This document shows positions 1 to 64,000 of a stretch of DNA of 64,000 bases, piece by piece. Where the stretch lies: positions 868,001-932,000 of the forward strand of contig QPGO01000004.1 of assembly GCA_008632985.1 (NCBI GenBank). Reading direction: 5' to 3'. The position numbers were made by a program, and so were the translations under genes. Positions within the stretch are counted from its first letter, which is position 1. The number at the start of each line of letters is the position of its first letter. This stretch comes from Psammoneis japonica. Its lineage: Eukaryota. The notes under the pieces were generated by a model, which was not told the DNA's origin, ran no database searches, and saw only the letters and a list, made by a program, of their open reading frames with translations.

Positions 1-1137
1 CTTCTTCGCAACAACGCACGCCGTCGGAAAGAAGCGCTGGAGAGCCCATCACTTGGGTAGATCGCGTCCTTCCAAAGAGCATACAGCCTTATGCACGCCT
101 TGCGCGAATGGATAAGCCCATTGGAACAGCCTTGCTGCTTTGGCCCTGCTTTTGGTCCACCGCTTTGGCTGCTCCACCTGGTTGCCCTCCCGACATAAAA
201 TTGCTTTCGTTGTTTGGCGTTGGTAAGTGATCGTTGTAAATGCGGGAGAATGCGATAATTTGGACCATGATATAACATAATCTTGCGTACAATCTATGTT
301 TAGGTGCCTTTGTTATGCGAGGTGCTGGGTGTACAGTCAATGATATGTGGGACGCAGATTTCGACAAGGAGGTTGCAAGAACACGAACTCGACCGCTGGC
401 TAGCGGAGACCTCACCCATACACAAGCAATGGCGTTTTTGGCAGCGCAGCTCTCTGTTGGCTTGGGAGTTTTGGTATCATTGCCACATACTTGGTATTGC
501 TTTAAACTCGGTGCTGCTTCCCTCCCTTTGGTTGTGTGTTATCCGCTCATGAAACGATACACCAATTGGCCTCAACTCGTACTTGGGATGACGTTTAATT
601 GGGGAGCGTTAATGGGGTGGGCTGCAACACATGGCGATCTTGATCTCAACGCCGTCTTGCCACTTTATCTATCGGGAGTGTCTTGGACTCTTGTGTACGA
701 TACACTGTAAGTTGTTGACCAGCGCGAGTGTCGATGATCACTCGAGACGAGGCACATAGTCTCTTACAGTCTACCGTACTCATTGTCCTCTTCCCCCCCC
801 CCCCCTTACAAGTTATGCTCACCAAGATAAAAGTGACGATAAAAAGTTGGGACTGAAGTCGACTGCTCTTTACTTTGGCAAGCAGACGAAACCAATTTTG
901 CATGGCTTTGCTGCATGCTCGCTGATTGGTTGGGTTGCATCCGGACTAGCCGTGGGCTATACGTCACCAGCTTTCTTTGTAGGAAGCAGCGCAGCGTGGA
1001 TGCACTTGGTTTGGCAGGTTCATACTGCTGATCTGGACGAACCGAGCAATCTCGCAGATCGATTTCGAAGCAACAATACCGTCGGAGCTATTGTGTTTGG
1101 ATCGATTGTCACTGGCAGCATGACAATGGTGGCCTAA
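1..1137 (+). CDS. COQ2: 4-hydroxybenzoate polyprenyltransferase (UbiA family), 5'-partial, 3 exons (<1-222, 304-706, 813-1137)
   Basis: Spliced translation gives [16 protein letters not shown]...[21 protein letters not shown]...RTRPLASG...[17 protein letters not shown] introns at 223-303 and 707-812. Confidence 0.95.
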
Positions 1138-1418
1138 GGTATTGACATGGCTGTTCTACTCTCTATCGAGAGTCGCAATAAGAAATGTACCGGTTATATG
1201 ATACGCTCAAGCTCCAGAGATACCGGTACTGTACAGAGATATAGAGGTGATCCTGTTGAAGGTTATGCGTTCGTTCGTGGGAATGAAGGAGGAAGCAGTC
1301 CCGCTTCTGTGTCACGGGAGTTGAGAGTTATTGTTGTTGACAAAACCAAACACACAACACACACAAAATAATCGTCCCTTTCACAGCGATACAGAAACGA
1401 TAAATCAACAGCGTGACC

Positions 1419-2436
1419 ATGAAAGATGGCGAAGCAAACGATACTGATTCTGGCGTCGTTGACTCTCAAATCGAAAACGTCGAAAGCCTGGAATCTGCAG
1501 AATCCGAGATGACAGAAGAAGCGCAATCCACCGGCTGTTTTAGTCGACTGAGGGATGATTTTTGCCATCCATTCTTTGGGGTCAAGGAGGTGAATGGGGA
1601 AATTACAGATGTACAGGCTAGCTTTGCGCCCCAGCCGAAACTGAGGACACTGACCGCCAAGATTTGCCTTTTTGGTTGGAGCTTGTCGGTCCTCGCCCAA
1701 GGCATCGCAGAAATCGACACACCGGATTTCTATCTTGCGTACTTGACACATTGGTCCCTTGTTGTGGCGCTCATGTATATGATTGCATCCGTTGTGTTAA
1801 GTCTTCTGAAGGAGCCCGTACAGCCAGATGACAATGGTAGTCCTGGCTTCTCCGTCCGATTCACTTGGGCGTTGTATTCTATTGGCTCAGTAGCTGAGAT
1901 CACGGCAACTCTCTTATTTTGGATTCTTGTGTTTGACCCCAAGAATGGCGTCACATATGAGTTGCTGATGACTCACGGTGGTGTAATGGTTCTGATTTTG
2001 CTGGAAGGGCTACTGGTGAATAGAATCCCTGTGAGGGGAAAGCATTTGTTGTTTCCAATGATGTTTAGCTTGGCGTACGTGATCTGGACAATTATTCATG
2101 CAACGACCAATATCGGGAACCCAAAGTGAGTACAGTACCGGTGAATGCTGCCCTCTGGAAAGTGGCTTCAATTTCACAATGCTAACACAGTGCTTTACGT
2201 TCTGCAGTTCAGATGACGGGGACGCGATTTATTCTAGTTTGAATTGGAAAGATAACCCTGGTTCCGCCACAGTTGTTGCGGTTGTGTGTCTTTTCATCGT
2301 GGTCCCGCTACTGTTCCTCATTGTTTGGCATCTATCCATAATGTCCGGTCCATGTCGGTTTGATGGGTCCAATCGCCGCTATTACGTCCACAGCAAGGAT
2401 ACGATTGGGTCTGTCGACGAAGAGATGGCGCAATGA
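1419..2436 (+). CDS. Multi-pass membrane protein, rolling-stone / FAR-17a-AIG1-like, 2 exons
   Basis: About 6 hydrophobic segments; YLTHW and THGG motifs and IY..LNW in exon 2; intron at about 2126-2207. Confidence 0.7.
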
Positions 2437-2698
2437 TTGTTTCATGCTGCTTGTTATGAAAGTACGGTATGATTTTAACGTTCAGCATGGTAATTTACGA
2501 AAGAAGCGGATACGAAAGCGACACCTCTTGTAACCTAGAGAGTATTTAGACACTCCCCAAGTTATTAGGCTTCAGGCTTGTATTGCTTCTCATGATTTCA
2601 TTTTGGAAAGTGCAAATGAACATAATTCGGAGATGCCTCTGCAGTTCCATGCAGGAGATTTGCGAGTTCTCAGACACGGTATGCTCGGGGAGTTCCTA

Positions 2699-3868
2699 CT
2701 ATTCGTCTCTGGTTGTTTCAGACGTCGGAAGCTGAGTCCATCGATTTTGCTTGTCCTTTGTCTTGATCAGCGCAACGATCACACCAAGCAATGTCAGACC
2801 AGTAACTGCGATGACCGCGGAGCTCATAGCTACTCCATCATGTCGCCTTCCAGGGGTTGGCAGCGACTTGCTTCTCTCGTCTCCAGGACTCAAACAGAAT
2901 CTTCCCAGATACCTCCCATCAGATGGACAGGAACACGCCTTCAAATCGGACGACCAAGTGCCTTGATTTATGGAACACGCGTTGCTGGCAAAAAAGTCTG
3001 CAATTTGATCAGTCATTGGAAATGCCTTTTCAAAGGATGGACTGTTGAAATGCCGCCCATGGTCATGAGTGCAAAAGGTTGTGTTGGCTACGCATCCGAT
3101 TCCGGTTTTGCAAGTTATACCATTGACCTTGTCTTCTAGACTGAGACGAACGCCACCGCTGCACTTGTTGATTTCAGTTGCCCAATTCTCAAACGCGTGC
3201 GTTGCAGAAGTACATTGATCAGCATGATTTGATATTTCACAGCAGCATCGAGGCATGGTTGAGTCGGTACAACACCCGGTGAATCGAACGTATGGGTCAT
3301 CCAAGCTATGATGCATAAAGAGAGCAGTAGGACGAGAGACGGAAGGTTGATAGTCATGACCGGATATAGGAGCTACGGCTCGAAATAGTTCGGCAGCGTG
3401 CGTCGCAAAGTATCCTCCATTTGACCATCCCATAGCATAAGCGATGTCCTTTGACACAAAACTAAATTCGTTTGAGACTTCGTCAATTGTTTGTCGGAGA
3501 AACCCAACGTCATCCACGCCTTGTTCAAGTGCGTAGCCACAGCAATATCCAGCGTTCCAGGAGCGTTGTATACCTTTTGGAATAACAAGAACAAACGAAA
3601 ACTGTTCCGCTACTTGCATCCAATGCTTCATCTGCTGAGGATCGCATCCAAAACAATGGAGTGCAAAAACAAGAGGGAGAACGTCGTGCTGATTCTCCTC
3701 TTGGTGGCAAATCGAAGTCGGTACATACAGCGAGTAGGAACGTTCACAATCCTTTTCTGACGTGCAGCCTGACATTGAAAGTTGCCGCAGCACTTCTTGA
3801 CCGCAGTATTCTCCAACCGGAAGACGCCGACCTGGCATTATCACTCTCACTCCGTCACTGCTTCTCAT
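2699..3868 (-). CDS. Alpha/beta-hydrolase, PHB-depolymerase/LpqC-like esterase with a Cys-rich segment and C-terminal membrane anchor
   Basis: PLVFALHC, SWNAGYCCG, DDVGFL and nucleophile elbow GWSNGG; the start may lie further upstream. Confidence 0.85.
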   Translation of the reverse strand: MRSSDGVRVIMPGRRLPVGEYCGQEVLRQLSMSGCTSEKDCERSYSLYVPTSICHQEENQHDVLPLVFALHCFGCDPQQMKHWMQVAEQFSFVLVIPKGIQRSWNAGYCCGYALEQGVDDVGFLRQTIDEVSNEFSFVSKDIAYAMGWSNGGYFATHAAELFRAVAPISGHDYQPSVSRPTALFMHHSLDDPYVRFTGCCTDSTMPRCCCEISNHADQCTSATHAFENWATEINKCSGGVRLSLEDKVNGITCKTGIGCVANTTFCTHDHGRHFNSPSFEKAFPMTDQIADFFASNACSINQGTWSSDLKACSCPSDGRYLGRFCLSPGDERSKSLPTPGRRHDGVAMSSAVIAVTGLTLLGVIVALIKTKDKQNRWTQLPTSETTRDE

Positions 3869-4322
3869 AGTTAATCATTTATGTACGGGGTAGCCTATCT
3901 ACTCTCTAGCTAGAAGGCGTCGCTCCGCCCCCATTATCGTCGACTGCATACCGTATAATACCTCGGCAATAATGCGAGGCATCACACCGCCGCCGTGCCT
4001 CAGTACAAATTGGACGTTGAATTCTACACGGCTTTGGATGCAGTTTTGACGTGCTGATGACAGATACAGCACATCTGTGCTGTGCACTGTGCACTCACGT
4101 AGAATCAGTACTGGCGCCTACAGAGCATACTATAGACCGAAGTACACGTCACGCGTGGTCGTGGGTAGTCGTGGTATTGATCGTACCTGGTCGTACTTGT
4201 AGTCGTAGAAAAGCAACGGAGGCACTGCCGCTCACCAGAATTGAGAGTCGCTCGTCGAAACGCGAACGAGTGAAGCACGGCGCGATACCACTGTAGACAA
4301 TGATGAACAACGCTATGTATTT

Positions 4323-6554
4323 CTATGTATTGGTAAGTCCTGTCCTCTTACAGTTTTGCCATATCGAATGTAGGCTTGTGATTGACACCCTTGTTGCACG
4401 TCCTGAACTTTGACAGGGGCCCAGAATTCTCTTGCAAAAAACAATCAACCTTGCCGTCGTAGCAGTCGTCAAGGCACTGTACGACCCTAGGGCTCGATAT
4501 GCAAAGCTTTTGATAGGATCTTCCAAGGACTTACCGGCGCGCACCTGATCTTTCACGTCCTGGCATGCATCCACAAATACCTGAACCTTGGTAGCAGCGT
4601 CCTTGGTGGATTTAAATTCAGATTGGTAGTCACGATCAAACTGTACGACGGTATCACCTGTGGACTTGGTTTTTTTGGTGTTCCTTTCATCTTGAGCTGG
4701 GTCAGTAGCAGCTCGCTTCTCCCTTGCACTGTTGGTATTGGTGAGTACTTCAAAAGTTGTAGACTGTGCAGCACGCACTCTTTCTGCAGCCGACTTGTCG
4801 TGCATTCGCATCACCACCTCTGCCTTGCTAGATCCAAGCTCACGAATCAAGAACTGCTTCATTTCTTCTTCATCAGACAAGTCCGGGGTGTATGATGTAG
4901 CTTTTGTGAACAGCTGCTTGACAGTCAATAAGTTGCTCTGCTGCACACCAAGCAGTTCCGTCACGTACCAATCAGCAAGTTCTGGTAGAGGCTTGCGGTA
5001 CCTGGCAGAGTCTACCATGACGGATGCAAATGAAGAAAGATGCTTCATATGGATGGGCTCCCATTTACCAACACGGTGAGCATCCTTGTCCTTTTCCCTA
5101 TCAACTAGAGCCTTCAGTGTACCACTGTCAGAAAGGTAAGTCGCGGTACTTGATATATTCTTGTGACGAGCGCTCAGCAATATGTTCGCTTCGGCCATCT
5201 CACCCAGCCGCCCTCCGCCACGCGTAGAGCCCCATTCAGCAAACGCAAAGCCAGTCCTTCGAAGAATGTGTGTTCCAATGATTTCAGTTGACATCTTATC
5301 AATGTCTCTTCCCAGAATGGTTTCGCAAGCAAACTTGAAAAAATCCAGGAGCGAGTCGTATGGAAAATTTTCGTCGTGATGTTCCTTGTTGAGCTCCAAC
5401 TCGTCTCTAGTGGGAAACAACTTGCCCGACTTGATGCCGGAATAATGCATCCAAAGGAGAATAGCAATAGTTCCTGAGAATTCAGGACATTCTTCATCGT
5501 CCCAAATCATGAAATGAAGATCCTTCTCGTCACGCTTGCCACGGATTTTGGTGCAGAGACCCTTGACGGCATTTTCCGACACTTGGAAGTACTCGGTGAC
5601 AAACTTTTCAACCGTCATCTCCAAAACTTCTTCACAGCGTAGAAATAACTTTGTACCAACAATAATGATAGTCCAAAGCATTAGATGATACTTGTCATTA
5701 TGTGACAAACAGTAGTCTCGAATAGCCCGCACCTCGCCAGGCAAGAATGCAAAAGCACTTCTAGCTTCGTAGTAGTTTGATGCGTAGTCTTGCCATTGGT
5801 CAATTGCAGCCTTGAAATCTTCATGTTTGGTGGTGTTTCCACGACGCCAGAAATGGGGATCACCAGGGTGTTTGCGGCATCCAGTGCCCTTTCGGGCTTC
5901 CTCCTCGCCAATCTCATGACAAGCAGTGCACATTTCTCGGTATTCGCCATTGGTCGTTTCGTAGTGCTTGTGAAGCTTGCTCATGGCAGTGCGGAAGAGC
6001 CCAATGGAAGAATGACCTTTCCAATCACCAATGCAGGTGATAGGGTTTCCATACCGGTCCTTTACAGGAGCGTTCGTGCGGTTGTGAAGTAGTGGTTCGC
6101 CTTTTTGTTTTGTCCTGAACTGAGTAAACTGGATTGCTGTATCCAAATTCGAAGGAAAAGGATCTGATGGACACAAGTCACGTGCCGGCAGCATGGCACT
6201 TTCAGAATCATCAATCAGGTAGCAGAAGTCACGAAAAAGCCTCCATATGGGTTCATACCGTGCAATAGAACTAGTCGCAACAGCGTCAGTGCCTACTTCG
6301 CCGGTCTTTTTGTTCTTTCCTGTAATTGCAAGTTTTGGTGACGTTGTGTCAAGCTTGTACTTCTTCAGTGTCTTATTCAAGCTCGACTCACCAAGAGAGC
6401 GGGTTTGCTGCGTTATTTTGAATCCGCCGCCCTTCAAAATAACGTAAGATGTCATCGTCGAGTGTGTGTTTTCTCTCTCGCGAACGAGAAATGCGAGTTT
6501 TTGATGATTTTCTTTTGGCGCGCCCCTCGAGTTTTCGAATGACCTTTTGGACAA
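4323..6554 (-). CDS. Tyrosine recombinase, Crypton-type
   Basis: Catalytic residues in the expected order: LFLRCEE (R), IRGKRD (K), GTHILRRTG (HxxR), SARH (H), TATYL (Y). N-terminal CxxC...CxxH cluster. Probable frameshift near 4490: another frame reads RVVQCLDDCYDGKVDCF...KFRTC and stops at 4348. Confidence 0.88.
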   Translation of the reverse strand: MSKRSFENSRGAPKENHQKLAFLVRERENTHSTMTSYVILKGGGFKITQQTRSLGESSLNKTLKKYKLDTTSPKLAITGKNKKTGEVGTDAVATSSIARYEPIWRLFRDFCYLIDDSESAMLPARDLCPSDPFPSNLDTAIQFTQFRTKQKGEPLLHNRTNAPVKDRYGNPITCIGDWKGHSSIGLFRTAMSKLHKHYETTNGEYREMCTACHEIGEEEARKGTGCRKHPGDPHFWRRGNTTKHEDFKAAIDQWQDYASNYYEARSAFAFLPGEVRAIRDYCLSHNDKYHLMLWTIIIVGTKLFLRCEEVLEMTVEKFVTEYFQVSENAVKGLCTKIRGKRDEKDLHFMIWDDEECPEFSGTIAILLWMHYSGIKSGKLFPTRDELELNKEHHDENFPYDSLLDFFKFACETILGRDIDKMSTEIIGTHILRRTGFAFAEWGSTRGGGRLGEMAEANILLSARHKNISSTATYLSDSGTLKALVDREKDKDAHRVGKWEPIHMKHLSSFASVMVDSARYRKPLPELADWYVTELLGVQQSNLLTVKQLFTKATSYTPDLSDEEEMKQFLIRELGSSKAEVVMRMHDKSAAERVRAAQSTTFEVLTNTNSAREKRAATDPAQDERNTKKTKSTGDTVVQFDRDYQSEFKSTKDAATKVQVFVDACQDVKDQVRAGKSLEDPIKSFAYRALGSYSALTTATTARLIVFCKRILGPCQSSGRATRVSITSLHSIWQNCKRTGLTNT

Positions 6555-6692
6555 AGCTACTTAGGGACGAAAGAAAGTCAAAAATTACTTATCAGTGCAC
6601 CGCTGTGCACCGGAAACTATGCCAGTGCACTTGAAGTGCACCGCCCCCTTCAACTAAGCACACGTCACTATCTCAAAATATCACCCCCCGGC

Positions 6693-9600
6693 TCGAGGGA
6701 GGATTAGGAATGGCGCTACGAGAGCCAATCAGAATTCAGCATTTGGGATTTCTACTTATAGGGGGCCCTCGGAAAGTCGAGGACTTTCCGACTAATTAAT
6801 TACATTTTTTCGGAAAATCTGACGCAATCATTTTAGACGAGGAGGCTGAGACAACTCTCCAAAATCAGACACAAGAATCAAAATGATGCGGAGACCGAAA
6901 TCATCTTCTTTTCGCGCCACGGAAAAACACAACAACACAGACTTCTGTCGCGATGAGAAAAATTCTCTCACAAAAAAAAACCCACGAGAGAGAAAAGTAC
7001 AATCTCTACTGGTGCTTCGATGATGACCGACGTTGAAGAAGAATCAGCTCCACTAAAAGTGGCTACACAGCAGCAGCTGCATCCTTTCTTTATCAACATG
7101 GGCATTCAATCCCAGAAGCGCAAAGGCTCCATTAAAACGAGCAAAAGTCAAGCGCAGACACGTAGAAGCGCACGCAACAGAGCGATTTAAGTGGGCGCAA
7201 GGTGCCAAGAGTAGACGACGGAACAAAGAAATGCAAGAGGTGTGAGAATGGGCCTACATACCATCATGGTCACGATCCCACGTGCAAGTTTTCGAAAAGA
7301 TACATGCAAATCAATGTCACCGCGGCTACGAAAGATGCAGAGCGACGGGAAAAAGAGCTCCATGAAAAGAACAATACGATCCCAGCCGCCCCACAGAAAG
7401 GAGTTTCTACCATGGAAGACCATTTTGAAATTAAAGAATCAAACAGTCGAGCTCCATTGCCTCCTCCCGGTGATTCAAACTTTTGCAAGCCGTGAATCTG
7501 GGAGCGTCCAGTTCTACCGTCGCAAGCAACCCGAATCTTTTTGATGCCGCAAGGAATACAAAATTCTCGGTTGAGACGTTGAAAAAAGAGATTCGAGCAC
7601 GAGTGAAAAAGTATGAGAACTCGGAGGAGAAGACAAAGTGCCCGGCTGCAGTGAGTGCTCTTATCAGTTATCTGTTGGATTCTGTCAAGCCCAGATTTGA
7701 TCAGGGCAGCAACACGCATCCTGTTGCTACAGCAAAAAGCACTAAGCTCAAAGAGATTCTGGAGGTCAAGGATGGTACCTTTCCGCCTGGTACAATATCG
7801 TTTCAAGTTCCCAAGGATGACTGCACTTCACCGCCTGATTATTACTACCACCAGCTGCAGGGTATGATAATATACATCGTTTGTTGGGAGCTGAATTGTC
7901 CTAACATCTACATTTCCTGCATTGACGGAGAGTGTGACGGGGAGATGATTCATGACCGTATGGACTTTACTCGATGCGGTGGGGCGACGCCAACATGTTG
8001 CATCAGCGGTAAGACTCATGTGGCAGTGTCAATGTGGTATGAGTGCAACAAATGCAAGACGCGATGCAAGGGCAACGACGGTCGACTGCTACACAAGTTA
8101 CCAAAAAGCCTTCAATCATCGTATCCAACTGAGCCAAAGTGTGCCAGTGCAACCAACAAATGGCACCTTACAAGGGAAACCACAAGGCCATTTGAATCCT
8201 TTCTTGTCACGCACGCAAACGGCGATAAGTTTTCTCACACGCTACACCAGATGCGAGCTGCCATTTCGAGGATCTCCAGAAAGAGATTGTCAACGAGCCA
8301 ACGATGAATCAGGTGACTGGATGTCTTTCTACGAGTGGATTGGCAGCTGCAGTCCATCAGGTTCTGCGATTCTTGATCTTCATGATGAATCTGGCGCATC
8401 GGAATTGACAGCTCTTGATACGTCATCATACTCCAGATGTACAAGATTGATCCAGATGGTGGGAGCGTCAATGAGCGTGGCTTCTGACCACACTTTTCAA
8501 ATTCTCAAGAATTGTACAAAGAAAGGTGGTGGAGCGGCGGCAGGACCATTTGCTATGTGCAACGAAAAGGGACAGGTTGGAGTTGCTTGTCTGACACCGA
8601 CGTTGGAAGCAAAAGATTTTGCTCACGCAGCCGAGCAGTTCGCGAGGCGAAAGAACGTGCGTCCAAAAATCCATTGCAGCGACACTTGGCCGAACAAGTC
8701 ATCGTCATGGAAGGTGTCATTTGGAGGTTACACAGTGTGCCGTTTGGGTCTCTTTCACTGGATGCACCGCATTGCACAGACACTTCGAAAAGACCACGTC
8801 GACTGTCATCAAGCAGTTCGGGACCTTCGAGCTACAGTTTCATACACCGAGTGGTCGGACCGCCAAGCAGCAATGCAAGCCCTCAAGGATGGAACTCTCA
8901 ATGGCAAAAAGCACACGGATGCAGAAATAGATGAGATCATCCATTCTTCCAGGTGGAAGCACTGCTCAGAATACATGCGCATTTGGAGGCATCCGCTGGA
9001 AAAGAGAATCAGCTTGCTTGACGATTGGCACGCCCGACACAAGTGTACGGCTTCTGATGGATCGCGACCCGCTGGGGGACGTCTTGATCCAAACAGTGGT
9101 TTGACACTCTTTACAAGTGATACAAAGGATGCCGTGGCAAATGGAAGAGAAACATCCAAGGGATTGGACGTTCCAGTGCCAAAGTCAGAGCAGTACTGGC
9201 CAGTGGCTCCATCGCTCCGTTCAAGAGCGAAGCTGGTGAAGTGGCGGACATTACTCGGGCCGGAGTCAAAGTTGGAAAAGGCTCATGATTCGCTGGCTCA
9301 TTATGGGAACTGTGGGATGCGAGATTCATTGATGGATTTGATCACTCTGGAAGGTTTGGTTCTCTACAACGCTGCAATTGAAGAAAAGGAACGCGTTGAA
9401 CGAATGAATCCAGAGACTCGAGCAAAGATTCCATGCGATTTTCGGGGTGTGGTTACTCATCGGAACGTGCTCAATCTAATCGAAATCAACAAGCTAGCAA
9501 CAAAGAAGGGGAAGAAAGCGCCCTGTCCAGATGCAAGGGAACTCGAGGCGGACACCGGCGAGCGTTTTCTGTCCAAGTGCCTGCGGGAGCAGAATGCTAG

Positions 9601-11466
9601 AAATGAAACAATTGCTCCACACCCGGAGACGGATCGATGCATGTGCAATGTCTGTGGGACAAAGCCAGTGACAAATCCATACAAGCGAACAACAAGATCA
9701 GTTGTTGGAAACGGCAACGATGGAGAAACTACAGCAGTGGCAAGCGTTCGACCGGCTGGTGGTTTTGTGGAAATTGTGGCGGCTCCTCAGGTGGGGGTTG
9801 AATCTATGTGTGTGAATGACACACCATTGCTTAACGTGGCTCACGTTCGAGTCGAGGAGCAGTTCAACATGTTGCAAGCCGTGAGAAGCGCCCTGTCACA
9901 ACAAGTTGCCATTGCATCGAGCATGAGCGCATCCCTCCCATCTGTTCCATGTCAAGTGCAACCGGCTCTTTCAAATCTTAATGATCTGATGCGGGATCAG
10001 AGGAAGCAAGACATTGATCCATGCTGTTGTCCTGTCTTCCTACAATGCAAGCTGCAGCAAAGCTGCAGTGTGACGGGGTGCCAACCAAGAGGTCGACCAG
10101 TGCATTCTATGGATTGCCCAAAGAGACAGCAGTCAAGGAGGTAGATGTCATCATTGCTGGGCACACTTCATGTGTTGCTGCTTTTGTTGACATTCTCGTG
10201 AGACAGCTGCCACTCGTAGAAGCGATCTAGCCTAGAGACGCACAGCAGTGTTTTCGAAACAGAGCTGAGTTTCCATGAGTTGTGAATTCACTGTTTTGTT
10301 TCTTATCCACCACACTTCCACAACTGTTGGTTGTTGTGTCCTCCACACACTTCATCACAATGCCACACTCAAGTGCCACCTTTCAAGGGCAGGTGAACCC
10401 TGTCGAAACGGAGATTCGGGTCTGCGGCGGTTGAAGGCACTCCCGTCCTTGGAAGCACCAGTCAACGCCTCACCGGGGGGCAACCCCTTGGCTCTCGTTG
10501 GCCGTCTCAATGTTCAGAGGTGGGGCCACATGAACATTGTTGCAGAAAAAAATTGCCGAGGCGCTGCTGCAGTCAGCAACCTCGGCAGTAGCCCGTGTTG
10601 TTCAAAGACGAGGGCAACCTCGTCTGCCGCTCACACACGGACTTTTCCAAAAGTGGTGGATTGTAGATTGCCAGCCAAAACAAACCACACCCACAACCAA
10701 CATGTGACATCCATTCCATCATATCCCGGTCAACAGCGCTTGTGGTGCCGCCGCACTCAGCAATTCCAATGAACCCTGAAAAGCCACCACTCCAACAACT
10801 TCTAAAGCCTCGTCAACGAAGGGTGAACACTCGGCTGAAGCCAAAAAGGCAACAATACAAAGCATCAGCATGAGAGACGCCATGAATGATCAATGCTTAA
10901 AGGAGGGCTCTTCAATCTGTCAAGAACGAACAGAAATTGCAACGCAAGAGCGGTGAGAGACGAGTTCAAAAAATGGAAAAAGTGCCAAGCATTTCTCATC
11001 CATTTTTCACGTTTTTCATACATCTCTTTTCGTACATTCATTCATCAGAGAGAGTTTTAATGCGTGCTTTGTTGTCACAACAGCATCACAAGTGACGGCG
11101 ACAATTTCGACTGCCGGCTCTTGCAGCTCTCATGGTCGATTTTTTGTGTGGTGTCGGAGGGAAACTCCTGAATTGCGTAGATTTCTACGTAAAATTCACA
11201 CTAGAGATACTTCAACACTGCAATGTCTCGATCTGTGTCACCACACCAAATTACTTCAACATGGGAGCACCCGGAGATCTGACACATCGGGTGGTGAAAC
11301 GGGAGAAAGAATTGACGATGGCTCTTCAAACCACTTCTGCCTTTTAGATCAAGCTCGCTGCCCTCGCAACCCCTTCCTCTCTCCTTCCTTTCTCTCCTCC
11401 TCCTCCTTCTTTCTCCTCTCCCCTCCCCCCCTCTCTTGGAGTCACTAACCCCCCCAAAATCCGTCT
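6693..11466 (+). repeat. Copy 1 of a ~4.77-kb head-to-tail tandem unit
   Basis: Starts tcgagggaggattaggaatgg and ends in a pyrimidine tract plus ggagtcact; colinear with 11467-16225. Confidence 0.97.
6953..10144 (+). pseudogene. DDE-transposase-like ORF, copy 1 (frameshifted, many Tyr->Cys/His changes)
   Basis: Same protein as copy 2, but split over several frames (7202-7495, 7483-8307, 7952-10144). Confidence 0.8.
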
Positions 11467-14400
11467 TCGAGGGAGGATTAGGAATGGCGCTACGAGAGCC
11501 AATCAGAATTCAGCATTTGGGATTTCTACTTATAGGGGGCCCTCGGAAAGTCGAGGACTTTCCGACTAATTAATTAACATTTTTTCGGAAAATCTGACGC
11601 AATCATTTATAGACGAGGAGGCTGAGACAACTCTCCAAAATCAGACACAAGAATCAAAATGATGCGGAGACCGAAATCATCTTCTTTTCGCGCCACGGAA
11701 AAACACAACAACACAGACTTCTGTCGCGATGAGAAAAATTCTCTCACAAAAAAAACCCACGAGAGAGAAAAGTACAATCTCTACTGGTGCTTCGATGATG
11801 ACCGACGTTGAAGAAGAATCAGCTCCACTAAAAGTGGCTACACAGCAGCAGCTGCATCCTTTCTTTATCAACATGGGCATTCAATCCCAGAAGCGCAAAG
11901 GCTCCATTAAAACGAGCAAAAGTCAAGCGCAGACACGTAAGAAGCGCACGCAACAGAGCGACTCAAGTGGGCGCAAGGTGCCAAGAGTAGACGACGGAAC
12001 AAAGAAATGCAAGAGGTGTGAGAATGGGCCTGCATGCCATCATGGTCACGATCCCACGTGCAAGTTTTCGAAACGATACATGCAAATCAATGTCACCGCG
12101 GCTACGAAAGATGCAGAGCGACGGGAAAAAGAGCTCCATGAAAAGAACAATACGATCCCAGCCGCCCCACAGAAAGGAGTTTCTACCATGGAAGACCATT
12201 TTGAAATTAAAGAATCAAACAGTCGAGCTCCATTGCCTCCTCCCGGTGATTCAAACTTTTGCAAGCCCGTGAATCTGGGAGCGTCCAGTTCTACCGTCGC
12301 AAGCAACCCGAATCTTTTTGATGCCGCAAGGAATACAAAATTCTCGGTTGAGACGTTGAAAAAAGAGATTCGAGCACGAGTGAAAAAGTATGAGAACTCG
12401 GAGGAGAAGACAAAGTGCCCGGCTGCAGTGAGTGCTCTTATCAGTTATCTGTTGGATTCTGTCAAGCCCAGATTTGATCAGGGCAGCAACACGCATCCTG
12501 TTGCTACAGCAAAAAGCACTGAGCTCAAAGAGATTCTGGAGGTCAAGGATGGTACCTTTCCGCCTGGTACAATATCGTTTCAAGTTCCCAAGGATGACTG
12601 CACTTCACCGCCTGATTATTACTACCACCAGCTGCAGGGTATGATAATATACATCGTTTGTTGGGAGCTGAATTGTCCTAACATCTACATTTCCTGTATT
12701 GACGGAGAGTGTGACGGGGAGATGATTCATGACCGTATGGACTTTACTCGATACGGTGGGGCGACGCCAATATATTGCATCAGCGGTAAGACTCATGTGG
12801 CAGTGTCAATGTGGTATGAGTGCAACAAATGCAAGACGCGATGCAAGGGCAACGACGGTCGACTGCTACACAAGTTACCAAAAAGCCTTCAATCATCGTA
12901 TCCAACTGAGCCAAAGTATGCCAGCGCAACCAACAAATGGCACCTTACAAGGGAAACCACAAGGCTATTTGAATCCTTTCTTGTCACGTACGCAAACGGC
13001 GATAAGTTTTCTCACACGCTACACCAGATGCGAGCTGCCTATTTCGAGGATCTCCAGAAAGAGTATTATCAACGAGCCAACGATGAATCAGGTGACTGGA
13101 TATCTTTCTACGAGTGGATTGGCAGCTACAGTCCATCAGGTTCTGCGATTCTTGATCTTTATGATGAATCTGGCGCATCGGAATTGACAGCTCTTGATAC
13201 GTCATCATACTCCAGATGTACAAGATTGATCCAGATGGTGGGAGCATCAATGAGCGTGGCTTCTGACCACACTTTTCAAATTCTCAAGAATTATACAAAG
13301 AAAGGTGGTGGAGCGGCGGCAGGACTATTTACTATGTGCAACGAAAAGGGACAGGTTGGAGTTGCTTGTCTGACACCGACGTTGGAAGCAAAAGATTTTG
13401 CTCACGCAGCCGAGCAGTTCGCGAGGCGAAAGAACGTGCGTCCAAAAATCCATTACAGCGACACTTGGCCGAATAAGTCATCGTTATGGAAGGTGTTATT
13501 TGGAGGTTACATAGTATGCCGTTTGGGTCTCTTTCACTGGATGCACCGTATTGTACAGACACTTCGAAAAGACCACGTCGACTATCATCAAGCAGTTCGG
13601 GACCTTCGAGCTACAGTTTCATACACCGAGTGGTCGGACCGCCAAGCAGTAATACAAGCCCTCAAGGATGGAACTCTCAATGGCAAAAAGCACACGGATG
13701 CAGAAATAGATGAGATCATCCATTCTTCCAGGTGGAAGCACTACTCAGAATACATGCGCATTTGGAGGCATCCGCTGGAAAAGAGAATCAGCTTGCTTGA
13801 CGATTGGCACGCCCGATATAAGTGTACGGCTTCTGATGGATCGCGACCCGCTGGGGGACGTCTTGATCCAAACAGTGGTTTGACACTCTTTACAAGTGAT
13901 ACAAAGGATGCCGTGGCAAATGGAAGAGAAACATCCAAGGGATTGGACGTTCCAGTGCCAAAGTCAGAGCAGTACTGGCCAGTGGCTCCATCGCTCCGTT
14001 CAAGAGCGAAGCTGGTGAAGTGGCGGACATTACTCGGGCCGGAGTCAAAGTTGGAAAAGGCTCATGATTCGCTGGCTCATTATGGAACTGTGGGATGCGA
14101 GATTCATTGATGGATTTGATCACTCTGGAAGGTTTGGTTCTCTACAACGCTACAATTGAAGAAAAGGAACGCGTTGAACGAATGAATCCAGAGACTCGAG
14201 CAAAGATTCCATACGATTTTCGGGGTGTGGTTACTCATCGGAACGTGCTCAATCTAATCGAAATCAACAAGCTAGCAACAAAGAAGGGGAAGAAAGCGCC
14301 CTATCCAGATGTAAGGGAACTCGAGGCGGACACCGGCGAGCGTTTTCTGTCCAAGTACCTGCGGGAGCAGAATGCTAGAAATGAAACAATTACTCCACAC

Positions 14401-16225
14401 CCGGAGACGGATCGATGTATGTGCAATATCTGTGGGACAAAGCCAGTGACAAATCCATACAAGCGAACAACAAGATCAGTTGTTGGAAACGGCAACGATG
14501 GAGAAACTACAGCAGTGGCAAGCGTTCGACCGGCTAGTGGTTTTGTGGAAATTGTGGCGGCTCCTCAGGTGGGGGTTGAATCTATGTGTGTGAATGACAC
14601 ACCATTACTTAACGCGGCTCACGTTCGAGTCGAGGAGCAGTTCAACATGTTGCAAGCCGTGAGAAGCGCCCTGTCACAACAAGTTGCCATTGCATCGAGC
14701 ATGAGCGCATCCCTCCCATCTGTTCCATATCAAGTGCAACCGGCTCTTTCAAATCTTAATGATCTGATACGGGATCAGAGGAAGCAAGACATTGATCCAT
14801 ACTGTTGTCCTGTCTTCCTACAATACAAGCTGCAGCAAAGCTACAGTGTGACGGGGTGCCGACCAAGAGGTCGACCAGCGCATTCTAAGGATTGCCCAAA
14901 GAGACAGCAGTCAAGGAGGTAGATGTTATCATTACTAGGCATACTTTATGTATTACTACTTTTGTTGACATTCTCGTGAGATAGCTACTACTCGTAGAAG
15001 CGATCTAGCCTAGAGACGCACAGTAGTGTTTTCGAAACAGAGCTGAGTTTCCATGAGTTACGAATTCACTATTTTATTTCTTATCTACCACACTTCTATA
15101 ACTATTGGTTGTTGTGTCCTCCACATACTTCATCACAATACCACACTCAAATACCACCTTTCAAGGGCAGGTGAACCCTATCGCAACGGAGATTCGGGTC
15201 TGCGGCGGTTGAAGGCACTCCCGTCCTTGGAAGCACCAGTCAACGCCTCACCGGGGGGCAACCCCTTGGCTCTCGTTGGCCGTCTCAATGTTCAGAGGTG
15301 GGGCCACATGAACATTATTGCAGAAAAAAAATTACCGAGGCGCTGCTGCAGTCAGCAACCTCGGCAGTAGCCCGTGTTATTTAAAGACGAGGGCAACCTC
15401 GTCTGCCGCTTATACACGGACTTTTCCAAAAGTGGTAGATTGTAGATTACCAGCCAAAACAAACCACACCCACAACCAACATGTGACATCCATTCCATCA
15501 TATCCCGGTCAACAGCGCTTGTGGTGCCGCCGCACTCAGCAATTCCAATGAACCCTGAAAAGCCACCACTCCAACAACTTCTAAAGCCTCGTCAACGAAG
15601 GGTGAACACTCGGCTGAAGCCAAAAAGGCAACAATACAAAGCATCAGCATGAGAGACGCCATGAATGATCAATGCTTAAAGGAGGGCTCTTCAATCTGTC
15701 AAGAACGAACAGAAATTGCAACGCAAGAGCGGTGAGAGACGAGTTCAAAAAATGGAAAAAGTACCAAGCATTTCTTATCCATTTTTCACGTTTTTCATAC
15801 ATCTCTTTTCGTATATTCATTCATCAGAGAGAGTTTTAATGCGTGCTTTGTTGTCACAACAGTATCACAAGTGACGGCGACAATTTCGACTACCGGCTCT
15901 TGCAGCTCTCATGGTCGATTTTTTGTGTGGTGTCGGAGGGAAACTCCTGAATTGCGTAGATTTCTACGTAAAATTCATACTAGAGATACTTCAACACTAC
16001 AATGTCTCGATCTGTGTCACCACACCAAATTACTTCAACATGGGAGCACCCGGAGATCTGACACATCGGGTGGTGAAACGGGAGAAAGAATTGACGATGG
16101 CTCTTCAAACCACTTCTGCCTTTTAGATCAAGCTCGCTGCCCTCGCAACCCCTTCCTCTCTCCTTCCTTTCTCTCCTCCTCCTCCTTCTTTCTCCTCTCC
16201 CCTCCCCCCCTCTCTTGGAGTCACT
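11467..16225 (+). repeat. Copy 2 of the ~4.77-kb tandem unit, ending at an assembly gap
   Basis: Starts tcgagggaggattaggaatgg at 11467; colinear with copy 1 up to the Ns at 16226. Confidence 0.97.
11729..14922 (+). CDS. ~1060-aa DDE-transposase-like protein (RNase H fold, Mutator-like motif order), copy 2, with one 1-bp frameshift near 14085
   Basis: Candidate triad SDHTF (D), YSDTWP (D), SKLEKAH (E), with LGLFHW between the second D and the E; CNEKGQV strand; Zn-binding clusters CKRC..H.H..C, CIDGEC..CNKC and a C-terminal CC..H..C. Confidence 0.7.
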
Positions 16226-16393
16226 NNNNNNNNNNNNNNCCCCTCTGGTGCACAGCAGTCAGCAGTCGCCATTTCATACCGTGTAGTGTGTTCAGGATTG
16301 CGTGTGAACAGCAACAACACCACTCCGCGTCTGAAACTGTTGTACTACTATTGAGCTTACTATTGACAATCTTGACTGAAAGAAGAAGTGGCA

Positions 16394-19300
16394 ATGTCTT
16401 CTGAAGATCCCGCTGAGGCGGCGCAACATCTCGCGACACAGAGCAACGTTGACGCTGTTTTTGCCGACCTGGAAGAACGGCATGTTGCCGTCGAAAAGGA
16501 GAGAGACGAGTTGCGGGAAAGAGCAGAATCTCTGGAGGGAGTTGTAAAGGAAATTCGGGCCGAACTATCTGCTCGAGATGATTCTCTTCGTTCGATGGAA
16601 TCCGAATTGGCCGCGGCCAAGCGAGAGAGACAGGTGTTCGAAGATACGGCGCTCACCTCTGAGGCCAGTCAAAAGACACAGCAAGAGCGTATGGATCGTA
16701 TGGAGGCGGAAGCAGATGCCCTCCGTGAAGAGATTACTCGCTTGACTGAGTCCAACAAGGAAATGGCGGCCAAGCTTGCCGAGGCGGACACCAAGAAGCT
16801 TTTGTCGTCTTCTGCAGCCATTCCGCTTCAGTACGAGCTAGAGCGGGCCCGAAAGGAACTCGACTCATTATCAGCCCATAACAAGTGGTTGGAAAGCGAG
16901 CTTACAGCCAAGAGCAATCAGCTCACTACGTGTAAAACGGATCATAGCAAGGAGATTATTGATTTAAGGTCCAAGCTCGACAAGGCCGTGGCAGACATGG
17001 AACTTGCGACTTCCCAAGAAGAAACGCTCGTGCGTACGCAAGAAGAACTTCAGGCCAAGGTGGAGCAGCTTTCCACTCAACTTTTCCAACAGAAGCAGGA
17101 GGCTACGGATAAGGCTCTTGCCAAAGAGGACGAGCTTGAGGCCGAGCGACGGCTGACCGCACTACAGAAGGAGCAGCTCGAGCGAATGGATCATCGCTAC
17201 AATGATGTCATCAGGCAGAACAAGCAAATGAAAGAGCTTGCTTCGCAAGCTGCCGCAGAGTCTCGGACAGAACGGGAACGAGTCCGGGAAGATCTTCTGA
17301 AAGAGTCCAAGGCGGCGCTTGAGCAGCAGGCTGAGGAATATGCTCAGAGAGTTGAAGAGCTGGAGAAGCAGCTCGAGGACTCGAATCGACGAAGGATCGA
17401 GGCCGAGGGCGGACTCTTGGCGTCCCCCCCATCTAGACGATCCCGTGCCTTGTTGCCACCCGAAAGGGATTCAGGAGAACGTCTACAAGGCGAACAGGAA
17501 CCTGTAGGTTTGACGGAGCTGTATGCCCGCTTGTCGGAGCGGGAGGATGAGCTGCGCGCAGAGACGATCGAGAGGCGTCGCCTCGAGCTCTACCAAGAAA
17601 AGATCATGGCTCAAATAGAAGCCCAGGCCCCTGTATTGCTGAGACAAAGACAAGAATACGATTTGGCCATGAAGAAACATCAAGAATTATCCGCTCGTCT
17701 CGAAGAGGCGTTTGATGAAACGGCGGCCGCCAAGACGGAAGCGTCAGACCTCCAACGCGAAAACTCTTCGTTACAGAAGAAGGTTGGCGAAATGGAACAA
17801 GAGAATATGGATCTCGCCAAGCAGGTCCAGCACTTGCTACAAAAAATCTCTGGCGACGGAGGAGCGTCCACCCAAGACACAGAAGGGGATGATGTTCCCG
17901 TGTTCGCTAATGTGGAAGAAATCCAGAAACAGAACCAACGTCTCTTGAAGGAACATCGTCGTCTCACAAACACTGTGGCCGAGTTGGAACAGAAGCTCGA
18001 GACGGAGCCTTTGCTGGTGCAATTGGAAGAGAAAAAGCAAGAATTGTCTACTCTTCGCCAAGATCAAAAGCGGCAGGAAACCCTTGTCGCGGGGATTGTG
18101 CAGCAGCGGGACCTCTACCGAGCTCTTCTCGCGAAGCACGATAGCAGCATCATCGAAGGCGGAGATGGTGCCGGTCCTACTGGCGATGATGCCACTGCTT
18201 TAATCCTTGCACAGCAAAAAGAAAAGACGAGGGAAGTTGAATCGAAGAATCGTCAATTGGAAGACGACTTAGCAAAGGTGAAAGCGGAGTCGAGCGCCGC
18301 GAATCTTGCCAAGGAGGCAGCGGAGGAGCGGCTTGCGAGATACGATGCACATTCACTGGAACTGACAAACTCGGTCGATAGGTTACAATCTCAGCTCTCA
18401 GCCGCCAATGCAGCGACTGCACGTAGCGACGCGGAGGCTTCTTATCACCGGGAGAAGTGTGTCAGACTTGAGGAAAGCCTCCAGCTCTCCCGTTCTGAGA
18501 CGACCCGAGCCAATGAGGCCAAGAGGGAAATGCAAAATGTCAACGCGGAATTGCAACAAGCAGTCGCCAAGGCGAATGCCGATGCCGGAAAATACGAGCA
18601 ACAGCCCGACAGGTGAGCGAAGTGAAGCGACGTTTGTTTCTTTTTTTAAAATACATTGCCACCATTGAATCTCACACCGTCCTTTGCGATTTTTATCAGG
18701 CTTCTATGAAACTTCGTCTTGCAGAAACACAGGTAGAGACGGCAAAGTCTGCTGAGGCACGCATTGCTCTCGAGACAAACTCGCTTCGTTCAGAGCTGGC
18801 ACGGCAGGGGGCTCTCCTAGATTCCGTGCAACGCATCGAAGCGAGCTTGTCAGCGAAGAATGAAGAAGATAAGAAGAAGCTTGCGGAAGATTTAGAACGG
18901 CTTTCGCAAGAGCTTGCTTCGGAAAAAGCAAAGAGTTCGGTTGAATTGGAGAACCATGTAAGCAGGGTTCGTGAGCTCGAAGCAACAATGAAAGAAACGG
19001 AGAAAAAGAAGGACGATGCAATGTCGGAGCTACTTCAGGCGAAGGAAAACGCTTTGAAAGTGACATCAGAGACGCAGGCGTTATCAGCAAAGTGCTCTCG
19101 ACTGGAGAGCGAGCTTCGTATTGCCAAGACGAAATTGGGAGAGGGAGATGTAGAGACCGAAGAAGAACAGACGATGCAGGCTCGGATTGAGGTCCTTACG
19201 GCTGAGCTTGACTCAACTCGGTCAGAAGTGACCGCCGCAAAGGAGCGAGTTACAATGTACCAGAACATCTCAAAGGAGAGCGAAGAAGCTCTCGCCGACC

Positions 19301-22300
19301 TGAACAAGGCAGCAGAAGAGTACAAGAAGACTCACGCGGAAGAAATGGATCAAGCTCAAAAGGAGATCGACTCGCTCAAGGCGGCGAGTGAGGCCAGGCA
19401 AGAGATGATTGCTGAACTCACGCGAGATCTGTCCAGCCAAAGAGGCGAACAAGAAAAGATTGTTTCTGAGCTGAAGGTACAGATCGAATCTCTCAAAGAA
19501 GAGGCCCAGACTTTCAAGAAAGATGCTGAGTCTGCCGCAGCTCGCTACGCATCTCTAGAGGCTGACATGACGAGCTACCGCGAGAGTGCCACTTCCGCTC
19601 AGGTAAGGATCTGTGCTTTGTCGTCCATCTCGTTCTGTTGCTTGTGCCATATCGCTAACTTTTGCCCTTCTCCGCCGCCCTTTAGAACAATTACGAGAGA
19701 GAACTTGCGCTCCATGCAGCAGCACGCACTGACCTTCGCTCTGCCAGGGAAGAGGCTGACTCCGAAATTCGTCTTCGAAAGATTGCCGAAGAGCAGTTGG
19801 AGAGTTTGAACATGGAGCGGAATGAGGAACGCGAAGCATGGGGAGAAGAAAGGGGGGCGATGGAAAGAAGATTGAAGGAAGCAGAAAAAAGCTTAGAGGA
19901 TTCTCGCTCGCAGAACAATAATTTACACAGTCAGTTGGCAACGCTAGGCGAGATGCTAGAAAAGACACAATCCGAAAAGATTTCAGCTGTCTCGAATGAA
20001 GTCAAGGAAGGTAATGAACCAGGCGATCATGGTGAGGAGTTGAACAATCTTCGAAAGATTGTTTCGGAGCAAAGAGAAGTTGTCAGCTTCATGCGATCGG
20101 AGCGCGAAATGATTCAAGCCCAGCTTGATGCAGCCCGTCGCACTGCAGAGAGAGAACGTGCTGCGTTCGAGGTTTCTCAGCGAAATTTAGACGAAGCTCG
20201 CGCCGAGCTGACACTGTTACAATCAGAACAGGATAGTTCTACCGCAAATACCGATAAGGCACGGGAGCTAGAAGGCAAACTGAAACAATCTGGAGAGCAA
20301 TTGACGCTGCTTCGCGAGAGCAACAAACTTCTTCGTGAGGAGGCTGAAAAAATGGGAGCGTCCCTTTCTTCAGCTGAAGCTGAGCTGGAAAACATCAAGA
20401 AGTCTACCGAACCGACTGAGGCGAGTCGTCGCAAGCTCGAAATAGAGAAAGCAGCACTCGAAGCCGAAAAGGCCAGTCTTCTGCGCGAAATCGACGATTG
20501 GAAAGGTCGAGTGCAGAGTTTAGTCTCCAAGTTCCATCAAGTAAGCTCGTGACCACATCTTTGTTGTCATTGTCTTCTTTGATGCGTTCTTAACATATTC
20601 TCTTCTTTCCGTTGCAGATCGATCCGGATGAACACGAAAAGGTTAAAGGACAAGTCGAACAATTGCGAAAAGAGTGCGAGCAGCTGAAGAATCAGAAGGC
20701 TAACAGCGAGAAGGAAACCAGCAATGCGAAGCTTTTATTATCTCGTGTGAACAAAGAGCTTTCGCAGCAACGGGCACTCGTGGAAACGCAGCGCAAAAGC
20801 ATTTCAAAGTTGTCGGCAGAGAGAGAAGAAGCGGCTAAATCATCCAAAGCTTCGGTGCAGGCAAAGAAGGAAGTCGAAATGCTGAAGATTGAGGTGCAGA
20901 AAATGAAAGCGGAAGCTTCGTCTAGAGATACCGAGCTGAAAGGCGCAAACGAGCGGAACGAGTCTCTGAAGACGATGATGCGTCAATTAATGAAGAATAT
21001 GCAGGATGCGAAGAAGGAACGCGACGATGCAAAATCGAAGCTGAAGGAGTTGGAGAGAATGAAAGCTACCGAACGTCCTTCAGTGCCCCCTGCTTCTGCG
21101 AAACAAGGAGACCAGCAGGAGAAGGTAGATCTTAAGGGCCCTAGCTCGTCTGTCGTTGGCAAGGCAAGCGGCGTGCCGGTAGCAGCAACCACAGAAGTTT
21201 CTCAGAAAGAAGAAACTAAACTGCTTCCTCGCATTCCGCCTGGTGGGTTCAAATATGGCCCAGGGGTCAAAAGGCAAGGCACCGACAAACCTATACAGGT
21301 AGACAGCGTCATGGCCGATTCACACCAACAAAAAGCGAAAGACAAGGTCGTGGAGCCAGCTACGATTCCAGCCAGCTCGGCTCTTGGTGACACTACCAAC
21401 CCCCAGGCTTCCGAAGCTCCAATTGCGAAAGATATCAAAGAGAAAGCTGTTACTTCCAGAGTTCCCAAGAAGAGCGTCAGTAAGCATGCGGAGGCGCCCG
21501 GGGCTGCAAATTCCAAGGTAGACGGACGGAAGAAGCGCAAAGAGGAAGAGGAGGAAATAACACAGGAGCTTTCCATGCGGCAGAAGCTTATGGAGAAGAA
21601 AAGGCGCCTAGCAGAGCTGAAGAAAGCGAAAGAAGCCGCGGAATCCTCCGAAGAGAAGACGGAGCGCAACGAGGACAGCACAACGGAACCAATTGCCAAG
21701 AAGGCGAAACTTTCCGCGGGAGCGAAGCCTTTCACACCCGCTCAAACTAGCGATAAAGCCCCTCCTGCTAGTACAGAAGAAGCAGTAGGTACAGGAGAAG
21801 CATCTATCACATCGTCGTCGCACACCGAAAAAGAGACGAGAGAAGATAAGATGCCTCCGACTGAATCCGAAACCTCCCCAGAAAAGGGAGCGCAGTCTCC
21901 CGACGAAGCTGCCCTGCCCGCTGAAGTAGAGGAGACGCAAGAAGAAACTGGTGATTCCGCTTTTGCCCCGCCAAAAAAACAAACGCTACCACCACTTCAA
22001 GAGGAGCAGAATCTCACGGATTCTGATGCAAAGCAAGCTGATGTCGATGATTCACAACAGCCAGTCTCAGCGCCGGAAAGCGACAACCAGGTGTCTGAAA
22101 TGAAAACTGGCGACAGCGCCGTTGGTGGAGTTTCTCCGTTCGGCGGCGTGGGTACTAGCAGCCAGCCAATTGTATTTGGCAGCAGTACCAGCCTTGCTCA
22201 GTCTGGTGCTCCAGCGACGTTCGGCACAAACGCAGGTAGCTCCTTCCTCGACATCAAGCCGCCTGGGTCATCCGCTACAGGGCCTTTCAAATTTGGTTCC

Positions 22301-22558
22301 TCGGAATCAATCACGCTTCCACTGCCATCCCAAAAAGCTCCGAATGCTCCCTCTTTCGGAATATTTGGACAGCAATCCTCAAGCGCCTCCAATCCGTTTG
22401 GCGGTACTCCATCGCAGGCGAAACCGCTCTTCGGCAGCGCCACAACCGAACACGTAGACGAGGTAGAAGAGGATCAAGGCGATGAGCAGAAGATTGAGTC
22501 AGTAGGTGAGAATGGACAGGAGGGTGACGAAGGCGATGAAGAAGATGCGCAGGACTAG
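16394..22558 (+). CDS. TPR: Nuclear basket nucleoporin TPR/Mlp1, 4 exons
   Basis: Long coiled coil with QQRDLYRALL, AQNNYERELALHA (spliced), LLRESNKLLR and W..R...L..KF..IDP motifs and an FG-containing tail; introns at about 18613-18699, 19603-19685 and 20541-20617. Confidence 0.92.
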
Positions 22559-22662
22559 TCATCTGTGATAATGAATCACGGGGAAAGGTGATTATTAGTA
22601 GCAATTTTCAGTAGTCTATCGCCGTTTCCATCCTTTTCTTTCGACTCGGACAACAGGAGCTA

Positions 22663-23269
22663 TTAGTCATAATTGCTGCTGTCCGGTTCACCAGGCTTCG
22701 CTTCGAAACAATTCCTCTGCGCGTCATTTAAACCTTTGCGTGCTTCTACTTCATCAATTCGATGTTTCGTCCAGTATTTATCTCCAATCCATAATACAGG
22801 TATGTCCCATTTGTATTTAGAAAAGAATTCAGCGTTTTGCTCGTCCGTTATGTCGACGGCCTCAAGCGTATGCGGTAGATCATCTCTTAGAGACTGCAGC
22901 ACCTACGGTACAGTTATAGATAAACCAATAGTGAAAATCTATGAGATTTCGACATGGGGGGGTCGTTTTCAAATCCGTAGAAAACTCTAAGCACAATACC
23001 TCCGAGACTTTGTCGCAAAGTGTGCAACCGTGCTTTGTAAACAACTTCACCACGGGAGCATCTCTCTCATCGGAAGAGTAGATGGTTCCACTGACACTTT
23101 GTCGCGGAGAATCTGGGATTTGATCTGAACTCGCAAAATTTCTAGATATGCATTTCCTCCCGTTCTTGAAATAGTAGGAACATCCAAATCGCCGTTCTGC
23201 CTGTACAAGGATTCCTACTTTGGATGGGACGAAGGCAAGTGTCCGCGAATAAGTTGCAACTGCGAGCAT
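22663..23269 (-). CDS. Glutaredoxin-like (DUF836-type) protein, 2 exons
   Basis: LFTKHGCTLCD, VDITD...KYKWDIPVL...KHR. Confidence 0.88.
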
Positions 23270-23601
23270 GGTGTAAAGAATACTACTGCCATATCCTTCC
23301 TATGAGCTTCACTCTAGTGCATGAGTTTTGTCGCGCCGCTAGTGGCCTGGACTTCTTCGCTGTTGTTGATACGCTGTGTTTTGCGTTACAGGTATTGGGT
23401 GTTGAATGCTGTCGGCTGTCTTTGAATTGAGAATGCGCCATGGTCGGTTTATCTTCAGTCTGCGGTCGAGGGCGGGCGGCAAGCAGACGCGCGGACGAAA
23501 GTTCGCGCCCTTTTTTGCGCGACAAGGATCATGCAGCCGACCACTCCGACTAGATACTCTAGCCCAAAGCAAGCTGAAAAGCCATTCAACCCATATCTAA
23601 T

Positions 23602-25231
23602 TCATTCATCGCACCCATAGAGAAGACCTTTGGCCACCAACGTTTCAAGTAAGCCAATGATTTCCTTTGTCAGACAATCCCCAAAGTTTTCAGCGGCAAG
23701 TTTTGGTTCATTCACGATGCAAGAAACAATGTCTAGAACTACATAGTCACCCTTGTCTGACGATATTTCAAACATCTCACCGTTCGCAAAAAGGCGATAA
23801 TGCTTTCCTACCGAAGAAAAGGAAAACGTGACACCTTCCGCTCTGTAAAGTACGCCTTTGCCGTGAATAACGTTACGCACAGCGGCTTTTGGATCGCCCC
23901 ACTCTCCAAGACTTTTATTCCATTCCACATCGAAAGAGGAACCATCGGGTTGCAACAGCGGAGCAGGATAGTTCTCACGCGGTCGTACGCATTCAGTAAC
24001 AGCCTTGCCCACTAACTCATCCCAAACAAGATCGTCATCGAGGACTTCGTCAATAGCGTCTCTGACCAAACATTTCATCTTTGCCTTTGCATCCTCAGTA
24101 ATTTCTCCTGTGTCATCCTTTGATGATGAGAGATCGTTTGTCTCCGCCTCTGGCGTTGTCAATAGGTCGTCATCAACGTATCGCTTCACAGCGCTGCCTG
24201 TGATTGCGCCCGAAAGTCTTTCCGCAACAGACGACACGAGATCAGAGGCAGAGGGGGCTCTGCATCCCACACTTAAGGTTATGCAGTCATTAGACAGTGC
24301 ACTTCCAAAGTGTGAAAATCTAGGTGGCAGATACAATGCATCCCCGGGTTCCAACTCAATTCGAGACACTTTTCCATTCGATCTCTGTTGCTCCCAATCA
24401 CCAAGTATGCGAACATCGATACCCTTTATTAGTGATTCCATTTCACGTTCAACGCTCACTACCTCAGAACCAATCTCCCACACGCGTTTCCCACTCGCCT
24501 GAATCAGAAACACATCGTAGTTATCCACATGCGGTCCAATGCCGCCTCCCTTATGAGCAACGCTCAATTGAGCATCGTCAAGCCGCCATCTCGGAAGGAA
24601 ATGAAATGTATCATCCATCCAATCGGATAATGCAGGATGAAAGCGTTCGACGTCGTTAATAACTAAGGTCCACTTTCGATCAATGCTTTCTTTCGATGCA
24701 TCTAGTGCATGGACCTTGGACTCGGAAAATGGCCCAAGGTCCAACGTGAAAGAACTTAGCTCATTTGTTCTGTGTTGGATCAGTCTAACAGTAAATGAAG
24801 AAACAAAGAGAGTAAGAGCTTTGCATTCTTCTTGGATCAGCATGCGACACTTCTTTTACATTGTTAGTGTCTTACCTGGTTCCTGACTCCTCGTCGACTG
24901 CAATTTCGAGGAGCTCATTCCAACTCGGCCAAGCTGAATCTTCGTCATGAGTGAGTAACTGGGAGGTATCAAACGCCGCTGTTATCAATAGTGGACGTCT
25001 TCCCCAGCAATTGGTTGATTTAAATAAATCTGGCGAGAAAGGCCCGCGGATTGTTTTGATTATGGTATTTTCCATACTCCCATCTTGGTGGGCCTGCAAG
25101 GTCAAACATCCTTTCGAGGACTTGAGAATCTTTCTGTTACAACCAGTGAGAAAAGCTGTCGCTTGTCCAAGTTCACCGAGAAAATACAGGGACAATAAGA
25201 TCCAATTCTTTCTCTTGACTAGGTTTGTCAT
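23602..25231 (-). CDS. JmjC/cupin_4 ribosomal oxygenase, YcfD/RoxA-like, 2 exons
   Basis: WGRRPLLI, FLPRWRLDD, GGIGPHVDNYDVFLIQASGKRVW, LEPGDALYLPPRFSHFG, TLSVGCRAP. Confidence 0.9.
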
Positions 25232-25557
25232 GGCTATTCATTCGGTACTGTATCCCATCTTCCGCAAGCCTCATCCACACCCACACTTCATTGCGATCAT
25301 TCATCACATTTACAGATTTCAATTTTTGGATGTGCCGAAAATCGAAAATCTCTCTTTTATTGTTTGTTCAGTATTGAATAAAATTTATATACGTTCAACG
25401 GTCAAATCCATCTTGGTTGATAGTGCTCTTCAATACATTATTTGACCCTGAATATATTTATCATACGTTACACATACAAATCGATTTTGGTACGTTTCCT
25501 CTCACATTTTCTCACAAATCTTTTGTTGTCGTCAACAGGTTGCATTTTAGCACTACA

Positions 25558-26907
25558 ATGGTACTTCTCAGACAAGACAAGTCCCTTCGCCTAAGAAGAG
25601 AAACACCACGTAAAAAATCCGAGGATGATTTCTATGGGTCACCCTGTTCTTTTCTTTGTTCTCCGTCTTGCTTTGTAATCGTTGACGGCGACTTGGGACG
25701 TAACACCAATAATGTTGTGTCGATTCAAGAGCCACGGATTAGGGGAAATAAGTCTAGTACCTCGAAAGCTAGTCCTGCAATCCTGCAGCATTTTGGACAT
25801 GCTTCCAGATGACATGCTGGCAGAGTGCTTCTTCAGTGGATATCTGACTCAAATCGAAGTTGTTTCAAAACTCCCTCTTATTTGTCACAAAATGAGAAAG
25901 GTATCACAGACATCAACAAGAGAATTGGATCTAAGCAAAAGATTCATGAATGCTGCTTCTGTGAGGAAAGTTGCTTTGTCGTTCCCAAGTCTGTCGGTAA
26001 GTTTAATCGAGATAGCTCGCGGCGTCATGAAATGAATGATGCAACACGTGCTTTTCACGGAACAAGAAACTTACAGTACCTGGTAATTGCTTTGCATGCT
26101 ATTCGAAAAGTCTCTTGATTTTAGTCACTGTTCAAACTTCTCAGGAGAGTCCCTTCAGGAACTGGTACCACTATCTCGTACTCTTAAGATTCTGAAGCTT
26201 CGTTCGTCATGCGTCAAAGACAGTGACATTGTGCGATACTTGAACTCTGCTCAAGCCTATCTCGGTGGCCCTAGCCGTCTCGAAGAACTCGATTTAGACG
26301 CAAAAGATTCGGAATGTATGCGAGCTAAAATAAGTGATGTATCAATAAAGAAAGTTGCGGTAAGCCATGCGAGACCGATAGTATACCTTTCTTCTTTGAC
26401 AGCGATGCGAATCTCACTCGAGTTCATTTCGTTTCTTGCCTTCAGGAATCGTGTCCATCGCTGCAACGACTTCGAGTTGGAAACTGCAACAAAGTTTCAG
26501 ATGTGTCAGTATACTTCTTGACACGCCTTTCTTGTCTTATGGAGTTGGACTTGTCCACAACTGGCGTTTCTGGGTTGTCTAGCCAACACCTTGCAACAAT
26601 GGAATCATTGATTCAACTCAAGCTTGATGCAACAAATGTAGACAATCACGGGATACAGCATCTCCTTGGAAGTAGCCGTGCCAGTTCTCTTGGATATCTT
26701 GGGCTGAGATCTATTGATCTATCATTTGAGACTCTCCAAATGTTAGCCAAAGTCAAGGGAGAACTGTCAACCAACCTCGAACTCTGCAAATGCCTCGAGA
26801 ATGGTGTCGGCGCCAGCGTCGTTCTTCGAGATCTAAAGCGAAAACGAAACGTCAAACTTGAGGACTACAATGATAGCCGCAGGAAAGAAAGCATCTGGGG
26901 AATATGA
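25558..26907 (+). CDS. F-box/LRR-like protein (multi-exon; 5' structure uncertain)
   Basis: ILDMLPDDMLAECF F-box-like motif and repeated LxxLxL units; introns at about 25997-26110 and 26360-26446. Confidence 0.65.
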
Positions 26908-27052
26908 GAATAGGTAGCCAATAAAGACTAGCTGAATACATTAATTTAACGCGTGGTGTTACATTGCAGTTACCGTATATCATTGGGAGCAAAAACGAAT
27001 ATATGTAGCAAGAGATCGTAGAGTAGGTGCTATCATACGTAGCACGAGTCCT

Positions 27053-28237
27053 TTAGGTGCTCTCTTTGTTTTCACTCTTGGTCTTTTCGTCTTCTAGCTT
27101 CGATGCGGCTTCTCGACCAATCACTTTTAGCCCTGTCTCATCCGTAATCTTTTCTACAACGCCTCTATCTTCCAACTCTTTGTTCAACATCAATGCCTGT
27201 GACGCCGCCATACTGTCGGCCTTGTCGTAGAATTCTTTAAATTTTCCCATAATCCCGCCTTGGTTCTTTTCAACCGGCTTTTCCTGTACCGGCTCTTGTG
27301 GTTCTGGAGTTTCGACGGGTTCCTCCAATACAACCTCCGATAATGCTGCAAGCCTTTTCTGCCCCTTTCTCGCCTTTTTCTTCCTTGGCCGCTCCTCGTC
27401 ACCCATGGCTGGCCTCGAACTCACAGGAGGAGTTGCGCTTACTGGCTTTGATACTGGCTTTTTACCAGACCGCTCTCTTCTTCGACGTTCGACTTCTTCC
27501 CAAATCTTCTCTGCATTTTGCCGCTTTGAGTCAAGCTACAACATGTCGCGATAAGGATGTCATGACGAGAGGTGTGAGCACATTTAGCAAGAGACAACAA
27601 AGACTTGCACGTACAAACGTACCTCTGCTTCAACCAGTAGACCCAGGCAAGCTCCAGAAATAAGTGCACCGGCTCCACCAATCTTGCTGACAAAGAGGAA
27701 ACGAAACACCGGATTTGATTCGACCCATCCGAATCCGAAATCGTCAAGACTAACCTGCTGCTTGACAGCTTCGTCGGCAGGCACCAAGTCGTTGAACCTA
27801 GAAATCGTATCAGGATCCACCGTGTCTCGCAATTCCGTCAAGAAGGCGTTAAACATGGCAATCACGACAAAAATGACCGCAAGCACAGCGTAGAGAGTGA
27901 TGCGCTTGGTACGTTCTTGCCCCGCAATAGTGTTTCCCTCGGCGCGGTTGATTTCTTCTCTCATCTCCTTGGGGATTTTTGTGGGGACTGGATCTAGAAT
28001 AGATTCCAAAACCCCCTTCTTCTGATCTTCCAACTCATAGAGGCGTGTCCTAGTCGGGCGATATGTCGTTGCTGACGCCACCGCCGGATGAAGCAGATTC
28101 TTGGCCGACAACAGTGAAGTCGTTTTCTCTACAAAGTGAGGGTTCGGGGGTACGAGGCTCTCTGCTCGTTTTGTGTTGCTAAGAAAGAAAACAAAAACCA
28201 AGGAAGCCGCAACTAAGCAGCGATTCAGGAGAATCAT
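27053..28237 (-). CDS. Hypothetical membrane protein with N-terminal signal peptide, 2 exons
   Basis: Signal-like N-terminus, two hydrophobic helices and a charged C-terminal exon; intron at about 27535-27625. Confidence 0.7.
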
Positions 28238-28640
28238 CTTGACGTGGTGGAGCTCGAATGGGTTGTGACGGAGTCGTCGTCGTCAAAAGACCAAAGGCCA
28301 ACAGCGCTGATGATGTTGATGATGTTGTGCCGAAAAAAATGAGGGATGGCGGATGGCGGCCATGGTGGCCGATGGCGAATCATCATACGGTACGATGGCC
28401 AGACCAAAAAGCCCGGGCGCAGTTCCGGGTGATGACGCGCGCGCTAAAACGAGCACGCGCGCGAGTGGACCGAGAGCTTGAATACCGGCATTGCTCTGTG
28501 ACCTGTGACTGTGTGGTGACTGCGTGCACTACACCGCACTGTTACTGTTGTTGTTGTTTGTGTTGCACTTGCTGATTCCGTATTTGTAATAGACTTCCTC
28601 AGAGCCACAGCTGTTGGTTGCACTGATTGAAAAATATAGA

Positions 28641-29465
28641 ATGCAGAAACGCCGAAGCGCAGCTGGAGATAGCGCAACGTTGCCAATGACAGAAGCAGAT
28701 GTGGTCGCTGCCAAGTCCACAACTCGTCGTCGTGTTCGAAAACGGAGATTACGCAAACGCAAAGGAAACACCTTGCTCCGAATATACGGTCCACCGGTTT
28801 GCGCTGTTGCGGTGGTGGTGGTCATGATTATGCTGGGAACATTTGTTCTTCAAAGCTTTTTAGCACCGCGAGAGGCAGAACCCGAAGAAATGGTTGAAGC
28901 AGGAATTGAACCGAAAGCATTCATGGACGATGACCCGGCGTTGGAGAAATTTCCTTTATCGCACTTTCCAACCTTGACGTATGCTTTAGAAAATGCGGAC
29001 CTTGTCGCTCTCTACTTTGCTGCTTCGTGGTGTCCCATGAGTACGCCTGTTACTGAGAAACTAGAAGAAGCGTTTTCTCATGATCCAGAAATATTGCTGC
29101 CACCAGAGGCCGACAATAGCAAGAATGAAAAGTTTCCCTTGGCGATTGTTTATGTATCTTCAGACGATTCCAAGGAAGAAATGGAGAAGTATTCTAAAAA
29201 GAACTGGATTGACGTACCGTTTGACAGTGAGGATCGTACTGAACTCAAAAAGCACTTTCAAGTCTGTGCCAAGAAGGAGTTGCCAATTCTAGATATCGAT
29301 CGTAAATCGGAAATACCGACTCTCATAGTGCTGGATGCCAAGACCCATGGAGTTTTGACAACAGACGGTGTCATGGACTTGGAATCGCTTGGGGCAGGCG
29401 CTCTGAAACAGTGGCAAGGAATGGAACACGTGTTTCGTGGTTTGGAAGACAAGTACATTGATTAA
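28641..29465 (+). CDS. Membrane-anchored thioredoxin-fold protein, nucleoredoxin/tryparedoxin-like, CxxS
   Basis: VALYFAASWCPMS, IVYVSSD and IPTLIVLD motifs; one N-terminal TM helix. Confidence 0.85.
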   Translation: MQKRRSAAGDSATLPMTEADVVAAKSTTRRRVRKRRLRKRKGNTLLRIYGPPVCAVAVVVVMIMLGTFVLQSFLAPREAEPEEMVEAGIEPKAFMDDDPALEKFPLSHFPTLTYALENADLVALYFAASWCPMSTPVTEKLEEAFSHDPEILLPPEADNSKNEKFPLAIVYVSSDDSKEEMEKYSKKNWIDVPFDSEDRTELKKHFQVCAKKELPILDIDRKSEIPTLIVLDAKTHGVLTTDGVMDLESLGAGALKQWQGMEHVFRGLEDKYID

Positions 29466-29608
29466 ATGGGAATCCCTCAGCTATCATCCTTACTATATCC
29501 TATTTTGGGAAGCGTTGCTCTCATACACTACCCGATACTTTGCTCGAGTCTTTAATAGACTAGACGTTTAGTACCATTTTTTTTTTACAACGAAACCCCC
29601 TACACCCA

Positions 29609-31015
29609 CTAATCACTCGCGTCAGTCTTGGCTCGCTTGCTTGAGTCTTCCTGAGCCGGCATTTTGGCATCTTCCTCGGGTCGCTTTTTTTTCTTCTTCT
29701 TGACAGCCATGATGGGAGCAGCACTGGCCGTAGCGGCAACACCGGCTGCACCAAAACCAACCGTCGTGGTGCCGTTCTCTTTTCCTTCTTTCTCCTCTTG
29801 GTCCGCGGCCGCGATTTGAGCGTGCACCTTGGCGGACATTTTGGACACGTCTTGGAGGCCCTGCCTGGCGTTTTCCGCCTCGTCGATAACCTCTTGAATG
29901 TCGTCCAACATTTGCGCCAAGGGCTTGACCTCGTCATCGTCCTGGTTGGGTTGCGACTGGAGCAAGGTGGCGACGCGATCGCGAATAGCCCGTAAGTTGT
30001 GACTGCAGGACTGAAAGAAAAGTACCGATGGATCCAGTCCCGTAGTCTTGGCACCACCACTCTCCAACGAAGGCGCATCGGCGGTAATGGCATTCGGGTC
30101 GCCACCACAGGACAATGCAATTGTGCCTGCAATCGACTTGGCCGACGCGAGATAGTGCTCAATGCTCTTGCAGCGGTACTCTTCAATTTGATCTGGGGGC
30201 ACAGGCACTGCAGTGGGCGGTAAGTCTTCTCCTTGACTCTTTTTTTCTTGCTGGCAATCTCCTTCCGACGCTAGCAACATGTGGGCCAAGGCTAGCACGT
30301 ATCGCGCATCAGCGACAACACGAGAAAAGACTCCCAGAATGGGTTCTCGTAGTTCCAAACACGCCTTGTAATCCGAAATAGCTTCCATGTACCGCCCATC
30401 CAGGCGCTGAAGATCACCAAGACGGACATGAATCTGTGCCAAATCGAGCTTGAGCTGGTCTGTGGCTTTATCACTGCTTGCGAGCTTTGTCACAATGTGA
30501 CGAGCAGTTTCTAGATTTTCCCACGCAACTTCCAAAGCTCCTACCGACTCCGCTGGAGCACCTTCTGAATCAGCGCTATTATTTACCATCATGTTGGTCT
30601 CGGGACTGTCTTGAGATTCTTCTACAGAATACAAAAGCGTCGTGCCGTACAGATAGTGAAACGGACCCAACGACGGATCGACGCTTTTGTTTTCTGAATC
30701 GGGCAGGAGAGACAACGTCTTGGTGATGGCCTCTTCAATCGTTCCAAGCGCATCATCGAAACTTCCTTCATTCAACAAAGCCTTAGCTTGCTTATAGGCC
30801 TCAGACGCCTTGGTGCTGTCGTAGGTGGGGTGCACAAACTCTGCGTTGTTTTTGTTGGAAGGAGACGTCTCGGTACTTTGCGGTTCTTCCGTCGTCGTCG
30901 TCTCGGCAGGTGCTGCTTTCGCAGGCTCTTCAGAAGGTACAGCAGTTCCTTCAGAAGCTTTACCAGACTGTGTCTGGACCGGCTGGTTGGGTGACGACTG
31001 CGATGGAGCCGCCAT
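29609..31015 (-). CDS. NASP/Hif1/Sim3-family histone chaperone (SHNi-TPR)
   Basis: YLYGTTLL, LEVAWENLETAR, RLGDLQ...AISDY..CLELR, TTTVGFG and a C-terminal KKKKKR NLS. Confidence 0.9.
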   Translation of the reverse strand: MAAPSQSSPNQPVQTQSGKASEGTAVPSEEPAKAAPAETTTTEEPQSTETSPSNKNNAEFVHPTYDSTKASEAYKQAKALLNEGSFDDALGTIEEAITKTLSLLPDSENKSVDPSLGPFHYLYGTTLLYSVEESQDSPETNMMVNNSADSEGAPAESVGALEVAWENLETARHIVTKLASSDKATDQLKLDLAQIHVRLGDLQRLDGRYMEAISDYKACLELREPILGVFSRVVADARYVLALAHMLLASEGDCQQEKKSQGEDLPPTAVPVPPDQIEEYRCKSIEHYLASAKSIAGTIALSCGGDPNAITADAPSLESGGAKTTGLDPSVLFFQSCSHNLRAIRDRVATLLQSQPNQDDDEVKPLAQMLDDIQEVIDEAENARQGLQDVSKMSAKVHAQIAAADQEEKEGKENGTTTVGFGAAGVAATASAAPIMAVKKKKKKRPEEDAKMPAQEDSSKRAKTDASD

Positions 31016-31434
31016 GGTGACAAGCTTGTTGGTGTTTGGTGTGATTGTGGTTGTGAAGAGTGAAGAGGCGGTGTGCTTTTGTCGTGTTGGAGGCAGGTGC
31101 GTAGAATGTCTACTGCATCCTACGTAGTGCATTTTGGCGCGACAACCTAATGATTATATATTTAGTTTTGAATAGATTTAAATTACCCAAAATTTCGTTA
31201 ATTGTGACGGTTTATTAACCTTCAAGTGTATATATGTAACAACAAGAAATATGACCGTTCATCTATTGCCCTTTGAAATCGTGTCACAAAAATTCGAAAT
31301 GAAGGGTCACTCAGATTTTTGTGTGTTTCGTGTCAAAGGTCAAAGAACAAGAACCACAGTATGTAGCATGTAGGAGTATCTGCAATGATTGATTGATTTC
31401 TCTTGTTCCATCTCTTGCATTGTAATTTATCCCC

Positions 31435-34008
31435 ATGCTTCGCAGTTCGTTAAGACGTGTCTCCCGATCACGGGCTGTGACGATTGGTGCGACCATTTCA
31501 ATCGTTGCCATGGTCGAGGTGGAGCGTCGTCGTTCAAAGGACGTAGGCGAGGATCAAACTAGATTCTCGTGGATAGCTCAAAAGCTTCCCAGACTTTCCA
31601 TGAAGAAATATTTGGTCGAGCGGACTCAGTGTCAAGATATGCTCTTCATGGATCCAAATTTCCGCGGAACGCTGCGAAAGATCAAAAACACATCCTCCAA
31701 AGAATCCGTGAATGATCGATACATTGTTCATTGGGACGCTCCGTTGGGAGAAGGAGCCTATGGAGCTGTCTACGCTGCGACGGATCGAAAGACGGGAGAA
31801 AAGGTAGCATTGAAAAAGATATCAAAGACCTATACGGATGACATTGGTTTTCAACGAGAGATGGAGGCATTTCTTCATTTGCGCGATGCGGGAGGTCATC
31901 CCAATATTTGTCGATTGCACGAGAACTTCGATGAAGGAGACGACTATTACCTTTCTCTAGATTTAATATCCGGAGGCGAGATGTTTGATCATTTGATTCG
32001 ATCGTAAGTGTCAAAACATTCTCATGGGGTGTTTGTGACGTTGGAATGCATTCTCATTTTTTTAAATCTCGTTTCTGTTTACAGAGGCCCTTACTCGGAA
32101 GCTGATGCTGCTCGTCTCGTGCGAGAGGTGGCATCAGCTCTAAACTTTATTCACGGCATCGATTGTATTCATGGGGATTTAAAGCCCGAGAATCTGATGC
32201 TGAGCACCGATAATGTGAGTGACTCCGTTGTGAAAGTCATTGATTTTGGATGCGCCCAGATTGGATCAAAAGATAGCAGCTCAGATAGTTCCGTTCCGAT
32301 CGGAAGCACAAGGGCATACTGCCCACCAGAGGTTCTTTGTGAATCAAAACTCTTACGGCTGGAAAAGAGCCTCGACATTTGGAGTTTGGGTATCATTCTG
32401 TACATCATGCTCACTGGAGTTCACCCGTTTGACTTATCCGGCGAGTCTACAGACGAAGAAATTATCCGTCGAATCCTCAACAAGGAATCTCCTCCTCTTG
32501 GAGAATCAGAATACACTGGGCACTTGTCGCAATCCGCCATCGATCTGATCAAGCGGCTATTGGCTTGGGATCCAAAGGAACGAATCACCGCAGAGGAGCT
32601 ACTCCATCATCCGTGGGTGCGGGGCGAGACAGCTAGTCATGACAAAATGGCCGACTCGGACAAGAAGCTGTCAAACTTTCGTCGCTTCAAGAGTAAGATT
32701 GAGTTGCAAACCTTTGAGCAATTGTTTAATTGGGCAAACCAATCCGAGGAGAATGACGTCTCTGCACGCACCTCGTTGATTGAACGGTCTTTCCGAAAGT
32801 TTGATGCCGAACAGAAAGGATTCCTTACCGCCAAGGACCTGGGAGCGACTAGCGATAGCGTAGATGGTAACGAGGCATTATCGCTCTCTGGATTTTCAGA
32901 TCTGTTATCGGAGCATTTGGAGAACAAGTATTTTCGGAAGGACCAAGTGGTCTATCGTGAAGGAGAGGAGGGCAACGAAATGTTCTTTATCAATTCAGGG
33001 ATTGTCGAGATTTCAACCAAGGATGGATTTAAGATTCATTTGAAGCAAGGAGACTTTGTAGGTGAAGGCGCCGTGAGTATCGTGTAAATGCATTTAGGAA
33101 GCGCAATGGATCAATGCTTCTTGCGACTGACGTTCTATCTTTTCTGCAGCTTCTGAGCCCAGACAAGATTCGTTCGGCTACGGTCCGTTGTGTTACGCCT
33201 GTCCATGCTATTGAAGTATCTAGAGAGTACTTTGAAAAGTATCTTGCGTCGTCCGAGATGGCTCTTTCATTGAAAATGAGAGAGAAGGATAAGAGCCGAG
33301 CTTTAAACCGAACAAAGACAATACTGCGCAAGCAACAGCAGGTGAAACCACTGACATTGAAGAAAGGAGACTATCTCTACAGAGTGGGAGACAAAGGGAA
33401 CGAGCTCTACATCTTGGAAAAGGGCAAGGTGGATGTGTACGTTGAGGACCGCACCGTCTTTTCATTGAAACCTGGAGATTTATGTGGCGAACACTCTCTC
33501 ATTGCAGGTCGTCCACATGGAACATCTGCAGCTTGCGTCAGCAAGACATGCAAACTCCATGTAATGAAGGATGAAGATTTTCATGGCGTGCTGCGAAAGT
33601 TGCCGACTCTAAAGGGGTCTGTAAGTTGAAAGTGTTACTCTTTCTAGCTTCTAGAGTGCTTCTCCCTTGTCTAAATATTCTCGTTGTATTTTTTAGCTTC
33701 AAGACGTTAGCCTTCGTAGGGAATTCCAAAAAGCGGTGGTTTTTGGAACTAAAAAGCCTTTCCCAAAGAATTCTACTGACCTGAAGCGAGTATTCGAAGC
33801 AACAGATTTGGACGGCAGCGGGTCTCTGTCTCTTGAAGAAATCAGGGCATTGATCAAGCGAATGGATCCAGCAGTTCCAGAAGAAGAAATCAATGGCATC
33901 TTGAAGTCATTGGATATCGATGCATCAGGGACTGTAGACTTTGCTGAGTTTTCACATATATTTGGATTTGACACTTCAAAGGAAGAGAATTCATTTAAAT
34001 CCAAATAA
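31435..34008 (+). CDS. CaMK/CDPK-like Ser/Thr kinase with EF-hands and two cyclic-nucleotide-binding domains, 4 exons
   Basis: GEGAYG, ALK, HGDLKPEN and DFG; EF-like FDAEQKGFL; cNMP-type VYREGEEG..MFFI..G and GE.A.L...RSATV; second domain GDLCGE; C-terminal DLDGSGSLSLEE and DIDASGTVDFAE. Confidence 0.9.
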
Positions 34009-34247
34009 GCTCGTAGAGACGGAAGCCGGACTGATGCTCTTGAATCTTGCTGTATTGTACGGCGCTCTACCGCACCAGTCGTGATTGGAAGTGACCTATG
34101 TGAACCAGGAAGAAGAAATCCCCATCATCTCGAATCTTGAAACTACGAACAACCCAAACCTCATGATCTGATATGAGCTTCGTCTGGTGACATGCGCTAC
34201 GTACGCTTGAGTAGAAACTGCATTTTTCTTTAAATGATGTATTTGGA

Positions 34248-34572
34248 CTCTCTCTCTCTCTCTACGGTATTCTCTAGACTTATTGTTTGAATGGAACAGT
34301 TATGGAATGGGTTTGAGAGGAGAGTGCACTACGTACGAAATACTGTTTCACTCTCGTCACACCTCGTCAGCAGCTGGCTAGCGCTCTCTCTCTCTAGCTA
34401 GCTAGCTAGCCACTCTACTCAGCATGCATACTACTCTAGCTAGAGGACCCTCTCTACAGTAGAGAGAAACTACTACTGCTAGCTAGAGTAGGGATCGGTA
34501 TTACGTGCTCTCTAGAGTAGAGATCTACCATACTCTATCGGTAATGTGGCAAAATAGAACCTCTACATAGAG
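34248..34572. repeat. Low-complexity (CT)n / CTAG / TACT-rich intergenic tract
   Basis: ctctctctctct, ctagctagctagctag and repeated ctctagc, tactact, tagag words. Confidence 0.6.
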
Positions 34573-34737
34573 TGGGGATTTGCAATCAAGGTTCACCGTC
34601 TGCTTTTAGTCGGTCTAATCAAATCGCGATAATGGCGAAAAGATAGGTTGAAGATCGATCGCAAGGATCGAGCGACGCCGATAGGATAGCGAGGAAAGTT
34701 GCAAATGGCAAATAATGCGATACCTTTATTAACTGTA

Positions 34738-35574
34738 ATGATGTCGTCGACAGAAAAAGATAAAAGTTCTGGCGTTTCAGCCACAGAACTGATTCATTTG
34801 ACTTACGCAGGAAACTTTGAGATGGAATGTGATGCCACGGTGTTGGGATGCCGCCTCGTGGATCCTCCCACAGGAAAAGACTGCTCTACAAATAATAGAA
34901 TCGAAGTACAGCTCAATCGAACGACCATGCATCCTCAAGGTGGTGGGCAGCCATCGGACTTGGGCATTTTACATGCAAATGGCGAGACAGTAATAGATGT
35001 CGACAAAGTTACAATTGATCGCGATACTGGAGTTGTTACCCACGCTGGATCTCTCCCTGCATCTGCGATGCCTCTTCAACTGGGATCGGAGGTTCATGTG
35101 AAGGTGGATGAAAAGAACCGTCGCATTTTGTCAGAATGCCACACAGCGGGACACGTCGTCGATTCGGCCATGGCGAGATGTGGTAAAATGTTGCCTCCGA
35201 CAAAAGGATATCATTTTCTCGATGGACCCTACGTCGAGTATCGAGGCACTATCCCGCCAGACGAACGGCCTTTACTTTTAGAAAAACTCAAACTCGCGTT
35301 TGCAGATTTGGTGGACGAAGATATCGAAACCAAAATCGAGACGCTTCCAAAGGAAGAAGCGGAGAAGGTGTGTAATCGCTTGGCGAAAAACTTCGACTTG
35401 AAGGACTATTCAGATGACGAAATCCGGGTTGTGACAGTAGCAGGCTGGGCTTGCCCTTGCGGCGGTACACATGTGAAAAGTACAGCTGATCTTCGTGATC
35501 GTAAGTGGACTATTACTGGTATGAAGAGTAAGAAGGGGGTTGTGCGGGTGAAGTATGGAATGAAGGCGGATTGA
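34738..35574 (+). CDS. AlaX-type alanyl-tRNA editing protein
   Basis: HPQGGGQPSDLG, Zn-binding HTAGH and CPCGGTHV, and KKGVVRVKY. Confidence 0.92.
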   Translation: MMSSTEKDKSSGVSATELIHLTYAGNFEMECDATVLGCRLVDPPTGKDCSTNNRIEVQLNRTTMHPQGGGQPSDLGILHANGETVIDVDKVTIDRDTGVVTHAGSLPASAMPLQLGSEVHVKVDEKNRRILSECHTAGHVVDSAMARCGKMLPPTKGYHFLDGPYVEYRGTIPPDERPLLLEKLKLAFADLVDEDIETKIETLPKEEAEKVCNRLAKNFDLKDYSDDEIRVVTVAGWACPCGGTHVKSTADLRDRKWTITGMKSKKGVVRVKYGMKAD

Positions 35575-35688
35575 TGGTAGATATGCCGGTTCCATTCTCG
35601 GCAACAGCCTCTGTTTGGAACGTAGGTGCGCTCAAACCGTGTATGATGTAGAATGTACAAGTTCGTTCAGATACAGTAATGTACTCCG

Positions 35689-37776
35689 CTAGCGACTGCC
35701 ATGTTGATAGCGTCCGTGTTGTCTTCGCGCAGCTTGTTGAGCGGCGGAAACTCTCTCTCGGATAGCCTCCTGATCATACCCTTCGTCGTAAAGCTGTCTC
35801 TTGAAATCATCGCACAGAATCTCCAACCCTTCTCCAAGAAGCTTGAACTTCATCTCAGCTTCCAATCTGTCGGATTCGGAAAATTCGTCCCCTGCTAGTC
35901 GGTCCGGGTGAAACTCCTTTGCCTTCACCTTGTATGCCTTCTTTATCTCCATTTCGGACGATATTTTGGGGACACCAAAAAGCCCATAAAAATCCGGTCT
36001 CTTTTCTTTCCTTACTTCAAAATCAGCCTTTTCGTATGCAGCTCGAATCCTACTGTCGTCCGCGCCCCATTTTCTCATTAGACCTTGCATATCCTCCAAT
36101 ACCTCCTTGTGCCGTCCTTGTGCATGATATGCCTTCGCTCTTGTAAGCCATGCAGAACGGCTGTCCTGAGCGTAAATAGCGAGAGCGCAGTCTTTTAGTG
36201 CCGCATCATAATTTTTGAGGCGTAAGTAGGCTTCAGCTCTTTCTGAATGAAGCTTTCCATAGATTGGCGCTTTCGGGGGTATTGGCGACGCTCTCTCCAA
36301 CGACGCCGTAAACTTGTCGACCGCAAGGTCAAACTTTCGAGTAAAGAAAGCCTTCTGAGCTTCTTTGGTGAACCCACACACATCCCGACATTGTTTGAGG
36401 GTATTCTTGGCTCGGGAGCAATCGGGATCAAGACGGATTGACTCTCGCAATAGAGACATGCTGTTATCGAACTCCCCCATAAGGTACATACAGCAACCAC
36501 GAACCTCATAGCCCTCTGCAGAACGATTATCAGCCCTAATGGCTTGAAGCGAGAACCTGAGCGCGGACTCTGTGAGGCCCAAACCACAATCGGCCCAGGC
36601 AGCTCCCAGAACCACGGAAATAGCGCTTGTTTCCAACATCAACTTTCCAAAAGTGGCCTTTGCAGCAGCAAAGTCACTTTGTTTCAAAAGCACCATACCC
36701 TTGGAATATTTCTCAAGCATCGTCTTCGTCCAGGACAGGCGAGCTCGAAGGATTGGCGAACTTGGATTCATCACACAGCCTTCTCTCAAAAAGGAGAAAG
36801 CTTCCTCAAATCTTCCAAGCTCTGTGAGAGCCTTAGCTTTTCGGATGTAGGCTTTCTCATAGCCAGAATCAAGATGAATTGCAGCTTCACAATCTTCTAT
36901 GCAATGTTCAAAACTACGAAGCTCCAGGTACGCAGCCGCCCGATTTGCTCGGAGGGCCGACACGATCTTTTTGTCTGCGACGTCATCTTCTGGGCGTTCG
37001 CCTTCTTTGGGTGAAGAAGTTGAAGATAAAGAATCATCCATCACAGACAAACCTTTGGAATACAAATCTCGTGCTTCAACAAAGTTGCGAGTAGAAAACT
37101 TTTCATTGGCCTCCTCCTTAAACGACTGAGCTAAATTGCGTCTGTTTGCTCGATGTCCTCGCAGTCTTGCTAGGTCCGCCTCAGTGTTCTTTGACACTGC
37201 TGGGTCTAGTTGTGAGCTTTTTTGTGTTTGGTTATCATCACAGGCATCCACCACTGCATCTTCTATCACGCCATCGTTCTCCGCCTTTCGCCGCTTACTA
37301 CAAGATGTCTTTTCTTTTTCCGTCCAATCTGTGAGACTCTGATGTGCGGTTGCCGATACTAGGTGTTCTTGTACGTCTCCGTAGTCGCCCTCCCATTGAC
37401 ATCCATGCCTTTCATATAACGGGCATTTCACCTTGACGCGCCGCAACACCCGGTAAGCTAGGGGCTGAACTTCTTCCAGCAGTCGGGCGTCTACGCCTTG
37501 CTTGCCAATCATCATGGACTTGGTCCTCCCATCAGTATGAGCTAAATCAGCATTACACGTTGGACACCGCTTCTGCGAAGAGTCCTCTGAGAAGTAGGAC
37601 TGTGCGTCAAGTTGTTTTGGACGGTTGATCCAGCTCCCGAGGCATTGACGGCAGAAAACATGGGAGCAACTTGTTGTTACGAGCGCATCAAGCCCGCAGA
37701 GATTCTGGCAAATAGCGCAAAGAAAGGGACCATGATGACTCTCATCAGAGAGGACGTTTCCTAATTCAAAGCCCAT
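35689..37776 (-). CDS. RING/TRAF-like Zn finger fused to a TPR + J-domain co-chaperone (DNAJC7-like)
   Basis: CAIC..CSHVFCRQC..CPTC RING, VKCP..GCQW.G..H, TPR repeats, and J-domain DFY..EIKKAY..HPD. Confidence 0.9.
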   Translation of the reverse strand: MGFELGNVLSDESHHGPFLCAICQNLCGLDALVTTSCSHVFCRQCLGSWINRPKQLDAQSYFSEDSSQKRCPTCNADLAHTDGRTKSMMIGKQGVDARLLEEVQPLAYRVLRRVKVKCPLYERHGCQWEGDYGDVQEHLVSATAHQSLTDWTEKEKTSCSKRRKAENDGVIEDAVVDACDDNQTQKSSQLDPAVSKNTEADLARLRGHRANRRNLAQSFKEEANEKFSTRNFVEARDLYSKGLSVMDDSLSSTSSPKEGERPEDDVADKKIVSALRANRAAAYLELRSFEHCIEDCEAAIHLDSGYEKAYIRKAKALTELGRFEEAFSFLREGCVMNPSSPILRARLSWTKTMLEKYSKGMVLLKQSDFAAAKATFGKLMLETSAISVVLGAAWADCGLGLTESALRFSLQAIRADNRSAEGYEVRGCCMYLMGEFDNSMSLLRESIRLDPDCSRAKNTLKQCRDVCGFTKEAQKAFFTRKFDLAVDKFTASLERASPIPPKAPIYGKLHSERAEAYLRLKNYDAALKDCALAIYAQDSRSAWLTRAKAYHAQGRHKEVLEDMQGLMRKWGADDSRIRAAYEKADFEVRKEKRPDFYGLFGVPKISSEMEIKKAYKVKAKEFHPDRLAGDEFSESDRLEAEMKFKLLGEGLEILCDDFKRQLYDEGYDQEAIRERVSAAQQAARRQHGRYQHGSR

Positions 37777-38037
37777 TCTTTGTTTTGATGACTTCTTCGA
37801 AAGACCTTTTCCATCGTTGTTGGTATCATCTTCCTGCCGATCGACTTCTTTCGAACCACGACAACGAACAACGTGTATTACTGTAGCATGTGTATTTCAG
37901 AAGCGCCCGTTTGGGCCCTGGCGACTTCGATTCATTCGATCACAGAGCAGCTAGATAGAGTCGAAACTTTATGAAATCGGTGTGAGTCTACGTTCATAGC
38001 TTCTACTAATCTTACCATAGACTCGTACTCCTCCAGG

Positions 38038-39772
38038 CTACAATCGATAGCCACGTTGGATATTCCCATTGCGGCCTGCACCTCTACCACCGCTGCGGTT
38101 ATGCTGGCTTTGCGGGGGTCCCCGCCGCGAATTGTTTCCTCCCCGGTTTCTACCGTCGTATCCACGCCCATAGTCTCTAGGAGGAGGCTGGCTTTGACTA
38201 CGACCACGATACGAATCTCGTGATATATCCCTATCTCGTCCTCTTCGCCCCAATTGTGCATCAACTTCATCCACACTTTGCGTCGTGCAACAAAAGTCAA
38301 ATCGACGCGGTGAGGAAAGTTGGGCGTGTAAAGATAAATCATTGACGAGGAGCTACTTACAGGGACTGCGCTTCAGCTCTCTCAATCTCTTTTACTCCTA
38401 CTTGAGGATCTCGTTTGCACACATCTAGTCCAGGGCGGTTACAGTCGTACCCAGAATGTCCCTGCTGACCGCAATTGAAACAAGTCATCCCATCAAGACC
38501 AACAAACCATTTCATTTCTTTGCACATAAGGTGACCGGTCTTTCTACACACCCAACAACGAGCATGGCGGACATCAACCGCGTATGCCGGCCGACGGCAA
38601 GAGACGCGGTGATGACCATCCTCAAAGCACGTGCCGCATACCATTCGTTTGGCAAGACCCCGTTGTTGATTGCATTCCGAATTTCGGTGACCGGGGACGC
38701 CGCAATTGAAACATATCATTGCCATTGGACAGGCGAACATCTCGTGTCCAGGAGCAGCACAAAGAGGACATGGCTTTTCAATTGCTGCGTTTGGACAAGC
38801 TGCTGCAACTGTTGAAGTGAATACCAAAGAGACAGTCAGCAAATGCCGTGAATGAGGTCACACGAGGCAAACACGAATGCACTCACTGTGACCAATCTGA
38901 CCACATCTAAAGCACTTGGTTGAAATATCCTTCTCCCAGTACCTAGATGGAGCTCCACCCATACTTTTCGGCCGACGCTCAGGTGTTTCAATTGCAAGAG
39001 ATAGGCGCAACGGTCTGCCTTCGAGCGATTTGAGCTCCTCCATACATCTTAACGCAGCCACTTCGGTCTCAAATGTGACGTATGCCCTACCGGCATTCAA
39101 CGAGTCGTCATCACTGTTGAGAATAAGATTCACTTCAGAACACGGGCCAAAGTATTCGCAAGCCCGTTTCAGTGCTTCTTGTTTCGTTGTATAGGCTAAG
39201 TTTACGATTTTCACCTTGCGCCCTGCTGTTGAATCATGAACGGCGTCATTTAGAGATTGCTTTTCCGAACCCGTCTCCGCATCAACATCGGATTCTGAAT
39301 CGTCTCCGTCCATGATAGCAGTATCAATATCGATTTCTCGACCGATCGCTTTATCAATACTTTTCTCTCGCTTTCCAAAGGCTTCTAGGAATTCGTCGTT
39401 GAGCGGTATTGCCTGAGGCGTCTCAATAACATTTCTAGGTCTGTCTGGGTCGAACAAACGCACTGCCCATTTCGATAGTCTTTGCTTTGCGTGCTCCACG
39501 ATATCAACTTCCTTGCTGTCAGTACTTGTCGTGTCACTCCTTTGTAGGGTCGTCATGTCAGCAGACGGAGTTCCCAGTTTTCTTCGCTTTTTCGCTACCG
39601 GATTATTCGGTGTGTCGCTGTCGCCGAAATCAAGAGGCTCATCGCTGCTGTCGCCGTCGCCGAAATCAAGGGGCTCGTCGTCGCTCTCTACACTTCCCAC
39701 TGACGGCTCACTTGCATCGTCGTAATTGGGACAACTTGAATCGTTCATTGCTGCATGTATTGTGGAGGTCAT
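38038..39772 (-). CDS. RRM plus multiple CCHC zinc knuckles (Air1/ZCCHC7-like), 3 exons
   Basis: RNP motifs IVNL and GRAYVTF; repeated CxxCx4Hx4C; RS/RGG-rich tail; introns at about 38810-38877 and 38280-38360. Confidence 0.82.
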
Positions 39773-40149
39773 GAGGTGTTCAACGTGCTTGCGAGTACCG
39801 CTGCTGGTGCCCGTGCGCCATTTTCGACCCGGGTCGCTGTTCGCTGTCGCTTGACGGCGTTAGCCTGCCGATGGACAGACGAACGATGAAAACGTCATCT
39901 ATCGCTAAAAAAGAAAAAAGGCAAAAATTCAACCAGGTTTCGATAATTTCTCGAGAAATTCATCAGAAACTTTGAATGCCGCAGAAATGTTCAAATTGAA
40001 TTTTCGAAATTCGTCGGAGGGAGGTCAAAAAGTCAAATTTGAAAATTGAAAAATGATGGGTTGAGGTTGCGACGATGACGGGAGATGAAGAAGCATCTGA
40101 CTGAAAGTCCAAAAGCCATTATTAAAGTTATCATCCTTTCTGACAAAAG

Positions 40150-40991
40150 ATGTTACCTTTCAGACAACGAGTCTTTGACACATTGAGACGCTGTGGAGCA
40201 AGCAAGGACCGGTGGGTTAAGCATTATCGGTGGCAAAGCAGCTCCGAAAACAACAACAAATCGCCGTCACCGTACGTGGTTCTCAATCTCCGGACAAGTG
40301 CTAGTAAAGATGATATCAAGGCATCATTTCGAAGAGTAAGCTCGCTATCAGCTTGATTGTCATTTCAGAAGTCGCGGGTGTGTCGTCGCTTATCTCTTTC
40401 ACATTCCTCATTGTCGTTTCATTCAAGCTAGCAAAGCAATACCATCCGGATCTGAACCCAGACAATCCTCAAAAAGAAAGCGAATTGAAAATGTCTCAAC
40501 TTATTGATGCATATAATCAACTTATGGACGATGATTTCGGTGGAAGAGTGGGCGACTCGCGTGTTGCGTTGGCTTGTGAAATGTACACGATCGATGAGCT
40601 TCGCATGGATCGTCTGCATGATGTTCATTCCATCATCATTCAATACGACGAAGAGAACAGCACCAGTAAAGACCAAGTTTCAACTGATTCCACAGCGAAT
40701 TTTGATTTGAGCTCCCATTCCTTTGTCCTTGTTACGGCACACGAAGATGACTCCGTATCAGATCTGAAACGACAGCTACAATCGCGCTTCATGGATGATT
40801 GGGGTTTGAGTAATCGACGTACCGACCGAGACGGAATTGCTACGGGCTGGGAATTGGTGACAGACATCGATCAGATGGTATTGAGCTATCACTTATTCCT
40901 TCACAGTTACGCAATCAAGAACAATGACATTATTCACGCCGTGGTTCGACGATACAACGAAGCGGAAAGGGAAGCCGCTGCTTGTTCATAA
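40150..40991 (+). CDS. J-domain protein with a C-terminal ubiquitin-like region, 2 exons
   Basis: PYVVL..ASKDDIKASFR|LAKQYHPD; DSVSDLK...L.SY.I..NDIIHAV. Confidence 0.8.
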
Positions 40992-41021
40992 CCAACAAAG
41001 CGGGCTGGGATAATGTACCGT

Positions 41022-41044
41022 AGAGAGAGAGAGAGAGAGAGAGA
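41022..41044. repeat. (AG)n microsatellite
   Basis: Uninterrupted agagagag run. Confidence 0.9.
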
Positions 41045-41195
41045 AAACAAAAGGGGATAGCGAAGTGAAAACATATTTTGCAAAAAGTGACACGTATCTA
41101 AATTGATTTCTCTCTAGAAAGCAAATGCCATAACGAAATTGCAGTAAAAACTCGGGGTCTAAAGACGAAAGATCACAATTTTGTACATTTCCGAC

Positions 41196-41890
41196 TTAAA
41201 AGAACAAGAAGCCCAAGTAACCAGGCGGGAATCCCAGTGCTGCATAAGCCGCGTAGGTCGCCCCCACCGCCGCCAAACCAAGAGTGCCTGCCAAAGCCGC
41301 AGGGCGTGGTCCAGCTGGAGCGTAAAAGGTGGCTCCAGTCATGAAACCGGCAAACGCAGGAGAGGCAGGTTGAATTGGTCCAGAATAGTTTTCCAGCTCA
41401 TACTGCACTCATTGAAGACAGAAAACGAGTGAGGGACGTGATTCACATGAAAGTCAGCTCGGCCGCAAACAAAGTCTGTTCCACAGAGAAACAAAAATGA
41501 GGAATTACTCACATGATCAGCAGCACCTTCATATAAGGAGTACAGAATCGAGATGACACCGGCGGTATTTCCCCAAATAGACCCGTGTCGACCACAGTGA
41601 TTGAGAACGGAATTCAGCTTGACCTTGAATCGTGATGACGGAGTGTTTCGAAGTCCTTCTCGCAATCCGTAAACTCCACCTCCAAAGCTGATTCCTAACA
41701 GATATGCCATGCCGGTGTTTGCAAACATAGTTACAACAACCCCTCTTCCCTTTTGATCATAATCCAAATAGTCAGGCTGCTGAGGAACGCCGTACGCAGG
41801 CGCCACTGTCGCAAGGTTCAGATTTCCAACATTAAAATCTGGGAGAGGTGCACCTGCGTCTCCCTCGAAGCGGTTTTCACTGTCGTTCAT
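41196..41890 (-). CDS. TIM23: Mitochondrial inner membrane translocase subunit Tim23, 2 exons
   Basis: TGMAYLLG...GLREG...KLNSVLN..GRHGS.WGN.AG; intron at about 41405-41511. Confidence 0.9.
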
Positions 41891-42408
41891 TTTTTGTGCT
41901 CGATTTCCAGTCTGGTGAGTTTTCGGACAAAGCTGTCTCTCGTTCTTACAATAACAGATGAGATGTCGGCTGCGGCTAACGATTGTAGCAAGCAACTCTC
42001 TCGTTGCTTAGCACCGTTGCTCTGCGATGCTCGACCCACGTCCCACTCTCGAACATCGAACATCGATGATGAGGCGCGAAAAAGGCGGGAAAAATGCGTG
42101 GCGCGTGTGGCGGTGGTGGCGGGAAAACGGCCGACGTACGTACAGAAAGTGATTGATATGATCGATGATTCATCCGATCGCATCGTTGCCTTTGGGGACC
42201 ACGTCAGCAACGGGGGCAATAGCGTGCGTCTCGCCACGAAACCACCAGTGCTCCTGCGGATGCCTTCCTTCTCGCTCAGCGACCACTTCAAGAAGTGCGG
42301 AACACGCTTGAATGCAAATACAAACGATCTTTTGCATCCTTCAACGAAAACAAAATCACAACACTTTTTGGCGACTCTTGGCGCCGCTTGCTAGTTGTCA
42401 ACAGAGTA

Positions 42409-43400
42409 ATGCAGTCCTCAAGCGTACCGCGCAGTAGTTATGTATTTGTTGCACGACGAGATAGAGCTTCTGCGGTCAGAGTTGAAAACGCGAACACCCC
42501 AACTAGGAATGTTGCTTTTCTCTGTGGATTGATCTCGGGCGTTTCTCAGGCTGGTATTTTTAACCCGTATGATCGAGCTTTGTATCTAAGCATCAAGAAT
42601 GAAACCCCCTTTTTAACCGTTGAGAACTTTCGGAGACCCTACCAAGGACTCGTTCAGTCTCTCTGTGGCAGGTCCGTGTCGGGTGGATTGTAAGTCGATG
42701 TGTTGGACGTGCTAAATCGAATGGCAAAAATGTAACGGGGTCTCACATGCTGATTTGCTTTCTATCGATCAGATATTTTCCTCTTGAACATATTTTCAAG
42801 TCCTTGGTGCCTCTTGATGGAGGGGCATTCGCCAATTTCATGGCCGGTACTTCTGCGGGTGCTGCTAACGCGTTCCTACTCAACCCGATTTCAGCGCTCA
42901 AATACAAAACCTGGGGCAGAGAAGTCAACCGAGGTATGATGGTTGAAGCCAAATCAATGCTTCGGAATGGTGGCATTCGGCCTTTTTGCAATGGTTTAAC
43001 CCCGACGTTCATCCGGGATGTATTGTTTGGTGGATCCTACACCTTTTTGAGGCTTCAAGCGCAGGAACTAGGGCTCCCCCGTGAACACCAATGGGTTGCA
43101 AACTTTGGTGCAGCGGCTATAGCAACGATTGTCAGCGGCCCTTTCAACTTGGCAAGAAACATACAATACGGAACGAGAACAACTGCTGAGGCGCCTACTG
43201 TCATGATGATTTTGTTCAATCTCGCACATGAAGTACGCTCGAAACCTGTGTTTACGGAGAAGTTGTTGCATCTCCAGAAACGTTTGAGGATTGGTTGGGG
43301 TACGGCACGCGTTGCTTTTGGTATGGCGTTTGCTAACCACGTTTACGATTCGATGATGAACCAGTTTGAAGCCTTGCCTTCGTTTGAACAAGTGCGCTGA
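42409..43400 (+). CDS. Mitochondrial carrier family protein, 2 exons
   Basis: Three Px[D/E]xx[K/R]-like repeats (PYDRA, PISALK, PFNLAR) and GLTPTFIRDVLFG. Confidence 0.85.
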
Positions 43401-44191
43401 ATACGTCTATTTCTCGTCTGCTCTTTGACGAGCGCATTTAAGCTTTTTGCGGGGCTTGCATGTTGCCAGTTTCTAATCCTTGCAGTGGCTTTTGAAAGAA
43501 AAAAGTGCCAAGGCGATGGAAAATTTGTATGCGTTCACCGCTGAATGCCTCGGCTCGCGGAACATGTCGACGGCCTCCAATCATGAACTGTCATTCATCC
43601 ATGTTTGTCTTTTGGAGAATGCTTGTCGTCGGCATGATTCCTCCCTGTACCGTTTTCCGAAGATATTGCTGAGCTTCTATTGCAACTTCTTAGTCCACAG
43701 AGTATACTGATACCACGCCTAGAAGACAACAAAAACCCACCATCACAACGGAACGGCGCCAGAATCAGAGGGAGCGGAATTTAGGCATAATGAATTTATA
43801 TATTGATTTTAATGTACGTATACATACCAAGCAATATATTGTTAGAGGACCAAAAAACACATTCACGCACTATGAGCATTACAGTTGCTTGAGCTGGCAC
43901 ATGACTAATAATGATATGGGGCTACATTAAAGAACAATACAGGGTCATTTTGATATGTACATTGTTCGATAATGGAGGAAATACAAGTTTTAAAAAATTT
44001 CGAAACGACGAGAATGACCAGTTCAGCGGGAATCAGTACTGAACCCAAGAACCCAGAACTCGCTTTCATTTCTTTCCAGTTTCCATTTATTCCCCTGATC
44101 TTCCCACTCCCTCAGTTGCTCTCATGCAACCGCATCTTTTAGCCGCAACAACAAGTAACTTCATTTGAAACGATTGTTTCCAGTGTTTTGA

Positions 44192-45658
44192 ATGGAAGAA
44201 AAACGTCCTTCACTAAAGGAAAGGATGATGGAACCAGATCCGTCTCCGCCCATCTCGCCCGTCTCTCCATATTTTGTCAGAAGCGATTCGGCGGAGGAAG
44301 ACGATGTCACCACTGACAACGGCCTGGCCTTTCCAGTATCAAAGGAAGTCCTGTTTGGACAAGAACGGTCTCCATTGTATCGTTCTAGTCTGACGGAACG
44401 GAAAGACGAAGGCGTTGAGTTCATGAAGATCACACCCTGGCAGCGTCACAACATGGTTGTCTCATCGCAAACGTGGATCAAGGTATTGAGCCTACTCACC
44501 GCCGCGCTCTTTATTGACGTCATTATCTTGAGCATTTACCTTTACAAAGGTCCTTACGTTGGACAACCACGGATAGTGCACGTGCCATTGGTCGTAAAAG
44601 AGTCCGGAGCAGAGTGGCAACTACTTCCACGTGAAGATACGGTCATTAATTCAATCGCCTTTGGAAGCTCTTCGTCCCAAGAAAGGCCCCAGCCTCACTG
44701 GGACACTCTCTCAATTTTTGATCCAGACTTGGTGGTCCTTGCTGGAGACTTTGTGTACGGGAATTGCACCGACGCCAACTGCACCGAGCTCCGAAACGCA
44801 TATGCTGAATGGTCCTCCCACCCGTCGTTTGTGGGAGCAAAAGGATCCCTTCCTATTATTGCGACAATGGATGACAACGATTATGGTATGAATGATGCAG
44901 ACACAAACAATCCATACAAGGACGTGGCCAAGCAGCTGTTTCTTGATTTCTTTCAGATCACCGACGAAAGGAGAAGCAGAGCTGGGGATGGAGTATACAA
45001 GTCATACGAATGGGGTCCCGAAGGCCAACGAGTCCAACTGATACTGCTCGATACAAGATTCTCCCGTTCACCGTTTCTATCTACCGACATGTACAATCTC
45101 CCGGGAAAAGAGCGCTACAGACCAGATTACAATGATGCTGACAAGCGAATGTTGTCGGAAGGCCAATGGCTGTGGCTTGAGTCTCAGTTGGTTCGTCCGA
45201 CCAATGTCCGATTGATTGTCAGTTCCATTCAAGTCTTGGCAGAGGGGACCGGATTTGAATGCTGGCGCATGCTCCCGCACGAGCGCAATCGCTTGCTGTC
45301 TGCACTCGGGGACAACGCACCTGGTACAGCGACCGCCATTTTGTCTGGAGACCGCCTTGTGGGCGGCTTCTACCAGCGTGATGGTCTTATAGAGGTCACC
45401 TCATCATCATGGACGCACACAATCCCAGAGGGAGTGGGTCGCGTATGCAGTAGATCGGGAAGTTGCGACGAAGTTGATCCTCGCCGTATTGGCGACTTGA
45501 TTCACGAGAACAACTTTGGCTCGGTCGAACTGGATTGGGAAGAAAAAGTGATGACCCTAGCAATCAGACGGGTCGATCCCTCACCTCAAAGCCGAAGGCC
45601 TCACACTTCCGCAGATAGTGGGGAAGTGATCCAGTCAATCGAAGTGCCTATCCCATAG
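44192..45658 (+). CDS. PhoD-like phosphatase with N-terminal membrane anchor (degenerate metal ligands)
   Basis: IAFGSS, GDFVY, DDNDYGMND, LLDTR, QWLWLE..L, SSIQ, LSGDR, EVTSS and NFG motifs. Confidence 0.88.
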   Translation: MEEKRPSLKERMMEPDPSPPISPVSPYFVRSDSAEEDDVTTDNGLAFPVSKEVLFGQERSPLYRSSLTERKDEGVEFMKITPWQRHNMVVSSQTWIKVLSLLTAALFIDVIILSIYLYKGPYVGQPRIVHVPLVVKESGAEWQLLPREDTVINSIAFGSSSSQERPQPHWDTLSIFDPDLVVLAGDFVYGNCTDANCTELRNAYAEWSSHPSFVGAKGSLPIIATMDDNDYGMNDADTNNPYKDVAKQLFLDFFQITDERRSRAGDGVYKSYEWGPEGQRVQLILLDTRFSRSPFLSTDMYNLPGKERYRPDYNDADKRMLSEGQWLWLESQLVRPTNVRLIVSSIQVLAEGTGFECWRMLPHERNRLLSALGDNAPGTATAILSGDRLVGGFYQRDGLIEVTSSSWTHTIPEGVGRVCSRSGSCDEVDPRRIGDLIHENNFGSVELDWEEKVMTLAIRRVDPSPQSRRPHTSADSGEVIQSIEVPIP

Positions 45659-45700
45659 GTATACTACAAAGGGAATTCATCTTAATGCATTAAAGTTAAT

Positions 45701-46882
45701 CTACGCTGATGCAATAATGTAGATAGATTTACGCCCTGCATTCCATTGTTTCTCCTGTTGATGTTGTGCGTTGTCGTTTACAAGGCCAGTTTCCAATACC
45801 CGAATCTCGCTCCTTTGAAGACTTTCTGTCAAAATTGTACAATATTCCTCGAAAGGCTTTTCGGCCTCCAAGATACAAGACACGTCCATGCAGGATATCG
45901 GTGGCTTAACGTGAGTTGGCTTGCTCGATTGCTGAATGGTTGTGCACTCGGCTTTAAAGTGTCCAACTATTCCACACCTCCAGCAGGGAAAAGAGGAAAA
46001 AACTTCTTTGATTGCAGCAGTACGCTCATCGTGATCTAAAGGAAGCAAATCACAGGCAGTCACATAGTGCGATGAGCTATGGCATAAAGGACACGGGAGT
46101 TTACGACCACGTCCGATTGCCTGGTCTCTTCTCTCCATTGCCTCCAAGCGAATCTGTCGTTGGTCTGGCGTTTCGTAAAGGGGGATCTCAATGGTTCTAG
46201 AAATACTTTCCTTCTTACTTGTAACAGCGCGCGGTAGACAGCATGGCGCCAAGCACAGAAAAGGACATTTTGCTGGACCCAGTCCATTCACCAAGCCGAT
46301 ACAAGCAGGCGAAAGCATTTTACACAAGTGAATGCCAATCATTGCCAAGGGTGAAGGTAGCGAGTTGAATCGATCAAAAAGAATGTCCGATTCGTGTAAG
46401 TTGCATCGCTCCCAAGTTTCGATATGGGGTCGATGGTCAGCCTCGCATGATTCATTGGCGGCCATGATGTGACTCCAATCAATTGGTGCCTTGTCCAGCA
46501 TGACGATTCTACCGACTCGATTATCCCCTTGAAAAACGTACGAGCAAAGCATCGAGAAGACGCCTTTCCCACAACAAACATCAACCACTGTCACCGGTTC
46601 CACTTTAGCAGAGGACTTCTCCATCCATTCTAACAACGAGGTCAAGGCAACAATCGATTCTTCAACTTCGTGCAACAAGCTCGATTTGTTGAGCAAAGCT
46701 TGCCATCCGGTTTGTCCACCCCACTCGTGCCCCCATTTTCTCAATATCGATATGACATGCTGAGTCACGGCTTGACAGCGCTGGCTCTCATGCAGAGAAG
46801 ATGACAGTCCGTTCTCTTCCAAACGAGCAGCGGCCTTCCACACCCGCCAATACGACCCTGGTGTCTCAGTTTCGTCCACCAT
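45701..46882 (-). CDS. SAM-dependent methyltransferase-like protein with two CCHC knuckles
   Basis: VVDVCCGKG motif I, IGIHLC..LS, LAPCC; CPLC..H..C and CWRC..GH...C. Confidence 0.85.
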   Translation of the reverse strand: MVDETETPGSYWRVWKAAARLEENGLSSSLHESQRCQAVTQHVISILRKWGHEWGGQTGWQALLNKSSLLHEVEESIVALTSLLEWMEKSSAKVEPVTVVDVCCGKGVFSMLCSYVFQGDNRVGRIVMLDKAPIDWSHIMAANESCEADHRPHIETWERCNLHESDILFDRFNSLPSPLAMIGIHLCKMLSPACIGLVNGLGPAKCPFLCLAPCCLPRAVTSKKESISRTIEIPLYETPDQRQIRLEAMERRDQAIGRGRKLPCPLCHSSSHYVTACDLLPLDHDERTAAIKEVFSSFPCWRCGIVGHFKAECTTIQQSSKPTHVKPPISCMDVSCILEAEKPFEEYCTILTESLQRSEIRVLETGLVNDNAQHQQEKQWNAGRKSIYIIASA

Positions 46883-47858
46883 GGTTTTGGTTTGCAGTTT
46901 TTGCACCGCCTCGCACCTCTTTCACAGCCACAACATGGCGCTCAACGCGCGCTTTGAATTCCGCGCCCGTTTCACTTGGGACTGACGTTGCTGTGGTCCC
47001 GCCACCCTTTGCCATCTCTTTCCCCCGCATGCCTTTACCATCATCTCTCTCCGATCCGGCAGCTACTTCGATGCCTCCTGCTGCACCTCATGTCTCTCAT
47101 ACCTTCCGCTCTGCACAGGCACTCTTTACTCTCAGTAAAAAAATCCACAGATCAGATCATGATGAATGTGCGAATGATGCCAAAGAGATCACAATGCGTG
47201 GTCGTTGCAGGGGGTCTCTTTAGAATGGATGTCAGTGCCACGAAAAGATGCTGCACTGAAAGCATGTTGGTTCTGTGGTGTCTTTTCAGAGGGTGCATCA
47301 ACCCGGGTGTGCCATGCACTGAAGAAGGAGTGCAGGAGATGGAGTCACCAAAACATGAGTTGCTGCTCCAGCCCACGCACTTTGATGAACGGCTGTGTCT
47401 CACTGTCTTCATGAGCATCACATGAGGACATTGTGGTTGGCATCATTCATCAAAAATGTGCCATCATCTTAAATGAGCTGCTCTCAAGAAGGTGGGTGTC
47501 CACAGCTCTCTTGCTCTGCCCGCGTCCCTGCTGCCAAGAGACGAGGAGCTCGACAGCACATTTCTCACTTTTGTCAGCATCAACTTGATCACAGACCTCT
47601 TTGGCTTGACAGTGGTCTTTTGACAGTGCCCACTGATGTGGCCCAGCACAATTCACAGATGGGGCATCATCAACACTTTGAAACAAGCTTCAAAATCTTG
47701 TCCAGCCAACTCTTTTTTTGTCCTCTTCCACCTTCTTTGTGCGCAAAGCCTTCAAATGATGGCCAGCACACCTTTGCAACACCTGCTCAATGGCAAGGCA
47801 ACTGCAGAGCACAAAACAACAACGGACAATGAAGAAACTGCAAGTTCTTGAAGATGAG

Positions 47859-48664
47859 AAATGTCACAAAAACAATTGCTGCAGCACTGGCCAATGAGTG
47901 AAAGAGAAGCAACCACTTTGCAGTGCAAAAAGCACCATGTGAAAAAGAGAGCGGCTCTTCCCTTCACCAAACAAGAAAATCCCTCCCAACATTTTCCCCT
48001 TTCTGGCACCTGGCAGACCATCATCATGTGACAGCATGGCTTCAAACACACCCCCAACAGCTGTGCAGCCAGCATCAGAGGAGAACAAGTGCCTCTCCTT
48101 GGAGCTTGGAGAGTGTCCTTGCTGCCAAAATGTCACAAAAACAATTGCTGCAGCACTGGCCCATGAGTGAAAGAGAAGCAACCACTTTGCAGTGCAAAAA
48201 GCACCATGTGAAAAAGAGAGCGGCTCTTCCCTTCACCAAACAAGAAAATCCCTCCCAACATTTTCCCCTTTCTGGCACCTGGCAGACCATCATCATGTGG
48301 CAGCATGGCTTCAAACACACCCCCAACAGCTGTGCAGCCAGCATCAGAGGAGAACAAGTGCTTCTCCTTGGAGCTTGGAGAGTGTCCTTGCTGCCAAAAT
48401 GTCACAAAAACAATTGCTGCAGCACTGGCCAATGAGTGAAAGAGAAGCAACCACTTTGCAGTGCAAAAAGCACCATGTGAAAAAGAGAGCAGCTCTTCCC
48501 TTCACCAAACAAGAAAATCCCTCCCAACATTTTCCCCTTTCTGGCACCTGGCAGACCATCATCATGTGACAGCATGGCTTCAAACACACCCCCAACAGCT
48601 GTGCAGCCAGCATCAGAGGAGAACAAGTGCCTCTCCTTGGAGCTTGGAGAGTGTCCTTGCTGCC
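47859..48664. repeat. 269-bp tandem repeat, 3 near-identical copies
   Basis: aaatgtcacaaaaacaattgctgcagcactgg recurs at 47859, 48128 and 48397. Confidence 0.97.
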
Positions 48665-48768
48665 CCCCCCCCCCCAAGATCTGAAAGGAGCACAAAAAGT
48701 TGCCAGACAAAAAAAATGTTTTTCCTCTTGCTGACATTGCAAAAAGAAAAAGAGACCAAAAAGCAAGA

Positions 48769-49013
48769 TGACAGGATTTGAACAAGATTTTAGTTTGTCA
48801 CACACAATTGTGTGTGCTCTCAGTTCCACGCGCGTCGCGCGATGCAGTTTGCTTTCGAGCCACGCGGCTCACAAGAATGACAACAGCAGTGCTGATGTCA
48901 CGACACCAGTCTTTCGGCTCCTGCAATGGTCTCTGCATGGAGACTCATCTGCCATTTAGACAGCAGCAAGGAGTCATTGTTTTCTTCCACCCAGTCATCT
49001 TCGCTTGCTGTCA
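48769..49013 (+). repeat. 5' LTR (245 bp)
   Basis: Direct repeat of 54353-54599 with TG...CA ends. Confidence 0.95.
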
Positions 49014-50227
49014 GATCAACAGCCTTGCTCTTCATTGTCCACTGAGCATTCATCATCATCATCGAGAAATTTTTCGATGACGCGCACCGTTGGCGGTGGA
49101 AGCACACATCTACCTTCTTCACTGCTGGATGCTGGATTAAATCCACACATTTGGATTTATCCAATGCCTCCCATCGTTGGATGCATTTGTTCAACGTGTG
49201 TTTGTTTGACCAGGAATTCCCGAATTCTCAAGCATCTGAGATTCCAGATTCCTTGTGGCGGATCCTGCCAATCCATCCGCTCGTGTCCATGCGCACACGA
49301 TGCAAACCCTTGACTCTGGCCCTGCTCCACGCACACCAAGTCTGCCACCTTGCATCTGCGCTGGATTGCTGGTCTTCTACAGCCCTGCAAGGTCCACAAG
49401 GACAACTGTGAGAGGGACGCGTTCCAGCTCTGGGTGGGACCTTGCACTGCTGCACTGTGACATCAACAGTTTTTTGGATCACGTCGCATGTCGCGCACGC
49501 ACATTTCTGCGTGTTGCATTCTACGAAATTGTTTCATGCTCCCTGTTTTGTGAAGCCAAAGGCTTTCTATTTTCAACAGTTGTGAGAATGAAAATGTGCT
49601 GGGCATGTTCTTCAATGTCTGAAGAACACACCCGGGCAAACTGTCAATGATGTGCTGCAAGCATGGAGGAGGAGATGCATTCGTAAAATTGCCTCTTTTT
49701 CTGTTGGCAATCATTCATGTTTTCATTGCAGCAGGAATTTACTGCAGAGCTTGCACATGGAATTCTACGGGCCCAATGTCACACGGAGTCCCACCTGGGA
49801 CTGGAACCCATCGAGGAAGCAGTTCGTGATCACAGCCTGCGTTGGGGTGAGGGTGCATTTCCCATGTTTGTTCGTCCCTCCACAGCGCCAAATTTGGCCG
49901 GCCTGATCGGGTCACCCAACCGACATAAAATGAGAACGGTTCGGAGGTCTTGTCCACCTCTGGCCAGCTTGTCGGCAGGGGTTTTTAACCCGTTACTCCG
50001 CTCTCAGGCAACCCAAAGCATCGCCAGCTGCGGGTTCAGACGTGCCGGCACAACTCTACAGACCAGATGGGAAGCTTGGCACTTAACTACAAACAGGATG
50101 TCATGGCCCGGCGGCTTCTGACTCTTGAGACAGTTCAAGACATCAAGTCAAGATTCAAGTCAAGTTTCAAGTCATTTCAAGCTCACCCTCCGACTCTAGC
50201 TGGTTCCGACATTCACCCAGTTGCAAC

Positions 50228-53200
50228 ATGGTTCTCACCAGGCAACAACAAATCAATGGCCTCGAGCACATTCTAGGCACTGTTCTGAATCAAGCTGCAG
50301 ACAGTCCATTGCGCTCCGCTCTCAACATTGATGGAGCCGATTCGCATCAGGACCTTTTCACTTTTACACCAATGCAATTGGATGTCCTCGTGCACAACGA
50401 CGGCACCAGTCAAATGCCCTTGCCACATGGTTGCAAAGCACAGATGGCTGTGCTGACCAGCCTGCACATGGCAAAAGCGCGTGGCGGCGTGGATGTCAGC
50501 AATGACCCTCAACTGTTCATGCAAGAGGAGCTCACCAACTGTCATCTCAGTCCTGAGCATGTGGCATCCCTCTCCATGGGTGCAGCACCATCTGCTCCCA
50601 CCCCTGGCTTGTTGCCACCCAAACCACGTGATCCCGTGCGTGACTTTAAATGAGGCATCAAACGTGACCCGCTTGCCTTCGTGCTTCTCAAGTCTGACAA
50701 ACAGTGGCACACGTGGCACATCTCCATCATCGCACAGGCCCACTCCCAAGACGTCGCATGCATTCTTGATCCGACGTACAAGCCCTCTACAGCTGAGGAC
50801 AAGGCCCTGTTTGCTGAACAACAGAAGTGCATGTTCGCCGCATTTGAACGGATTTTGCAGAATGACAAAGGCAAGGCTCTTGTTTGTCAACATGTCGGCT
50901 CCTCTGATGCTCAAGCAGTGTGTCGTGATCTCTCCAAGCATGCCCTTGCTTCTGCTCATGCATCCCTGGAGTCCTTGACCCTTCTCACGTACCTCACCAC
51001 TGCTCACCTTGGTGATGGCACCTGGAAAGGATCTGCTCATGCCTTCATGCTCCACTGGCAGGACCAGCTCCACAAGTGTGAAGCTCTTGTCCCGGGTGCG
51101 GACCATTTCTCTGCTGGCCAGAAACATGTCATGCTTGAGAACACCGTTCATCCCATTGAGGAACTCCATTCAGTGAAGAATCAGGCCGATCAGTTCTGCA
51201 CGCAGAATGGAAAGGGGCTCTCTTACGAAGAGCACTGTGTGCTCCTGCTCTCTGCTGCAGCACAGTGCGACAGCACGTTCACCCCCAAGACGGCTCCTCG
51301 CGCCCCGCGCCGTGCCATCTACGAACATGACCTGGTCCCTGACGACCCTGATGACGATGCATTCTTTGACATCGACAGGGATGTTGACGTCATTCAAGCT
51401 CATGCTGCACAAACTCGCGGCAATTCCCTCACCAAGGAACAATGGCATCGCATCCCGCCGGACCATCAGCGCATTTGGGACACCTTGCCCCAATCCACTG
51501 AGGCCATCATTCTTGCCAACTGCCATGACTCGATGGCGGTCAACCTGCATGACCTCCGCCTTGGCAGTGATGGCGACGTCAACTTGTCCGCCAACACTCA
51601 CGATCTTGCGTCAGCCTCCACACAATCTGACGCCACAGCCAATGCAGCCGATGCCAACCCCATTCTGGCTCATCTCACCAGGCGCAAGCCTCTGCCACCC
51701 GGCGACTTGCAACATCTCCTGGCACCTGAATGGCCTCCTTCTGCCTGTTCTGGTGAGAAACCGCCCGGATCTGCACCTTCCGTCCACTTTGACGCGAAGC
51801 CCATTGACACTGACATTGAGATCAACGGCCACAAATGCCATCGCATCAACAACCACAATGTCGTCTGCTCTGCCTCAACCCACAAGTCAACTCACAAAGG
51901 TGCTCTCATGGATCATGGTGCAAACGGTGGCATCGCCGGTGATGATGTTCGTGTCATTGCCCGCGCTGGTCGCCAGGTTGACGTCCAAGGTGTCGACGAT
52001 CATCAACTGGTGGACATTCCCATTGTCGCTGCCGGTGGTGTCATCCACACACAACGCGGCCCTGCCATTGCCATTCTTCACCAGTGTGCCTGCACTGGAA
52101 AGGGGAAGATGATGCACTCTTGCAGCCAGCTCAACCGGTGCAAACACGATGTCAACGATTGGTCCATCAAGGTCCCCAATGGTCTGCAGCACATCACCAC
52201 CATTGATGGATGCGTCGTGACCATTTGCATTAAAGCCGGCCTCCTGCACATCGCCATGCGCCCACACACCGACGCCGAATGGGACACTCTGCCGCATGTC
52301 ATTCTCACTGGTGATGACACATGGGATCCATCTGTCCTTGACCACCAGTTCATGGATGATGAGACGTGGTGTGATGCCATGTCTGACCTCCAAGATGACC
52401 CAACTGCCAACCTCTTTGATGAGTTTGGCAACTGTCATCACCACCATGTTGTCAACAATGCCATGCTTGCACACTCCGTCCTTGATGATCACCTGCTCCC
52501 GACATCTGATTTCTTCTACGAATGCCATGAGCGCGAACTCAATCCCAAGGATCCTGACTTTGAGTCCCTCTGCCCCTGCTTTGGCTTTCTCCTGAAGGAC
52601 ACTGTCCGCCGCACTTTTGATTGCACGACGCAGTGCGCCCGCATGCCAGCCAGCATGCACCTGAAAAAGGCGTGCAAATCACCCAACCCAGCTCTCAATG
52701 TCCACCGACGCAATGAACCCGTTGCCACCAACACGGTCTGCTCCAACACCCCTGCCATTGACTCTGGTTGCACCAGCGCCCAGCTCTTTGTTGGCACGGA
52801 ATCTCTTGTCACTGACGTGCATGGCACCAAAACTGACAAAGAATTTGTCAACACCCTCGAAGACAACATTCTCGCAATCGTGGTGCCCGTCCAAGCTCAT
52901 CAGCGACCGTGCTCAGGTTGGGATCAGCAACAAGGTTCTTGGCATCCTTCGTGCCCTCTTCATCTCCAGTTGGCAAAGCGAGCCTCACCACCAGCATCAG
53001 AATTTTGCTGAACACCGCTGCCAAACTGTGAAGACCATGGCCAACACTGTCATGGATCACTTCGGGTCCCCGGCTTGCACCTGGCTGCTCGCCCTGATGT
53101 GCGTGTGTTTTGTGCTCAACCACACGGCATCCGCCAAGCTCCACTGGCATGCCCCCACTGAGGTGCTGTCCGGCTCTGCTCCCGACATCAGCCCGCTCCT

Positions 53201-54300
53201 CCGCTTTCAATGGTGGGAACCCATTTTCTGCCACCTGGATGATTCCGACTGGCCGCCCAAATCCCGTGAATTACGTGGTCGCTTCGTTGGCATCGCCGAA
53301 CACGTTGGTCACCAAATGATGTTTAAAATTCTTTCTGTCAACACTCAGAAGATTCTCTGCCATTCCAACGTGCGCTCCACCCATGATCCGTCTGCTCCAA
53401 ACCTGTGTCTTGATCCTCCTGACAAGAAATCTGCTGACCCTGTCATTAAATCCCGCCACGACTCCGAGAATTCGCCAGACTCACCAGATGGGGAGGCGAT
53501 CAGGATGCCCAAAATGCCGGTCTTTGACCCCGAGGATGTCATGGGATGCACCTTCCTCATGAAGCCACAAGAGGATGGACAACACCTCAGAGCCCGCATC
53601 GTCAAAGCCGTTGAGGACCATGACTGGAAAATCAGAGGCAATCCCGAACTGGTCAAGTTCATTTGCTCCATCAACAATGACGAATGCGAGGAAGTCCCAG
53701 CCTGCAATGACATCATGCACCACATTGAGCAAGAAGACGAGGACCCAACTCTCTGGAAGTTCCAACACATCGCATCGCATGAAGGACCATTGCGACCCCA
53801 TGATCTCTCTTGGAAAGGCTCAAGCTGCAACGTCATGCTCGAATGGGAGAATGGGGAGATCACGTCCGAACCCCTTGCCATCATTGCCAAGGATGACCCC
53901 ATCACCTGTGCCATCTACGCGCGTGAGCACAGCCTTCTAGAAACTGAAGGATGGAGATGTTTTTGCAAGACAGCACTTCGTCAGAAGAAGCCATTCCACA
54001 TGGCCAACCAAGCCAAGTTGTGCTCCTTTTGTGCTGCACCACGATGCAAGTGCGGGTGTGAAGTGCCACGGGACTACAAGCATGCCATGGCCCTTGATGA
54101 GCACAATGGCAACCACAAGTGGGGAGACGCAACGGACCTCGAGATGACTCAGCTTGATGAGTGCGAAGTCTTCCACGACTGCAGACACCACAAGGATTCC
54201 AGTGCTCCATTGGGACACAAGAAGATCCAGGTGCATCTCGTCTGTGATGTCAAACATGACGGACAGCACAAAGCAAGGCTTGTTGCCGATGGACACCTCA
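50228..54300 (+). pseudogene. Copia gag-pol pseudogene (RT truncated, no RNase H)
   Basis: Protease-like ALMDHGANGG, integrase-like LISDRAQ and QNFAEHRCQTVK, EWENGEITSEPL, RT start VHLVCDVKHDGQHKARLVADGHLT; stop at 50651 and a frameshift near 52875. Confidence 0.9.
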
Positions 54301-54352
54301 CAAAATCCGACTTCAAATCTGTCGCTGTTGACCCCTCAAGCAAACTGGGGAG

Positions 54353-54599
54353 TGACAGGATTTGAACAAGATTTTAGTTTGTCACACATGATCACATGTG
54401 CTCTCAGTTCCACACGCATCGCGCGATGCAGTTTGCTTTTGAGCCACACGGCTCACAAGAATGACAACAGCAGTGCCGACATCACAACACCAGTCTTTCG
54501 GCTCCTGTGACAGTCTCTGCGCATGGAGACTCATCTGCCATTTAGACAGCAGCAAGGAGTCATCATTTTCTTCCACCCAGTCATCTTCACTTGCTGTCA
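54353..54599 (+). repeat. 3' LTR (247 bp)
   Basis: Direct repeat of 48769-49013, preceded by the PPT and followed by the TSD. Confidence 0.95.
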
Positions 54600-57075
54600 C
54601 AAGATGCGCTGCAGCAGCATTGTTTTTGCTGCAGTTTCTGGCGGGGCAGATGTGCTTCATCCTGGGCATCTCACCACAACTTGTTTTTTCACCACTGGCA
54701 GCTGCCCGTCCTGTGCTGAGCAGTGTGCTTTTCTGACACAAGTGACAGCCAGCCAACAGGGTTTTGCAGCATCTTTTGGCTGGGTCAAGTCATGGGGCAA
54801 GTTTTTCTCATGTGGGCACATTGTGCATCAGCCTCTGCATGTTGAACACTGCCCATTCTTGTGCAAATTAAGCAGATGTGCATGACAAAGGGACAAATCA
54901 TCTTTTGCATTGCTGCTTTTTCATCCAGTGATTGCCCCATTGCTTGTTTGCATTGCACCTTGAGCACATGTGGCACTCTCAATGCTGGATGCTGGTTTCA
55001 CTTGCAGTTGAAACATTGTCTCCAATGGCGCCAGCTCCAAGCAGTTTGAGCCTTTCTAAGAATTTGAGCTGAGCAACCAACTGGGTGTGCATTGAGACCA
55101 TTTTCCCCTCTTGCACTCCACACACAAAAATCATGCACATTGCAACAAAAGCTCACCATGACAATGACGAGCAATTCATTGGCAATGCCTTCCCATGATG
55201 TGGTGCCCATTGGTGTGCTCAAGAATGCAAACGCCGCCCACTCCTGTCTCCTGAACATTTGACACCAGCCATCTCTGGTCATGTGCTTGGCAAGTGGCCT
55301 CACAGTTGGCAGAGTGAGGTTGGGTTAAAACATTTTTCTTCTCAATGCAAAAACAACAAACACTGTTGTTGTTGCTGGCCCACCCTGCTGGTGGCGGTGG
55401 CAAATCACTTGTTTGTGATGTCATCAGCAATTGCCTTTGTGGCACAAGCCTTGCTGTTGTTGCAACAAAGCAACAACAACAACAACCACAGTGCAGCCCT
55501 GTTGCTGTGTCATTTTGCTTGAACAAAATTTCCAAAAATCCTGCTCAAATGAAAGGGTTTTTTTGACATGATGCATTGCCTCCCAGCACTGGTTCCCTCA
55601 TGGGGCAGCTTTTTTTTGTTTCCCTTGCCTTGGTTGATCATTTCTGATGATGAGCTGTTGCAGCTCCTTTTTTTCATTTTATGCCAGGGTTTGCTGTGGC
55701 TGATTGCTCTTGACAAACCCATCTTTTTGTCAGCTTTGCTCTGCCCTTTTGTTCTGAATTCCACAAGCTGCGCCACAGCTCTTTTGCCCAGCTGCCCTCA
55801 GTCTCTTTGCCAACACTCTCCCACTCATGAGACTGCAACTTGTGCCAGCTGCAGACTGTCACACCCGTGAAGGCATTGGCTGGAATCAAAATTTTCCATC
55901 CTTCTGTTGGCCACCTCTGCTGGACGTGGCGCATCATCATGTCGTCTTCCTCATTGCTTGCAGCAACTGACTGTTTAGATTGGTTTCAAAACACACTGCC
56001 AGTTTGCTTGTTGCTGCTGTTGATTCTTCCAAGCACATTGTCTGCTCTTGATGGTGGACAAAAATCAAGACATTTCATGTGAGCCTTTTGACTTGGGGGG
56101 ATTCTTGCAGCAAAATGCACCACTCCATTGATGTCATTTCCCTTGCTGGAATGCCAACAAAATTGCAAAAGGCACATTGTGCAGCCACCTTTGTTCATGG
56201 AGGTCCCTCTTTCTCTGACATGATGTTTGATCCCAACTTCTCTTTGCTGCAAGCAGGGCTTCCAACATTGGTGTAAATTCTCTGGACACCATGGCAGTTC
56301 TCAGGCTGGACTTTCCACCTTCCAACAGGGTTGTGACAGCAATGGTGACTCCTCCTTTGACAGCCATTTCCTGTCAAGTCACACATGTGTTTTGCTGGTG
56401 ACATTCATTTGCCTGTTTTTTTTTTGAATTTGGATCTCACATCTCATGGAGGCAAAGGCATCACTGGAAGTGACAGAATTCAAAATGCACAACTCAGCAC
56501 AAGTCCTTTGCTTTCTTTGTTCACACATTGCTCTTGCCAGGTGTTCTTCAAGGTTTTGCTTTCACACCCTGCCTTTGTCCCAACTGTGCCAAGCCATGCA
56601 GTGTGCTGCCTTGCAATGATTGCACCTGCTGCAAGTGCCAACAGCAACCCCACCTGTTGCTGCACCCAGCTTTGAGCTGTGTTGGTGTGGTGGCTTTGAT
56701 TCTGCCACACATGTTGATGTTTTTGTGCACAGCAATTGCCCTGTCAAGACTGCCCAGTTTTTTGCTGAAGCCATTGATGACATCAGGTCCTTTCTGCATG
56801 CTCCTGCTTTGCTTTTTTCACAGAAATGTGGCAAAGGTCAAGCCAAAGGAGGCTGTGAACCAAACAGCTCCAGCTTTTGTTCCAGCAGGATTCTGGTTTT
56901 TGAGACAGCCAAGGACAAATCCAAGAGAGCAGAGCTGCGTTGTCACTTGGGCTCATCATGCTGGGTGCCACTGGCAACTTTGCAAAATGGATCATGACAG
57001 ATTTCAGGAACCTGAGTGAACCAATTGACCAAGCAGTTTCTGCTCTGGCACAAAGTCAAGCACACTGATGGCTTC

Positions 57076-57690
57076 TGTCAGGAACCCATCATCATTTTGT
57101 CCTTCTGTGGTGCAAAACAATGGCAGCTTGCAAGCAGCTGATGCTGCCTCTCTTCTTGTTCCCCAGCTCTCAATCTTGTCAGCAGCAGTGGTGGGCTCTT
57201 CTTGTTTTTCATTTCCTCCTCACCTGCTTGAAACACGTTTTTTGATCCAAGCACATTGACAGCCATCTGACAGATTTTGCCAACTCAACATTTCCCCACT
57301 CAGTGCCATCATGCCACCCTCTGCCTCCACATCATCTCATTCGGCATTTCATTTGGCAGCTTTTTTGGAGTCATGACAGTTTTGGAAACCCACACAAACA
57401 CCAAATCTGATGCATCAAAGGATTTTGTCAGGAGCTCATTGTCACCTTGTCTTTTTGCACTGCAAAACAATGGCAGCTTCAGCTGCTGGCACTGCTGCCA
57501 TTCTCTTCTCATTTCCCAACTCTCAATCTCATCAGTGGTGTGTGCTCTTGTTTTGCCTTTTCTCCTTGGTGCCCACTTGTGATTTTGCCAACTCAACATT
57601 TTCCCACTTTGGCGCCAATCTCCAGTGCACCATTGTGCCACTCTCTGTGTCTCTGCATCACCTTCTTTGGCAGCTTCTTTGGCTCTGTTG
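57076..57690. repeat. Old, diverged ~310-350-bp tandem duplication
   Basis: tgcaaaacaatggcagctt at 57111 and 57461; gattttgccaactcaacattt at 57273 and 57581. Confidence 0.8.
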
Positions 57691-60600
57691 TCATGCAGTG
57701 CCCCAACAATCTTGGGGTCCTTTGCAGTCATTGGCAGCCCCAAAGAGCCATCACTTGAATCCATCCATTTCAGTGCTGCCACTCACGCCCTTGATCCCTG
57801 CACACATTGACTGCAGCAACCACTCCAGTCTCATCACACTCTGTTGACTTAACATCATGCATCTGCCATGGAAAACAGCATCGCCTCTTCATCCTCTGAC
57901 CTGCAATCTCTTCTTCCCATCTTGCTGCATTTTTAGACTTTGCCTGTGCACTCAACTCTGTGGTCAGATTGGGGAGCTCATTCCCAAACATGCCATCCTT
58001 TGTGTTCTTGTGGTTTGGGATTTCTGCTGTGGCACAAGTGGTGTGCAGCAACTCTGCAACCAATCATTTCTCTGGGGTCTGACTGGGCACAGATGTTCTT
58101 TTCCTCAAGTTGTCTGCTGCACCTGGTTTGGGATCACAGTCTTGCAGGTTGATGCACTTCCACTCAAACATTTTGCCACTGCCAAGCCTTGCACATCATC
58201 AGTTGGAAGTTGAATGAGTGCACTTTGCCATCATCAATGCAATGTTCCAGGATGAGTCTTCTGGCACCACTCAACAGTGTTTTGGAAGTTCATGTTGTGG
58301 CAGTGTGTCATTGCATGAACTCAATCAAGCTGTTTGCTTGGCACCCAACATGCCATTGGGTTCTCATGCCTGTCACTTCCCTTGTGCAGTGGGTGTGAAC
58401 AATTTGAGTGCATCATCTGTGGGACCTGAAAACAGGGGGGTTTCCATGCAATTGTTCAATTGTGCCCATGCCAACACTGAAGAGCAGTGTGTTTTTCCCA
58501 CAGCTGGAAATGTCAAATTGAGTTGGCTGTCCAACCATTCAACAATGAGAGTCACATTGCCATGATGAGCCAGCCGCTGAAAAAAGCAACAGAAAATTGG
58601 CAGCTTTGTGAACTCAATTGTCATGCAAAGCACTTCTTTGATTGTCAATGCAGCACATTCATTTGCCCACTTTGTGCACTTGTGGAAGGCAAATGAGAAT
58701 GCTTGCTCAGCTGTGACAATTGTTCCATCTGCTGAGCTCATTGTTGGTTCTCAGATGCACCCAAAACATTGCAATCAGGTGATGCTCAGCTTCTGTGAAA
58801 AGCATGACAGACATGCCAGCTGCCTGTTGACATGGCATTTCATTGCGCCAGTGCCACAAACTCAATTCCACCTCAGAGCCACCACTGCCCAAAAAGGCTG
58901 CAGTGGTGCAGCAGCGCAATGTGCACAGCACAGTGCAAAACTGGCCTCCCAAAAATGGAAGCCACCATCCCATGCAGATCTCCTGTGGTGCGCTGATGGC
59001 TTGACCCATGGCTTCTTCCTTGCTCACACAACCACCACATGTCAGTTGATGAAGCTGTGGGTGGATGATTGAGTGAGAGTCTAAAATGCCTTCACTTGCA
59101 TTTGGGACAGGCAATTGCCAACAGCCCTTGCCTGTGAAACCCTTTAGATGACAACACCACTTTGACAGTGTTGAGCAGCTGGAGCAATCTGAGCATGAGC
59201 AACCTCCTTGCCAGAGACACACAAAGATGTGCCCCACCAAATGCCAGTGGCATGTCATTGAAAGCTGTTGCAACACTTGGAAAATGCACTTGCAACTGGT
59301 TTTGAGCAAGCAAAAACTCCCAGACCTGCACCTGCTGCACAGATTGCACTCCACAGCCAGGATGAAAGGAAAAGATGCCACCACTGAGGGGGGTGCAGCG
59401 GCAATGCACACTTGCCATTGCATGGCAAGCACAACAGCTGATGTGTGCTGAGCAACCCACACACCTGTCAAATCAGTGCCTTCCAAAAAATTGCTGGAGC
59501 TGTGAAAGTCAAAGATCGAAAACAACAATTTGTGCCAAATGAGCCCCCCATCAGCTTGCAAGCAGGCACACCAATTGGTGATGAAGTGCATTGGTCTGTG
59601 CTTTGAAGGGCTTGGAGAAAGTGCCACAAGACACACAAGTCAAACATCATCAGATGAACATGTGGCACGGCGTTGTCTTGGTGACCTTTTTGCGTGCACA
59701 TTGGAGTTTAAGAGACTCAACCACCTCAAAAGCAACAAGAAAGATGACAGCGGGGGTTTGCCAGGGACAATGGAAAGACAAACACAAAATGTGGGAAAGC
59801 TTGACTGGGAATTGCAAGAAATGAAAACTCCAAAGTTCCCAGATGCCTTCAATGTCTGGTTGGTGTCCATCATGACAGTGGCACAAAATTCAAAAATGAG
59901 CGACACTCTTAAAGGAGTGTGTTTGTTGGGTGGTGCTGGCTTGTCCCACACAACTGGAAAGCTTGTGTCAAGACACTGAGTTGAAAGACTCATGCAGCGC
60001 TGCAGTGTTGCAGCATGCCCAAGACTGGGAAAAAGAGCGAGGGTTGCATCAGCAGAGAATGAGAACCTGTGAAACAAATCAACCCCAAACAGGCAGGAGA
60101 CATTGCTTTCTGGGGTTGTTCCAACAGATCTCGTGGGTCAAGAGAGTGCTCAACACTGCACAGCAGCACTGGATGCTCTCTTGAAAGCATTGCGCCATTT
60201 CCATGATGTCAGCCTGAGCAAGATCGGGAGATGCCAATGGCAGGAAGCATCCAAAACAACCCCAAACTGCCTTCTTGCATTGACCCTCCACAAAAGCACA
60301 GAATGACTTGAACACCACATCACCCCTGCTGATGGTGAGTGACAGAATCCTTTCTGCAGACATGTTGTCGTGCTTGCGATGTTTGAGCTGTGTGCCAACC
60401 TTGTTGCACTTTTGATTGACAAATGTCGCGCACATGACACAAAGAAGAATGCAGGCGATGATGTCCATTCCTTGAAATCTCTTTGCAGAGTGCACAGGCA
60501 TCTTGGCAACTCACCTCAGGATTCATGTCCTGAGCTTGTTTGATGACATCCAAGTGCAAGTGCTCAGCTGCTTGTGGGTCATTCAAGGACTTGCACACAC

Positions 60601-60843
60601 CCAAAGCCTCGGGGCTTTCATGTTGAATCATTCAATTGCATTCAATGTCGAGTTCGTCCCAAGATCCACGTGATGAAATGAACTTGCTTGAAATAATGAG
60701 ATGTCTGATGTCAATGTCGGAGTGAGCAGCTCTCTAGATTCAGACAGCAGCTGAACACTGTGGGATGGTTGGATCGGGCTGGAGGTGGTGGGGACAGACG
60801 AAAGCACAAAATGTGCGTAGAAATCACCGTACAGACCCAAATT

Positions 60844-61141
60844 CAGGGTTAACTAATTGCAAAGTTTTCTGCAGCAATCAGATTGCAGTCAGTCGATTGC
60901 ATCGCTGTGGTCTGACGAACAGATTGCAATCGCCCCGCCGGCCAGGCGCGCCCCCCGCGCAGGGGTTTTAGCTATAAAAAGAGCTCGAATTTCGATTGCA
61001 ATCGATTGCAACAGTCGATTTAGATTGTGATTGCGACCTCGGCTCTTTCCCGACAATCAGGTCATTGCAATCGAGTTTGCAACAGCGATTGCAATCAAAG
61101 TGAGGCTGATTGCAATCGATCCTAGCAATTAGTTAACACTG
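60844..61141. mobile_element. hAT-type MITE (298 bp)
   Basis: 17-bp TIRs CAGGGTTAACTAATTGC / GCAATTAGTTAACACTG (1 mismatch), 8-bp TSD CCCAAATT, and many internal GATTGC(AATC) repeats. Confidence 0.92.
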
Positions 61142-61292
61142 CCCAAATTACCATCGAGCATCGAGCGGCCTGGCTGCTGGCTGTCGGAATGAAGAAACGG
61201 CCAAGCAAAGAGCAACGAAGAACGAAGAGCGCAAATCTGATCGAGTAAGATTCTAAAATAGCACGCCCTAACGTTGGTTCTTCAGGAGGACC

Positions 61293-62696
61293 ATGCTGAC
61301 TCGGTTCCTTAAGTTCCTGTTGATCGCGCTGCTGCTGACAGTGGTTTTCGTGTGGGTCCACCTGCTGGGTCGGCTGGGTGAACTTGACCGCTGGCATGAA
61401 GAGCAGGACGGTCTGTCACCACACCAGCTGTCACACTCGATTGGCTTCCCAGAACGTGTTCCTTCGTCAGTTAAGAAGGAATCGAAAACAACCCAAAGTG
61501 GCGGCGACCAAGGCCAATGCCGAGCTGTGACGGAGCTGCTTCCGCCGGCTCTTCCCATCAGTCCGTATCAGGTGACCGGGAACATGAGTTCTGTTGTAAC
61601 AGCCTTCAGGCAAGCCATGACACAAGATGTGATAAAGAATGCCGTGGCTTGGATGCAGCTTGCCATGCCCAACACTGGCAGTACTAGCATGGAGGGGTAC
61701 ATGGCACTTGGGAGCAACATGACACCTTTAATGCGGTCGGGGGGGTGTAGCCATGCATGTGTCACGCGGATTGGACCCACGCTAATCCCAGCGGCGATCA
61801 GTGGTCTCGCGGCCACAATGGGGTTTTCTTCGGCGCAGCTGCAGGACTGCGGAGCCGAATTGTTCTGGCGACTTAGCAGCGTAGTGCGTTGTCCACACAG
61901 TGGCAGCCACTTTGACTATACCGAGACAGTACAGCATGTCCGTCACTGCTTCCCTGGGATGAACAGGCGTCATAGCTTAGAAGCCGTCACCATTGGAACG
62001 ACAATACGTAACCCAATCCAATACCACTACAAAGATTTCAGAATTGGCCATCCTAAAGTGGGTTTTGACGTAGGGATTTGCCAATTATGGGAGAATTTGA
62101 CTTCTTCAGGTCCTGTCGGTCAGGATAACACAACATTTGGCTTTGCTTGTGAAAGGAATGGGCGCTTTGGCGAATTGGGCATCAGCAGTGATTTTCAAAG
62201 TTACGTTCGATTTGCCCACCACCGCTGGAACATTTTCACCCGCAATCTGGCTGGAACGCTGGCACCTCAGCACATTTCCATTTCACTTTTTAAGGACTCA
62301 CTTAACATGCATAGAAAGGACTTCACTCGCCCGAAGGCCATTGAACAGAACAAGCTCGGGGTCGATGCGCCAGACTACAAGACAGCAATTAAAAACCTTG
62401 AAGCGATGCCTCACTTTTCAATATTCGAACGCATGCCTGAGAGCATAGAGCTGCTTTGCTTTACATACTGCTACAATTGCACGGCACTTGGTTTCACGTA
62501 CAAGCCGAAAACCCGCAAACATGTGCCGGACGATGTAGCAGAGGTGGCGGGCAAGTACCACAGGTTGGACTTGCTCCTTTATGAACATGCCAACAGGCTC
62601 TTGTCACGTCGAATATCATGGATGCGGGAAGCTAAGGCCAAAGGGGTACAGTGTGACATTTTGATCTCTGGATGTGGTTTGATCTGCAAGGATTGA
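61293..62696 (+). CDS. Type II membrane sulfotransferase-like protein
   Basis: N-terminal TM; 5'-PSB-like MPNTGSTS, 3'-PB-like TIRNP, ERMPESIELL and LDLLLYEHA. Confidence 0.72.
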   Translation: MLTRFLKFLLIALLLTVVFVWVHLLGRLGELDRWHEEQDGLSPHQLSHSIGFPERVPSSVKKESKTTQSGGDQGQCRAVTELLPPALPISPYQVTGNMSSVVTAFRQAMTQDVIKNAVAWMQLAMPNTGSTSMEGYMALGSNMTPLMRSGGCSHACVTRIGPTLIPAAISGLAATMGFSSAQLQDCGAELFWRLSSVVRCPHSGSHFDYTETVQHVRHCFPGMNRRHSLEAVTIGTTIRNPIQYHYKDFRIGHPKVGFDVGICQLWENLTSSGPVGQDNTTFGFACERNGRFGELGISSDFQSYVRFAHHRWNIFTRNLAGTLAPQHISISLFKDSLNMHRKDFTRPKAIEQNKLGVDAPDYKTAIKNLEAMPHFSIFERMPESIELLCFTYCYNCTALGFTYKPKTRKHVPDDVAEVAGKYHRLDLLLYEHANRLLSRRISWMREAKAKGVQCDILISGCGLICKD

Positions 62697-63569
62697 AATC
62701 TTGTTTGGCAAATCTTTCTTGACTCTTGGACATCTCCTTTTTGCCGCGTTTTGGTCCATTTGTAAGCTACTAAGTGCGGATGTCTAGACCTTACCTCGTA
62801 TAACTGAATTAAGAACCATGTTGCAAACTGAACAACTATGATTTAGATGGTGATGTGCTTTCCAAAACACGAATAATGTTACGTACTTCTCTCTCAAACA
62901 GCTGTTTCGAATTGACGTCCGGAGCTGCAACACGTACTATCAACAACGGTTCGTTGTGTGAAGTGCAAACTTCCACAAACTTTTTCGGATCTGCAACCTA
63001 GGCCTAAAACTGAAACCGAGTAGCTGTCCCACCGACGAGATGGTTAGGTGCGGCCTCATCGGTATGTCAACGCGGTATATGCCCTAGCATCATTCGTGCA
63101 ACCTGGTAGGCCCTAGTAATGTACAATACGCACAAACTTTCTATGTCAAGAAGACGCCGTACACTAGCGAGCCCTCTAGCGCCTAGTTTAATCAAGTTCA
63201 ATGAGCTGTTCTACAGAATTCGTAGCTTTAATAACTGTAGTGCTACAATGGCATTCTGTCTGATGTCAATGTCGGTGTGATCAGTTCTCTTGATTCAGAC
63301 AGTCGCTCGACATTTCTGGGTACTGTAGTTAGCACAGAAGCTCGGCGAAATAGCAGTTAACATTTCGTTCAATGAGACGCTGCTCAGGTAATGATTATCG
63401 AGTGCGACAATTGAATGATCATCTGAAAGTTATGAAAGACGGATTCTAAGTGTCCAACAACTAAGATTGACATGCCAACCTTTCAGGAACTACGGTATGG
63501 TGTCACGTTCGGTAATGTCTCGTCAGCTTCGGTCGCCTCCTGTGCAAATGACGCATACTCCCTTTCTTG

Positions 63570-63976
63570 TCACAACTCTTCAGCTTCAAGTTTCAACTGC
63601 TCATAGGTTTTTGCACCATTCTCAATCAATACATCCTTAATTATATGAAACGGCTTTGTGTTTGGATCGTGTTCGTCTGCCCCCTCCAAGAGTTTATGAA
63701 CTATATCCAACACCGTGACGGGAGCTTCAGTGTCTTTGTTGAGATCAAAATCAGCATTGACGTCTGCACCGTTCTTGATCAAAACTCTAACTGCCTCGTA
63801 ATGACCTCCGTATACATTCCAACTCAAAGGATGCATTCTCAAACCACCTGAAAAAGTTGTTCGTAAATTGGGATCTGCGCCGTTGTCCAACAAAAGCTGC
63901 GTCAACTCGGGACTCCCAGGAATCGCAGCAAGATGGAGGCATGATTCGCCTTCCTCCGTTGTTTTCTTTGACCAAC
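63570..63976 (-). CDS. Ankyrin-repeat protein, last exon (5' part outside the window)
   Basis: GESCLHLAA...LLLDNGADPN, HPLSW...VLIKNGADVN; splice acceptor tatag at about 63977; C-terminal EEL. Confidence 0.85.
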
Positions 63977-64000
63977 CTATACGATAAGAAACGAAGGATT

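Follow-up and report, generated by a model that had tools for sequence, protein, structure and literature searches.

The window, a 64-kb stretch of the Psammoneis japonica genome, contains a 12.2-kb block (4082-16253) that lies between two divergently transcribed host genes, as the initial annotation had described. Without the block, these host genes would be spaced by roughly 350 bp. The block holds a tyrosine recombinase gene surrounded by short GTGCAC motifs and two copies of a unit that encodes a DDE transposase, arranged as follows.

2699-3868, minus strand: left flanking host gene, 389 aa, weak esterase/Peptidase_S9-like match
4082-4094: downstream site pair GTGCAC-N1-GTGCAC, 7 bp apart, ~253 bp past the conceptual stop of the recombinase
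4348-6455, minus strand: Crypton-type tyrosine recombinase gene, with catalytic set, predicted Cre-like fold and a frameshift near 4488-4491
6595-6641: upstream site array, 140-186 bp ahead of the recombinase ATG, four GTGCAC with plus-strand spacings of 10, 20 and 11 bp
6662-6668, minus strand: GTGACGT box, ~20-27 bp upstream of the four-fold array
6693-11446, plus strand: copy A of the 4.77-kb DDE-transposase unit, with several 1-bp indels that disrupt the reading frame starting at ATG 6953
7920-11220: hypermutated tract within copy A
11447-11466: 20-bp spacer separating copies A and B
11467-16225, plus strand: copy B of the 4.77-kb DDE-transposase unit
11729-14922, plus strand: DDE transposase gene of copy B, ~1064 codons, with D513, D578, E772 and Cys/His clusters
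16226-16239: assembly gap of 14 N, immediately after copy B
16248-16253: lone GTGCAC, 8 bp past the N gap
16394-18616, plus strand: right flanking host gene, nucleoprotein TPR-like coiled coil

The absence of a reverse transcriptase, also stated earlier, holds for 28 of the 29 ORFs of at least 100 aa between 3500 and 17000, none of which gave such a Pfam match; the omitted ORF contains N. Inverted repeats were not found in 3500-17500, and long terminal repeats are also absent. As assembled, all three gene copies (the recombinase and DDE copies A and B) carry 1-bp frameshifts, and the locus for this reason looks to be decaying, unlike a working two-enzyme machine. The frameshifts lie mostly in short homopolymer runs, so they could be sequencing errors and the genes may be intact. 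The initial annotation missed the duplication, the frameshifts, the TpA tract and the restriction of the ~1060-codon frame to copy B.

The tyrosine recombinase and its GTGCAC arrays

The minus-strand ORF spans 745 codons from stop to stop (4323-6560) and encodes 710 aa from the ATG at 6455. In an alignment of the window protein with 21 relatives (22 sequences), R273, K307, H396, R430/H431 and Y440 are shared by all and R399 by nearly all, which bears out the full catalytic set (R273-K307-H396-R399-H431-Y440) that had been read from this ORF. Structure prediction, which had been proposed for both ORFs, gave Cre as the best match for the recombinase and the ISCth4 transposase for the DDE protein. 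The AlphaFold model of the recombinase (pLDDT 80.5) resembles Cre over both domains, with a TM normalised to Cre of 0.64-0.70. No Pfam model matches the protein, and its closest named ESM-Atlas clusters carry NDC10_II, GCR1_C, DUF3504 and Phage_integrase; as for Cryptons, the closest protein clusters bear a Crypton/Ndc10-type domain. Residue conservation and the modelled fold confirm that the ORF encodes a Crypton-type, Cre-like tyrosine recombinase. A 1-bp frameshift near 4490 throws the conserved last ~46 residues out of frame; the assembled ORF terminates at 4323.

Like Cryptons, the recombinase element is compact, with a lone tyrosine recombinase gene and neither a reverse transcriptase nor long terminal repeats. 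Like CryptonS, which is known from oomycetes and Phaeodactylum tricornutum, it has a C-terminal extension that is conserved within the family, and its host is likely of stramenopile type (Kojima and Jurka 2011, PMC3212892, in the available text). Unlike the majority of CryptonS elements, which have TATGG termini according to the same text, it has none at its candidate ends: TATGG/CCATA is found only within the gene, at 5048, 5359, 6246, 4359, 6049 and 6243. Palindromic GTGCAC hexamers in arrays, four upstream and two downstream, also set it apart from the Cryptons in that part of the source, where such arrays are not described.

GTGCAC occurs 26 times in the whole window, and at the locus it is found at 4082 and 4089, at 6595, 6605, 6625 and 6636, and at 16248. 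On the recombinase strand, the same layout is found in relatives with 36-45% protein identity. Of the four sequences that extend at least 190 bp upstream of the ATG, three (the window and the metagenome relatives L002 and L003) have the four-fold upstream array, and the 204-bp upstream region of L004 lacks it. The downstream pair is found in all five sequences with a 3' region (the window and L001-L004), in L003 and L004 as degenerate GCGCAC/GTGCGC. Three or more GTGCAC within 50 bp arose in none of 2000 shuffles per sequence. The GTGACGT box is invariant across the window, L002 and L003 and is a landmark of the element's conserved 5' region, which ends at most ~10 bp from 6692. All four relatives' contigs stop 38-150 bp past the downstream pair. 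L002 contains a 168-bp direct repeat (1-168 = 2750-2917) that sets a pair 82 bp upstream of the array, resembling a head-to-tail or circle junction. Sequence common to both junctions extends 21 bp past the pair, suggesting a crossover outside GTGCAC, 14-21 bp beyond the pair. The L002 junction and the contig ends so near the sites are indirect hints that the element may be mobile. Judged from their conservation and placement, the GTGCAC arrays are probably the recombination sites of the recombinase element itself.

It is conceivable that the recombinase is instead a domesticated host gene and that the GTGCAC arrays are conserved promoter and terminator elements, consistent with homologues that are uniform in length (about 700-770 aa), have mostly open frames and are represented by few members per cluster. 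Host genomes have, moreover, repeatedly domesticated Crypton recombinases (Kojima and Jurka 2011, PMC3212892). Domesticated DUF3504 proteins, however, lack most of the catalytic set, according to the available text of that source, whereas the set is fully kept here. The retention of non-coding motifs on both sides of the gene at 36-45% protein identity is a better fit to sites that co-evolve with a recombinase. The head-to-tail type junction of L002, the contigs that stop just past the sites and the frameshift in the window copy further make domestication decidedly improbable.

The duplicated DDE transposase unit

The second protein belongs to a family in which, across 34 members, D513 and D578 are invariant, E772 is nearly so, and two Cys/His clusters (C94/C97/H107/C111 and C323/C328/C365/C368) are conserved, in keeping with the DDE-type ORF with Zn clusters that had been recognised before. 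In the predicted structure the triad is carried by canonical RNase-H elements, D513 on beta1, D578 on beta4 and E772 on the helix after the insertion domain. The best structural match, to the IS256-family ISCth4 transposase (PDB 6xg8, Foldseek E 1.2e-4, Z 10.2, 327 residues aligned), spans residues 287-793, and retroviral integrase cores are also among the top matches. These residues and the model confirm that the plus-strand ORF encodes an RNase-H-fold DDE transposase. The family is large, with 811 cluster representatives at E<=1e-3, has an IS256/Mutator-like predicted fold and is not covered by Pfam: the MULE and Transposase_mut models matched 0 of 34 members, and the sole Pfam match was DUF6729, in 3 of 34.

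With the IS256-family transposase ISCth4 and the Mutator/MULE superfamily the protein shares the RNase-H DDE core, a helical domain inserted after the second D and ahead of the E, and zinc-binding clusters N-terminal of the core (Dupeyron et al. 2019, PMC6446971, in the available text). At ~1064 aa it is much longer than IS256 transposases. Long inverted repeats at the termini and target-site duplications of 8-11 bp are features of Mutator/MULE elements, and non-TIR MULEs exist according to the same text. Unlike Mutator/MULE, the present family lacks a match to the corresponding Pfam models, and comparison of the ends of the DDE unit gave no terminal inverted repeats. Its flanks show no clear target-site duplication, including the 8-11-bp type.

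A single DDE gene had been assumed, but the 4.77-kb unit is present twice in tandem (6693-11446 and 11467-16225) at 97.8% identity; its limits are set solely by this duplication. Further copies may lie at the 14-N gap. The position of this gap right after copy B, and a difference between the copies of a mere 2.2%, could indicate that two alleles or dispersed copies were joined head to tail during assembly, with only one real DDE unit. This is unlikely, as false duplications usually carry a gap between the copies, whereas the junction of A and B with its 20-bp spacer is continuous and free of N; a contig break precisely at the end of a repeat unit is, furthermore, expected from a real tandem repeat.

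The recombinase and copy A genes are arranged head to head, and their ATGs (that of copy A is at 6953) lie 498 bp apart. The earlier description of a DDE ORF that starts close to the recombinase and diverges from it is accurate for the copy A gene, ~500 bp away, but not for the long frame. The coding sequence of copy A is scattered over several frames, and the ~1064-codon frame is confined to copy B (11729-14922), at a distance of 5.3 kb. Even there, a 1-bp frameshift near 14083 must be read through, a deletion that splits the gene into 11729-14110 (793 aa) and 14068-14922.

TpA hypermutation of copy A

Across 3.3 kb of copy A (7920-11220), 81 of the 139 TpA dinucleotides kept in copy B have become TpG or CpA, compared with 0 of 40 outside this tract, and changes of this kind account for 81 of all 96 substitutions between A and B. 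The observed/expected ratio of TA is 0.28 in the copy A tract, versus 0.62 in the matching part of copy B. Copy B itself carries four TpA to TpG/CpA changes, all at 11964-12521. The mutated tracts lie wholly inside the two repeat copies and have sharp internal edges, and the neighbouring single-copy Crypton and host genes are untouched by the change.

At the 27 non-synonymous differences between the copies, 33 homologues side with B at 24 sites and with A at 3 (319 residue matches for B versus 18 for A). The homologous proteins thus place TpA as ancestral, so that the change runs from A:T to G:C and not from C:G to T:A. By this comparison copy B is close to the ancestral sequence. The first 793 codons include nine Tyr to Cys and three Tyr to His changes from B to A, and some cysteines of copy A are, by the same alignment, products of mutation. 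Fungal RIP (C to T at CpA in duplicated DNA) was considered as a cause and rejected, TpA being ancestral at 24 of the 27 sites.

Neurospora RIP consists of dense transitions limited to duplicated DNA. The pattern in copy A resembles it in striking duplicated DNA, in the density of transitions and in the dinucleotide pair involved (TpA against CpA/TpG), but the direction is opposite and the changes are one-sided, with 81 in copy A versus 4 in copy B. The pattern also resembles the T/A to C/G hypermutation restricted to TpA that is known in integrated viral DNA of Bigelowiella natans, as described by Mettrop et al. (bioRxiv 10.64898/2026.01.13.699255). Both cases consist almost purely of TpA to TpG/CpA changes in a local tract of foreign or repeated DNA, with neighbours spared. 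The hosts differ, as do the targets, a viral insert there and a transposon copy in Psammoneis japonica, and the mutations in Bigelowiella natans were observed in real time, according to that account, whereas those reported here are a fixed footprint between tandem copies.

Origin of the block

Relatives with the same site layout hold no DDE gene, and for this reason two independent elements constitute the best reading of the block. A DDE homologue was present at 0 of 8 related metagenome recombinase loci. The metagenome relatives at 36-45% identity measure 2.6-3.0 kb site to site, and L002 and L003 contain both site arrays within 3 kb, without a DDE gene. Contigs of at most 3.7 kb carry 20 of the 25 recombinase homologues, and full-length DDE homologues are found on contigs of 3.7-5.7 kb, four of six being too short for a second 2.1-kb gene. 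The relatives' short contigs could be transcripts instead of whole elements; if so, their completeness without a DDE gene would be less well supported. The duplication, in addition, took in the DDE unit without the recombinase gene, with the edge of the unit (6692/6693) in the middle of the recombinase-DDE intergenic region.

The initial annotation had offered, as one possibility, a single element with two integration chemistries and a shared promoter. The head-to-head genes, with so short a distance between their ATGs, invite this view. Composites of this kind also have precedents: MarCry-1_FO of Fusarium oxysporum and Tec1/Tec2 of Euplotes (Kojima and Jurka 2011, PMC3212892, in the available text) similarly have adjoining tyrosine recombinase and DDE transposase genes in mobile DNA. 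MarCry-1_FO, however, has common 16-bp inverted termini and several near-identical copies according to that text, whereas here common termini are lacking, each gene has relatives that stand alone and the DDE unit was duplicated singly. Longer or fused proteins were searched for and none were found, and most DDE homologues are on separate short contigs. Together with the missing DDE gene at the eight related loci and a duplication boundary that splits the intergenic region, this makes a designed composite very improbable; there is no support for one element that uses two chemistries.

The interpretation favoured here, with a probability of about 70%, is that the block consists of two unrelated elements, one of Crypton type and the other a tandem DDE unit that abuts or is nested in its 5' end. 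Both selfish elements would have landed in the gap between the two divergent host genes. The first (~4082-6692, 2.6 kb) would be a compact Crypton-type element in which a single gene, for the Cre-like tyrosine recombinase, has two double GTGCAC sites on its upstream side and one on its downstream side. Recombination of an upstream site with the downstream one would release a circle, and crossover at a short stretch of identity would integrate it again. The second, the 4.77-kb DDE unit, would lie at the 5' end of the first or inside the final ~60 bp there; it would then have duplicated in tandem without the recombinase gene, and copy A would later have been struck over 3.3 kb by TpA to TpG/CpA hypermutation. 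The data agree with the other possibility that had been raised, in which a DDE element entered a Crypton end or joined it: the unit starts at most ~10 bp from where the conserved 5' region stops, and a lone GTGCAC follows the tandem at 16248.

That last motif leaves room for a variant in which the whole of 4082-16253 is one unit bounded by recombinase sites. The DDE unit would have inserted in the last ~60 bp of the Crypton and then duplicated, and crossover between the outer sites, GTGCAC at 16248 and the pair at 4082-4094, could move the DDE tandem as cargo. With 26 GTGCAC in 64 kb, the odds of one falling by chance within ~10 bp, as this one does in lying 8 bp past the gap that follows copy B, are roughly 1 in 100. 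With the tandem removed, the 16248 site would stand at least 59 bp from the four-fold array, a distance similar to the 82 bp that separate pair and array in L002. The host flanks joined on one GTGCAC would, moreover, form a 14-bp perfect palindrome, a plausible recombinase target, and Cryptons with 4-6-bp terminal direct repeats have been described (Kojima and Jurka 2011, PMC3212892, in the available text). GTGCAC at 4082/4089 and at 16248 is a candidate for such a repeat, though the 5' end could equally be ~6692. Nevertheless, the 16248 site is a single hexamer whereas the other three sites are double, the 21 bp shared past the pair by the L002 junctions suggest a crossover outside GTGCAC, the palindrome and the lone site were spotted post hoc, neither a circle nor a second copy was seen, and all the genes are frameshifted as assembled. 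This variant is consequently considered unlikely.

A more far-reaching proposal, which is doubtful, is that TpA to TpG/CpA editing is triggered by duplication, as a kind of "reverse RIP", and that the 12-kb block is in addition movable as recombinase cargo via GTGCAC at 4082 and 16248. If this were true, the cell would sense repeated DNA and rewrite A:T pairs across kilobase tracts, and the tandem pair would be a natural experiment on duplication as the trigger of TpA editing.

Layout of the locus

The block at 4082-16253 holds two kinds of gene: a recombinase gene of a Crypton-type element on the minus strand (4348-6455) and, on the plus strand, open reading frames that were seen to repeat themselves when the ORFs were listed. 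Repeat finding and BLAST explain this repetition by the head-to-tail duplication of a 4.77-kb unit encoding a DDE transposase. The two copies, A and B, are 97.8% identical and are separated by a 20-bp spacer.

Features of the block and its flanks, with window coordinates
2699-3868, minus strand: left flanking gene, weak esterase-like match
4323-6560, minus strand: recombinase open reading frame, 745 codons from stop to stop, ATG at 6455 (ORF listing)
6693-11446, plus strand: copy A, first copy of the 4.77-kb unit (repeat finding, BLAST)
11467-16225, plus strand: copy B, second copy of the 4.77-kb unit (repeat finding, BLAST)
16226-16239: assembly gap of 14 N, directly after copy B
16394-18616, plus strand: right flanking gene, nucleoprotein-TPR-like

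The two host genes that the initial annotation placed on either side of the block are thus present, and its description of a recombinase gene divergent from a long DDE gene holds in part. Both enzymes are there, but the long DDE frame is best preserved in copy B (ATG at 11729, 793 aa, then 284 codons in a second frame to a stop at 14922, the break being a 1-bp deletion near 14083 relative to copy A), whereas it is copy A that adjoins the recombinase gene. The ATG of copy A (6953) lies 498 bp from that of the recombinase, and its frame is broken into several by other 1-bp indels. As assembled, the recombinase gene and copy B have one frameshift each, and copy A has several and is hypermutated as well; the indels lie mostly in short homopolymer runs, and the frameshifts could be either real mutations or sequencing errors. 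The gap begins precisely where copy B ends; at the corresponding point copy A runs on into C's, and the number of DDE units may exceed two.

Neither terminal inverted repeats nor a clear target-site duplication were found at the DDE unit, whose limits are set by the duplication alone. An apparent likeness of the left flank of copy A to the unit end plus spacer ('GTCACTA...AAAAT') was rejected, as 662 of 1000 shuffles scored equally high. Each unit has a palindrome with 10-bp arms (TCGGAAAGTC / GACTTTCCGA, 3-bp centre; about 6769-6791 and 11543-11565) some 80 bp in from its start and upstream of the transposase ATG; it could be a binding or regulatory site.

The DDE transposase and the tyrosine recombinase

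An exhaustive HMMER search assigned 811 cluster representatives to the DDE family at E ≤ 1e-3 and 209 at 1e-30, typically of 1000-1200 aa. In 34 aligned members, D513 and D578 are invariant, E772 is nearly invariant, and the Cys/His clusters are conserved. Pfam recognizes DUF6729 alone, weakly and in 3 of the 34, and the ESM-Atlas likewise places the protein with DUF6729 clusters (0.92), a domain for which a literature search returned no paper; a PDB sequence search gave nothing relevant. In the structural model (pLDDT 78), D513 lies on the first strand of an RNase-H-like sheet, D578 follows the fourth, and E772 opens the helix after a helical insertion. Foldseek ranked the IS256-family ISCth4 transposase first (E 1.2e-4), and an exhaustive structural search matched it with Z 10.2 over 327 residues (287-793); the same model scored Z 8-10 against retroviral integrase cores (over about 108 residues), 7.3 against Hermes and 6.7 against the P element. 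Because of these structural matches and the placement of the catalytic residues, the protein as modelled is a DDE transposase, probably of the IS256/Mutator kind, belonging to a large unannotated eukaryotic family. A link to KDZ/Zisupton is a weak ESM-Atlas lead (0.77-0.78), and a literature search for Zisupton with diatoms gave passing mentions only. The transposase identity first read from the D-D-E triad is therefore borne out by the conservation of these residues in 34 members and by the ISCth4-like fold. This family of 811 sequence clusters, with its IS256/Mutator-like fold, is matched by no Pfam transposase model, and repeat annotation of marine protist genomes probably overlooks it.

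The recombinase had no match in Pfam or PDB sequence searches. A word-indexed search brought up 25 homologues with 29-55% identity, most of them 700-770 aa long. Across 22 aligned sequences, R273, K307, H396, R430, H431 and Y440 are invariant, and R399 is nearly invariant. Both domains of its AlphaFold model (pLDDT 80.5) match Cre recombinase (TM normalised to Cre 0.64-0.70, Foldseek E from 5.5e-4). The kept catalytic residues and the Cre match of the model confirm the tyrosine recombinase identity proposed initially. The closest named ESM-Atlas clusters carry NDC10_II, GCR1_C, DUF3504 or Phage_integrase, and one unnamed cluster is mostly Bacillariophyta; as leads, these are consistent with a recombinase of the Crypton type and with a diatom as the probable host. 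The copy in the window has a 1-bp frameshift near 4490, after which the new frame encodes the conserved C-terminus of the family, with its stop at 4348-4350.

Candidate recombinase sites and the relation between the two elements

The limits of the block given by the initial annotation, 4082 and 16253, coincide with GTGCAC hexamers. This hexamer occurs 26 times in the 64-kb window, and seven of the occurrences fall into three tight groups.

GTGCAC groups, with window coordinates
4082, 4089: group 1
6595, 6605, 6625, 6636: group 2
16248: group 3, a single site

A metagenome scan with the recombinase alignment yielded eight loci, all on short contigs (1.2-3.3 kb); the sites of the relatives considered here (L001-L004; 36-45% identity) were read on the recombinase strand. 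Upstream of the ATG, L002 and L003 have four GTGCAC phased at about 10 bp, at a distance of 156-301 bp; in the window the distance is 140-186 bp. L004 has no such array within its 204 bp of upstream sequence, and L001 has only 47 bp before its ATG. Beyond the stop, at 257-466 bp, a GTGCAC pair is found in all four contigs and in the window; L003 and L004 carry degenerate versions of it. Some 20-27 bp upstream of the array, a GTGACGT box is kept without change in all three sequences having it (3/3), and three or more GTGCAC within 50 bp were obtained in 0 of 2000 shuffles of each sequence. Since noncoding motifs are kept on both sides of the gene despite such protein divergence, they are best explained as recombinase sites co-evolving with the enzyme.

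From site to site the window element spans 2560 bp, compared with about 2670 bp for L002 and 2975 bp for L003. Each of the four contigs that carry the pair stops 38-150 bp past it, as expected from the assembly of a repeated element, with transcripts as an alternative. L002 contains a 168-bp direct repeat (1-168 = 2750-2917, 98.8%) through which a complete recombinase element is flanked on either side by a GTGCAC pair, one of them 82 bp upstream of the array, a layout that resembles a head-to-tail dimer or a circle junction. The repeat is followed at 2918-2970 by a short satellite of units of about 20 bp, each with AATATTC, which is also the last sequence common to both L002 junctions and may be a crossover sequence. 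TATGG termini, which the majority of CryptonS have, are absent from the candidate ends of the window element. Cryptons are notoriously hard to delimit; for this compact Crypton-type family, a conserved arrangement of sites has now been defined, in which four GTGCAC upstream of the gene and two downstream of it are candidate recombinase-binding sites.

Whether the recombinase and the DDE gene belong together was addressed by their occurrence elsewhere. None of the eight recombinase loci carries a DDE homologue, and 20 of the 25 recombinase homologues are on contigs of at most 3.7 kb; longer, fused recombinase forms were not found, which is weak evidence. Among six full-length DDE homologues looked up, four are on contigs of 3668-5091 bp, too short for an extra 2.1-kb gene, and two are on contigs (5696 and 9423 bp) that could hold both. 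The viral and prokaryotic contig collections (viral_contigs, genome_contigs) contain no relative of either protein, and no further copy of either gene exists elsewhere in the 64-kb window. Pfam found no reverse transcriptase or other domain in 28 of 29 ORFs of at least 100 aa in the region, the excluded one containing N, in agreement with the earlier statement that reverse transcriptase is missing. The DDE unit, moreover, was duplicated without the recombinase gene. Taken together, the eight loci without DDE, the short separate contigs and the DDE-only duplication point to two independent elements. The first of two readings offered initially, a single element with two integration chemistries, finds no support in the eight loci or in the DDE-only duplication, and the second, in which a DDE element lies in or beside the end of a Crypton, is supported.

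The conserved 5' region of the recombinase element stops within about 10 bp of 6692, exactly at the start of copy A, and by analogy with the L002 junction its 5' limit would lie within a few bases of 6692, the two elements abutting. In the other arrangement, the true outer crossover site may be the lone GTGCAC at 16248, and the DDE unit would have inserted into the last ~60 bp of the recombinase element. This site lies 8 bp past the gap and, with the tandem removed, would be at least 59 bp from the array, compared with 82 bp in L002. A terminal GTGCAC would also fit the 4-6-bp terminal direct repeats that Kojima and Jurka (2011) describe for Cryptons, and the host flanks (4071-4087 and 16248-16263) joined on one GTGCAC form a 14-bp perfect palindrome that would suit a recombinase target. 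However, the lone site and the flank palindrome were both noticed post hoc, the site is a lone hexamer where the other groups are double, and the L002 junctions suggest that crossover takes place beyond the pair. Nested or abutting, the arrangement is the second of the initial readings and not the first.

TpA hypermutation in copy A

Copies A and B differ by 96 substitutions. At 49 of these, A has G and B has A, 47 of them after T, and at 34, A has C and B has T, all before A. A RIP-like C>T change (CpA>TpA) in copy B was considered and rejected once the differences were polarised with homologues. At the 27 non-synonymous differences in the first 793 codons, 33 homologues favour the B residue at 24 and the A residue at 3 (319 residue matches for B, 18 for A), and every polarised site from codon 342 on favours B. 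With B's residues favoured by the homologues, TpA is the ancestral state, which in copy A was converted to TpG or CpA. The changes form a tract with sharp edges (7920-11220, corresponding to 12697-15999 in B), within which 81 of 139 TpA were altered, compared with 0 of 40 outside it in copy A; copy B has four such changes, at 11964-12521. About five further differences are CpG>TpG/CpA in copy A. TA has an observed/expected ratio of 0.28 within the tract, compared with 0.62 for the corresponding part of B and 0.60 for the recombinase element. This pattern agrees with the TpA-restricted T/A>C/G hypermutation of integrated viral DNA described in Bigelowiella natans by Mettrop et al. (bioRxiv 10.64898/2026.01.13.699255).

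In copy A, hypermutation yielded nine Tyr>Cys and three Tyr>His changes; these may have raised the number of zinc clusters counted in the initial annotation. Two of the indels, at 8262 and 8285 of copy A (13040 and 13064 in B), are 1-bp deletions within the tract, each costing a TpA its T, and may be a by-product of the hypermutation process or of its repair. Elsewhere in the window, a 14-kb domain (47000-61000) has a TA observed/expected ratio of 0.0-0.2, a depletion far stronger than in copy A, with CpG reduced to 0.02-0.7 and TG+CA at 1.5-2.1. A tblastn search detected no homologue of the recombinase or of the DDE protein in this domain, which presumably consists of old repeat DNA that was hypermutated.

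The main result is a correction, as the claim of a transposon with two integration chemistries fails. Its useful by-products are the conserved layout of GTGCAC sites, the large DDE family that lacks annotation, and the hypermutation record. In the last of these, tandem copies polarised by 33 outgroup proteins provide a clean, internally controlled, single-site record, in a probable diatom, of a TpA>TpG/CpA hypermutation that is in print solely for an unrelated alga.

What the first reader, a model, noticed from the sequence alone, without database searches (positions are those of the whole stretch)
7900..11230. Natural experiment: tandem copies differ almost only by TA versus TG/CA
Seen, copy 2 versus copy 1: cgaTAcgg/cgaTGcgg, caaTATAttg/caaCATGttg, ggacTAttTAct/ggacCAttTGct, and gaaTAagtcatcgtTAtggaaggtgtTAtt/gaaCAagtcatcgtCAtggaaggtgtCAtt. 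At 10146-10183 eight consecutive TAs of copy 2 (14924-14961) are all changed (3 CA, 5 TG). Polarity: the TA-bearing copy keeps an open frame with Tyr/Ile/Leu/Val and no nonsense codons, whereas RIP-like CA/TG->TA would turn Gln and Trp codons into stops. So TA is ancestral (inference). CpG differences are far fewer, so TpA loss outpaces CpG decay in this young repeat.
Basis: seen in the sequence. Interest (0 to 1): 0.9.

Follow-up and report, generated by a model that had tools for sequence, protein, structure and literature searches.

The report
TpA-to-TpG/CpA hypermutation of diatom repeats
In this diatom-like genome one copy of a young tandem repeat, and a neighbouring 13-kb transposon block, have had most of their TA dinucleotides turned into TG or CA, a mirror image of fungal RIP that I could not find described anywhere.

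Summary
Copy 1 (6693-11446) and copy 2 (11467-16225) are 97.8% identical. 83 of their 96 substitutions have G/C in copy 1 and A/T in copy 2. Within 7920-11220, 81 of 139 TpA of copy 2 read TG (47) or CA (34) in copy 1 and none reads CG. Only 2 of 1458 other A:T pairs changed (odds ratio 296, p 3e-66). CpG changed at 6 of 166 sites.

The repeat encodes a ~1086-codon protein of a large family. At 28 of 30 informative sites, 151 homologues carry copy 2's residue (Tyr, Ile, Val, Thr, Leu) rather than copy 1's Cys, His, Thr or Ala. TA is therefore ancestral, and this is not RIP.

It is not a one-off:
- Window 47222-60693 holds 49 TA against 836 expected.
- An unrelated transposon protein there has Cys or His at 17 of 22 family-conserved Tyr positions; a host gene has 3 of 22.
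- Some family members from other data sets carry the same Tyr-to-Cys/His signature.
- Young copy pairs in mat-metagenome contigs show a ~29-fold excess of transitions at TpA.

Best reading: a DNA-level, TpA-specific A:T-to-G:C hypermutation that acts in tracts on mobile or repeated DNA. The enzyme is unknown.

The parts
6693..11466 (+). Copy 1 of the 4.77-kb tandem repeat. The ORF pieces 7474-8307 and 7949-10144 are separated by one-base frameshifts at 7489, 8262 and 8285.
11467..16225 (+). Copy 2, the TA-bearing, ancestral-like copy. Its ORF is 11663-14110 plus 14068-14922, with one frameshift at 14083.
7920..11220 (.). Hypermutated tract of copy 1. 81 of 139 TpA became TG (47) or CA (34), peaking at 76-80% of TpA in 9943-10692. 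Two one-base deletions (8262, 8285) each remove one base pair of a TpA.
11964..12521 (.). Four TpA sites where copy 2 is the derived copy (TG/CA) and copy 1 keeps TA. Homologues favour copy 1's Leu and Tyr at two of them.
16226..16239 (.). Run of 14 N at the end of copy 2. It takes the place of a C-rich 14-mer in copy 1.
47222..60693 (.). Block almost free of TpA: 49 observed vs 836 expected (o/e 0.06). It is also poor in CpG (317 vs 838), and TG/CA o/e is 1.5-2.2. Only TGA-type stops remain, so long ORFs overlap on both strands.
50228..53954 (+). Transposon-type gene of a second, unrelated family inside the TpA-free block, in two frames that switch near 52870-52890. It has Cys or His at 17 of 22 family-conserved Tyr positions, and His or Cys at 11 of 24 conserved Arg positions.
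48769..49013 (+). Left member of a 245-bp direct repeat pair (90.7% identity) that flanks the gene above.
54353..54599 (+). Right member of that pair. All 21 mismatches fall into two classes: 7 CA-versus-TG dinucleotides (14 bases) and 7 CG-versus-CA/TG sites.

Best explanation
A DNA-level mutational process converts TpA into TpG or CpA. That is an A:T-to-G:C transition at the A of TpA, on either strand. It acts in tracts of about 0.1 to several kb on mobile or repeated DNA of this diatom-like genome and its relatives.

In the tandem repeat it hit one contiguous stretch. That stretch covers the last three quarters of copy 1 and, more lightly, the start of copy 2, which left copy 2 as an internal control. 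Over time, together with ordinary CpG decay, it drives transposon DNA to a TG/CA-saturated state with no TpA. It never creates a stop codon; it removes TAA and TAG.

Shown: the spectrum, the polarity, the tract-like distribution, the recurrence in a second element and in other data sets, and the lack of strand runs.

Inferred: that it is enzymatic, that it works on double-stranded DNA in place, and that it targets silenced or repeated DNA.

Not shown: the chemistry. My candidates are below. All four precedents cited for them are recalled, not from a call.
- (a) An adenine deaminase with a TadA/ADAT-like need for a 5' U/T.
- (b) Oxidation or hypermodification of the T of TpA by a JBP/TET-type enzyme, whose product mispairs with G. 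Base J in trypanosome telomere repeats and 5-hydroxymethyluracil in dinoflagellates sit at T before A.
- (c) A methylated A in palindromic TpA that deaminates, by analogy with 5mC at CpG.
For: Spectrum: 81 of 139 TpA changed against 2 of 1458 other A:T pairs, and no TpA became CG.

Polarity:
- 28 of 30 sites agree with 151 homologues.
- No stops arose, p = 0.006 under the opposite polarity.
- The trio L003/L025/L031 shows 12 TA-to-TG/CA changes against 3 the other way.

Both strands, site by site:
- 47 TG and 34 CA fall in 40 runs against 40.5 expected, z = -0.1.
- Flanking bases steer the outcome. A followed by C or T changed at 39% and 35%; A followed by A or G at 16% and 15%. YTAR sites changed at 20% against 50-67% for the other classes.

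Tract shape: 33-80% of TpA changed per 250-bp bin across 7943-11200, then 0-25% in the first 1.25 kb of copy 2.

Recurrence in this window:
- The block 47222-60693 has TpA o/e 0.06 against 0.56 elsewhere.
- Its transposon protein has Cys 11, His 6, Tyr 4 and Phe 1 at 22 conserved Tyr positions. A host DnaJ-TPR gene has Tyr 15, His 3, Phe 3, Arg 1 and Cys 0.
- The 245-bp direct repeats differ at 7 dinucleotides by CA versus TG. That is what independent hits on an ancestral TA in each copy would give.

Recurrence elsewhere:
- 9 of 151 homologues of the repeat's protein have 4-7 Cys/His at the 17 conserved Tyr positions.
- 1 of 36 homologues of the second family has 18 of 21.
- In 7 near-identical pairs of SPAdes-style mat-metagenome contigs, transitions hit 70 of about 1448 TpA positions (4.8%), 46 of about 1592 CpG positions (2.9%) and 28 of about 16,680 other positions (0.17%).
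- In L004/L036 the changes cluster in one-copy tracts of 70-170 bp with TG and CA mixed.
Against: - No enzyme, base modification or targeting rule is shown.
The assembly technology is unknown, so a base-calling artefact on modified DNA is not excluded for this window itself.
- The genome is not held, so 'repeat-targeted' rests on 64 kb and on metagenome contigs of unknown organisms.
- Three of the seven metagenome pairs share loci and are not independent.
- The mutated tract stops inside the repeat unit and spares the other copy. A simple homology-sensing model like RIP does not predict that.
- The tract plus the four copy-2 sites are complementary in unit coordinates. Recombination with an already mutated copy could produce this as well as mutation in place.
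- At two of the four reverse sites the homologues do not decide the polarity.
Confidence: 0.7

Rival explanations
1. Base-calling or assembly artefact. Copy 1 and the transposon block carry a modified base at TpA (and 5mC at CpG) that a long-read base-caller misreads, so the consensus shows TG or CA where the DNA has TA.
For: - It would give random TG/CA outcomes, never CG, a regional pattern, and co-occurrence with apparent CpG-to-TG/CA changes.
- The two runs that hold the stretch hold under half of its words.
Against: - The same Tyr-to-Cys/His signature and the TpA transition excess occur in independent metagenome assemblies with SPAdes-style contig names and in ENA/JGI/Logan proteins.
- The 785-codon ORF in the block is open and aligns without frameshifts to homologues at E = 2.7e-201. 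This argues for good consensus quality.
- Even if it were true, it would point to an undescribed TpA modification.
Confidence: 0.08
2. RNA editing fixed through an RNA intermediate. Transcripts of the elements are A-to-I edited, ADAR-like or ADAT-like, and are then copied back into DNA.
For: - A-to-G is the signature of adenosine deamination.
- A 5' U preference is known for tRNA-type deaminases and for fungal mRNA editing (recalled).
- The second element may be a retroelement (a motif resemblance only).
Against: - A-to-G and T-to-C alternate site by site with no strand runs, whereas one RNA strand would give only one type.
- The tract covers part of one tandem copy, including non-coding 3' sequence, and runs into the next copy.
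- The 245-bp terminal repeats differ from each other by CA versus TG, so the changes came after the copies existed as DNA.
- The repeat's protein looks transposase-like, not like a reverse transcriptase, though these are weak leads.
- The 3' neighbour preference is for pyrimidines, not the G preference of ADAR (the ADAR preference is recalled).
Confidence: 0.05
3. Classical RIP-like C-to-T mutation (CA/TG to TA) hit copy 2.
For: The dinucleotides involved are those of Neurospora-type RIP, and the target is a tandem duplication.
Against: - Homologues carry copy 2's residues at 28 of 30 sites.
- No stop arose among 43 in-frame changes, p = 0.006.
- CA-versus-TG double differences and TpA-free rather than TpA-rich transposon DNA are the opposite of RIP.
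Confidence: 0.01
4. The process is real, but the tandem pattern came from recombination. An already hypermutated copy (an allele, an ectopic copy or a circular copy) recombined with a pristine one, giving pristine[0..x]-mutated[x..end]-mutated[0..x]-pristine[x..end]. This rivals only the 'mutated in place' step.
For: - Copy 2 is derived only at unit offsets 495-1054 and copy 1 only at 1227-4527. The two stretches are complementary and together make about one unit length, 4.6 of 4.77 kb.
Against: - Only 4 sites define the copy 2 part.
- A single contiguous domain mutated in place explains the same picture with no extra event.
- The density falls off gradually towards both ends.
Confidence: 0.2

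Closest known systems
Repeat-induced point mutation (RIP) of ascomycete fungi
   Same: - Dense, context-specific transitions confined to duplicated or mobile DNA.
- The same dinucleotide set (TA, TG, CA).
- Both copies of a duplication can be hit.
- It leaves a strong dinucleotide skew in transposon-rich blocks.
   Different: - The polarity is opposite: TA to TG/CA here, CA/TG to TA in RIP.
- It therefore raises G+C, removes stop codons instead of making them, and cannot be done by cytosine chemistry.
- The host is a diatom-like stramenopile.
- One copy was largely spared, and the tract ends inside the repeat.
5-methylcytosine decay at CpG in methylated transposons
   Same: - A palindromic dinucleotide is lost to TG/CA in silenced DNA.
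- It occurs in the same regions here: CpG o/e is 0.02-0.7 in the block, and Arg became His/Cys at 11 of 24 conserved positions.
   Different: - The target is TpA and the change is A:T to G:C.
- In the young repeat it is about 16 times more frequent per site than CpG decay, 58% against 3.6%.
ADAR hyperediting of double-stranded RNA, and A-to-G hypermutated viruses or retroelements in animals
   Same: Clustered A-to-G changes seen on both strands.
   Different: - Here 81 of 83 changes have a 5' T and a pyrimidine is favoured 3'.
- The changes are in genomic DNA of a tandem copy and differ between terminal repeats.
- ADARs are known only from animals (recalled).
TadA/ADAT tRNA adenosine deaminases and thymine-modifying JBP/TET dioxygenases (candidate chemistries, recalled)
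   Same: - Both act at a U/T-A step: U33-A34 in tRNA for the deaminases, and T before A for base J and dinoflagellate 5-hydroxymethyluracil.
   Different: - Neither is known to mutate genomic DNA of transposons.
- No such gene was looked for or found here, because no genome is held.

Membership tests
Fungal RIP | C:G-to-T:A transitions (CpA to TpA) | tested here: not met
   Polarity is TA to TG/CA: 28 of 30 sites by 151 homologues, and the no-stop test gives p = 0.006.
Fungal RIP | Restricted to duplicated sequence, with both copies affected | tested here: inconclusive
   Copy 1 has 81 derived sites and copy 2 has 4. The tract starts 1.2 kb inside the unit. The copy number of the 47-61 kb block could not be tested because no genome is held.
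Fungal RIP | Depends on RID/DIM-2-type cytosine methyltransferases in the premeiotic stage | not testable with these tools
   No genome and no genetics. PMC9998398 (passages read) reports RID-related DNMT4 in many diatoms, with function unknown.
ADAR-type hyperediting fixed as DNA | A-to-G with 5' U or A preferred over C and G, and 3' G favoured (recalled) | tested here: not met
   5' T at 81 of 83 changes. 3' C 39% and T 35% against G 15%.
ADAR-type hyperediting fixed as DNA | One substitution type per copied strand | tested here: not met
   47 A-to-G and 34 T-to-C are interleaved, runs z = -0.1.
CpG methylation decay | CpG to TpG/CpA in silenced DNA | tested here: met
   Present as a second, weaker process: 6 of 166 CpG in the tract, CpG o/e 0.38 in the block, and 11 of 24 conserved Arg became His/Cys. 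It does not explain the TpA changes.
Mutator/IS256/KDZ-like DDE transposases (identity of the repeat's protein) | Significant match to a transposase profile or fold | tested here: inconclusive
   - Pfam: 0 families for the window's ORFs.
- DUF6729 matches only at E = 1e-4, below the cut-off, for 1 of 16 homologues.
- Atlas features: DUF6729 clusters at 0.92; CxC5/CxC6 and Transposase_mut clusters at 0.78.
- Foldseek: the best hit is ISCth4 transposase at E = 0.13.
- VIA: Z = 5.9 with rmsd 13.

The most novel reading that the evidence does not exclude
Diatoms have a genome-defence or heterochromatin-linked system that chemically marks or edits the palindromic TpA step of DNA. It could be a natural DNA adenine deaminase or a thymine-modifying enzyme. 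It permanently rewrites transposons by A:T-to-G:C hypermutation. This would be the first RIP-like system outside fungi and the first with this chemistry.
Probability: 0.5. Interest if true: 0.95.

Novelty: categorically new. Interest (0 to 1): 0.88.

Why it matters
If the reading holds, five things follow.
- It is a second, independent invention of mutational genome defence, in a major group of marine primary producers, using chemistry on A:T pairs that is not known to act on eukaryotic genomes.
- It implies an undescribed enzyme or DNA modification specific for TpA. A natural TA-specific A-to-G DNA editor would interest base-editing work.
- It gives a mutational cause for extreme TpA depletion.
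- It has practical consequences. Hypermutated elements lose Tyr codons and TAA/TAG stops, so they keep long, overlapping false ORFs and escape profile searches; 18 ORFs from the block gave no Pfam match that reached the curated cut-off. Repeat-divergence dating is also inflated.
- The tandem repeat is a clean internal control, with one copy hit and the other not. It fixes the spectrum and the polarity without any model.

Tried and rejected
- Whole-genome search of the window's own assembly: no genome is held.
- The look-up of sequencing runs: 2 DNA-type runs of one study hold 0.46 and 0.38 of the sampled words, and no RNA holder is listed. Neither point is used as evidence.
- MAFFT of about 100 long homologues timed out. 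I replaced it with query-anchored BLASTP.
- Pfam on the repeat ORFs, on 18 ORFs of the TpA-free block and on 6 homologues of the second family gave no match that reached a curated cut-off.
- Structure model of the 815-aa ORF: mean pLDDT 62.7. Foldseek found no match at E <= 0.001. In VIA-wide the best Z was 6.7, on one helical segment. The fold was not identified.
- No terminal inverted repeats were found for the 4.77-kb unit.
- Earlier notes of this scan: 4 look-ups, nothing found.
- Literature: 9 full-text searches. I read passages of PMC9998398, PMC9258296 and PMC2806351. None mentions TpA-to-TpG/CpA hypermutation, and none mentions thymine or adenine modification of diatom transposons. This covers only the held library.
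- GC-biased gene conversion was rejected, because only 2 of 1458 non-TpA A:T pairs changed.
- Strand-coordinated single-strand deamination was rejected by the runs test.
Full report
**The observation**

A self-comparison of the window finds one long tandem repeat, 6693-11446 against 11467-16225. It is 97.8% identical over 4761 columns, with 96 mismatches. In the base-by-base alignment, the 96 substitutions outside the N run are:
- 49 with G in copy 1 and A in copy 2
- 34 with C in copy 1 and T in copy 2
- 10 transitions the other way
- 3 transversions

The formal spectrum for copy 2 coordinates 12697-15999 is as follows.
- Of 139 TpA, 58 are unchanged in copy 1, 47 read TG, 34 read CA and none reads CG.
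- 81 of 280 adenines preceded by T changed, against 2 of 1458 other A:T pairs. The odds ratio is 296 and p = 2.7e-66.
- In the same tract 6 of 166 CpG differ.

So TpA was lost at 58% of sites and CpG at 3.6%.

**What the repeat is**

The window is eukaryotic and intron-poor. Pfam finds nucleoprotein TPR, JmjC, DnaJ/TPR/RING and a kinase. The named relatives of one host protein are pennate diatoms, Seminavis at 42% and Cylindrotheca at 41%. The best unnamed hit is 51%. I therefore read the window as a diatom that is absent from the protein collection.

Each 4.77-kb repeat unit holds one long ORF. Bridging the one-base indels gives an open 1086-codon frame in both copies. As they stand, both copies are broken. 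Copy 1 is broken at 7489, 8262 and 8285, and copy 2 at 14083.

The protein has no Pfam match but belongs to a large family. There are 809 cluster representatives at E <= 1e-3 and 209 at E <= 1e-30. Language-model features point to DUF6729, KDZ and Mutator-type transposase clusters. One of 16 homologues gives a sub-threshold DUF6729 match. The best, non-significant structural matches are an IS256-family transposase and integrase cores. I treat 'DNA transposase-like' as a lead only. No terminal inverted repeats were found.

**Polarity**

I aligned 151 homologues to a copy 2 translation in which every differing residue was masked with X.
- At 30 non-synonymous TA-type sites covered by at least 40 homologues, copy 2's residue is the commoner at 28. 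Copy 1's is commoner at 1, and 1 is a tie. Summed matches are 1260 against 106.
- At the 17 positions where the family has a conserved Tyr, copy 2 has Tyr at 14. Copy 1 has Tyr at 6, Cys at 5 and His at 3.
- Under the opposite, RIP polarity, 42 of the 395 CA/TG in the copy 1 reading frame would make a stop. The chance that none of the 43 changed sites did so is 0.006.

TA is therefore ancestral. Copy 1 underwent TA-to-TG and TA-to-CA, which is A:T-to-G:C at the A of TpA on one strand or the other. At two of the four reverse sites near 7188-7743, homologues support copy 1 as ancestral (Leu 5 vs Ser 0; Tyr 6 vs Cys 0). The other two are undecided. So copy 2 was hit lightly.

**Anatomy of the event**

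- *Strand outcomes.* TG and CA outcomes alternate at random: 40 runs against 40.5 expected, z = -0.1.
- *Flanking bases.* Neighbours steer the choice. An A followed by C or T changed at 39% and 35%, and an A followed by A or G at 16% and 15%. A G two bases upstream is disfavoured. YTAR sites changed at 20%, against 50-67% for RTAR, RTAY and YTAY.
- *Density.* It runs at 33-80% of TpA per 250-bp bin from 7943 to about 11200, with a peak at 9943-10692. It continues at 0-25% over the first 1.25 kb of copy 2. In the genome the affected stretch is thus contiguous across the copy junction and about one unit long.
- *Origin of the tract.* Either a single domain was mutated in place, or a mutated copy recombined with a pristine one. 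I cannot decide between these.
- *Deletions.* Two one-base deletions in the tract each remove one base pair of a TpA.
- *CpG.* Five of the six CpG differences in the tract have the derived TG/CA in copy 1. This fits a copy that was also methylated.

**It is not a one-off**

A dinucleotide profile shows that 47-61 kb is nearly free of TpA. In 47222-60693 there are 49 TA against 836 expected from base composition (o/e 0.06). The rest of the window has o/e 0.56. CpG is 317 against 838, and TG and CA o/e reach 1.5-2.2. Only TGA-type stops remain, so long ORFs overlap on both strands.

One of these ORFs, 50654-53008, is a real gene of an unrelated mobile-element family. It has 36 homologues, the best at E = 2.7e-201 and 45% identity. 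The gene spans 50228-53954.
- At 22 positions where that family has Tyr, the window has Cys 11, His 6, Tyr 4 and Phe 1.
- At 24 conserved Arg positions it has His 9 and Cys 2, the mark of CpG decay.
- As a control, the host DnaJ-TPR gene has Tyr 15, His 3, Phe 3, Arg 1 and Cys 0 at 22 conserved Tyr positions.

The 245-bp direct repeats that flank this gene (48769-49013 and 54353-54599) differ at 21 bases. Fourteen of these are seven dinucleotides that read CA in one copy and TG in the other. The other seven are CG against CA/TG. CA against TG is what two independent hits on an ancestral TA give. It shows that the copies diverged as DNA after they existed as two copies.

**Other data sets**

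- *Protein signature.* Among the 151 homologues of the repeat's protein, 9 carry 4-7 Cys/His at the conserved Tyr positions, for example 7 Cys of 12 and 5 His plus 2 Cys of 9. One of the 36 homologues of the second family carries Cys 11 and His 7 of 21.
- *Metagenome loci.* A scan of metagenome contigs returned 79 loci, from microbial-mat assemblies with SPAdes-style names, that encode relatives.
- *Young pairs.* In the 7 pairs that are 98.4-99.5% identical, 70 of 180 differences are TA against TG/CA and 46 are CG against TG/CA.
- *Per-site rates.* 4.8% at TpA, 2.9% at CpG and 0.17% elsewhere. Three of the pairs share loci.
- *Trio polarity.* A two-against-one polarisation of the trio L003/L025/L031 gives 12 TA-to-TG/CA against 3 the other way.
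- *Clustering.* In L004/L036 the changes cluster in tracts of 70-170 bp. Each tract is derived in one copy only and mixes TG and CA.

**Mechanism**

*Shown.* The process is a TpA-specific A:T-to-G:C change on either strand. It is set site by site with a modest influence from neighbouring bases. It acts in tracts, on two unrelated mobile elements here and on relatives elsewhere, and it co-occurs with CpG decay.

*Inferred.* It acts on double-stranded DNA in place and is enzymatic. I base the first on the absence of strand runs, on the differences between the terminal repeats, and on a tract that crosses a copy junction and covers non-coding sequence. I base the second on 58% of sites changing in a pair whose background divergence is about 0.2%.

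*Not shown.* The chemistry. From recalled knowledge I see three candidates:
- an adenine deaminase with the 5'-U requirement of TadA/ADAT enzymes;
- oxidation or hypermodification of the T of TpA by a JBP/TET-type enzyme with mispairing to G (base J and dinoflagellate 5-hydroxymethyluracil sit at T before A);
- a methylated adenine in palindromic TpA that deaminates, mirroring 5mC at CpG.

Sequence alone cannot separate these, because an A change on one strand is a T change on the other.

**Rivals**

- *RIP polarity* is refuted by the outgroup test.
- *RNA editing followed by copying into DNA* is unlikely. Both substitution types interleave, and the terminal repeats differ from each other.
- *GC-biased conversion* is excluded by the TpA specificity.
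The same signature in independent metagenome assemblies argues against it, and an artefact of this kind would itself imply an unknown TpA modification.

**Comparison and novelty**

The process works like RIP in being a dense, context-specific, regional mutation of mobile or repeated DNA. It fails RIP's defining feature, the C-to-T direction. It does not fit ADAR-type editing, APOBEC editing or CpG decay either.

Nine full-text searches found no description of it. Neither did passages of three papers. This holds only for the held library. Within that limit I rate it as a new kind of hypermutation. My confidence is about 0.7 that it is a real DNA-level process, and much lower for any particular enzyme.

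Noticed in passing
window 47222-60693: A 13.5-kb block nearly free of TpA (49 vs 836 expected) and poor in CpG. Only TGA-type stops remain, so long ORFs overlap on both strands. 18 ORFs from it gave no Pfam match that reached a curated cut-off.
   Followed up: yes
window 47859-48664: A 269-bp unit repeated 3.0 times at 98% identity inside the TpA-free block. Its few differences are not at TpA, because none is left.
   Followed up: partly
window 52665-54365: The second frame of the block's element ends, just where the right 245-bp repeat begins, with a short motif that resembles the start of copia-type reverse transcriptases (recalled). No RT or integrase profile matched it or its homologues.
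   Followed up: partly
window 16376-22558: Four consecutive ORFs on the + strand begin with a nucleoprotein TPR-like domain. This is probably one large nuclear-basket gene with a few short introns, starting right after the repeat and the N run.
   Followed up: no
window 8262 and 8285: Two one-base deletions in the hypermutated copy each remove one base pair of a TpA. They may be a by-product of the same process (n = 2).
   Followed up: partly
window 16226-16239: A run of 14 N at the end of copy 2 takes the place of a C-rich 14-mer present after copy 1. Whether it is an assembly gap or masking is unknown.
   Followed up: no
window 57070-57220 and 57420-57566: A further diverged direct repeat (74% identity) inside the TpA-free block.
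   Followed up: no
window 45701-46921 (- strand): An ORF with Methyltransf_32 and a CCHC zinc knuckle sits directly beside the left edge of the TpA-free block. Nothing shows a link.
   Followed up: no
L004 and L036 (metagenome loci): Two 99% identical copies of the family carry reciprocal short tracts (70-170 bp) of TA-to-TG/CA changes, each derived in only one copy.
   Followed up: partly

What the first reader, a model, noticed from the sequence alone, without database searches (positions are those of the whole stretch)
47140..60700. Candidate genome-defence mutator: repeat-targeted TpA->TpG/CpA hypermutation (reverse-RIP), seen as a 13.5-kb TpA desert
Seen: TpA is almost gone from this transposon block. 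By eye there is no TA between about 56276 and 57849 (~1.57 kb) and only about a dozen in 54600-60680, where hundreds would be expected from base composition. CpG is also scarce and TG/CA is in excess. Flanking host genes (to 46882, from 61293) have normal TA, so the edges are sharp. Established: 5mC deamination explains CpG->TpG/CpA but not TpA loss, and fungal RIP creates TpA (CpA->TpA), the opposite polarity. Inference: a second process causes A:T->G:C transitions specifically at TpA in repeats. Candidates are a TA-preferring DNA adenine deaminase (TadA/ADAT-like), a thymine or adenine modification that mispairs, or error-prone repair synthesis (Pol eta favours A->G at WA) coupled to methylated chromatin. 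I know of no description of such a system, but I cannot search the literature.
Basis: partly seen in the sequence, partly recalled or inferred. Interest (0 to 1): 0.95.

Follow-up and report, generated by a model that had tools for sequence, protein, structure and literature searches.

The report
TpA-to-TpG/CpA hypermutated transposon island
A 13.5-kb block of dead mobile DNA in a diatom-like genome has had almost every TA step rewritten to TG or CA, the same odd mutation signature that a 2026 preprint reported in an unrelated alga, so this looks like a second lineage with that still unexplained DNA-editing process.

Summary
In 47140-60700 TpA is 51 observed against 843 expected (O/E 0.06; flanks 0.54-0.59). 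CpG O/E is 0.38 and TG/CA is 1.7-1.8. Both edges switch within one 200-bp bin.

The polarity could be tested inside the window. A 4.75-kb duplicate pair (6693-11446 and 11467-16225) differs at 96 substitutions, and 83 of them are TG/CA in copy A against TA in copy B. Outgroup proteins show that B is ancestral. A->G hits 81 of 281 adenines after T, against 2 of 1479 after A, C or G. The motif is T-A-Y.

The block holds a truncated Copia-type LTR element with Tyr codons turned into Cys/His. Its two LTRs differ by TG-versus-CA pairs. It also holds about 6 kb of unidentified sequence at flank-like depth.

Contigs of an independent run reproduce the sequence. Eighty related elements elsewhere are not TpA-poor.

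The same signature was described in Bigelowiella natans in a 2026 preprint, so the kind is known. The diatom-like host, the retrotransposon target and the motif are new. The enzyme is unknown.

The parts
47140..60700 (.). TpA/CpG desert with TG/CA excess (whole block)
   Evidence: TA O/E 0.06, CG 0.38, CA 1.69, TG 1.82; edges switch within 200 bp; deficits roughly balance the excess.
47140..48768 (.). Left part of unknown origin; includes three 268-bp tandem copies at 47859-48664
   Evidence: 2 TAs, TA O/E 0.02, CG 0.16; tandem family D1; a 299-bp X1 contig at depth 171.6, about 3 times the flanks; no protein similarity.
48769..49013 (+). 5' LTR, starts TG
   Evidence: 247-bp direct repeat with 54353-54599. 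All 14 substitution differences are of TA or CG type: 7 TG<->CA pairs and 7 CG against TG/CA.
49014..50227 (+). Leader between the LTR and gag; less depleted
   Evidence: 16 TAs, TA O/E 0.22; highest summed depth in X1.
50228..54323 (+). Hypermutated gag-protease-integrase and the start of RT of a Ty1/Copia-type element; the RT/RNase H part is missing. Fossil ORFs at 50654-53008 and 52665-54362.
   Evidence: tblastn covers residues 1-1407 of the 1881-aa gag-pol P0126; 6319 relatives; 186 relatives, many carrying PF07727. Tyr 0.4-0.6% against 3.6-3.7%, Cys and His raised.
54353..54599 (+). 3' LTR
54600..60700 (.). Most depleted part, of unknown origin, at flank-like depth
   Evidence: 13 TAs (O/E 0.03), CG O/E 0.13; one 5464-bp X1 contig at depth 70.9 with 1 difference; no family found.
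6693..11446 (+). Copy A of a 4.75-kb duplicated element; hypermutated tract at about 7920-11220
   Evidence: 81 of 141 TA sites converted in the tract, 0 of 36 in the first 1200 columns.
11467..16225 (+). Copy B, the unmutated reference state; ends at the N gap 16226-16239
   Evidence: outgroup proteins match B (36 residue matches) rather than A (3).
45701..46921 (-). Left flanking host gene (methyltransferase domain plus zinc knuckle), normal TA
61293..62696 (+). Right flanking host ORF, normal TA

Best explanation
The block is an island of dead mobile DNA in a diatom-like nuclear genome. Two separate mutation processes have rewritten it in place, and both end at TG/CA. The first is ordinary CpG->TpG/CpA decay, as expected from cytosine methylation. 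The second is much faster: a hypermutation that changes A:T to G:C only at TpA, with the strand-specific motif 5'-T-A-Y-3'. It acts on integrated DNA, hits both strands independently at each site, works in tracts with sharp ends, and does not need many copies. It never creates stop codons, so old reading frames survive as 'fossil ORFs' full of Tyr->Cys/His changes. This is the signature reported in 2026 for integrated viral DNA of Bigelowiella natans. Shown here: the polarity, the TpA specificity, the motif, the action after integration and the locality. Inferred: that the chemistry is deamination of adenine to inosine in DNA by a TadA/ADAT-type enzyme (my odds about 0.4), that silent chromatin guides it, and that it serves as a defence.
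For: Polarity and specificity. Copies A and B differ at 96 substitutions in 4761 columns, and 83 of them are G or C in A against A or T in B. At the 44 amino-acid differences, three outgroup proteins match B 36 times and A 3 times (BLOSUM sum +207 against -110), and the codon differences split 44 nonsynonymous to 10 synonymous. A->G counts, both strands pooled: TA 81/281, AA 1/499, CA 1/516, GA 0/464. No site changed in the reverse direction. C->T occurs only at CG, 5/332.

Motif. TAY 65/172 against TAR 16/109, p 2.5e-5. The outcome follows the flank: RTAR gave 8 CA and 1 TG, YTAY gave 27 TG and 12 CA, and YTAR kept TA at 13 of 16 sites. The TAs that survive in the block are YTAR in 26 of 51 cases against 260 of 1252 in host DNA, and RTAY in 2 of 51 against 366 of 1252.

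Both strands. The series of TG and CA outcomes has 40 runs against 41.1 expected.

After integration. The two LTRs of one element differ by 7 TG<->CA pairs and 7 CpG-type changes, and by no other substitution.

The block itself. At columns where relatives have Tyr, the window ORFs have Cys or His in 12 of 20 and 10 of 16 aligned columns. At columns where relatives have Arg, the window has Arg->Cys/His/Gln.

Not inherent to the family. TA O/E is 0.46-1.00 in all 80 related metagenome loci.

Not an assembly error. X1 contigs show 0-1 differences over 11.6 kb.

Precedent. In mutation-accumulation lines of B. natans, 230 of 231 mutations in the two viral regions were A->G or T->C, and those fell on TpA (preprint Results).
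Against: Many other copies of the Copia family seem to share the TA-poor state. One search listed 40 places where most laid contigs differ from the window copy. Only 2 of them restore TA, while 17 restore CG. Part of the TA loss may therefore have been inherited through amplification of an already mutated, non-autonomous copy, rather than made in this copy. That list is biased against densely variable stretches, and 109 further places were not shown.

The LTR differences could also come from recombination between copies.

Copies A and B lie next to an N gap and may be two haplotypes laid in tandem. This does not change the spectrum, but it weakens any statement about duplicates.

No genome was available, so no enzyme gene, no methylation data and no genome-wide test exist. 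Only contigs could be laid, not raw reads, and X1 may be the sample that the assembly came from.

No sequence evidence separates adenine deamination from a thymine-directed chemistry.
Confidence: 0.8

Rival explanations
1. Same phenomenon, different chemistry. The thymine of R-T-A is the target. It could be oxidised by a TET/JBP-type enzyme to 5hmU or 5fU, which mispairs with G, or it could be excised and repaired with errors, giving T->C. The A->G changes would then be the same event on the other strand.
For: The signature is symmetric (47 TG and 34 CA, interleaved), so T-A-Y on one strand cannot be told from R-T-A on the other. From memory, not from any call: dinoflagellate 5hmU and trypanosome base J favour T before A, and 5-formyluracil pairs with G.
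Against: Nothing direct. No modified-base data and no genome to look for TET/JBP genes. The preprint's authors favour adenine deamination and name an ADAT2-like candidate, but they did not test it either.
Confidence: 0.2
2. The TA loss arose before integration, by editing of the retrotransposon RNA or errors during reverse transcription, or in an old master copy. It then spread by amplification, so the island only inherited a TA-poor family sequence.
For: In one search only 2 of the 40 best-supported family-versus-window differences restore TA. The element lacks RT/RNase H and belongs to a very abundant family, with summed depth 100-1400 times that of the flanks (the tool warns that this figure is not a copy number). 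Because TA->TG/CA makes no stop codons, mutated copies could still be mobilised in trans (inference).
Against: A->G and T->C are interleaved on one molecule, which editing of a single RNA strand cannot give. The two LTRs of one element differ by 7 TG<->CA pairs. The A/B element and the flank-depth 6-kb part carry the same signature without any sign of retrotransposition. Relatives elsewhere are not TA-poor. In B. natans the mutations arise in place in single-copy DNA.
Confidence: 0.1
3. Artefact: an assembly or consensus error, or a modified base that the sequencing chemistry misreads.
For: The window has an N gap and a suspicious tandem duplicate. Only contigs could be checked, not raw reads.
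Against: Contigs made by a different assembler from run X1 agree with the window at 0-1 differences over 11.6 kb. A strand-specific misread would give all-TG or all-CA stretches, not interleaved outcomes. Public proteins from three other sources show the same Tyr->Cys/His pattern.
Confidence: 0.03
4. Selection or inherent composition: the elements avoid TA, for example to escape a TA-specific nuclease or TA-targeting transposons.
For: TA is under-represented in the host too, at O/E 0.54.
Against: The changes are mostly amino-acid replacing (44 of 54 differing codons) and move away from conserved residues. Conserved Tyr is lost. Relatives have TA O/E 0.46-1.00. A host gene with low TA (16-21 kb, O/E 0.36-0.45) shows no TG/CA excess.
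Confidence: 0.03

Closest known systems
TpA hypermutation of integrated viral DNA in Bigelowiella natans (Mettrop et al., bioRxiv 10.64898/2026.01.13.699255; I read the abstract, Results and Discussion, and searched the text for terms; the supplements were not seen)
   Same: Almost only A->G and T->C, at TpA, giving TpG/CpA. Confined to foreign or silent DNA with regional limits. The long-term trace is TpA depletion with CpA+TpG gain, and it is enriched in CDS with RT and DDE domains. A single-copy target is hit.
   Different: The host here is diatom-like (Stramenopila), not a chlorarachniophyte. The target is an LTR retrotransposon island, not NCLDV or virophage inserts. Depletion here is near saturation (O/E 0.03-0.08, against 0.45 for their NCLDV region). 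CpG loss covers the same domain, whereas 'CpG' does not occur in the preprint's main text. The T-A-Y flank preference and the lack of strand clustering are not reported there: 'trinucleotide' and 'flanking' occur 0 times in the main text. Here there are no mutation-accumulation lines, so ongoing activity is not shown.
Fungal repeat-induced point mutation (RIP)
   Same: A DNA-level transition hypermutation, limited to a region, that permanently disables mobile DNA and leaves a dinucleotide signature.
   Different: RIP is C->T at CpA and creates TpA. Here TpA is destroyed. RIP needs duplicated sequence and usually marks both copies. Here one of two adjacent copies is untouched, and a part at flank-like depth is the most depleted.
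5-methylcytosine deamination (CpG decay) in methylated transposons
   Same: It explains the CpG->TpG/CpA half of the signature: Arg->Cys/His/Gln, 5/332 in the A/B pair, and 17 of the 40 listed family differences. Related elements elsewhere show CpG decay alone, for example L015, L021 and L046 with CG O/E 0.18-0.19 and TA about 0.5.
   Different: It cannot remove TpA. The TA process is separable and far faster: 81 of 141 TA sites against 5 of about 166 CpG sites in the same tract. P0125 and P0028 have lost Tyr but kept Arg.
ADAR hyper-editing and APOBEC3 editing of retroelements
   Same: Deaminase-made clustered transitions that get fixed in genomic copies of retroelements. ADAR prefers U before the edited A (as cited in the preprint).
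   Different: Those act on RNA or on single-stranded cDNA before integration and mark one strand. Here both strands are hit at random and after integration. From memory: ADAR and fungal mRNA editing prefer G after the A (UAG), whereas here TAY is preferred over TAR.
TadA/ADAT2-ADAT3 tRNA adenosine deaminases, and their DNA-editing derivatives
   Same: The natural target is A34 preceded by U33. From memory, bacterial TadA reads U-A-C-G, which fits T-A-Y. The preprint names an ADAT2-like candidate.
   Different: No gene from this genome could be examined. Native DNA activity of these enzymes on double-stranded chromatin is not established.

Membership tests
TpA->TpG/CpA hypermutation of foreign DNA (B. 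natans type, 2026 preprint) | Mutations are almost only A->G and T->C | tested here: met
   83 of 96 substitutions between copies A and B, polarised by outgroups.
TpA->TpG/CpA hypermutation of foreign DNA (B. natans type, 2026 preprint) | Mutations are confined to TpA | tested here: met
   81/281 at TA against 2/1479 at AA, CA and GA together.
TpA->TpG/CpA hypermutation of foreign DNA (B. natans type, 2026 preprint) | Local to foreign or mobile DNA, with host DNA alongside untouched | tested here: met
   Edges fall within 200 bp. In the A/B pair 0 of 36 TA sites are converted outside the tract and 81 of 141 inside it. A Copia element is identified. The origin of 7.7 kb of the block is unknown.
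TpA->TpG/CpA hypermutation of foreign DNA (B. natans type, 2026 preprint) | [quoted passage not shown] | tested here: met
TpA->TpG/CpA hypermutation of foreign DNA (B. natans type, 2026 preprint) | De novo events at about 1e-7 to 1e-6 per site per generation in some lines | not testable with these tools
   No lines and no raw reads were available. The only indirect hint is 14 TA- or CG-type differences and 0 other substitutions between the two LTRs.
TpA->TpG/CpA hypermutation of foreign DNA (B. natans type, 2026 preprint) | Acts on single-copy targets | tested here: inconclusive
   54534-59997 lies on one X1 contig at depth 70.9, against 58-66 for the host flanks. Contig depth is a weak measure, and the copy number at the time of mutation is unknown.
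Fungal RIP | C->T at CpA, creating TpA | tested here: not met
   0/517 C->T at CpA. The polarity is the opposite.
Fungal RIP | Triggered by duplication, with both copies mutated | tested here: not met
   Copy B carries none of the TpA-type changes that mark copy A: 0 of the 60 TA sites that A keeps in the tract read TG or CA in B, and over the whole pair only 10 of the 96 substitutions run the other way (T or A in A against C or G in B). The part at flank-like depth is the most depleted.
Fungal RIP | Depends on a RID/DNMT4-type enzyme and occurs before meiosis | not testable with these tools
   No genome is held for this window.
RNA editing fixed by retrotransposition (ADAR-like) | One strand only per copy, and shared by both LTRs | tested here: not met
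   47 TG and 34 CA outcomes are interleaved, with runs z = -0.26. The LTRs differ by 7 TG<->CA pairs.
Ty1/Copia LTR retrotransposon (for 48769-54599) | Flanking LTRs and a gag-protease-integrase-RT polyprotein | tested here: met
   247-bp LTRs. Collinear match to residues 1-1407 of a 1881-aa gag-pol. Relatives carry PF07727.
Ty1/Copia LTR retrotransposon (for 48769-54599) | Own RVT_2 reverse-transcriptase domain | tested here: not met
   No Pfam hit in the window ORFs. The match ends where RVT_2 begins in P0126, at residue 1367. This is a deleted, non-autonomous copy.

The most novel reading that the evidence does not exclude
Diatoms and chlorarachniophytes share an old enzyme system, guided by chromatin, that deaminates adenine in double-stranded DNA at 5'-T-A-Y-3'. 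It would permanently disarm silenced mobile or viral DNA whatever its copy number. It would be a mirror image of fungal RIP: it erases TpA and start/stop signals rich in TA (TATA boxes, TAA/TAG) while leaving fossil reading frames. Its gene could be found by matching TpA deserts to gene presence across SAR genomes.
Probability: 0.3. Interest if true: 0.9.

Novelty: new member of a known kind. Interest (0 to 1): 0.72.

Why it matters
Only one unreviewed preprint, on one rhizarian alga, describes TpA-specific A:T->G:C hypermutation, and its mechanism is unknown. A second case at near saturation, in a diatom-like genome and on retrotransposons, suggests that the process is widespread in SAR protists rather than a curiosity.

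The case adds features an enzyme must explain. These are the T-A-Y motif, independent hits on both strands, tracts with sharp ends, action after integration, and independence from CpG decay.

It also has practical consequences for annotation. Hypermutated elements keep long ORFs but lose Tyr, so they escape Pfam domain searches.

If the enzyme is a native DNA adenine deaminase, it would also interest people who build base editors.

Tried and rejected
RIP-like reading of the A/B pair (CpA->TpA in copy B): rejected by the outgroups.

Pfam on 134 stop-to-stop ORFs of the block: no transposon domain.

ESM Atlas. For the 785-aa ORF it gave only weak Copia-like leads, scores 0.84-0.86. For the 310-aa ORF at 58710-59639 it gave nothing usable.

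The A/B gene. No Pfam family above threshold in the window ORFs or in its three homologues (one sub-threshold E2-Crich match on P0001, E 0.0012). No PDB relative. Its nature, host gene or mobile element, stays open.

Whole genome: none is held. No genome-wide scan and no search for ADAT, TET/JBP or DNMT genes was possible.

Earlier notes of this scan: none on this genome and none for this sequence. The 8 notes shown of the 41 that hold 'TpA' concern phages or bacteria and do not bear on this case.

RNA: no RNA holder was listed for 50701-60700.

Tyr-poor relatives P0125 and P0028 searched in viral contigs: no locus.

Metagenome relatives: none of 80 has TA O/E below 0.46. One of the two search patterns requires Tyr and only the best 80 of 268 were kept, so this does not show that hypermutated copies are absent elsewhere.

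Literature searches for a description in diatoms: none found. One search turned up the B. natans preprint.

Full report
THE OBSERVATION

The desert is real and extreme. In 47140-60700 there are 51 TpA where base composition predicts 843 (O/E 0.06). CpG is 320 against 842 (0.38), CpA is 1.69 and TpG is 1.82. The sequence to the left has TpA 0.54 and CpG 0.96, and the sequence to the right has 0.59 and 0.88.

At the host's TA frequency a TA-free run of 1,575 bp has probability 4e-26. TpA and CpG switch together within one 200-bp bin on each side (47000-47199 to 47200-47399, and 60600-60799 to 60800-60999).

Measured against host O/E values, the block lacks about 406 TpA and 530 CpG and has about 1132 extra TpG+CpA. 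The other twelve dinucleotides stay within about 0.2 of the host values. A host gene at 16-21 kb (nucleoprotein TPR/Mlp domains) has low TpA (0.36-0.45) but no TG/CA excess. Low TpA alone is therefore not the signature.

WHAT THE BLOCK IS MADE OF

Direct repeats of 247 bp at 48769 and 54353 are LTRs. None of 134 stop-to-stop ORFs of 60 aa or more gave a transposon domain in Pfam.

The two long ORFs nevertheless have many relatives. The ORF at 50654-53008 has 6319 relatives at E<=0.001, the best at 49% identity. The ORF at 52665-54362 has 186 relatives, the best at 58% identity and E 2e-177. Many of these carry PF07727 (Copia-type RT), and some are named from the diatom Cylindrotheca closterium.

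A tblastn search with full-length gag-pol relatives shows that the element covers residues 1-1407 of the 1881-aa P0126 (50228-54323). It stops where the RVT_2 domain of P0126 begins. It is therefore a deleted, non-autonomous Copia-type copy.

Nothing in 47140-48768 or 54600-60700 resembles it or any Pfam family, and the origin of those parts is unknown.

The host genes of the window are eukaryotic. The best named relatives of one of them are pennate diatoms, Seminavis robusta at 42% and Cylindrotheca fusiformis at 41%. No hit exceeds 51%. I call the host diatom-like; this is an inference.

A POLARISED TEST INSIDE THE WINDOW

The window holds two adjacent copies of a 4.75-kb element, A at 6693-11446 and B at 11467-16225, at 97.8% identity. 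TpA O/E is 0.28 in the affected part of A and 0.62 in the matching part of B.

The copies differ at 96 substitutions and 9 single-base indels. In 83 of the substitutions A has G or C where B has A or T.

The element encodes a protein of about 1063 codons that has three distant relatives. At the 44 amino-acid differences these relatives match B 36 times and A 3 times (BLOSUM sum +207 against -110). The typical pattern is Tyr in B and in the relatives, and Cys or His in A. The differing codons split 44 nonsynonymous to 10 synonymous.

B therefore keeps the ancestral state, and A has undergone TpA->TpG/CpA. This is mutation, not selection, and it is not RIP-like CpA->TpA in B.

THE SPECTRUM

The counts below come from the affected tract, both strands pooled.
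- A->G by the preceding base: TA 81/281, AA 1/499, CA 1/516, GA 0/464.
- Of 141 TpA sites, 60 are kept, 47 became TG, 34 became CA and none became CG.
- No site runs the other way.
- C->T occurs only at CpG, 5/332.

The base after the adenine matters. TAY is converted at 65/172 and TAR at 16/109 (p 2.5e-5). GTA is converted at 14/93 against 67/188 for the other preceding bases.

The outcome follows the flanks strand by strand. RTAR gave 8 CA and 1 TG. YTAY gave 27 TG and 12 CA. YTAR stayed TA at 13 of 16 sites.

The TpAs that survive in the 13.5-kb block show the same bias. YTAR makes up 26 of 51 against 260 of 1252 in host DNA, and RTAY makes up 2 of 51 against 366 of 1252. This ties the block to the process seen in the A/B pair.

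TG and CA outcomes are interleaved at random, with 40 runs against 41.1 expected. The tract has a sharp start: 0 of 36 TpA sites are converted in the first 1200 columns, then 81 of 141.

THE SAME MARKS IN THE BLOCK ITSELF

Tyr makes up 0.4% and 0.6% of the two Copia ORFs, against medians of 3.7% and 3.6% in 60 and 35 relatives. Cys is 4.4% and 3.9% against 1.2% and 0.8%. His is 6.2% and 6.9% against 3.5% and 3.9%.

At columns where relatives agree on Tyr, the window has Cys or His in 12 of 20 and 10 of 16 aligned columns. At Arg columns it often has Cys, His or Gln, which is the CpG part of the signature.

The two LTRs differ by 7 TG<->CA dinucleotide pairs, 7 CpG-type changes and no other substitution. 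The simplest reading is independent hits on both LTRs after insertion, at a rate far above the background rate.

TA->TG/CA cannot create a stop codon, and it destroys TAA and TAG. Old frames therefore stay open, which explains the 785-aa and 566-aa 'fossil' ORFs that Pfam fails to recognise. This follows from the genetic code.

Eighty related Copia loci from metagenomes have TpA O/E 0.46-1.00. Several have CpG O/E 0.18-0.25 with TpA near 0.5, which is CpG decay alone. One caveat: one of the two search patterns contains Tyr and only the best 80 of 268 confirmed loci were kept, so mutated copies were disfavoured.

One public DNA run of the same organism code holds 0.80 of the sampled words of 50701-60700. 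Its contigs match the window with 0-1 differences over 44001-47888, 54534-60873 and 61113-62000. Depth is 58-76 both in the host flanks and in 54.8-60.8 kb. The LTR element collects 9335 contig pieces with summed depth 6,000-86,000, so it belongs to an abundant family, although the tool warns that this sum is not a copy number.

These are contigs, possibly from the sample that gave the assembly. They exclude an assembler error but not every chemical artefact. A strand-specific misread, however, would not give interleaved TG and CA outcomes.

A RESULT THAT CUTS THE OTHER WAY

One search listed 40 places where most family contigs differ from the window copy. At 17 of them the others have CG where the window has TG or CA. 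At only 2 do the others have TA, and at 1 the reverse holds. A further 109 places were not shown, and the list omits differences near contig ends, which penalises densely variable stretches.

Taken at face value, many copies share the TA-poor state. Part of the loss may have been inherited from an already mutated copy that kept spreading in trans. This does not touch the A/B evidence or the LTR evidence, but it limits how much of the block's loss can be dated to after insertion.

OTHER SOURCES

Five of 265 retrieved relatives of 250 aa or more have Tyr at or below 1.3%. P0125 (ENA), P0028 (JGI/IMG) and P0151 (NCBI) have Cys or His at 13 of 19, 21 of 29 and 5 of 8 aligned Tyr columns. P0125 and P0028 keep Arg at 23 of 27 and 32 of 41 Arg columns.

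The same process therefore seems to have hit other Copia elements in other data sets, and it does not need CpG decay. Their DNA and their organisms could not be obtained.

WHAT IS KNOWN

A bioRxiv preprint dated 2026-04-14 (10.64898/2026.01.13.699255) was found. I read its abstract, Results and Discussion; the supplements were not seen.

It reports mutation-accumulation lines of Bigelowiella natans. Of 302 nuclear mutations, 231 fell in two integrated viral regions, at about 6e-7 per site per generation. Of those 231, 230 were A->G or T->C, and those fell on TpA. The mutations appeared in only some lines, and one of the regions is single-copy. The genome also holds 124 clusters of windows that are TpA-poor and CpA+TpG-rich, and TpA-poor CDS enriched for RT and DDE domains. 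The authors propose an ADAT2-like adenine deaminase but did not test it.

The preprint's main text does not mention diatoms, stramenopiles, CpG, trinucleotide context or flanking bases. Eight library searches found no description in diatoms. Papers outside that library cannot be excluded.

MECHANISM

Shown:
- The process acts at DNA level and is TpA-specific, changing A:T to G:C.
- It has a T-A-Y flank preference.
- It hits both strands independently.
- It works in tracts with sharp limits.
- It acts on integrated DNA and is separable from CpG decay.

Inferred:
- The hits are adenine deaminations to inosine by a TadA/ADAT-type enzyme (about 0.4). From memory, bacterial TadA reads U-A-C-G, which fits T-A-Y, whereas ADAR and fungal mRNA editing prefer U-A-G, which does not.
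- An equally symmetric alternative is chemistry on the thymine of R-T-A, through oxidised thymine or error-prone repair (about 0.2).
- Silent, methylated chromatin guides the process rather than sequence repetition. The TpA and CpG edges coincide. The part at flank-like depth is the most depleted. One of two adjacent near-identical copies is untouched.

VERDICT

'Repeat-targeted' is not supported, and 'undescribed' is no longer true.

This is a new member of a kind that has only just been described: a second lineage, a new class of target, near saturation, and added detail on motif and strand.

Noticed in passing
window 6693-16239: Two 97.8%-identical 4.75-kb copies lie 20 bp apart, and the second ends exactly at a 14-N gap. 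This may be a real tandem duplicate or two haplotypes laid in tandem. If they are haplotypes, only one allele was hypermutated.
   Followed up: partly
window 6959-10147 and 11733-14925 (alignment columns 266-3455): The duplicated element encodes a protein of about 1063 codons. It has only three distant relatives among 5.8 billion proteins, no Pfam family and no PDB relative. Each copy carries frameshifts (about four in A, one in B).
   Followed up: partly
window 6801, 6833, 7163, 8262, 8285 (copy A): Five of the seven single-base deletions in copy A remove a base of a TpA (or the A next to it) that is present in copy B. This might be a by-product of repair at the targeted dinucleotide, or chance.
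   Followed up: no
window 47859-48664: Three 268-bp tandem copies, 99-100% identical and free of TA. An X1 contig covers them at about three times the flank depth, so the array probably arose or was homogenised after the hypermutation.
   Followed up: partly
window 60874-61112, and 60702-60747 / 63257-63302: A short stretch just outside the desert has summed depth 1722 in X1, so it is a repeat, yet its TpA and CpG are normal. A 46-bp repeat links the right edge of the block to 63257.
   Followed up: no
proteins P0125, P0028, P0151 (also P0240, P0187): Copia-type proteins from ENA, JGI/IMG and NCBI sources have Tyr at or below 1.3%. P0125, P0028 and P0151 have Cys/His at conserved Tyr columns, and P0125 and P0028 keep most Arg. 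These look like hypermutated copies in other data sets.
   Followed up: partly
loci L015, L021, L046, L006, L075: Related Copia loci from metagenomes have CpG O/E 0.18-0.25 and TG/CA 1.4-1.6, but TpA O/E is only 0.46-0.52. This is CpG decay without the TpA process.
   Followed up: no
window 16376-22558: A large host gene with nucleoprotein TPR/Mlp domains has TpA O/E 0.36-0.45 but no TG/CA excess. It is a useful negative control for scans based on TpA alone.
   Followed up: partly

Follow-up and report, generated by a model that had tools for sequence, protein, structure and literature searches.

The closest described system is found in Bigelowiella natans, where integrated foreign DNA undergoes TpA→TpG/CpA hypermutation (Mettrop et al., bioRxiv 10.64898/2026.01.13.699255). 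The sections of this preprint on which we draw report, from mutation-accumulation lines, a de novo DNA mutation that is restricted to TpA, affects both strands and proceeds at ~6e-7 per site per generation, and they hold an ADAT2/TadA-like adenine deaminase responsible for it. The process affects an integrated giant virus and a virophage, 230 of 231 hypermutations are AT>GC with no CpG component, and TpA-depleted genes show an enrichment of TE-type domains (reverse transcriptase, DDE). Clusters are defined there by a Rho of at most 0.43 for TpA and of at least 1.52 for CpA+TpG. Flanking-base context, LTR pairs and CpG are not discussed in those sections, and the preprint is the only description of TpA-directed hypermutation of chromosomal DNA that we found in the literature.

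Here we describe a degenerate LTR retrotransposon enclosed in a block depleted of both TpA and CpG, within a 64-kb window (the whole stretch of DNA analysed). The block and the element are arranged as follows.

47230-60690, no strand: TpA desert with CpG loss, enclosing the element (from TA counts and observed/expected ratios, o/e)
47230-48763, no strand: left part of an older host repeat, free of TA and CG, with three 269-bp tandem units at 47859-48664
48764-48768, + strand: left target-site duplication CAAGA, abutting the start of the 5' LTR
48769-49013, + strand: 5' LTR, 245 bp, TG...CA, containing 12 CG, 2 TA, 30 CA and 21 TG
49014-50227, + strand: leader / 5' internal region, for which no homologue or Pfam match was found
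50228-54352, + strand: decayed copia polyprotein: a gag-like, protease and integrase region followed by roughly the first 25 residues of RVT_2
54353-54599, + strand: 3' LTR, 247 bp, TG...CA
54600-54604, + strand: right target-site duplication CAAGA, abutting the end of the 3' LTR
54605-60690, no strand: right part of the older host repeat, nearly without TA and CG

The element has the termini of a Ty1/copia retrotransposon, with TG...CA direct repeats and a 5-bp duplication whose two CAAGA copies are identical at 5 of 5 bp at both outer LTR edges; because this target duplication is intact, the LTR pair can be taken as a single insertion. The purine run GGGGAG adjoins the 3' LTR. A tblastn comparison with 120 homologues (best E = 2e-177) covered 50228-54350 on the + strand. 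The alignment stops ~25 residues into the RT, the RT/RNase H region being missing by deletion, and PF07727 is present in the homologues, downstream of the aligned part. An in-frame stop interrupts the polyprotein at 50651-53, its frame changes near 52870-52890, and none of the element's own ORFs matched Pfam. The nearest named proteins come from Cylindrotheca closterium, Attheya and MMETSP transcripts. A short-fragment protein search for close family members returned a best match of 67% identity and no family member, and no further copies of the element were found within the 64-kb window. Like the diatom Ty1/copia CoDi lineages, the element has short TG..CA LTRs, a 5-bp duplication and an integrase apparently placed before the RT; unlike those lineages, as far as the consulted text portrays them, it is deleted for RT/RNase H, its ORFs are too mutated for Pfam, and its protein identity to any database entry is at most 58-67% (Maumus et al. 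2009, PMC2806351). A term search of the available text of that paper gave no mention of deamination or RIP. Judged from its sequence, the element is a dead, non-autonomous, diatom-type Ty1/copia retrotransposon with a deleted RT/RNase H.

Alignment of the two LTRs revealed 21 substitutions, every one of them a transition (21/21), and one 2-bp indel (GC, after 48934 and at 54519-54520). At seven sites the difference was reciprocal, one LTR having CA where the other has TG (5' LTR / 3' LTR):

48805-06 / 54389-90, reciprocal site 1
48809-10 / 54393-94, reciprocal site 2
48811-12 / 54395-96, reciprocal site 3
48896-97 / 54480-81, reciprocal site 4
48924-25 / 54508-09, reciprocal site 5
48927-28 / 54511-12, reciprocal site 6
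48978-79 / 54564-65, reciprocal site 7

The remaining seven substitutions set CG against CA (five) or TG (two), with CG retained in the 5' LTR at six of these single sites and in the 3' LTR at one. The sequence-only reading had reported the seven reciprocal sites, quoting strings that are all present in the sequence, and had described the other substitutions as CG versus CA or TG with one 2-bp indel; the alignment confirmed both statements. None of the 21 changes lay outside YpR dinucleotides, and the C>T/G>A and T>C/A>G classes were both represented. YpR dinucleotides make up ~53% of LTR positions, giving a probability of ~2e-6 that all 21 changes would fall inside them. When 21 random transitions were simulated on the 5' LTR, a mean of 0.36 reciprocal sites resulted, and at least six arose in 0 of 200,000 trials. 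Raw LTR divergence was 8.6%, with 0% outside YpR, which bears out the earlier expectation that LTR-divergence dating would be inflated here; such dating would be meaningless in genomes of this kind unless YpR dinucleotides were masked.

The block around the element spans ~13 kb and has sharp edges, at which the borders of TA and CG depletion coincide within about 100-200 bp. Only 49 TA occur at 47300-60500, against ~38 per kb outside. Over 48001-60000, TpA o/e was 0.02-0.12, CpG o/e 0.05-0.65 and TpG+CpA o/e 1.6-2.0 (1.61-1.98 in six consecutive 2-kb windows, all with TpA o/e in the above range), compared with ~0.55 for TpA and ~1.0 for CpG in the rest of the window; CpG decay is thus seen in the repeat block without loss outside it. 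A degenerate 350-bp duplication in the right flank (57070-57300 / 57420-57608) carries eight reciprocal CA/TG sites. The older flanking repeat gave no Pfam matches, and no relatives of a 310-aa ORF were found among 1.84 billion representatives.

We examined the direction of mutation at 490 conserved columns, using 240 homologues. Only 3 of the 24 conserved Tyr residues were kept, 14 having changed to Cys, 4 to His and 1 to Trp, and conserved Arg (n = 33) was kept at 16 positions and replaced by His at 6, Cys at 5 and Gln at 2. All other conserved residues were kept at 353 of 433 positions (Tyr vs. others, P = 3e-12). Tyr codons (TAY) gave both Cys (TGY) and His (CAY), with equal enrichment of TG and CA. 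From these codon changes we conclude that TA→TG/CA and CG→TG/CA mutation both occurred, and on both strands.

This signature overlaps with those of several known processes. Methylated-CpG decay in the silenced transposons of plants, vertebrates and diatoms likewise turns CG into TG or CA on both strands, is confined to repeats and inflates LTR ages, but it leaves TpA alone, whereas here the loss of Tyr (21/24) exceeded that of Arg (17/33). Fungal RIP is similar in producing dinucleotide-specific transitions of resident DNA, on both strands, in targeted repeats or domains; it turns CpA into TpA, so TpA rises. Its chemistry and direction are opposite to those seen here, where TpA is destroyed and nearly absent and CpA/TpG is created in excess, and we ruled it out on this ground. 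The B. natans process shares A>G / T>C change at TpA on both strands, together with TpA-poor, CpA+TpG-rich clusters of sharp extent, and our block clears the published cluster thresholds by a wide margin. As far as the partial text of the preprint allows a comparison, the two cases differ in the target (here an LTR retrotransposon plus an older repeat, there integrated viruses), in TpA o/e (0.02-0.12 here, 0.45 there), in the spectrum, which here is not purely AT>GC and includes heavy CpG→TpG/CpA change in the same domain, and probably in the host, which is unlikely to be B. natans, given that the window holds genes whose ORFs run long and unbroken and that the element's named relatives come from diatoms. 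The comparison nevertheless suggests that the TpA process at this locus matches the TpA hypermutation of B. natans (10.64898/2026.01.13.699255).

We compared the locus with 80 related copia loci, in many of which CpG o/e falls to 0.05-0.25. One of them, the metagenome element L071, has a TpA o/e of 0.02 and keeps conserved Tyr at 1 of 28 positions (12 His, 7 Cys, 8 Phe) and Arg at 35 of 41, in agreement with the AT>GC-only spectrum described for B. natans in the part of the preprint cited above. Two others, L052 and L038, show heavy replacement of Arg by Cys, His, Gln or Trp and no loss of Tyr; the contrast with L071 indicates that the TpA and CpG processes are separable. LTR pairs at 12 related loci consisted mostly of 100% identical contig-end overlaps or of old, mixed divergence, and among these 12 we saw neither the YpR-only pattern nor a pure-CpG comparator.

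We somewhat favor the explanation that two dinucleotide-specific transition processes, acting at the DNA level on a repeat domain that holds a one-time copia insertion, produced the LTR differences. A single insertion of the RT/RNase H-deleted element into a host-targeted repeat domain would have been followed by TpA→TpG/CpA hypermutation, through A>G change on one strand or the other, and by CpG→TpG/CpA decay, presumably via deamination of 5-methylcytosine. All 21 LTR substitutions would then reflect both processes hitting each LTR separately after integration, and each reciprocal site would be a once palindromic dinucleotide that was struck in both LTRs, on opposite strands. Independent post-integration hits on opposite strands of palindromic CG or TA are the simplest reading of these sites. 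The sequence-only reading had proposed such hits in chromosomal DNA, and the confinement of all differences to YpR and the intact target duplication support it. Both the timing relative to the insertion and the enzymes are matters that we infer. Indirect signs of change in resident DNA are the LTR-pair differences and the sharp borders common to both depletions.

Decay of 5-methylcytosine alone is a possible, though less likely, explanation, by which each of the seven reciprocal sites began as a CpG when the element inserted and was lost independently in the two LTRs, the TA desert being inherited or formed before insertion. The single differences are in keeping with it, since all seven are CG-based and none is TA-based; TA in one LTR against TG or CA in the other occurred at 0 sites, whereas a post-insertional and not fully saturated loss of TA should have left ~1-3. 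Across family copies, one single-difference site shows all three states (CG, TG and, in another contig, CA), the related copia loci are often CpG-decayed, and the element, lacking RT, could derive from a degraded source that was copied in trans. The number of reciprocal sites argues against CpG decay alone. From the six CG/CG and seven single sites we obtained p = 0.37, which predicts 1.0 reciprocal site of CG origin (P(≥7) = 1e-4), and p = 0.48, estimated from Arg codons, predicts 2.0 (P = 0.004), so that the ratio of intact to single sites yields one or two reciprocal sites where seven are observed. A CG-only origin would require p of ~0.62 per copy and ~25-30 ancestral CpG in 245 bp, against a range of 4-19 in 11 LTRs of relatives. 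Relative to a copia baseline, the 5' LTR is not deficient in CpG and has ~10 fewer TA and ~14 more CA+TG, the "expected TA" baselines being taken from other sequences. Site 3 also reads TG in 19 other contigs, with no mixture of CG, TG and CA. A one-rate CG-only model was weakly rejected (G-test P = 0.035, simulation P = 0.13), and unequal CpG methylation could rescue it.

On balance the statistics lean toward TA, or a TA/CG mixture, as the source of the seven sites. TA had been named earlier as a possible source dinucleotide, a suggestion strengthened by the massive TA→TG/CA change in the element and by the published TpA hypermutation. Former TA sites probably account for at least some, and probably most, of the seven, a split that we infer. 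The earlier prediction was that intact copies would mostly read TA there; the reads of other copies at sites 3 and 4 are TG, which counts against the two-process explanation. A flank rule for assigning the individual sites (edited A followed by a pyrimidine; T>C not after a pyrimidine) was dropped after conflicting data: it was favored by the element's Tyr codons, in which T>C after a pyrimidine (yielding His) occurred in 0 of 7, and by the old flanks, but L071, where 10 of 12 Tyr→His changes follow a pyrimidine, and the tetranucleotide balance of the element itself contradicted it. If valid, the rule would demand the disfavored product at five of the seven sites.

Import of the differences appears improbable. 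By this explanation the LTRs would carry family polymorphisms, brought in by ectopic gene conversion among thousands of copies or by assembly or polishing that mixed reads. The family is indeed abundant, with 12,257 contigs of run X1 aligning to the element at ≥80% likeness, and just 53% of the words sampled from the element occur in X1. The 2-bp LTR indel is polymorphic in the family; at 54523 roughly half the depth lacks it. One of the 40 variable places listed out of 1376 is site 3, which reads TG in those 19 contigs (99% of depth), and an inserted string in one contig gives TG at site 4; both match the 5' LTR and are neither TA nor CG. Imported sequence should, however, also carry ordinary subfamily substitutions, which are many at internal sites, and no LTR difference lies outside YpR (0/21). 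The CA of the 3' LTR at site 3 is moreover real in X1 (depth 49/3431, about single-copy) and not an invented base. A degenerate 30-mer taken from the start of the LTR had no matches in a metagenome scan, and a protein search with the translated LTR frame for "translated" LTR copies gave no candidates.

Editing at the reverse transcription stage, with a deaminase acting on single-stranded LTR DNA between the plus-strand syntheses and leaving minus-strand C>U and A>I in one LTR, mainly the 3', is very improbable: with the 5' LTR as ancestor, 16 of 21 columns (11 of 14 sites) do fit a 3' LTR with plus-strand G>A and T>C (by columns, binomial P = 0.027), that LTR is the mutated one at six of the seven CG singles, and sites 3 and 4 read in other copies as they do in the 5' LTR, but three sites or five columns (48805-06, 48856, 48924-25) have the opposite polarity, the bias by sites is not significant (binomial ~0.06, an estimate), both bases of CpA would have to be deaminated jointly seven times with almost no single events, and the TA and CG loss in flanking non-LTR DNA is left unexplained. 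The single-strand polarity expected of APOBEC/ADAR-type RT-stage or RNA editing was thus not what we observed, with 16 columns running one way and five the other. The earlier strand argument against such editing holds insofar as both polarities occur and the flanks share the signature; its premise of no strand bias was too strict, as a mild asymmetry exists (11/14).

Returning to the two-process explanation, we tentatively propose that a diatom-like host may possess a domain-targeted DNA adenine-deamination defense that erases TpA from resident LTR retrotransposons after integration and spares YTAR, alongside CpG decay, in one sharply bounded chromatin domain. If so, the LTR pair would be a natural record of a defense acting on both strands, and environmental copia relatives (L071, P0027) would make the process widespread in marine protists. 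The window shows the TpA signature near completion on a retrotransposon with diatom relatives, and a second, environmental element (L071) shows it in pure form, which suggests a wider genome defense of marine protists rather than a one-strain curiosity. Because stop codons are nearly absent from TA-free DNA, gene callers will report long, spurious ORFs in each of the six frames, and since the mutated proteins are missed by Pfam, such elements are under-annotated.

TA survives in both LTRs at only two places, each of them TTAG, and the YTAR class accounts for 11 of the 13 TA that survive in the saturated flanks (P = 4e-7). This points to YTAR as a refractory context that the TpA process may spare, offering a testable clue to the specificity of the enzyme. 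A partly TA-poor region at 8000-11000 was rejected as a candidate, its signature being different and its TA classes free of YTAR skew.

Repeat search and MAFFT alignment delimited two direct repeats, both starting with TG and ending with CA, as the LTRs of a copia-type retrotransposon (48769-54599).

Features of the element and its surroundings (window coordinates)
~47,230 to 60,690: TA-desert block, from dinucleotide counts
48769-49013: 5' LTR, 245 bp
54353-54599: 3' LTR, 247 bp

The five bases CAAGA stand directly before the 5' LTR and directly after the 3' LTR, and the element therefore arrived by one integration event. The LTRs differed by 21 substitutions, all 21 of them transitions, plus one 2-bp indel. 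Seven dinucleotides were reciprocal, CA in either LTR being matched by TG in its partner; in the 5' LTR they lie at 48805-06, 48809-10, 48811-12, 48896-97, 48924-25, 48927-28, and 48978-79. Seven further sites were single, with CG opposite CA (n = 5) or TG (n = 2); the 5' LTR had retained CG at six of these seven single sites. None of the 21 substitutions in the LTR pair fell outside the YpR dinucleotides (CG, CA, TG, and TA), which cover 53% of LTR positions. When 21 random transitions were simulated on the LTR, the mean number of reciprocal sites was 0.36, and six or more were seen in 0 of 200,000 trials. The strings that the sequence-only reading had quoted for these differences are all present in the sequence, and the LTR-pair pattern is genuine, far outside what chance would produce. 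The GC indel (2 bp) separating the LTRs, at 54519-54523, varies among family members: roughly half the depth in X1, a sequencing run with family copies, lacks both bases, a sign of repeated slippage in GCGC or of exchange from copy to copy, as it would seem.

Within the surrounding block, observed/expected ratios were 0.02-0.12 for TpA and 1.6-2.0 for TpG+CpA; 49 TA were left within 47300-60500, compared to ~38 TA per kb outside. CpG was nearly gone from the older flanking repeat (47,300-48,768 and 54,600-60,500), about half of it was retained within the LTR element, and the TA and CG depletions start and end at the same places. No recognisable protein was found in the older flanking repeat. 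Because TAA and TAG cannot occur without TA, reading frames are open in all six frames: at 48700-54700 and 54600-61000, stops were rare and long ORFs ran in six frames (39 of them with 80 aa or more in 6 kb), and gene callers would call spurious proteins in these TA-poor stretches. The rest of the window carries host genes of ordinary eukaryotic type, whose ORFs are long and uninterrupted. The flanking repeat also holds an old degenerate 350-bp duplication (57070-57300 and 57420-57608), whose copies differed at 8 reciprocal CA/TG sites and by 16 transversions and 19 further transitions. The block thus shows the reciprocal pattern in paralogous DNA generally.

Within the old repeat devoid of TA and CG, three 269-bp tandem units, 98-100% identical, lie at 47859-48664. 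A unit contains 0 TA and 1 CG, and the copies differ from one another by four ordinary point changes. Next comes a poly-C tract of ~14 bases, at ~48663-48676. The left border of the block is adjoined by an ORF on the minus strand (45701-46921) that encodes a Methyltransf_32 domain plus a CCHC zinc knuckle and in the 3' part of which TA is already reduced. Farther away, 14 N at 16226-16239 mark an assembly gap in a gene-dense region, next to an ORF (16376-18616) with nucleoprotein TPR-like domains.

The internal region of the element encodes, on the plus strand, a protein with strong relatives (best E = 2e-177, 58% identity), many of which contain PF07727 (RVT_2); a Pfam search of the element's own ORFs gave no match. 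The only named relatives were from the diatoms Cylindrotheca closterium and Attheya and from MMETSP transcripts. With 120 relatives as tblastn queries, coverage extended over 50228-54350. The coding sequence is interrupted by a stop codon in frame at 50651-53, and its frame changes near 52870-52890. The reading frame ends ~25 residues into reverse transcriptase, immediately ahead of a brief stretch of purines and then the 3' LTR, from which we conclude that reverse transcriptase and RNase H were deleted.

The direction of change could be read from conserved codons in a pile-up of 240 homologues on the element, which gave 490 columns with at least 60% agreement among at least 10 homologues.

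Fate of conserved residues in the element
Tyr, 24 columns: 3 kept; 14 Cys/TGY, 4 His/CAY, 1 Trp/TGG
Arg, 33 columns: 16 kept; 6 His, 5 Cys, 2 Gln
All other residues, 433 columns: 353 kept; various replacements

Loss of Tyr exceeded that of other residues (P = 3e-12) and that of Arg (P = 0.005). The Tyr and Arg codon changes place both TA to TG/CA and CG to TG/CA in the lineage of this copy; as judged from these codons, TA loss is more complete than CG loss, and both strands are involved. The sequence-only reading had proposed that the LTR differences arose in chromosomal DNA after integration, through events at palindromic dinucleotides that struck both strands, and this core inference survives, as does its claim that LTR-divergence dating would be inflated here. 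The strands were indeed both hit, with a mild asymmetry to be added: with the 5' LTR as ancestor, the plus-strand change was G>A or T>C in 16 of 21 columns (P = 0.027), a polarity that was not significant when counted by sites (11 of 14).

Each of the seven reciprocal sites may formerly have been TA or CG. The six positions with CG in both LTRs and the seven single sites give a per-copy loss of 0.37, at which 1.0 CG-derived reciprocal site is expected (P = 1e-4 for at least seven); at the Arg-codon loss of 0.48, 2.0 are expected (P = 0.004 for at least seven). An origin from CG only requires ~25-30 CpG per 245 bp, and the LTRs of 11 relatives had 4-19. Relative to the copia baseline, the 5' LTR showed no CpG deficit, ~10 missing TA, and a surplus of ~14 CA+TG. 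The site counts, the CpG requirement, and the 5' LTR composition would speak for TA, or for a mix, and we put at roughly even the chances that most of the seven sites were formerly TA. It is rather unlikely that most were formerly CG, a reading favored by the single differences (7 of 7 CG-based, 0 of 7 TA-based) and only weakly rejected when one CG-only rate was fitted to the counts 6:7:7 (P = 0.035; 0.13 by simulation). Gene conversion, assembly mixing, or editing at the reverse transcription stage is left with the remainder of the probability.

Run X1 contained 12,257 contigs of the element's family, and site readings were taken from the 40 of 1376 variable places listed and from an inserted string. 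Site 3 (48811-12/54395-96) read TG, as in the 5' LTR, in 19 contigs (99% of depth), site 4 (48896-97/54480-81) read TG in the one inserted string, and family LTR variants in these data had TA or CG where both window LTRs have CA. If the X1 copies have the same source as the element, the 3' LTR would have altered both bases of a dinucleotide, which neither simple model predicts.

Of the 13 TA that survive in the saturated old flanks, 11 were YTAR, against 18% expected (P = 4e-7). Within the LTR element, 4 RTAY and RTAR sites were left versus ~146 expected from the copia baseline, ~20% of YTA sites survived, and both TA common to the two LTRs (n = 2) were TTAG. A stricter rule, in which the edited A is followed by a pyrimidine, fits the element's Tyr codons (7 Cys and 0 His after a pyrimidine) and the tetranucleotide balance of the old flanks. 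It fails in L071, a related copia locus from a metagenome (10 of 12 Tyr-to-His changes after a pyrimidine), and in the element's own balance, and was therefore not used to assign the seven sites. Elsewhere in the window, 8000-11000 is moderately low in TA (16 per kb) with normal CpG and includes a 731-aa plus-strand ORF without a Pfam match (7949-10144); its surviving TA have no skew to YTAR, and the stretch therefore does not resemble the product of the block's process.

A metagenome scan with protein alignment returned 80 copia loci. L071 (1-2766) is a TA desert (3 TA in 2766 bp; TpA observed/expected, 0.02) that kept 1 of 28 conserved Tyr (12 His, 7 Cys, 8 Phe) and 35 of 41 Arg. The Tyr-to-Phe changes, TAY to TTY, are transversions, and most non-Tyr residues are kept; L071 could be a still-functional lineage that purges TA by conservative replacement, escaping hypermutation. 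P0027, a JGI/IMG protein of 800 aa, had Cys or His at 10 of 16 conserved Tyr and kept 23 of 27 Arg, as read at the protein level only. It is the third related copia sequence with heavy Tyr-to-Cys/His change, after the window element and L071. Two other loci, L052 and L038, showed massive change of Arg to Cys, His, Gln, or Trp without Tyr loss. Since L071 and P0027 lose Tyr with most Arg kept and L052 and L038 lose Arg without Tyr loss, the TA and CG processes are independent, and the TA process appears from these sequences to have acted in no fewer than two further relatives of the element, L071 and P0027, both without Arg-codon decay.

Full-text searching of the literature for TpA hypermutation found one description, a 2026 preprint on Bigelowiella natans (Mettrop et al., bioRxiv 10.64898/2026.01.13.699255). 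According to its accessible text, an integrated giant virus and virophage mutate ~1000-fold faster than the remaining genome in mutation-accumulation lines, almost only by A>G and T>C, always at TpA and on both strands; TpA-poor, CpA+TpG-rich clusters genome-wide show enrichment for reverse transcriptase and DDE domains, and a DNA adenine deaminase resembling ADAT2 is the candidate enzyme that the authors put forward. The same portions of the preprint make no mention of CpG, flanking context, or LTRs, and a term search of the accessible text of the 2009 diatom CoDi paper (PMC2806351) gave no mention of deamination or RIP. The match between the TpA hypermutation signature here and the process published in 2026 lends strong, if indirect, support to the TA idea. 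The block exceeds the preprint's cluster thresholds by far. It is a new instance of this very recently described kind of process. Compared to B. natans, the host lineage is probably different, the target class, an LTR retrotransposon, is new, and TpA loss is joined with CpG decay.

What the first reader, a model, noticed from the sequence alone, without database searches (positions are those of the whole stretch)
50228..54300. Conserved Copia tyrosines systematically recoded to Cys while long frames stay open
Seen: HQCACTGKG, AEHRCQTVK, KGSSCNVMLEW, RCKCGCEVPRDY and VHLVCDVKHDGQHKARL. From my recollection of diatom Copia proteins these correspond to HQYAY, AERRYQ, GSSYNV, KYKYGY and VYDVKHDGRHKARL. 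So Y->C (TAY->TGY) occurs together with R->H/Q (CpG decay). This fixes the polarity as TA->TG/CA. The process inactivates by missense and erases TAA/TAG stops, generating many spurious Cys/His/Gln-rich ORFs that could contaminate annotations or seed de novo genes.
Basis: partly seen in the sequence, partly recalled or inferred. Interest (0 to 1): 0.7.

Follow-up and report, generated by a model that had tools for sequence, protein, structure and literature searches.

The report
TA-erasing hypermutation of diatom retrotransposons
A dead jumping gene in a diatom has had nearly every TA step rewritten to TG or CA after it inserted, turning tyrosines into cysteines or histidines; this is the mark of a targeted DNA-mutating process, and the one earlier description found is from an unrelated alga.

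Summary
Confirmed. The window holds an internally deleted Ty1/copia element (48,769-54,599) in a diatom. Of 28 tyrosines conserved in relatives, 15 are Cys, 3 His, 6 still Tyr. The coding stretch has 16 TA against 211 expected.

The change is post-insertion and on both DNA strands: 95 of 107 sites are TG in some copies and CA in others, and the two LTRs differ the same way. Cys exceeds His mainly because A in TAY is hit about 2.5-3x faster than in TAR, in two families. In a young sister family TA decays about 17x faster than CpG, and 31 of 43 copies have no substitution-made stop.

The rate depends on location: some transposon nests are largely spared, and one of two adjacent 4.8-kb duplicates took 81 of 85 TA losses, unlike RIP. 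The spectrum matches a 2026 Bigelowiella preprint. A TadA/ADAT-type DNA adenine deaminase is my best guess (about 60%); no enzyme is identified. The scan found this process before on other pieces of this genome.

The parts
48769..49013 (+). 5' LTR (TGAC...GTCA), preceded by target-site copy CAAGA
50228..52870 (+). gag-protease-start of integrase region (domain names inferred from position), Tyr recoded to Cys/His; one TGA at 50,651
   Evidence: matches residues 1-902 of relative P0002; substitutions; stop
52896..54302 (+). integrase region and first residues of RT in a second frame, Tyr recoded; ends at an internal deletion of about 1.44 kb
   Evidence: 59-60% identity to P0001/P0002; other copies carry about 1.44 kb more here; RVT_2 lies at 1338-1554 of P0002
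54304..54352 (+). 3' untranslated end with a purine-rich tract next to the LTR
54353..54599 (+). 3' LTR followed by target-site copy CAAGA; differs from the 5' LTR only at TG/CA/CG steps (14 events, no transversion)
47250..48768 (.). older TA- and CG-erased DNA left of the element, with a 269-bp unit in 3 tandem copies (47,859-48,664)
54600..60500 (.). older TA- and CG-erased DNA right of the element (TA O/E 0.00-0.14 per kb); the 57.9-59.4 kb part has only 66-76% identical distant matches among 3 candidates scored; origin unknown
6693..11446 (+). first copy of a 4.76-kb tandem duplicate; 81 TA steps changed to TG/CA relative to the second copy, all between 7,920 and 11,219
11467..16225 (+). 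second copy of the duplicate, almost untouched (4 TA losses)
45701..46921 (-). host methyltransferase/zinc-knuckle gene, unmutated control; the relatives that carry a species name are diatoms

Best explanation
After a retrotransposon or other redundant DNA lands in a susceptible chromosomal domain, a host process converts A to G in TpA on either strand, fastest in T-A-Y, until almost only Y-TA-R sites remain. SHOWN: the direction, both strands, post-insertion timing, independence between copies, the motif, a rate far above CpG decay, and dependence on location. INFERRED: the chemistry is deamination of adenine to hypoxanthine, read as G at replication, by a TadA/ADAT-fold zinc deaminase reaching transiently single-stranded DNA in silenced chromatin. 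Also INFERRED: the effect is defence, since Tyr>Cys/His and other missense changes cripple the polyprotein without making stops. Slower CpG decay then finishes the erosion, giving blocks with neither TA nor CG.
For: Direction: 18 of 28 conserved Tyr are Cys/His; no conserved His, Gln, Trp or Cys became Arg. TA asymmetry of TA-rich copy L022 against 17 depleted copies: 1783 vs 64. Independence: both TG and CA at 95 of 107 sites and at 129 of 144 in a second family; no runs of one direction along a copy (mean z 0.02). Timing: 4 sites that are TA in other copies' LTRs are TG in one window LTR and CA in the other; exact 5-bp target duplications at 13 of 17 elements. Rate in the young family, change per site: T[A] 0.303, C[G] 0.026, A[A] 0.007, C[A] 0.009, G[A] 0.005, transversions about 0.001. 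Motif: rate relative to TAA is C 2.9, T 2.7, G 1.1 and C 2.5, T 2.4, G 1.0; 25 of 49 surviving TA in the block are YTAR against 294 of 1670 outside. TadA-derived adenine base editors are most efficient at TAY (PMC10879117, passage). The B. natans preprint reports the same spectrum de novo and proposes an ADAT2-like enzyme.
Against: Sequence cannot tell A>G in TAY from T>C in RTA. No enzyme is pinned: the genome has five MafB19-deam/TadA-like matches and A_deamin matches at two loci, which ordinary tRNA and nucleotide deaminases could explain. Engineered TadA also edits CA and GA well (CAT, GAC, GAT are listed as promoted motifs), whereas here CA and GA are 35-60x below TA. TA loss and CpG loss correlate across copies (rho 0.58-0.77), so a link to methylation or simply to age is not excluded. 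A coding-strand excess remains in the young family (1.26, bootstrap 1.10-1.41) but not in the older one (0.96). Copies share ancestry, so counts are not fully independent. A defence benefit was not tested.
Confidence: 0.6

Rival explanations
1. Same targeting, but the lesion is on thymine: T in R-T-A is oxidised or otherwise modified (for example to 5-hydroxymethyl- or 5-formyluracil) in silenced DNA and pairs with G.
For: Gives the identical double-strand signature. Thymine-modifying TET/JBP enzymes exist in some algae (recalled, not checked).
Against: No Tet_JBP match in this genome (the control rang nowhere, so this is weak). I recall no T-modifying enzyme with an RTA motif, whereas TAY matches a measured deaminase motif.
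Confidence: 0.15
2. An error-prone polymerase (pol eta type) miscopies TA during repair patches triggered in methylated repeats.
For: TA and CpG loss correlate across copies. Diatom TEs are CG-methylated by DNMT5 (PMC9998398, passages).
Against: Pol eta favours both AA and TA (recalled; seen as a listing only), but AA changes are about 40x rarer than TA. Transversions stay at background. TA loss occurs almost without CpG loss in the tandem duplicate (85 TA vs 6 CG events) and in P0298 (16 of 23 Tyr recoded, 0 of 34 Arg decayed).
Confidence: 0.1
3. A homology-sensing 'reverse RIP': pairing between repeats triggers mutation of both partners.
For: Targets are mostly repeats and the neighbouring gene is spared.
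Against: One of two adjacent 97.8% identical copies took 81 TA losses and the other 4 (they could be alleles assembled in tandem). Family members in repeat-dense nests largely escape although dozens of close copies exist. The B. natans target is single-copy.
Confidence: 0.1
4. A-to-I editing of the element's RNA before reverse transcription.
For: Cys outnumbers His 15:3; mild coding-strand excess of 1.26 in the young family; two A_deamin loci.
Against: T>C at TA on the coding strand is nearly as common (703 CA vs 863 TG). The two LTRs of one insertion differ TG/CA. Flanking DNA and a tandem duplicate with no sign of retroelement origin are hit too.
Confidence: 0.03
5. Artefact or inheritance: assembly error, an ancestral Cys-rich family, or CpG decay alone.
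For: All element families have some TA under-representation; TA O/E was 0.49-0.98 in 56 of 57 environmental loci.
Against: Contigs of a public run match. Relatives have Tyr. Least-changed same-genome copies keep Tyr. CpG decay cannot remove TA.
Confidence: 0.01

Closest known systems
TpA hypermutation of integrated viral DNA in Bigelowiella natans (Mettrop et al., bioRxiv 10.64898/2026.01.13.699255; read parts 1-3 of 5: abstract, introduction, results, discussion, conclusion; supplements not available)
   Same: TpA>TpG/CpA on both strands, confined to foreign or silent domains, far above background; TpA-poor sequences there are also enriched for RT and DDE domains; enzyme unknown, ADAT2-like proposed.
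   Different: Here a diatom (the word 'diatom' does not occur in that text), LTR retrotransposons mutated to near saturation, a measured TAY flanking rule, a rate relative to CpG decay, and spared transposon nests. There the rate was measured de novo; here it is inferred from copies.
Repeat-induced point mutation (RIP) of ascomycetes (features from abstracts and from recall)
   Same: Repeat-associated, dinucleotide-specific, dense transitions that inactivate transposons.
   Different: Opposite direction (RIP is C>T and makes TpA and stops; this destroys TpA and makes no stops). RIP mutates both partners; here one of two adjacent duplicates was spared.
TadA-derived adenine base editors (PMC10879117, passages)
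   Same: A>G in DNA with highest efficiency at TAY.
   Different: Engineered and guide-targeted, and tolerant of CA and GA; the natural process here is almost TA-exclusive and its enzyme is unidentified.
Diatom Ty1/copia (CoDi) retrotransposons (PMC2806351, passages) and DNMT5 CG methylation of diatom TEs (PMC9998398, passages)
   Same: LTRs with TG/CA ends, target-site duplication, copia-type RT in relatives; CpG decay as expected of methylated TEs.
   Different: A word search found no 'TpA' in the DNMT5 paper and no 'RIP' in the CoDi paper ('TpA' was not searched there). The CoDi subgroup was not determined.

Membership tests
Ty1/copia LTR retrotransposon | Two direct LTRs with TG...CA ends and a target-site duplication | tested here: met
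   245/247-bp LTRs, TGAC...GTCA, CAAGA on both sides
Ty1/copia LTR retrotransposon | Copia-type reverse transcriptase (RVT_2) downstream of integrase | tested here: inconclusive
   Mostly deleted in this copy; no Pfam hit on window frames. Relatives at up to 60% identity carry RVT_2 and other genomic copies match P0002 to its end. Integrase is known only from a source name of a relative.
Ty1/copia LTR retrotransposon | Primer-binding site and placement in a named CoDi group | not tested
   No tree with named CoDi elements was built
B. natans-type TpA hypermutation | Transitions restricted to TpA, giving TpG or CpA on either strand | tested here: met
B. natans-type TpA hypermutation | Confined to foreign or silent domains, host genes spared | tested here: met
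   Sharp block 47.2-60.5 kb; host gene keeps Tyr and Arg. Silence itself was not measured.
B. natans-type TpA hypermutation | About 1000-fold over the background rate per generation | tested here: inconclusive
   Relative only: about 300x transversions and 35-60x other adenines per site, uncorrected for saturation
B. natans-type TpA hypermutation | Active in some lines and not others; same enzyme | not testable with these tools
   Needs mutation-accumulation lines; no enzyme is established in either organism
RIP | C:G to T:A transitions that raise TpA | tested here: not met
   TpA is lost; T[G]>T[A] change is at background, 0.003 per site
RIP | Both members of a duplication are mutated | tested here: not met
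   81 vs 4 TA losses in adjacent duplicates
RIP | Premeiotic timing and dependence on RID/DIM-2 | not testable with these tools
   No crosses or mutants
TadA/ADAT-type deaminase footprint | T before and pyrimidine after the edited A | tested here: met
   Two families; motif in PMC10879117
TadA/ADAT-type deaminase footprint | Lesion is hypoxanthine made by such an enzyme | not testable with these tools
   Candidate genes exist but nothing links them to the process

The most novel reading that the evidence does not exclude
Diatoms and chlorarachniophytes share a natural DNA adenine-deaminase genome-defence system, a native 'adenine base editor'. It is steered by chromatin state and not by homology, acts soon after an element inserts, skips certain dense transposon nests (possibly centromere-like domains), and is scattered among other algae, as the Tyr-recoded public proteins P0298 and P0311 suggest.
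Probability: 0.4. Interest if true: 0.92.

Novelty: new member of a known kind. Interest (0 to 1): 0.7.

Why it matters
A natural process that drives A:T to G:C in chromosomal repeats runs against the usual mutation bias, and my searches found it described only in one 2026 preprint on a chlorarachniophyte. A diatom case with a reproducible flanking motif, a rate relative to CpG decay, and hit versus spared domains gives a fingerprint for finding the enzyme and a test of how it is aimed. If it is a deaminase, it would be a natural DNA adenine editor of biotechnological interest. In practice it makes young elements look old, hides them from Pfam (no hit on the window frames), and leaves long Tyr-poor frames that can be called as hypothetical proteins.

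Tried and rejected
CA>CG or TG>CG as a second arm of the process: suggested by the symmetric CA/CG differences between copies; rejected because conserved His, Gln, Trp and Cys did not become Arg and C[A] change is 0.009 in the young family.

Coding-strand bias as the main cause of Cys over His: the ratio falls from 1.31 to 0.96 in the older family and from 1.80 to 1.2-1.4 in the young one once context is modelled.

Flank TA content as a predictor of how far a young copy is mutated: none (rho 0.06).

An early burst after insertion: regression intercept 0.78, but site heterogeneity and noise in CpG counts could give the same; left open.

DNA-level test in other organisms: the scan for P0298's DNA found nothing. 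The 57 loci found with P0305 showed no TA-specific excess in any pair at >=80% identity (read by eye); one locus, L150, had TA O/E 0.31 but no close partner. Cluster look-ups gave no organism names.

Identity of the old flanking block: 1 weak Pfam hit below its cut-off among 13 frames. Tet_JBP search blank with a blank control. No RNA holder listed. No tRNA in the window.

Literature: searches found no report of TpA erasure in diatoms (listings and abstract starts only; subscription journals are mostly missing).

Full report
WHAT IS THERE. The window lies in a 91-Mb genome. The host gene at 45.7-46.9 kb has relatives whose species names are diatoms, so I call the organism a diatom. From about 47.2 to 60.5 kb TA is almost absent: O/E 0.00-0.20 per kb, against 0.3-0.95 in the 500-bp bins at 44-46.5 and 61-64 kb. 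Inside this block sits a Ty1/copia element with LTRs at 48,769-49,013 and 54,353-54,599 and the target duplication CAAGA. Its coding part matches residues 1-1379 of an 1859-aa public relative. A search with 1.4 kb of it returned 42 matches from 40 scored of 424 candidates, the best other copy at 94%.

CHECK OF THE OBSERVATION. Against 120 public relatives, 28 conserved Tyr read 15 Cys, 3 His, 3 Phe, 1 Trp and 6 Tyr in the window, and 18 of 36 conserved Arg read His, Cys or Gln. Relatives do not have Cys at the quoted motifs. The finding's interval has 16 TA against 211 expected and 189 CG against 294. The host gene keeps 4 of 4 Tyr and 11 of 11 Arg. Contigs of a public run agree with the assembly over the TA-free block, though that run may be the source sample.

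WHEN AND ON WHICH STRAND. I took 20 of the listed copies as 10-kb loci. Three keep 18-23 TA per kb, one 16, and the other 16 and the window 2-6. At sites that are TA in at least two TA-rich copies, 95 of the 107 sites with six or more changed copies show both TG and CA. Direction agrees between pairs of copies at 0.63 against 0.57 expected from 4-mer bias alone, so most events are independent and some are shared or more finely context-driven. The window's two LTRs were identical at insertion (established for LTR elements). They differ by 7 TG/CA double differences and 7 CG-type changes and nothing else; 4 of the 7 doubles are TA in other copies' LTRs, 1 is CG and 2 are unresolved. The mutation therefore happened in chromosomal DNA after insertion, on either strand.

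WHY CYS AND NOT HIS. A competing-risk fit gives a coding-strand excess of 1.31 without context and 0.96 once the base 3' of the A is included; C and T there raise the rate 2.9x and 2.7x over A, and G 1.1x. Tyr codons are TAY, the preferred context on the coding strand. An independent family gives 2.5x, 2.4x and 1.0x and keeps a strand excess of 1.26 (site bootstrap 1.10-1.41). That residue is unexplained; exposure of the non-template strand during transcription is one possibility. I obtained the TAY result before reading earlier scan notes that report the same.

HOW FAST. A search with a recoded public protein exposed a young sister family. I fetched 40 of its 56 listed copies and added three already held; the selection may favour recoded copies. 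In 39 copies 17-51% of TA sites survive while 84-97% of CG sites do. Change per site is 0.303 at T[A], 0.026 at C[G], 0.005-0.009 at other adenines and about 0.001 for transversions; the median hazard ratio TA/CG is 17. Tyr is 0.4-1.7% in these copies against 3.9% in the least-changed one, and Cys 2.8-3.9% against 1.2%. 31 of 43 copies have no substitution-made in-frame stop; frameshifts were not counted. Older DNA ends with neither TA nor CG.

WHERE. The rate depends on location. The TA-rich copies lie in stretches of C196, C403 and C356 that are dense in Gypsy, Copia and LINE-like pieces and keep TA O/E mostly 0.3-1.0. They are as diverged by transversions as depleted copies and have lost a similar share of CG: L022 against 17 depleted copies shows TA asymmetry 1783:64 but CG asymmetry 1937:1334. 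L055, a young-family copy there, has lost more CG than most of its family, yet its hazard ratio is about 2. In the window itself, a 4.76-kb tandem duplicate at 97.8% identity differs by 93 transitions: 81 are TA losses in the first copy, 4 in the second, 6 are CG changes. One neighbour hit and one spared argues against RIP-like pairing and for a local chromatin state; the two copies could be alleles assembled in tandem. Against full independence from methylation or age, TA and CG loss correlate across copies.

OTHER ORGANISMS. Of 236 public relatives scored (4 of 240 had too few sites), 5 have at least 20% of conserved Tyr as Cys/His; the median is 0. P0298 (16 of 23, no Arg decay) and P0311 (10 of 15) match this genome at only 59% and 54% among the candidates scored (56 of 1244 and 78 of 967), so they probably come from other organisms. 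I could not get P0298's DNA and did not seek P0311's. The 57 environmental loci found with P0305 show no TA-specific excess. The process is patchy, not general to this element clade.

ORF CLAIM. In the old block TAA+TAG number 22 against 302 TGA. Stops run at 2.75 per 100 codons against 3.51 in window 1-47,000, and ORFs of 100 aa or more are 3.9 per kb against 1.85 in a TA-normal model (that model includes genes). The six-frame translation has 0.0% Tyr and 6.7% Cys. The effect is real but about twofold; nothing here bears on de novo genes.

MECHANISM. Shown: direction, timing, both strands, motif, relative rate, location dependence. Inferred: adenine deamination by a TadA/ADAT-fold enzyme in silenced chromatin (about 60%). 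The TAY motif is that of TadA-derived editors (PMC10879117, passage), but those tolerate other 5' bases much better. The genome has five MafB19-deam matches and A_deamin matches at two loci. My reading of them as TadA-like, ADAT2-like, dCMP-deaminase-like (two) and a deaminase in frame with a 2OG-Fe(II) oxygenase rests on Pfam hits and recall; none is linked to the process. Thymine modification, an error-prone polymerase, reverse RIP and RNA editing are weighed under rivals.

WHAT IS KNOWN. Mettrop et al. (bioRxiv 10.64898/2026.01.13.699255; parts 1-3 of 5 read, word search, supplements not available) measured TpA>TpG/CpA hypermutation de novo in two viral inserts of Bigelowiella natans, about 1000x background. 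I saw no flanking rule in the parts read, and the text has no mention of diatoms; their mutation table could bear on the motif. An earlier scan note led me to this paper. Searches found no diatom report. Many earlier notes of this scan describe the same process on other pieces of this genome; they are not independent evidence. The spared nests and the rate relative to CpG across a 43-copy family did not appear in the notes I was shown.

VERDICT. Real, well supported, and a new member of a kind described once before. Interest 0.7.

Noticed in passing
window 6,693-11,446 and 11,467-16,225: Tandem 4.76-kb duplicate with a long frame of no Pfam family. The first copy lost 81 TA steps, the second 4, and the first 1.2 kb of the hit copy is untouched. 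Could be two alleles.
   Followed up: partly
G000 C196 30-110 kb, C403, C356 (L021, L022, L037, L050-L061): Dense nests of Gypsy, Copia and LINE-like pieces that largely escape TA erasure, with TA-erased DNA at one end of the stretch fetched from each contig; nature unknown, possibly centromere-like.
   Followed up: partly
L044:319-1791 (-), G000 C79: One open frame joins a zinc deaminase domain (HAE, PCVMC) to a 2OG-Fe(II) oxygenase; probably metabolic, not tested.
   Followed up: no
L046-L049, G000 C40 and C79: Two separate A_deamin (ADAT1/ADAR-type) loci; one ADAT1 would be the usual number (recalled). Domain architecture not examined.
   Followed up: no
window 47,859-48,664: Three 269-bp tandem units, 99-100% identical and TA-free: duplicated after the erasure.
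   Followed up: no
L027, beside the LTRs: The 5-bp target duplication reads CAAAT on one side and TAAAT on the other: a TA change just outside the element.
   Followed up: no
P0298, P0311, P0305, P0061: Public proteins, two of them named 'hypothetical protein', carry the same Tyr>Cys/His recoding; P0298 shows it with no Arg (CpG) decay.
   Followed up: partly
window 60,900-61,100: A short GATTGCAATC-rich stretch right at the edge of the TA-erased block, where TA and CG return to normal; high contig depth in this bin suggests a repeat.
   Followed up: no
young family, L064-L103: Further context effects recur in both families: A just 5' of the T raises the rate, T two bases 5' lowers it, and A two bases 3' lowers it.
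   Followed up: partly
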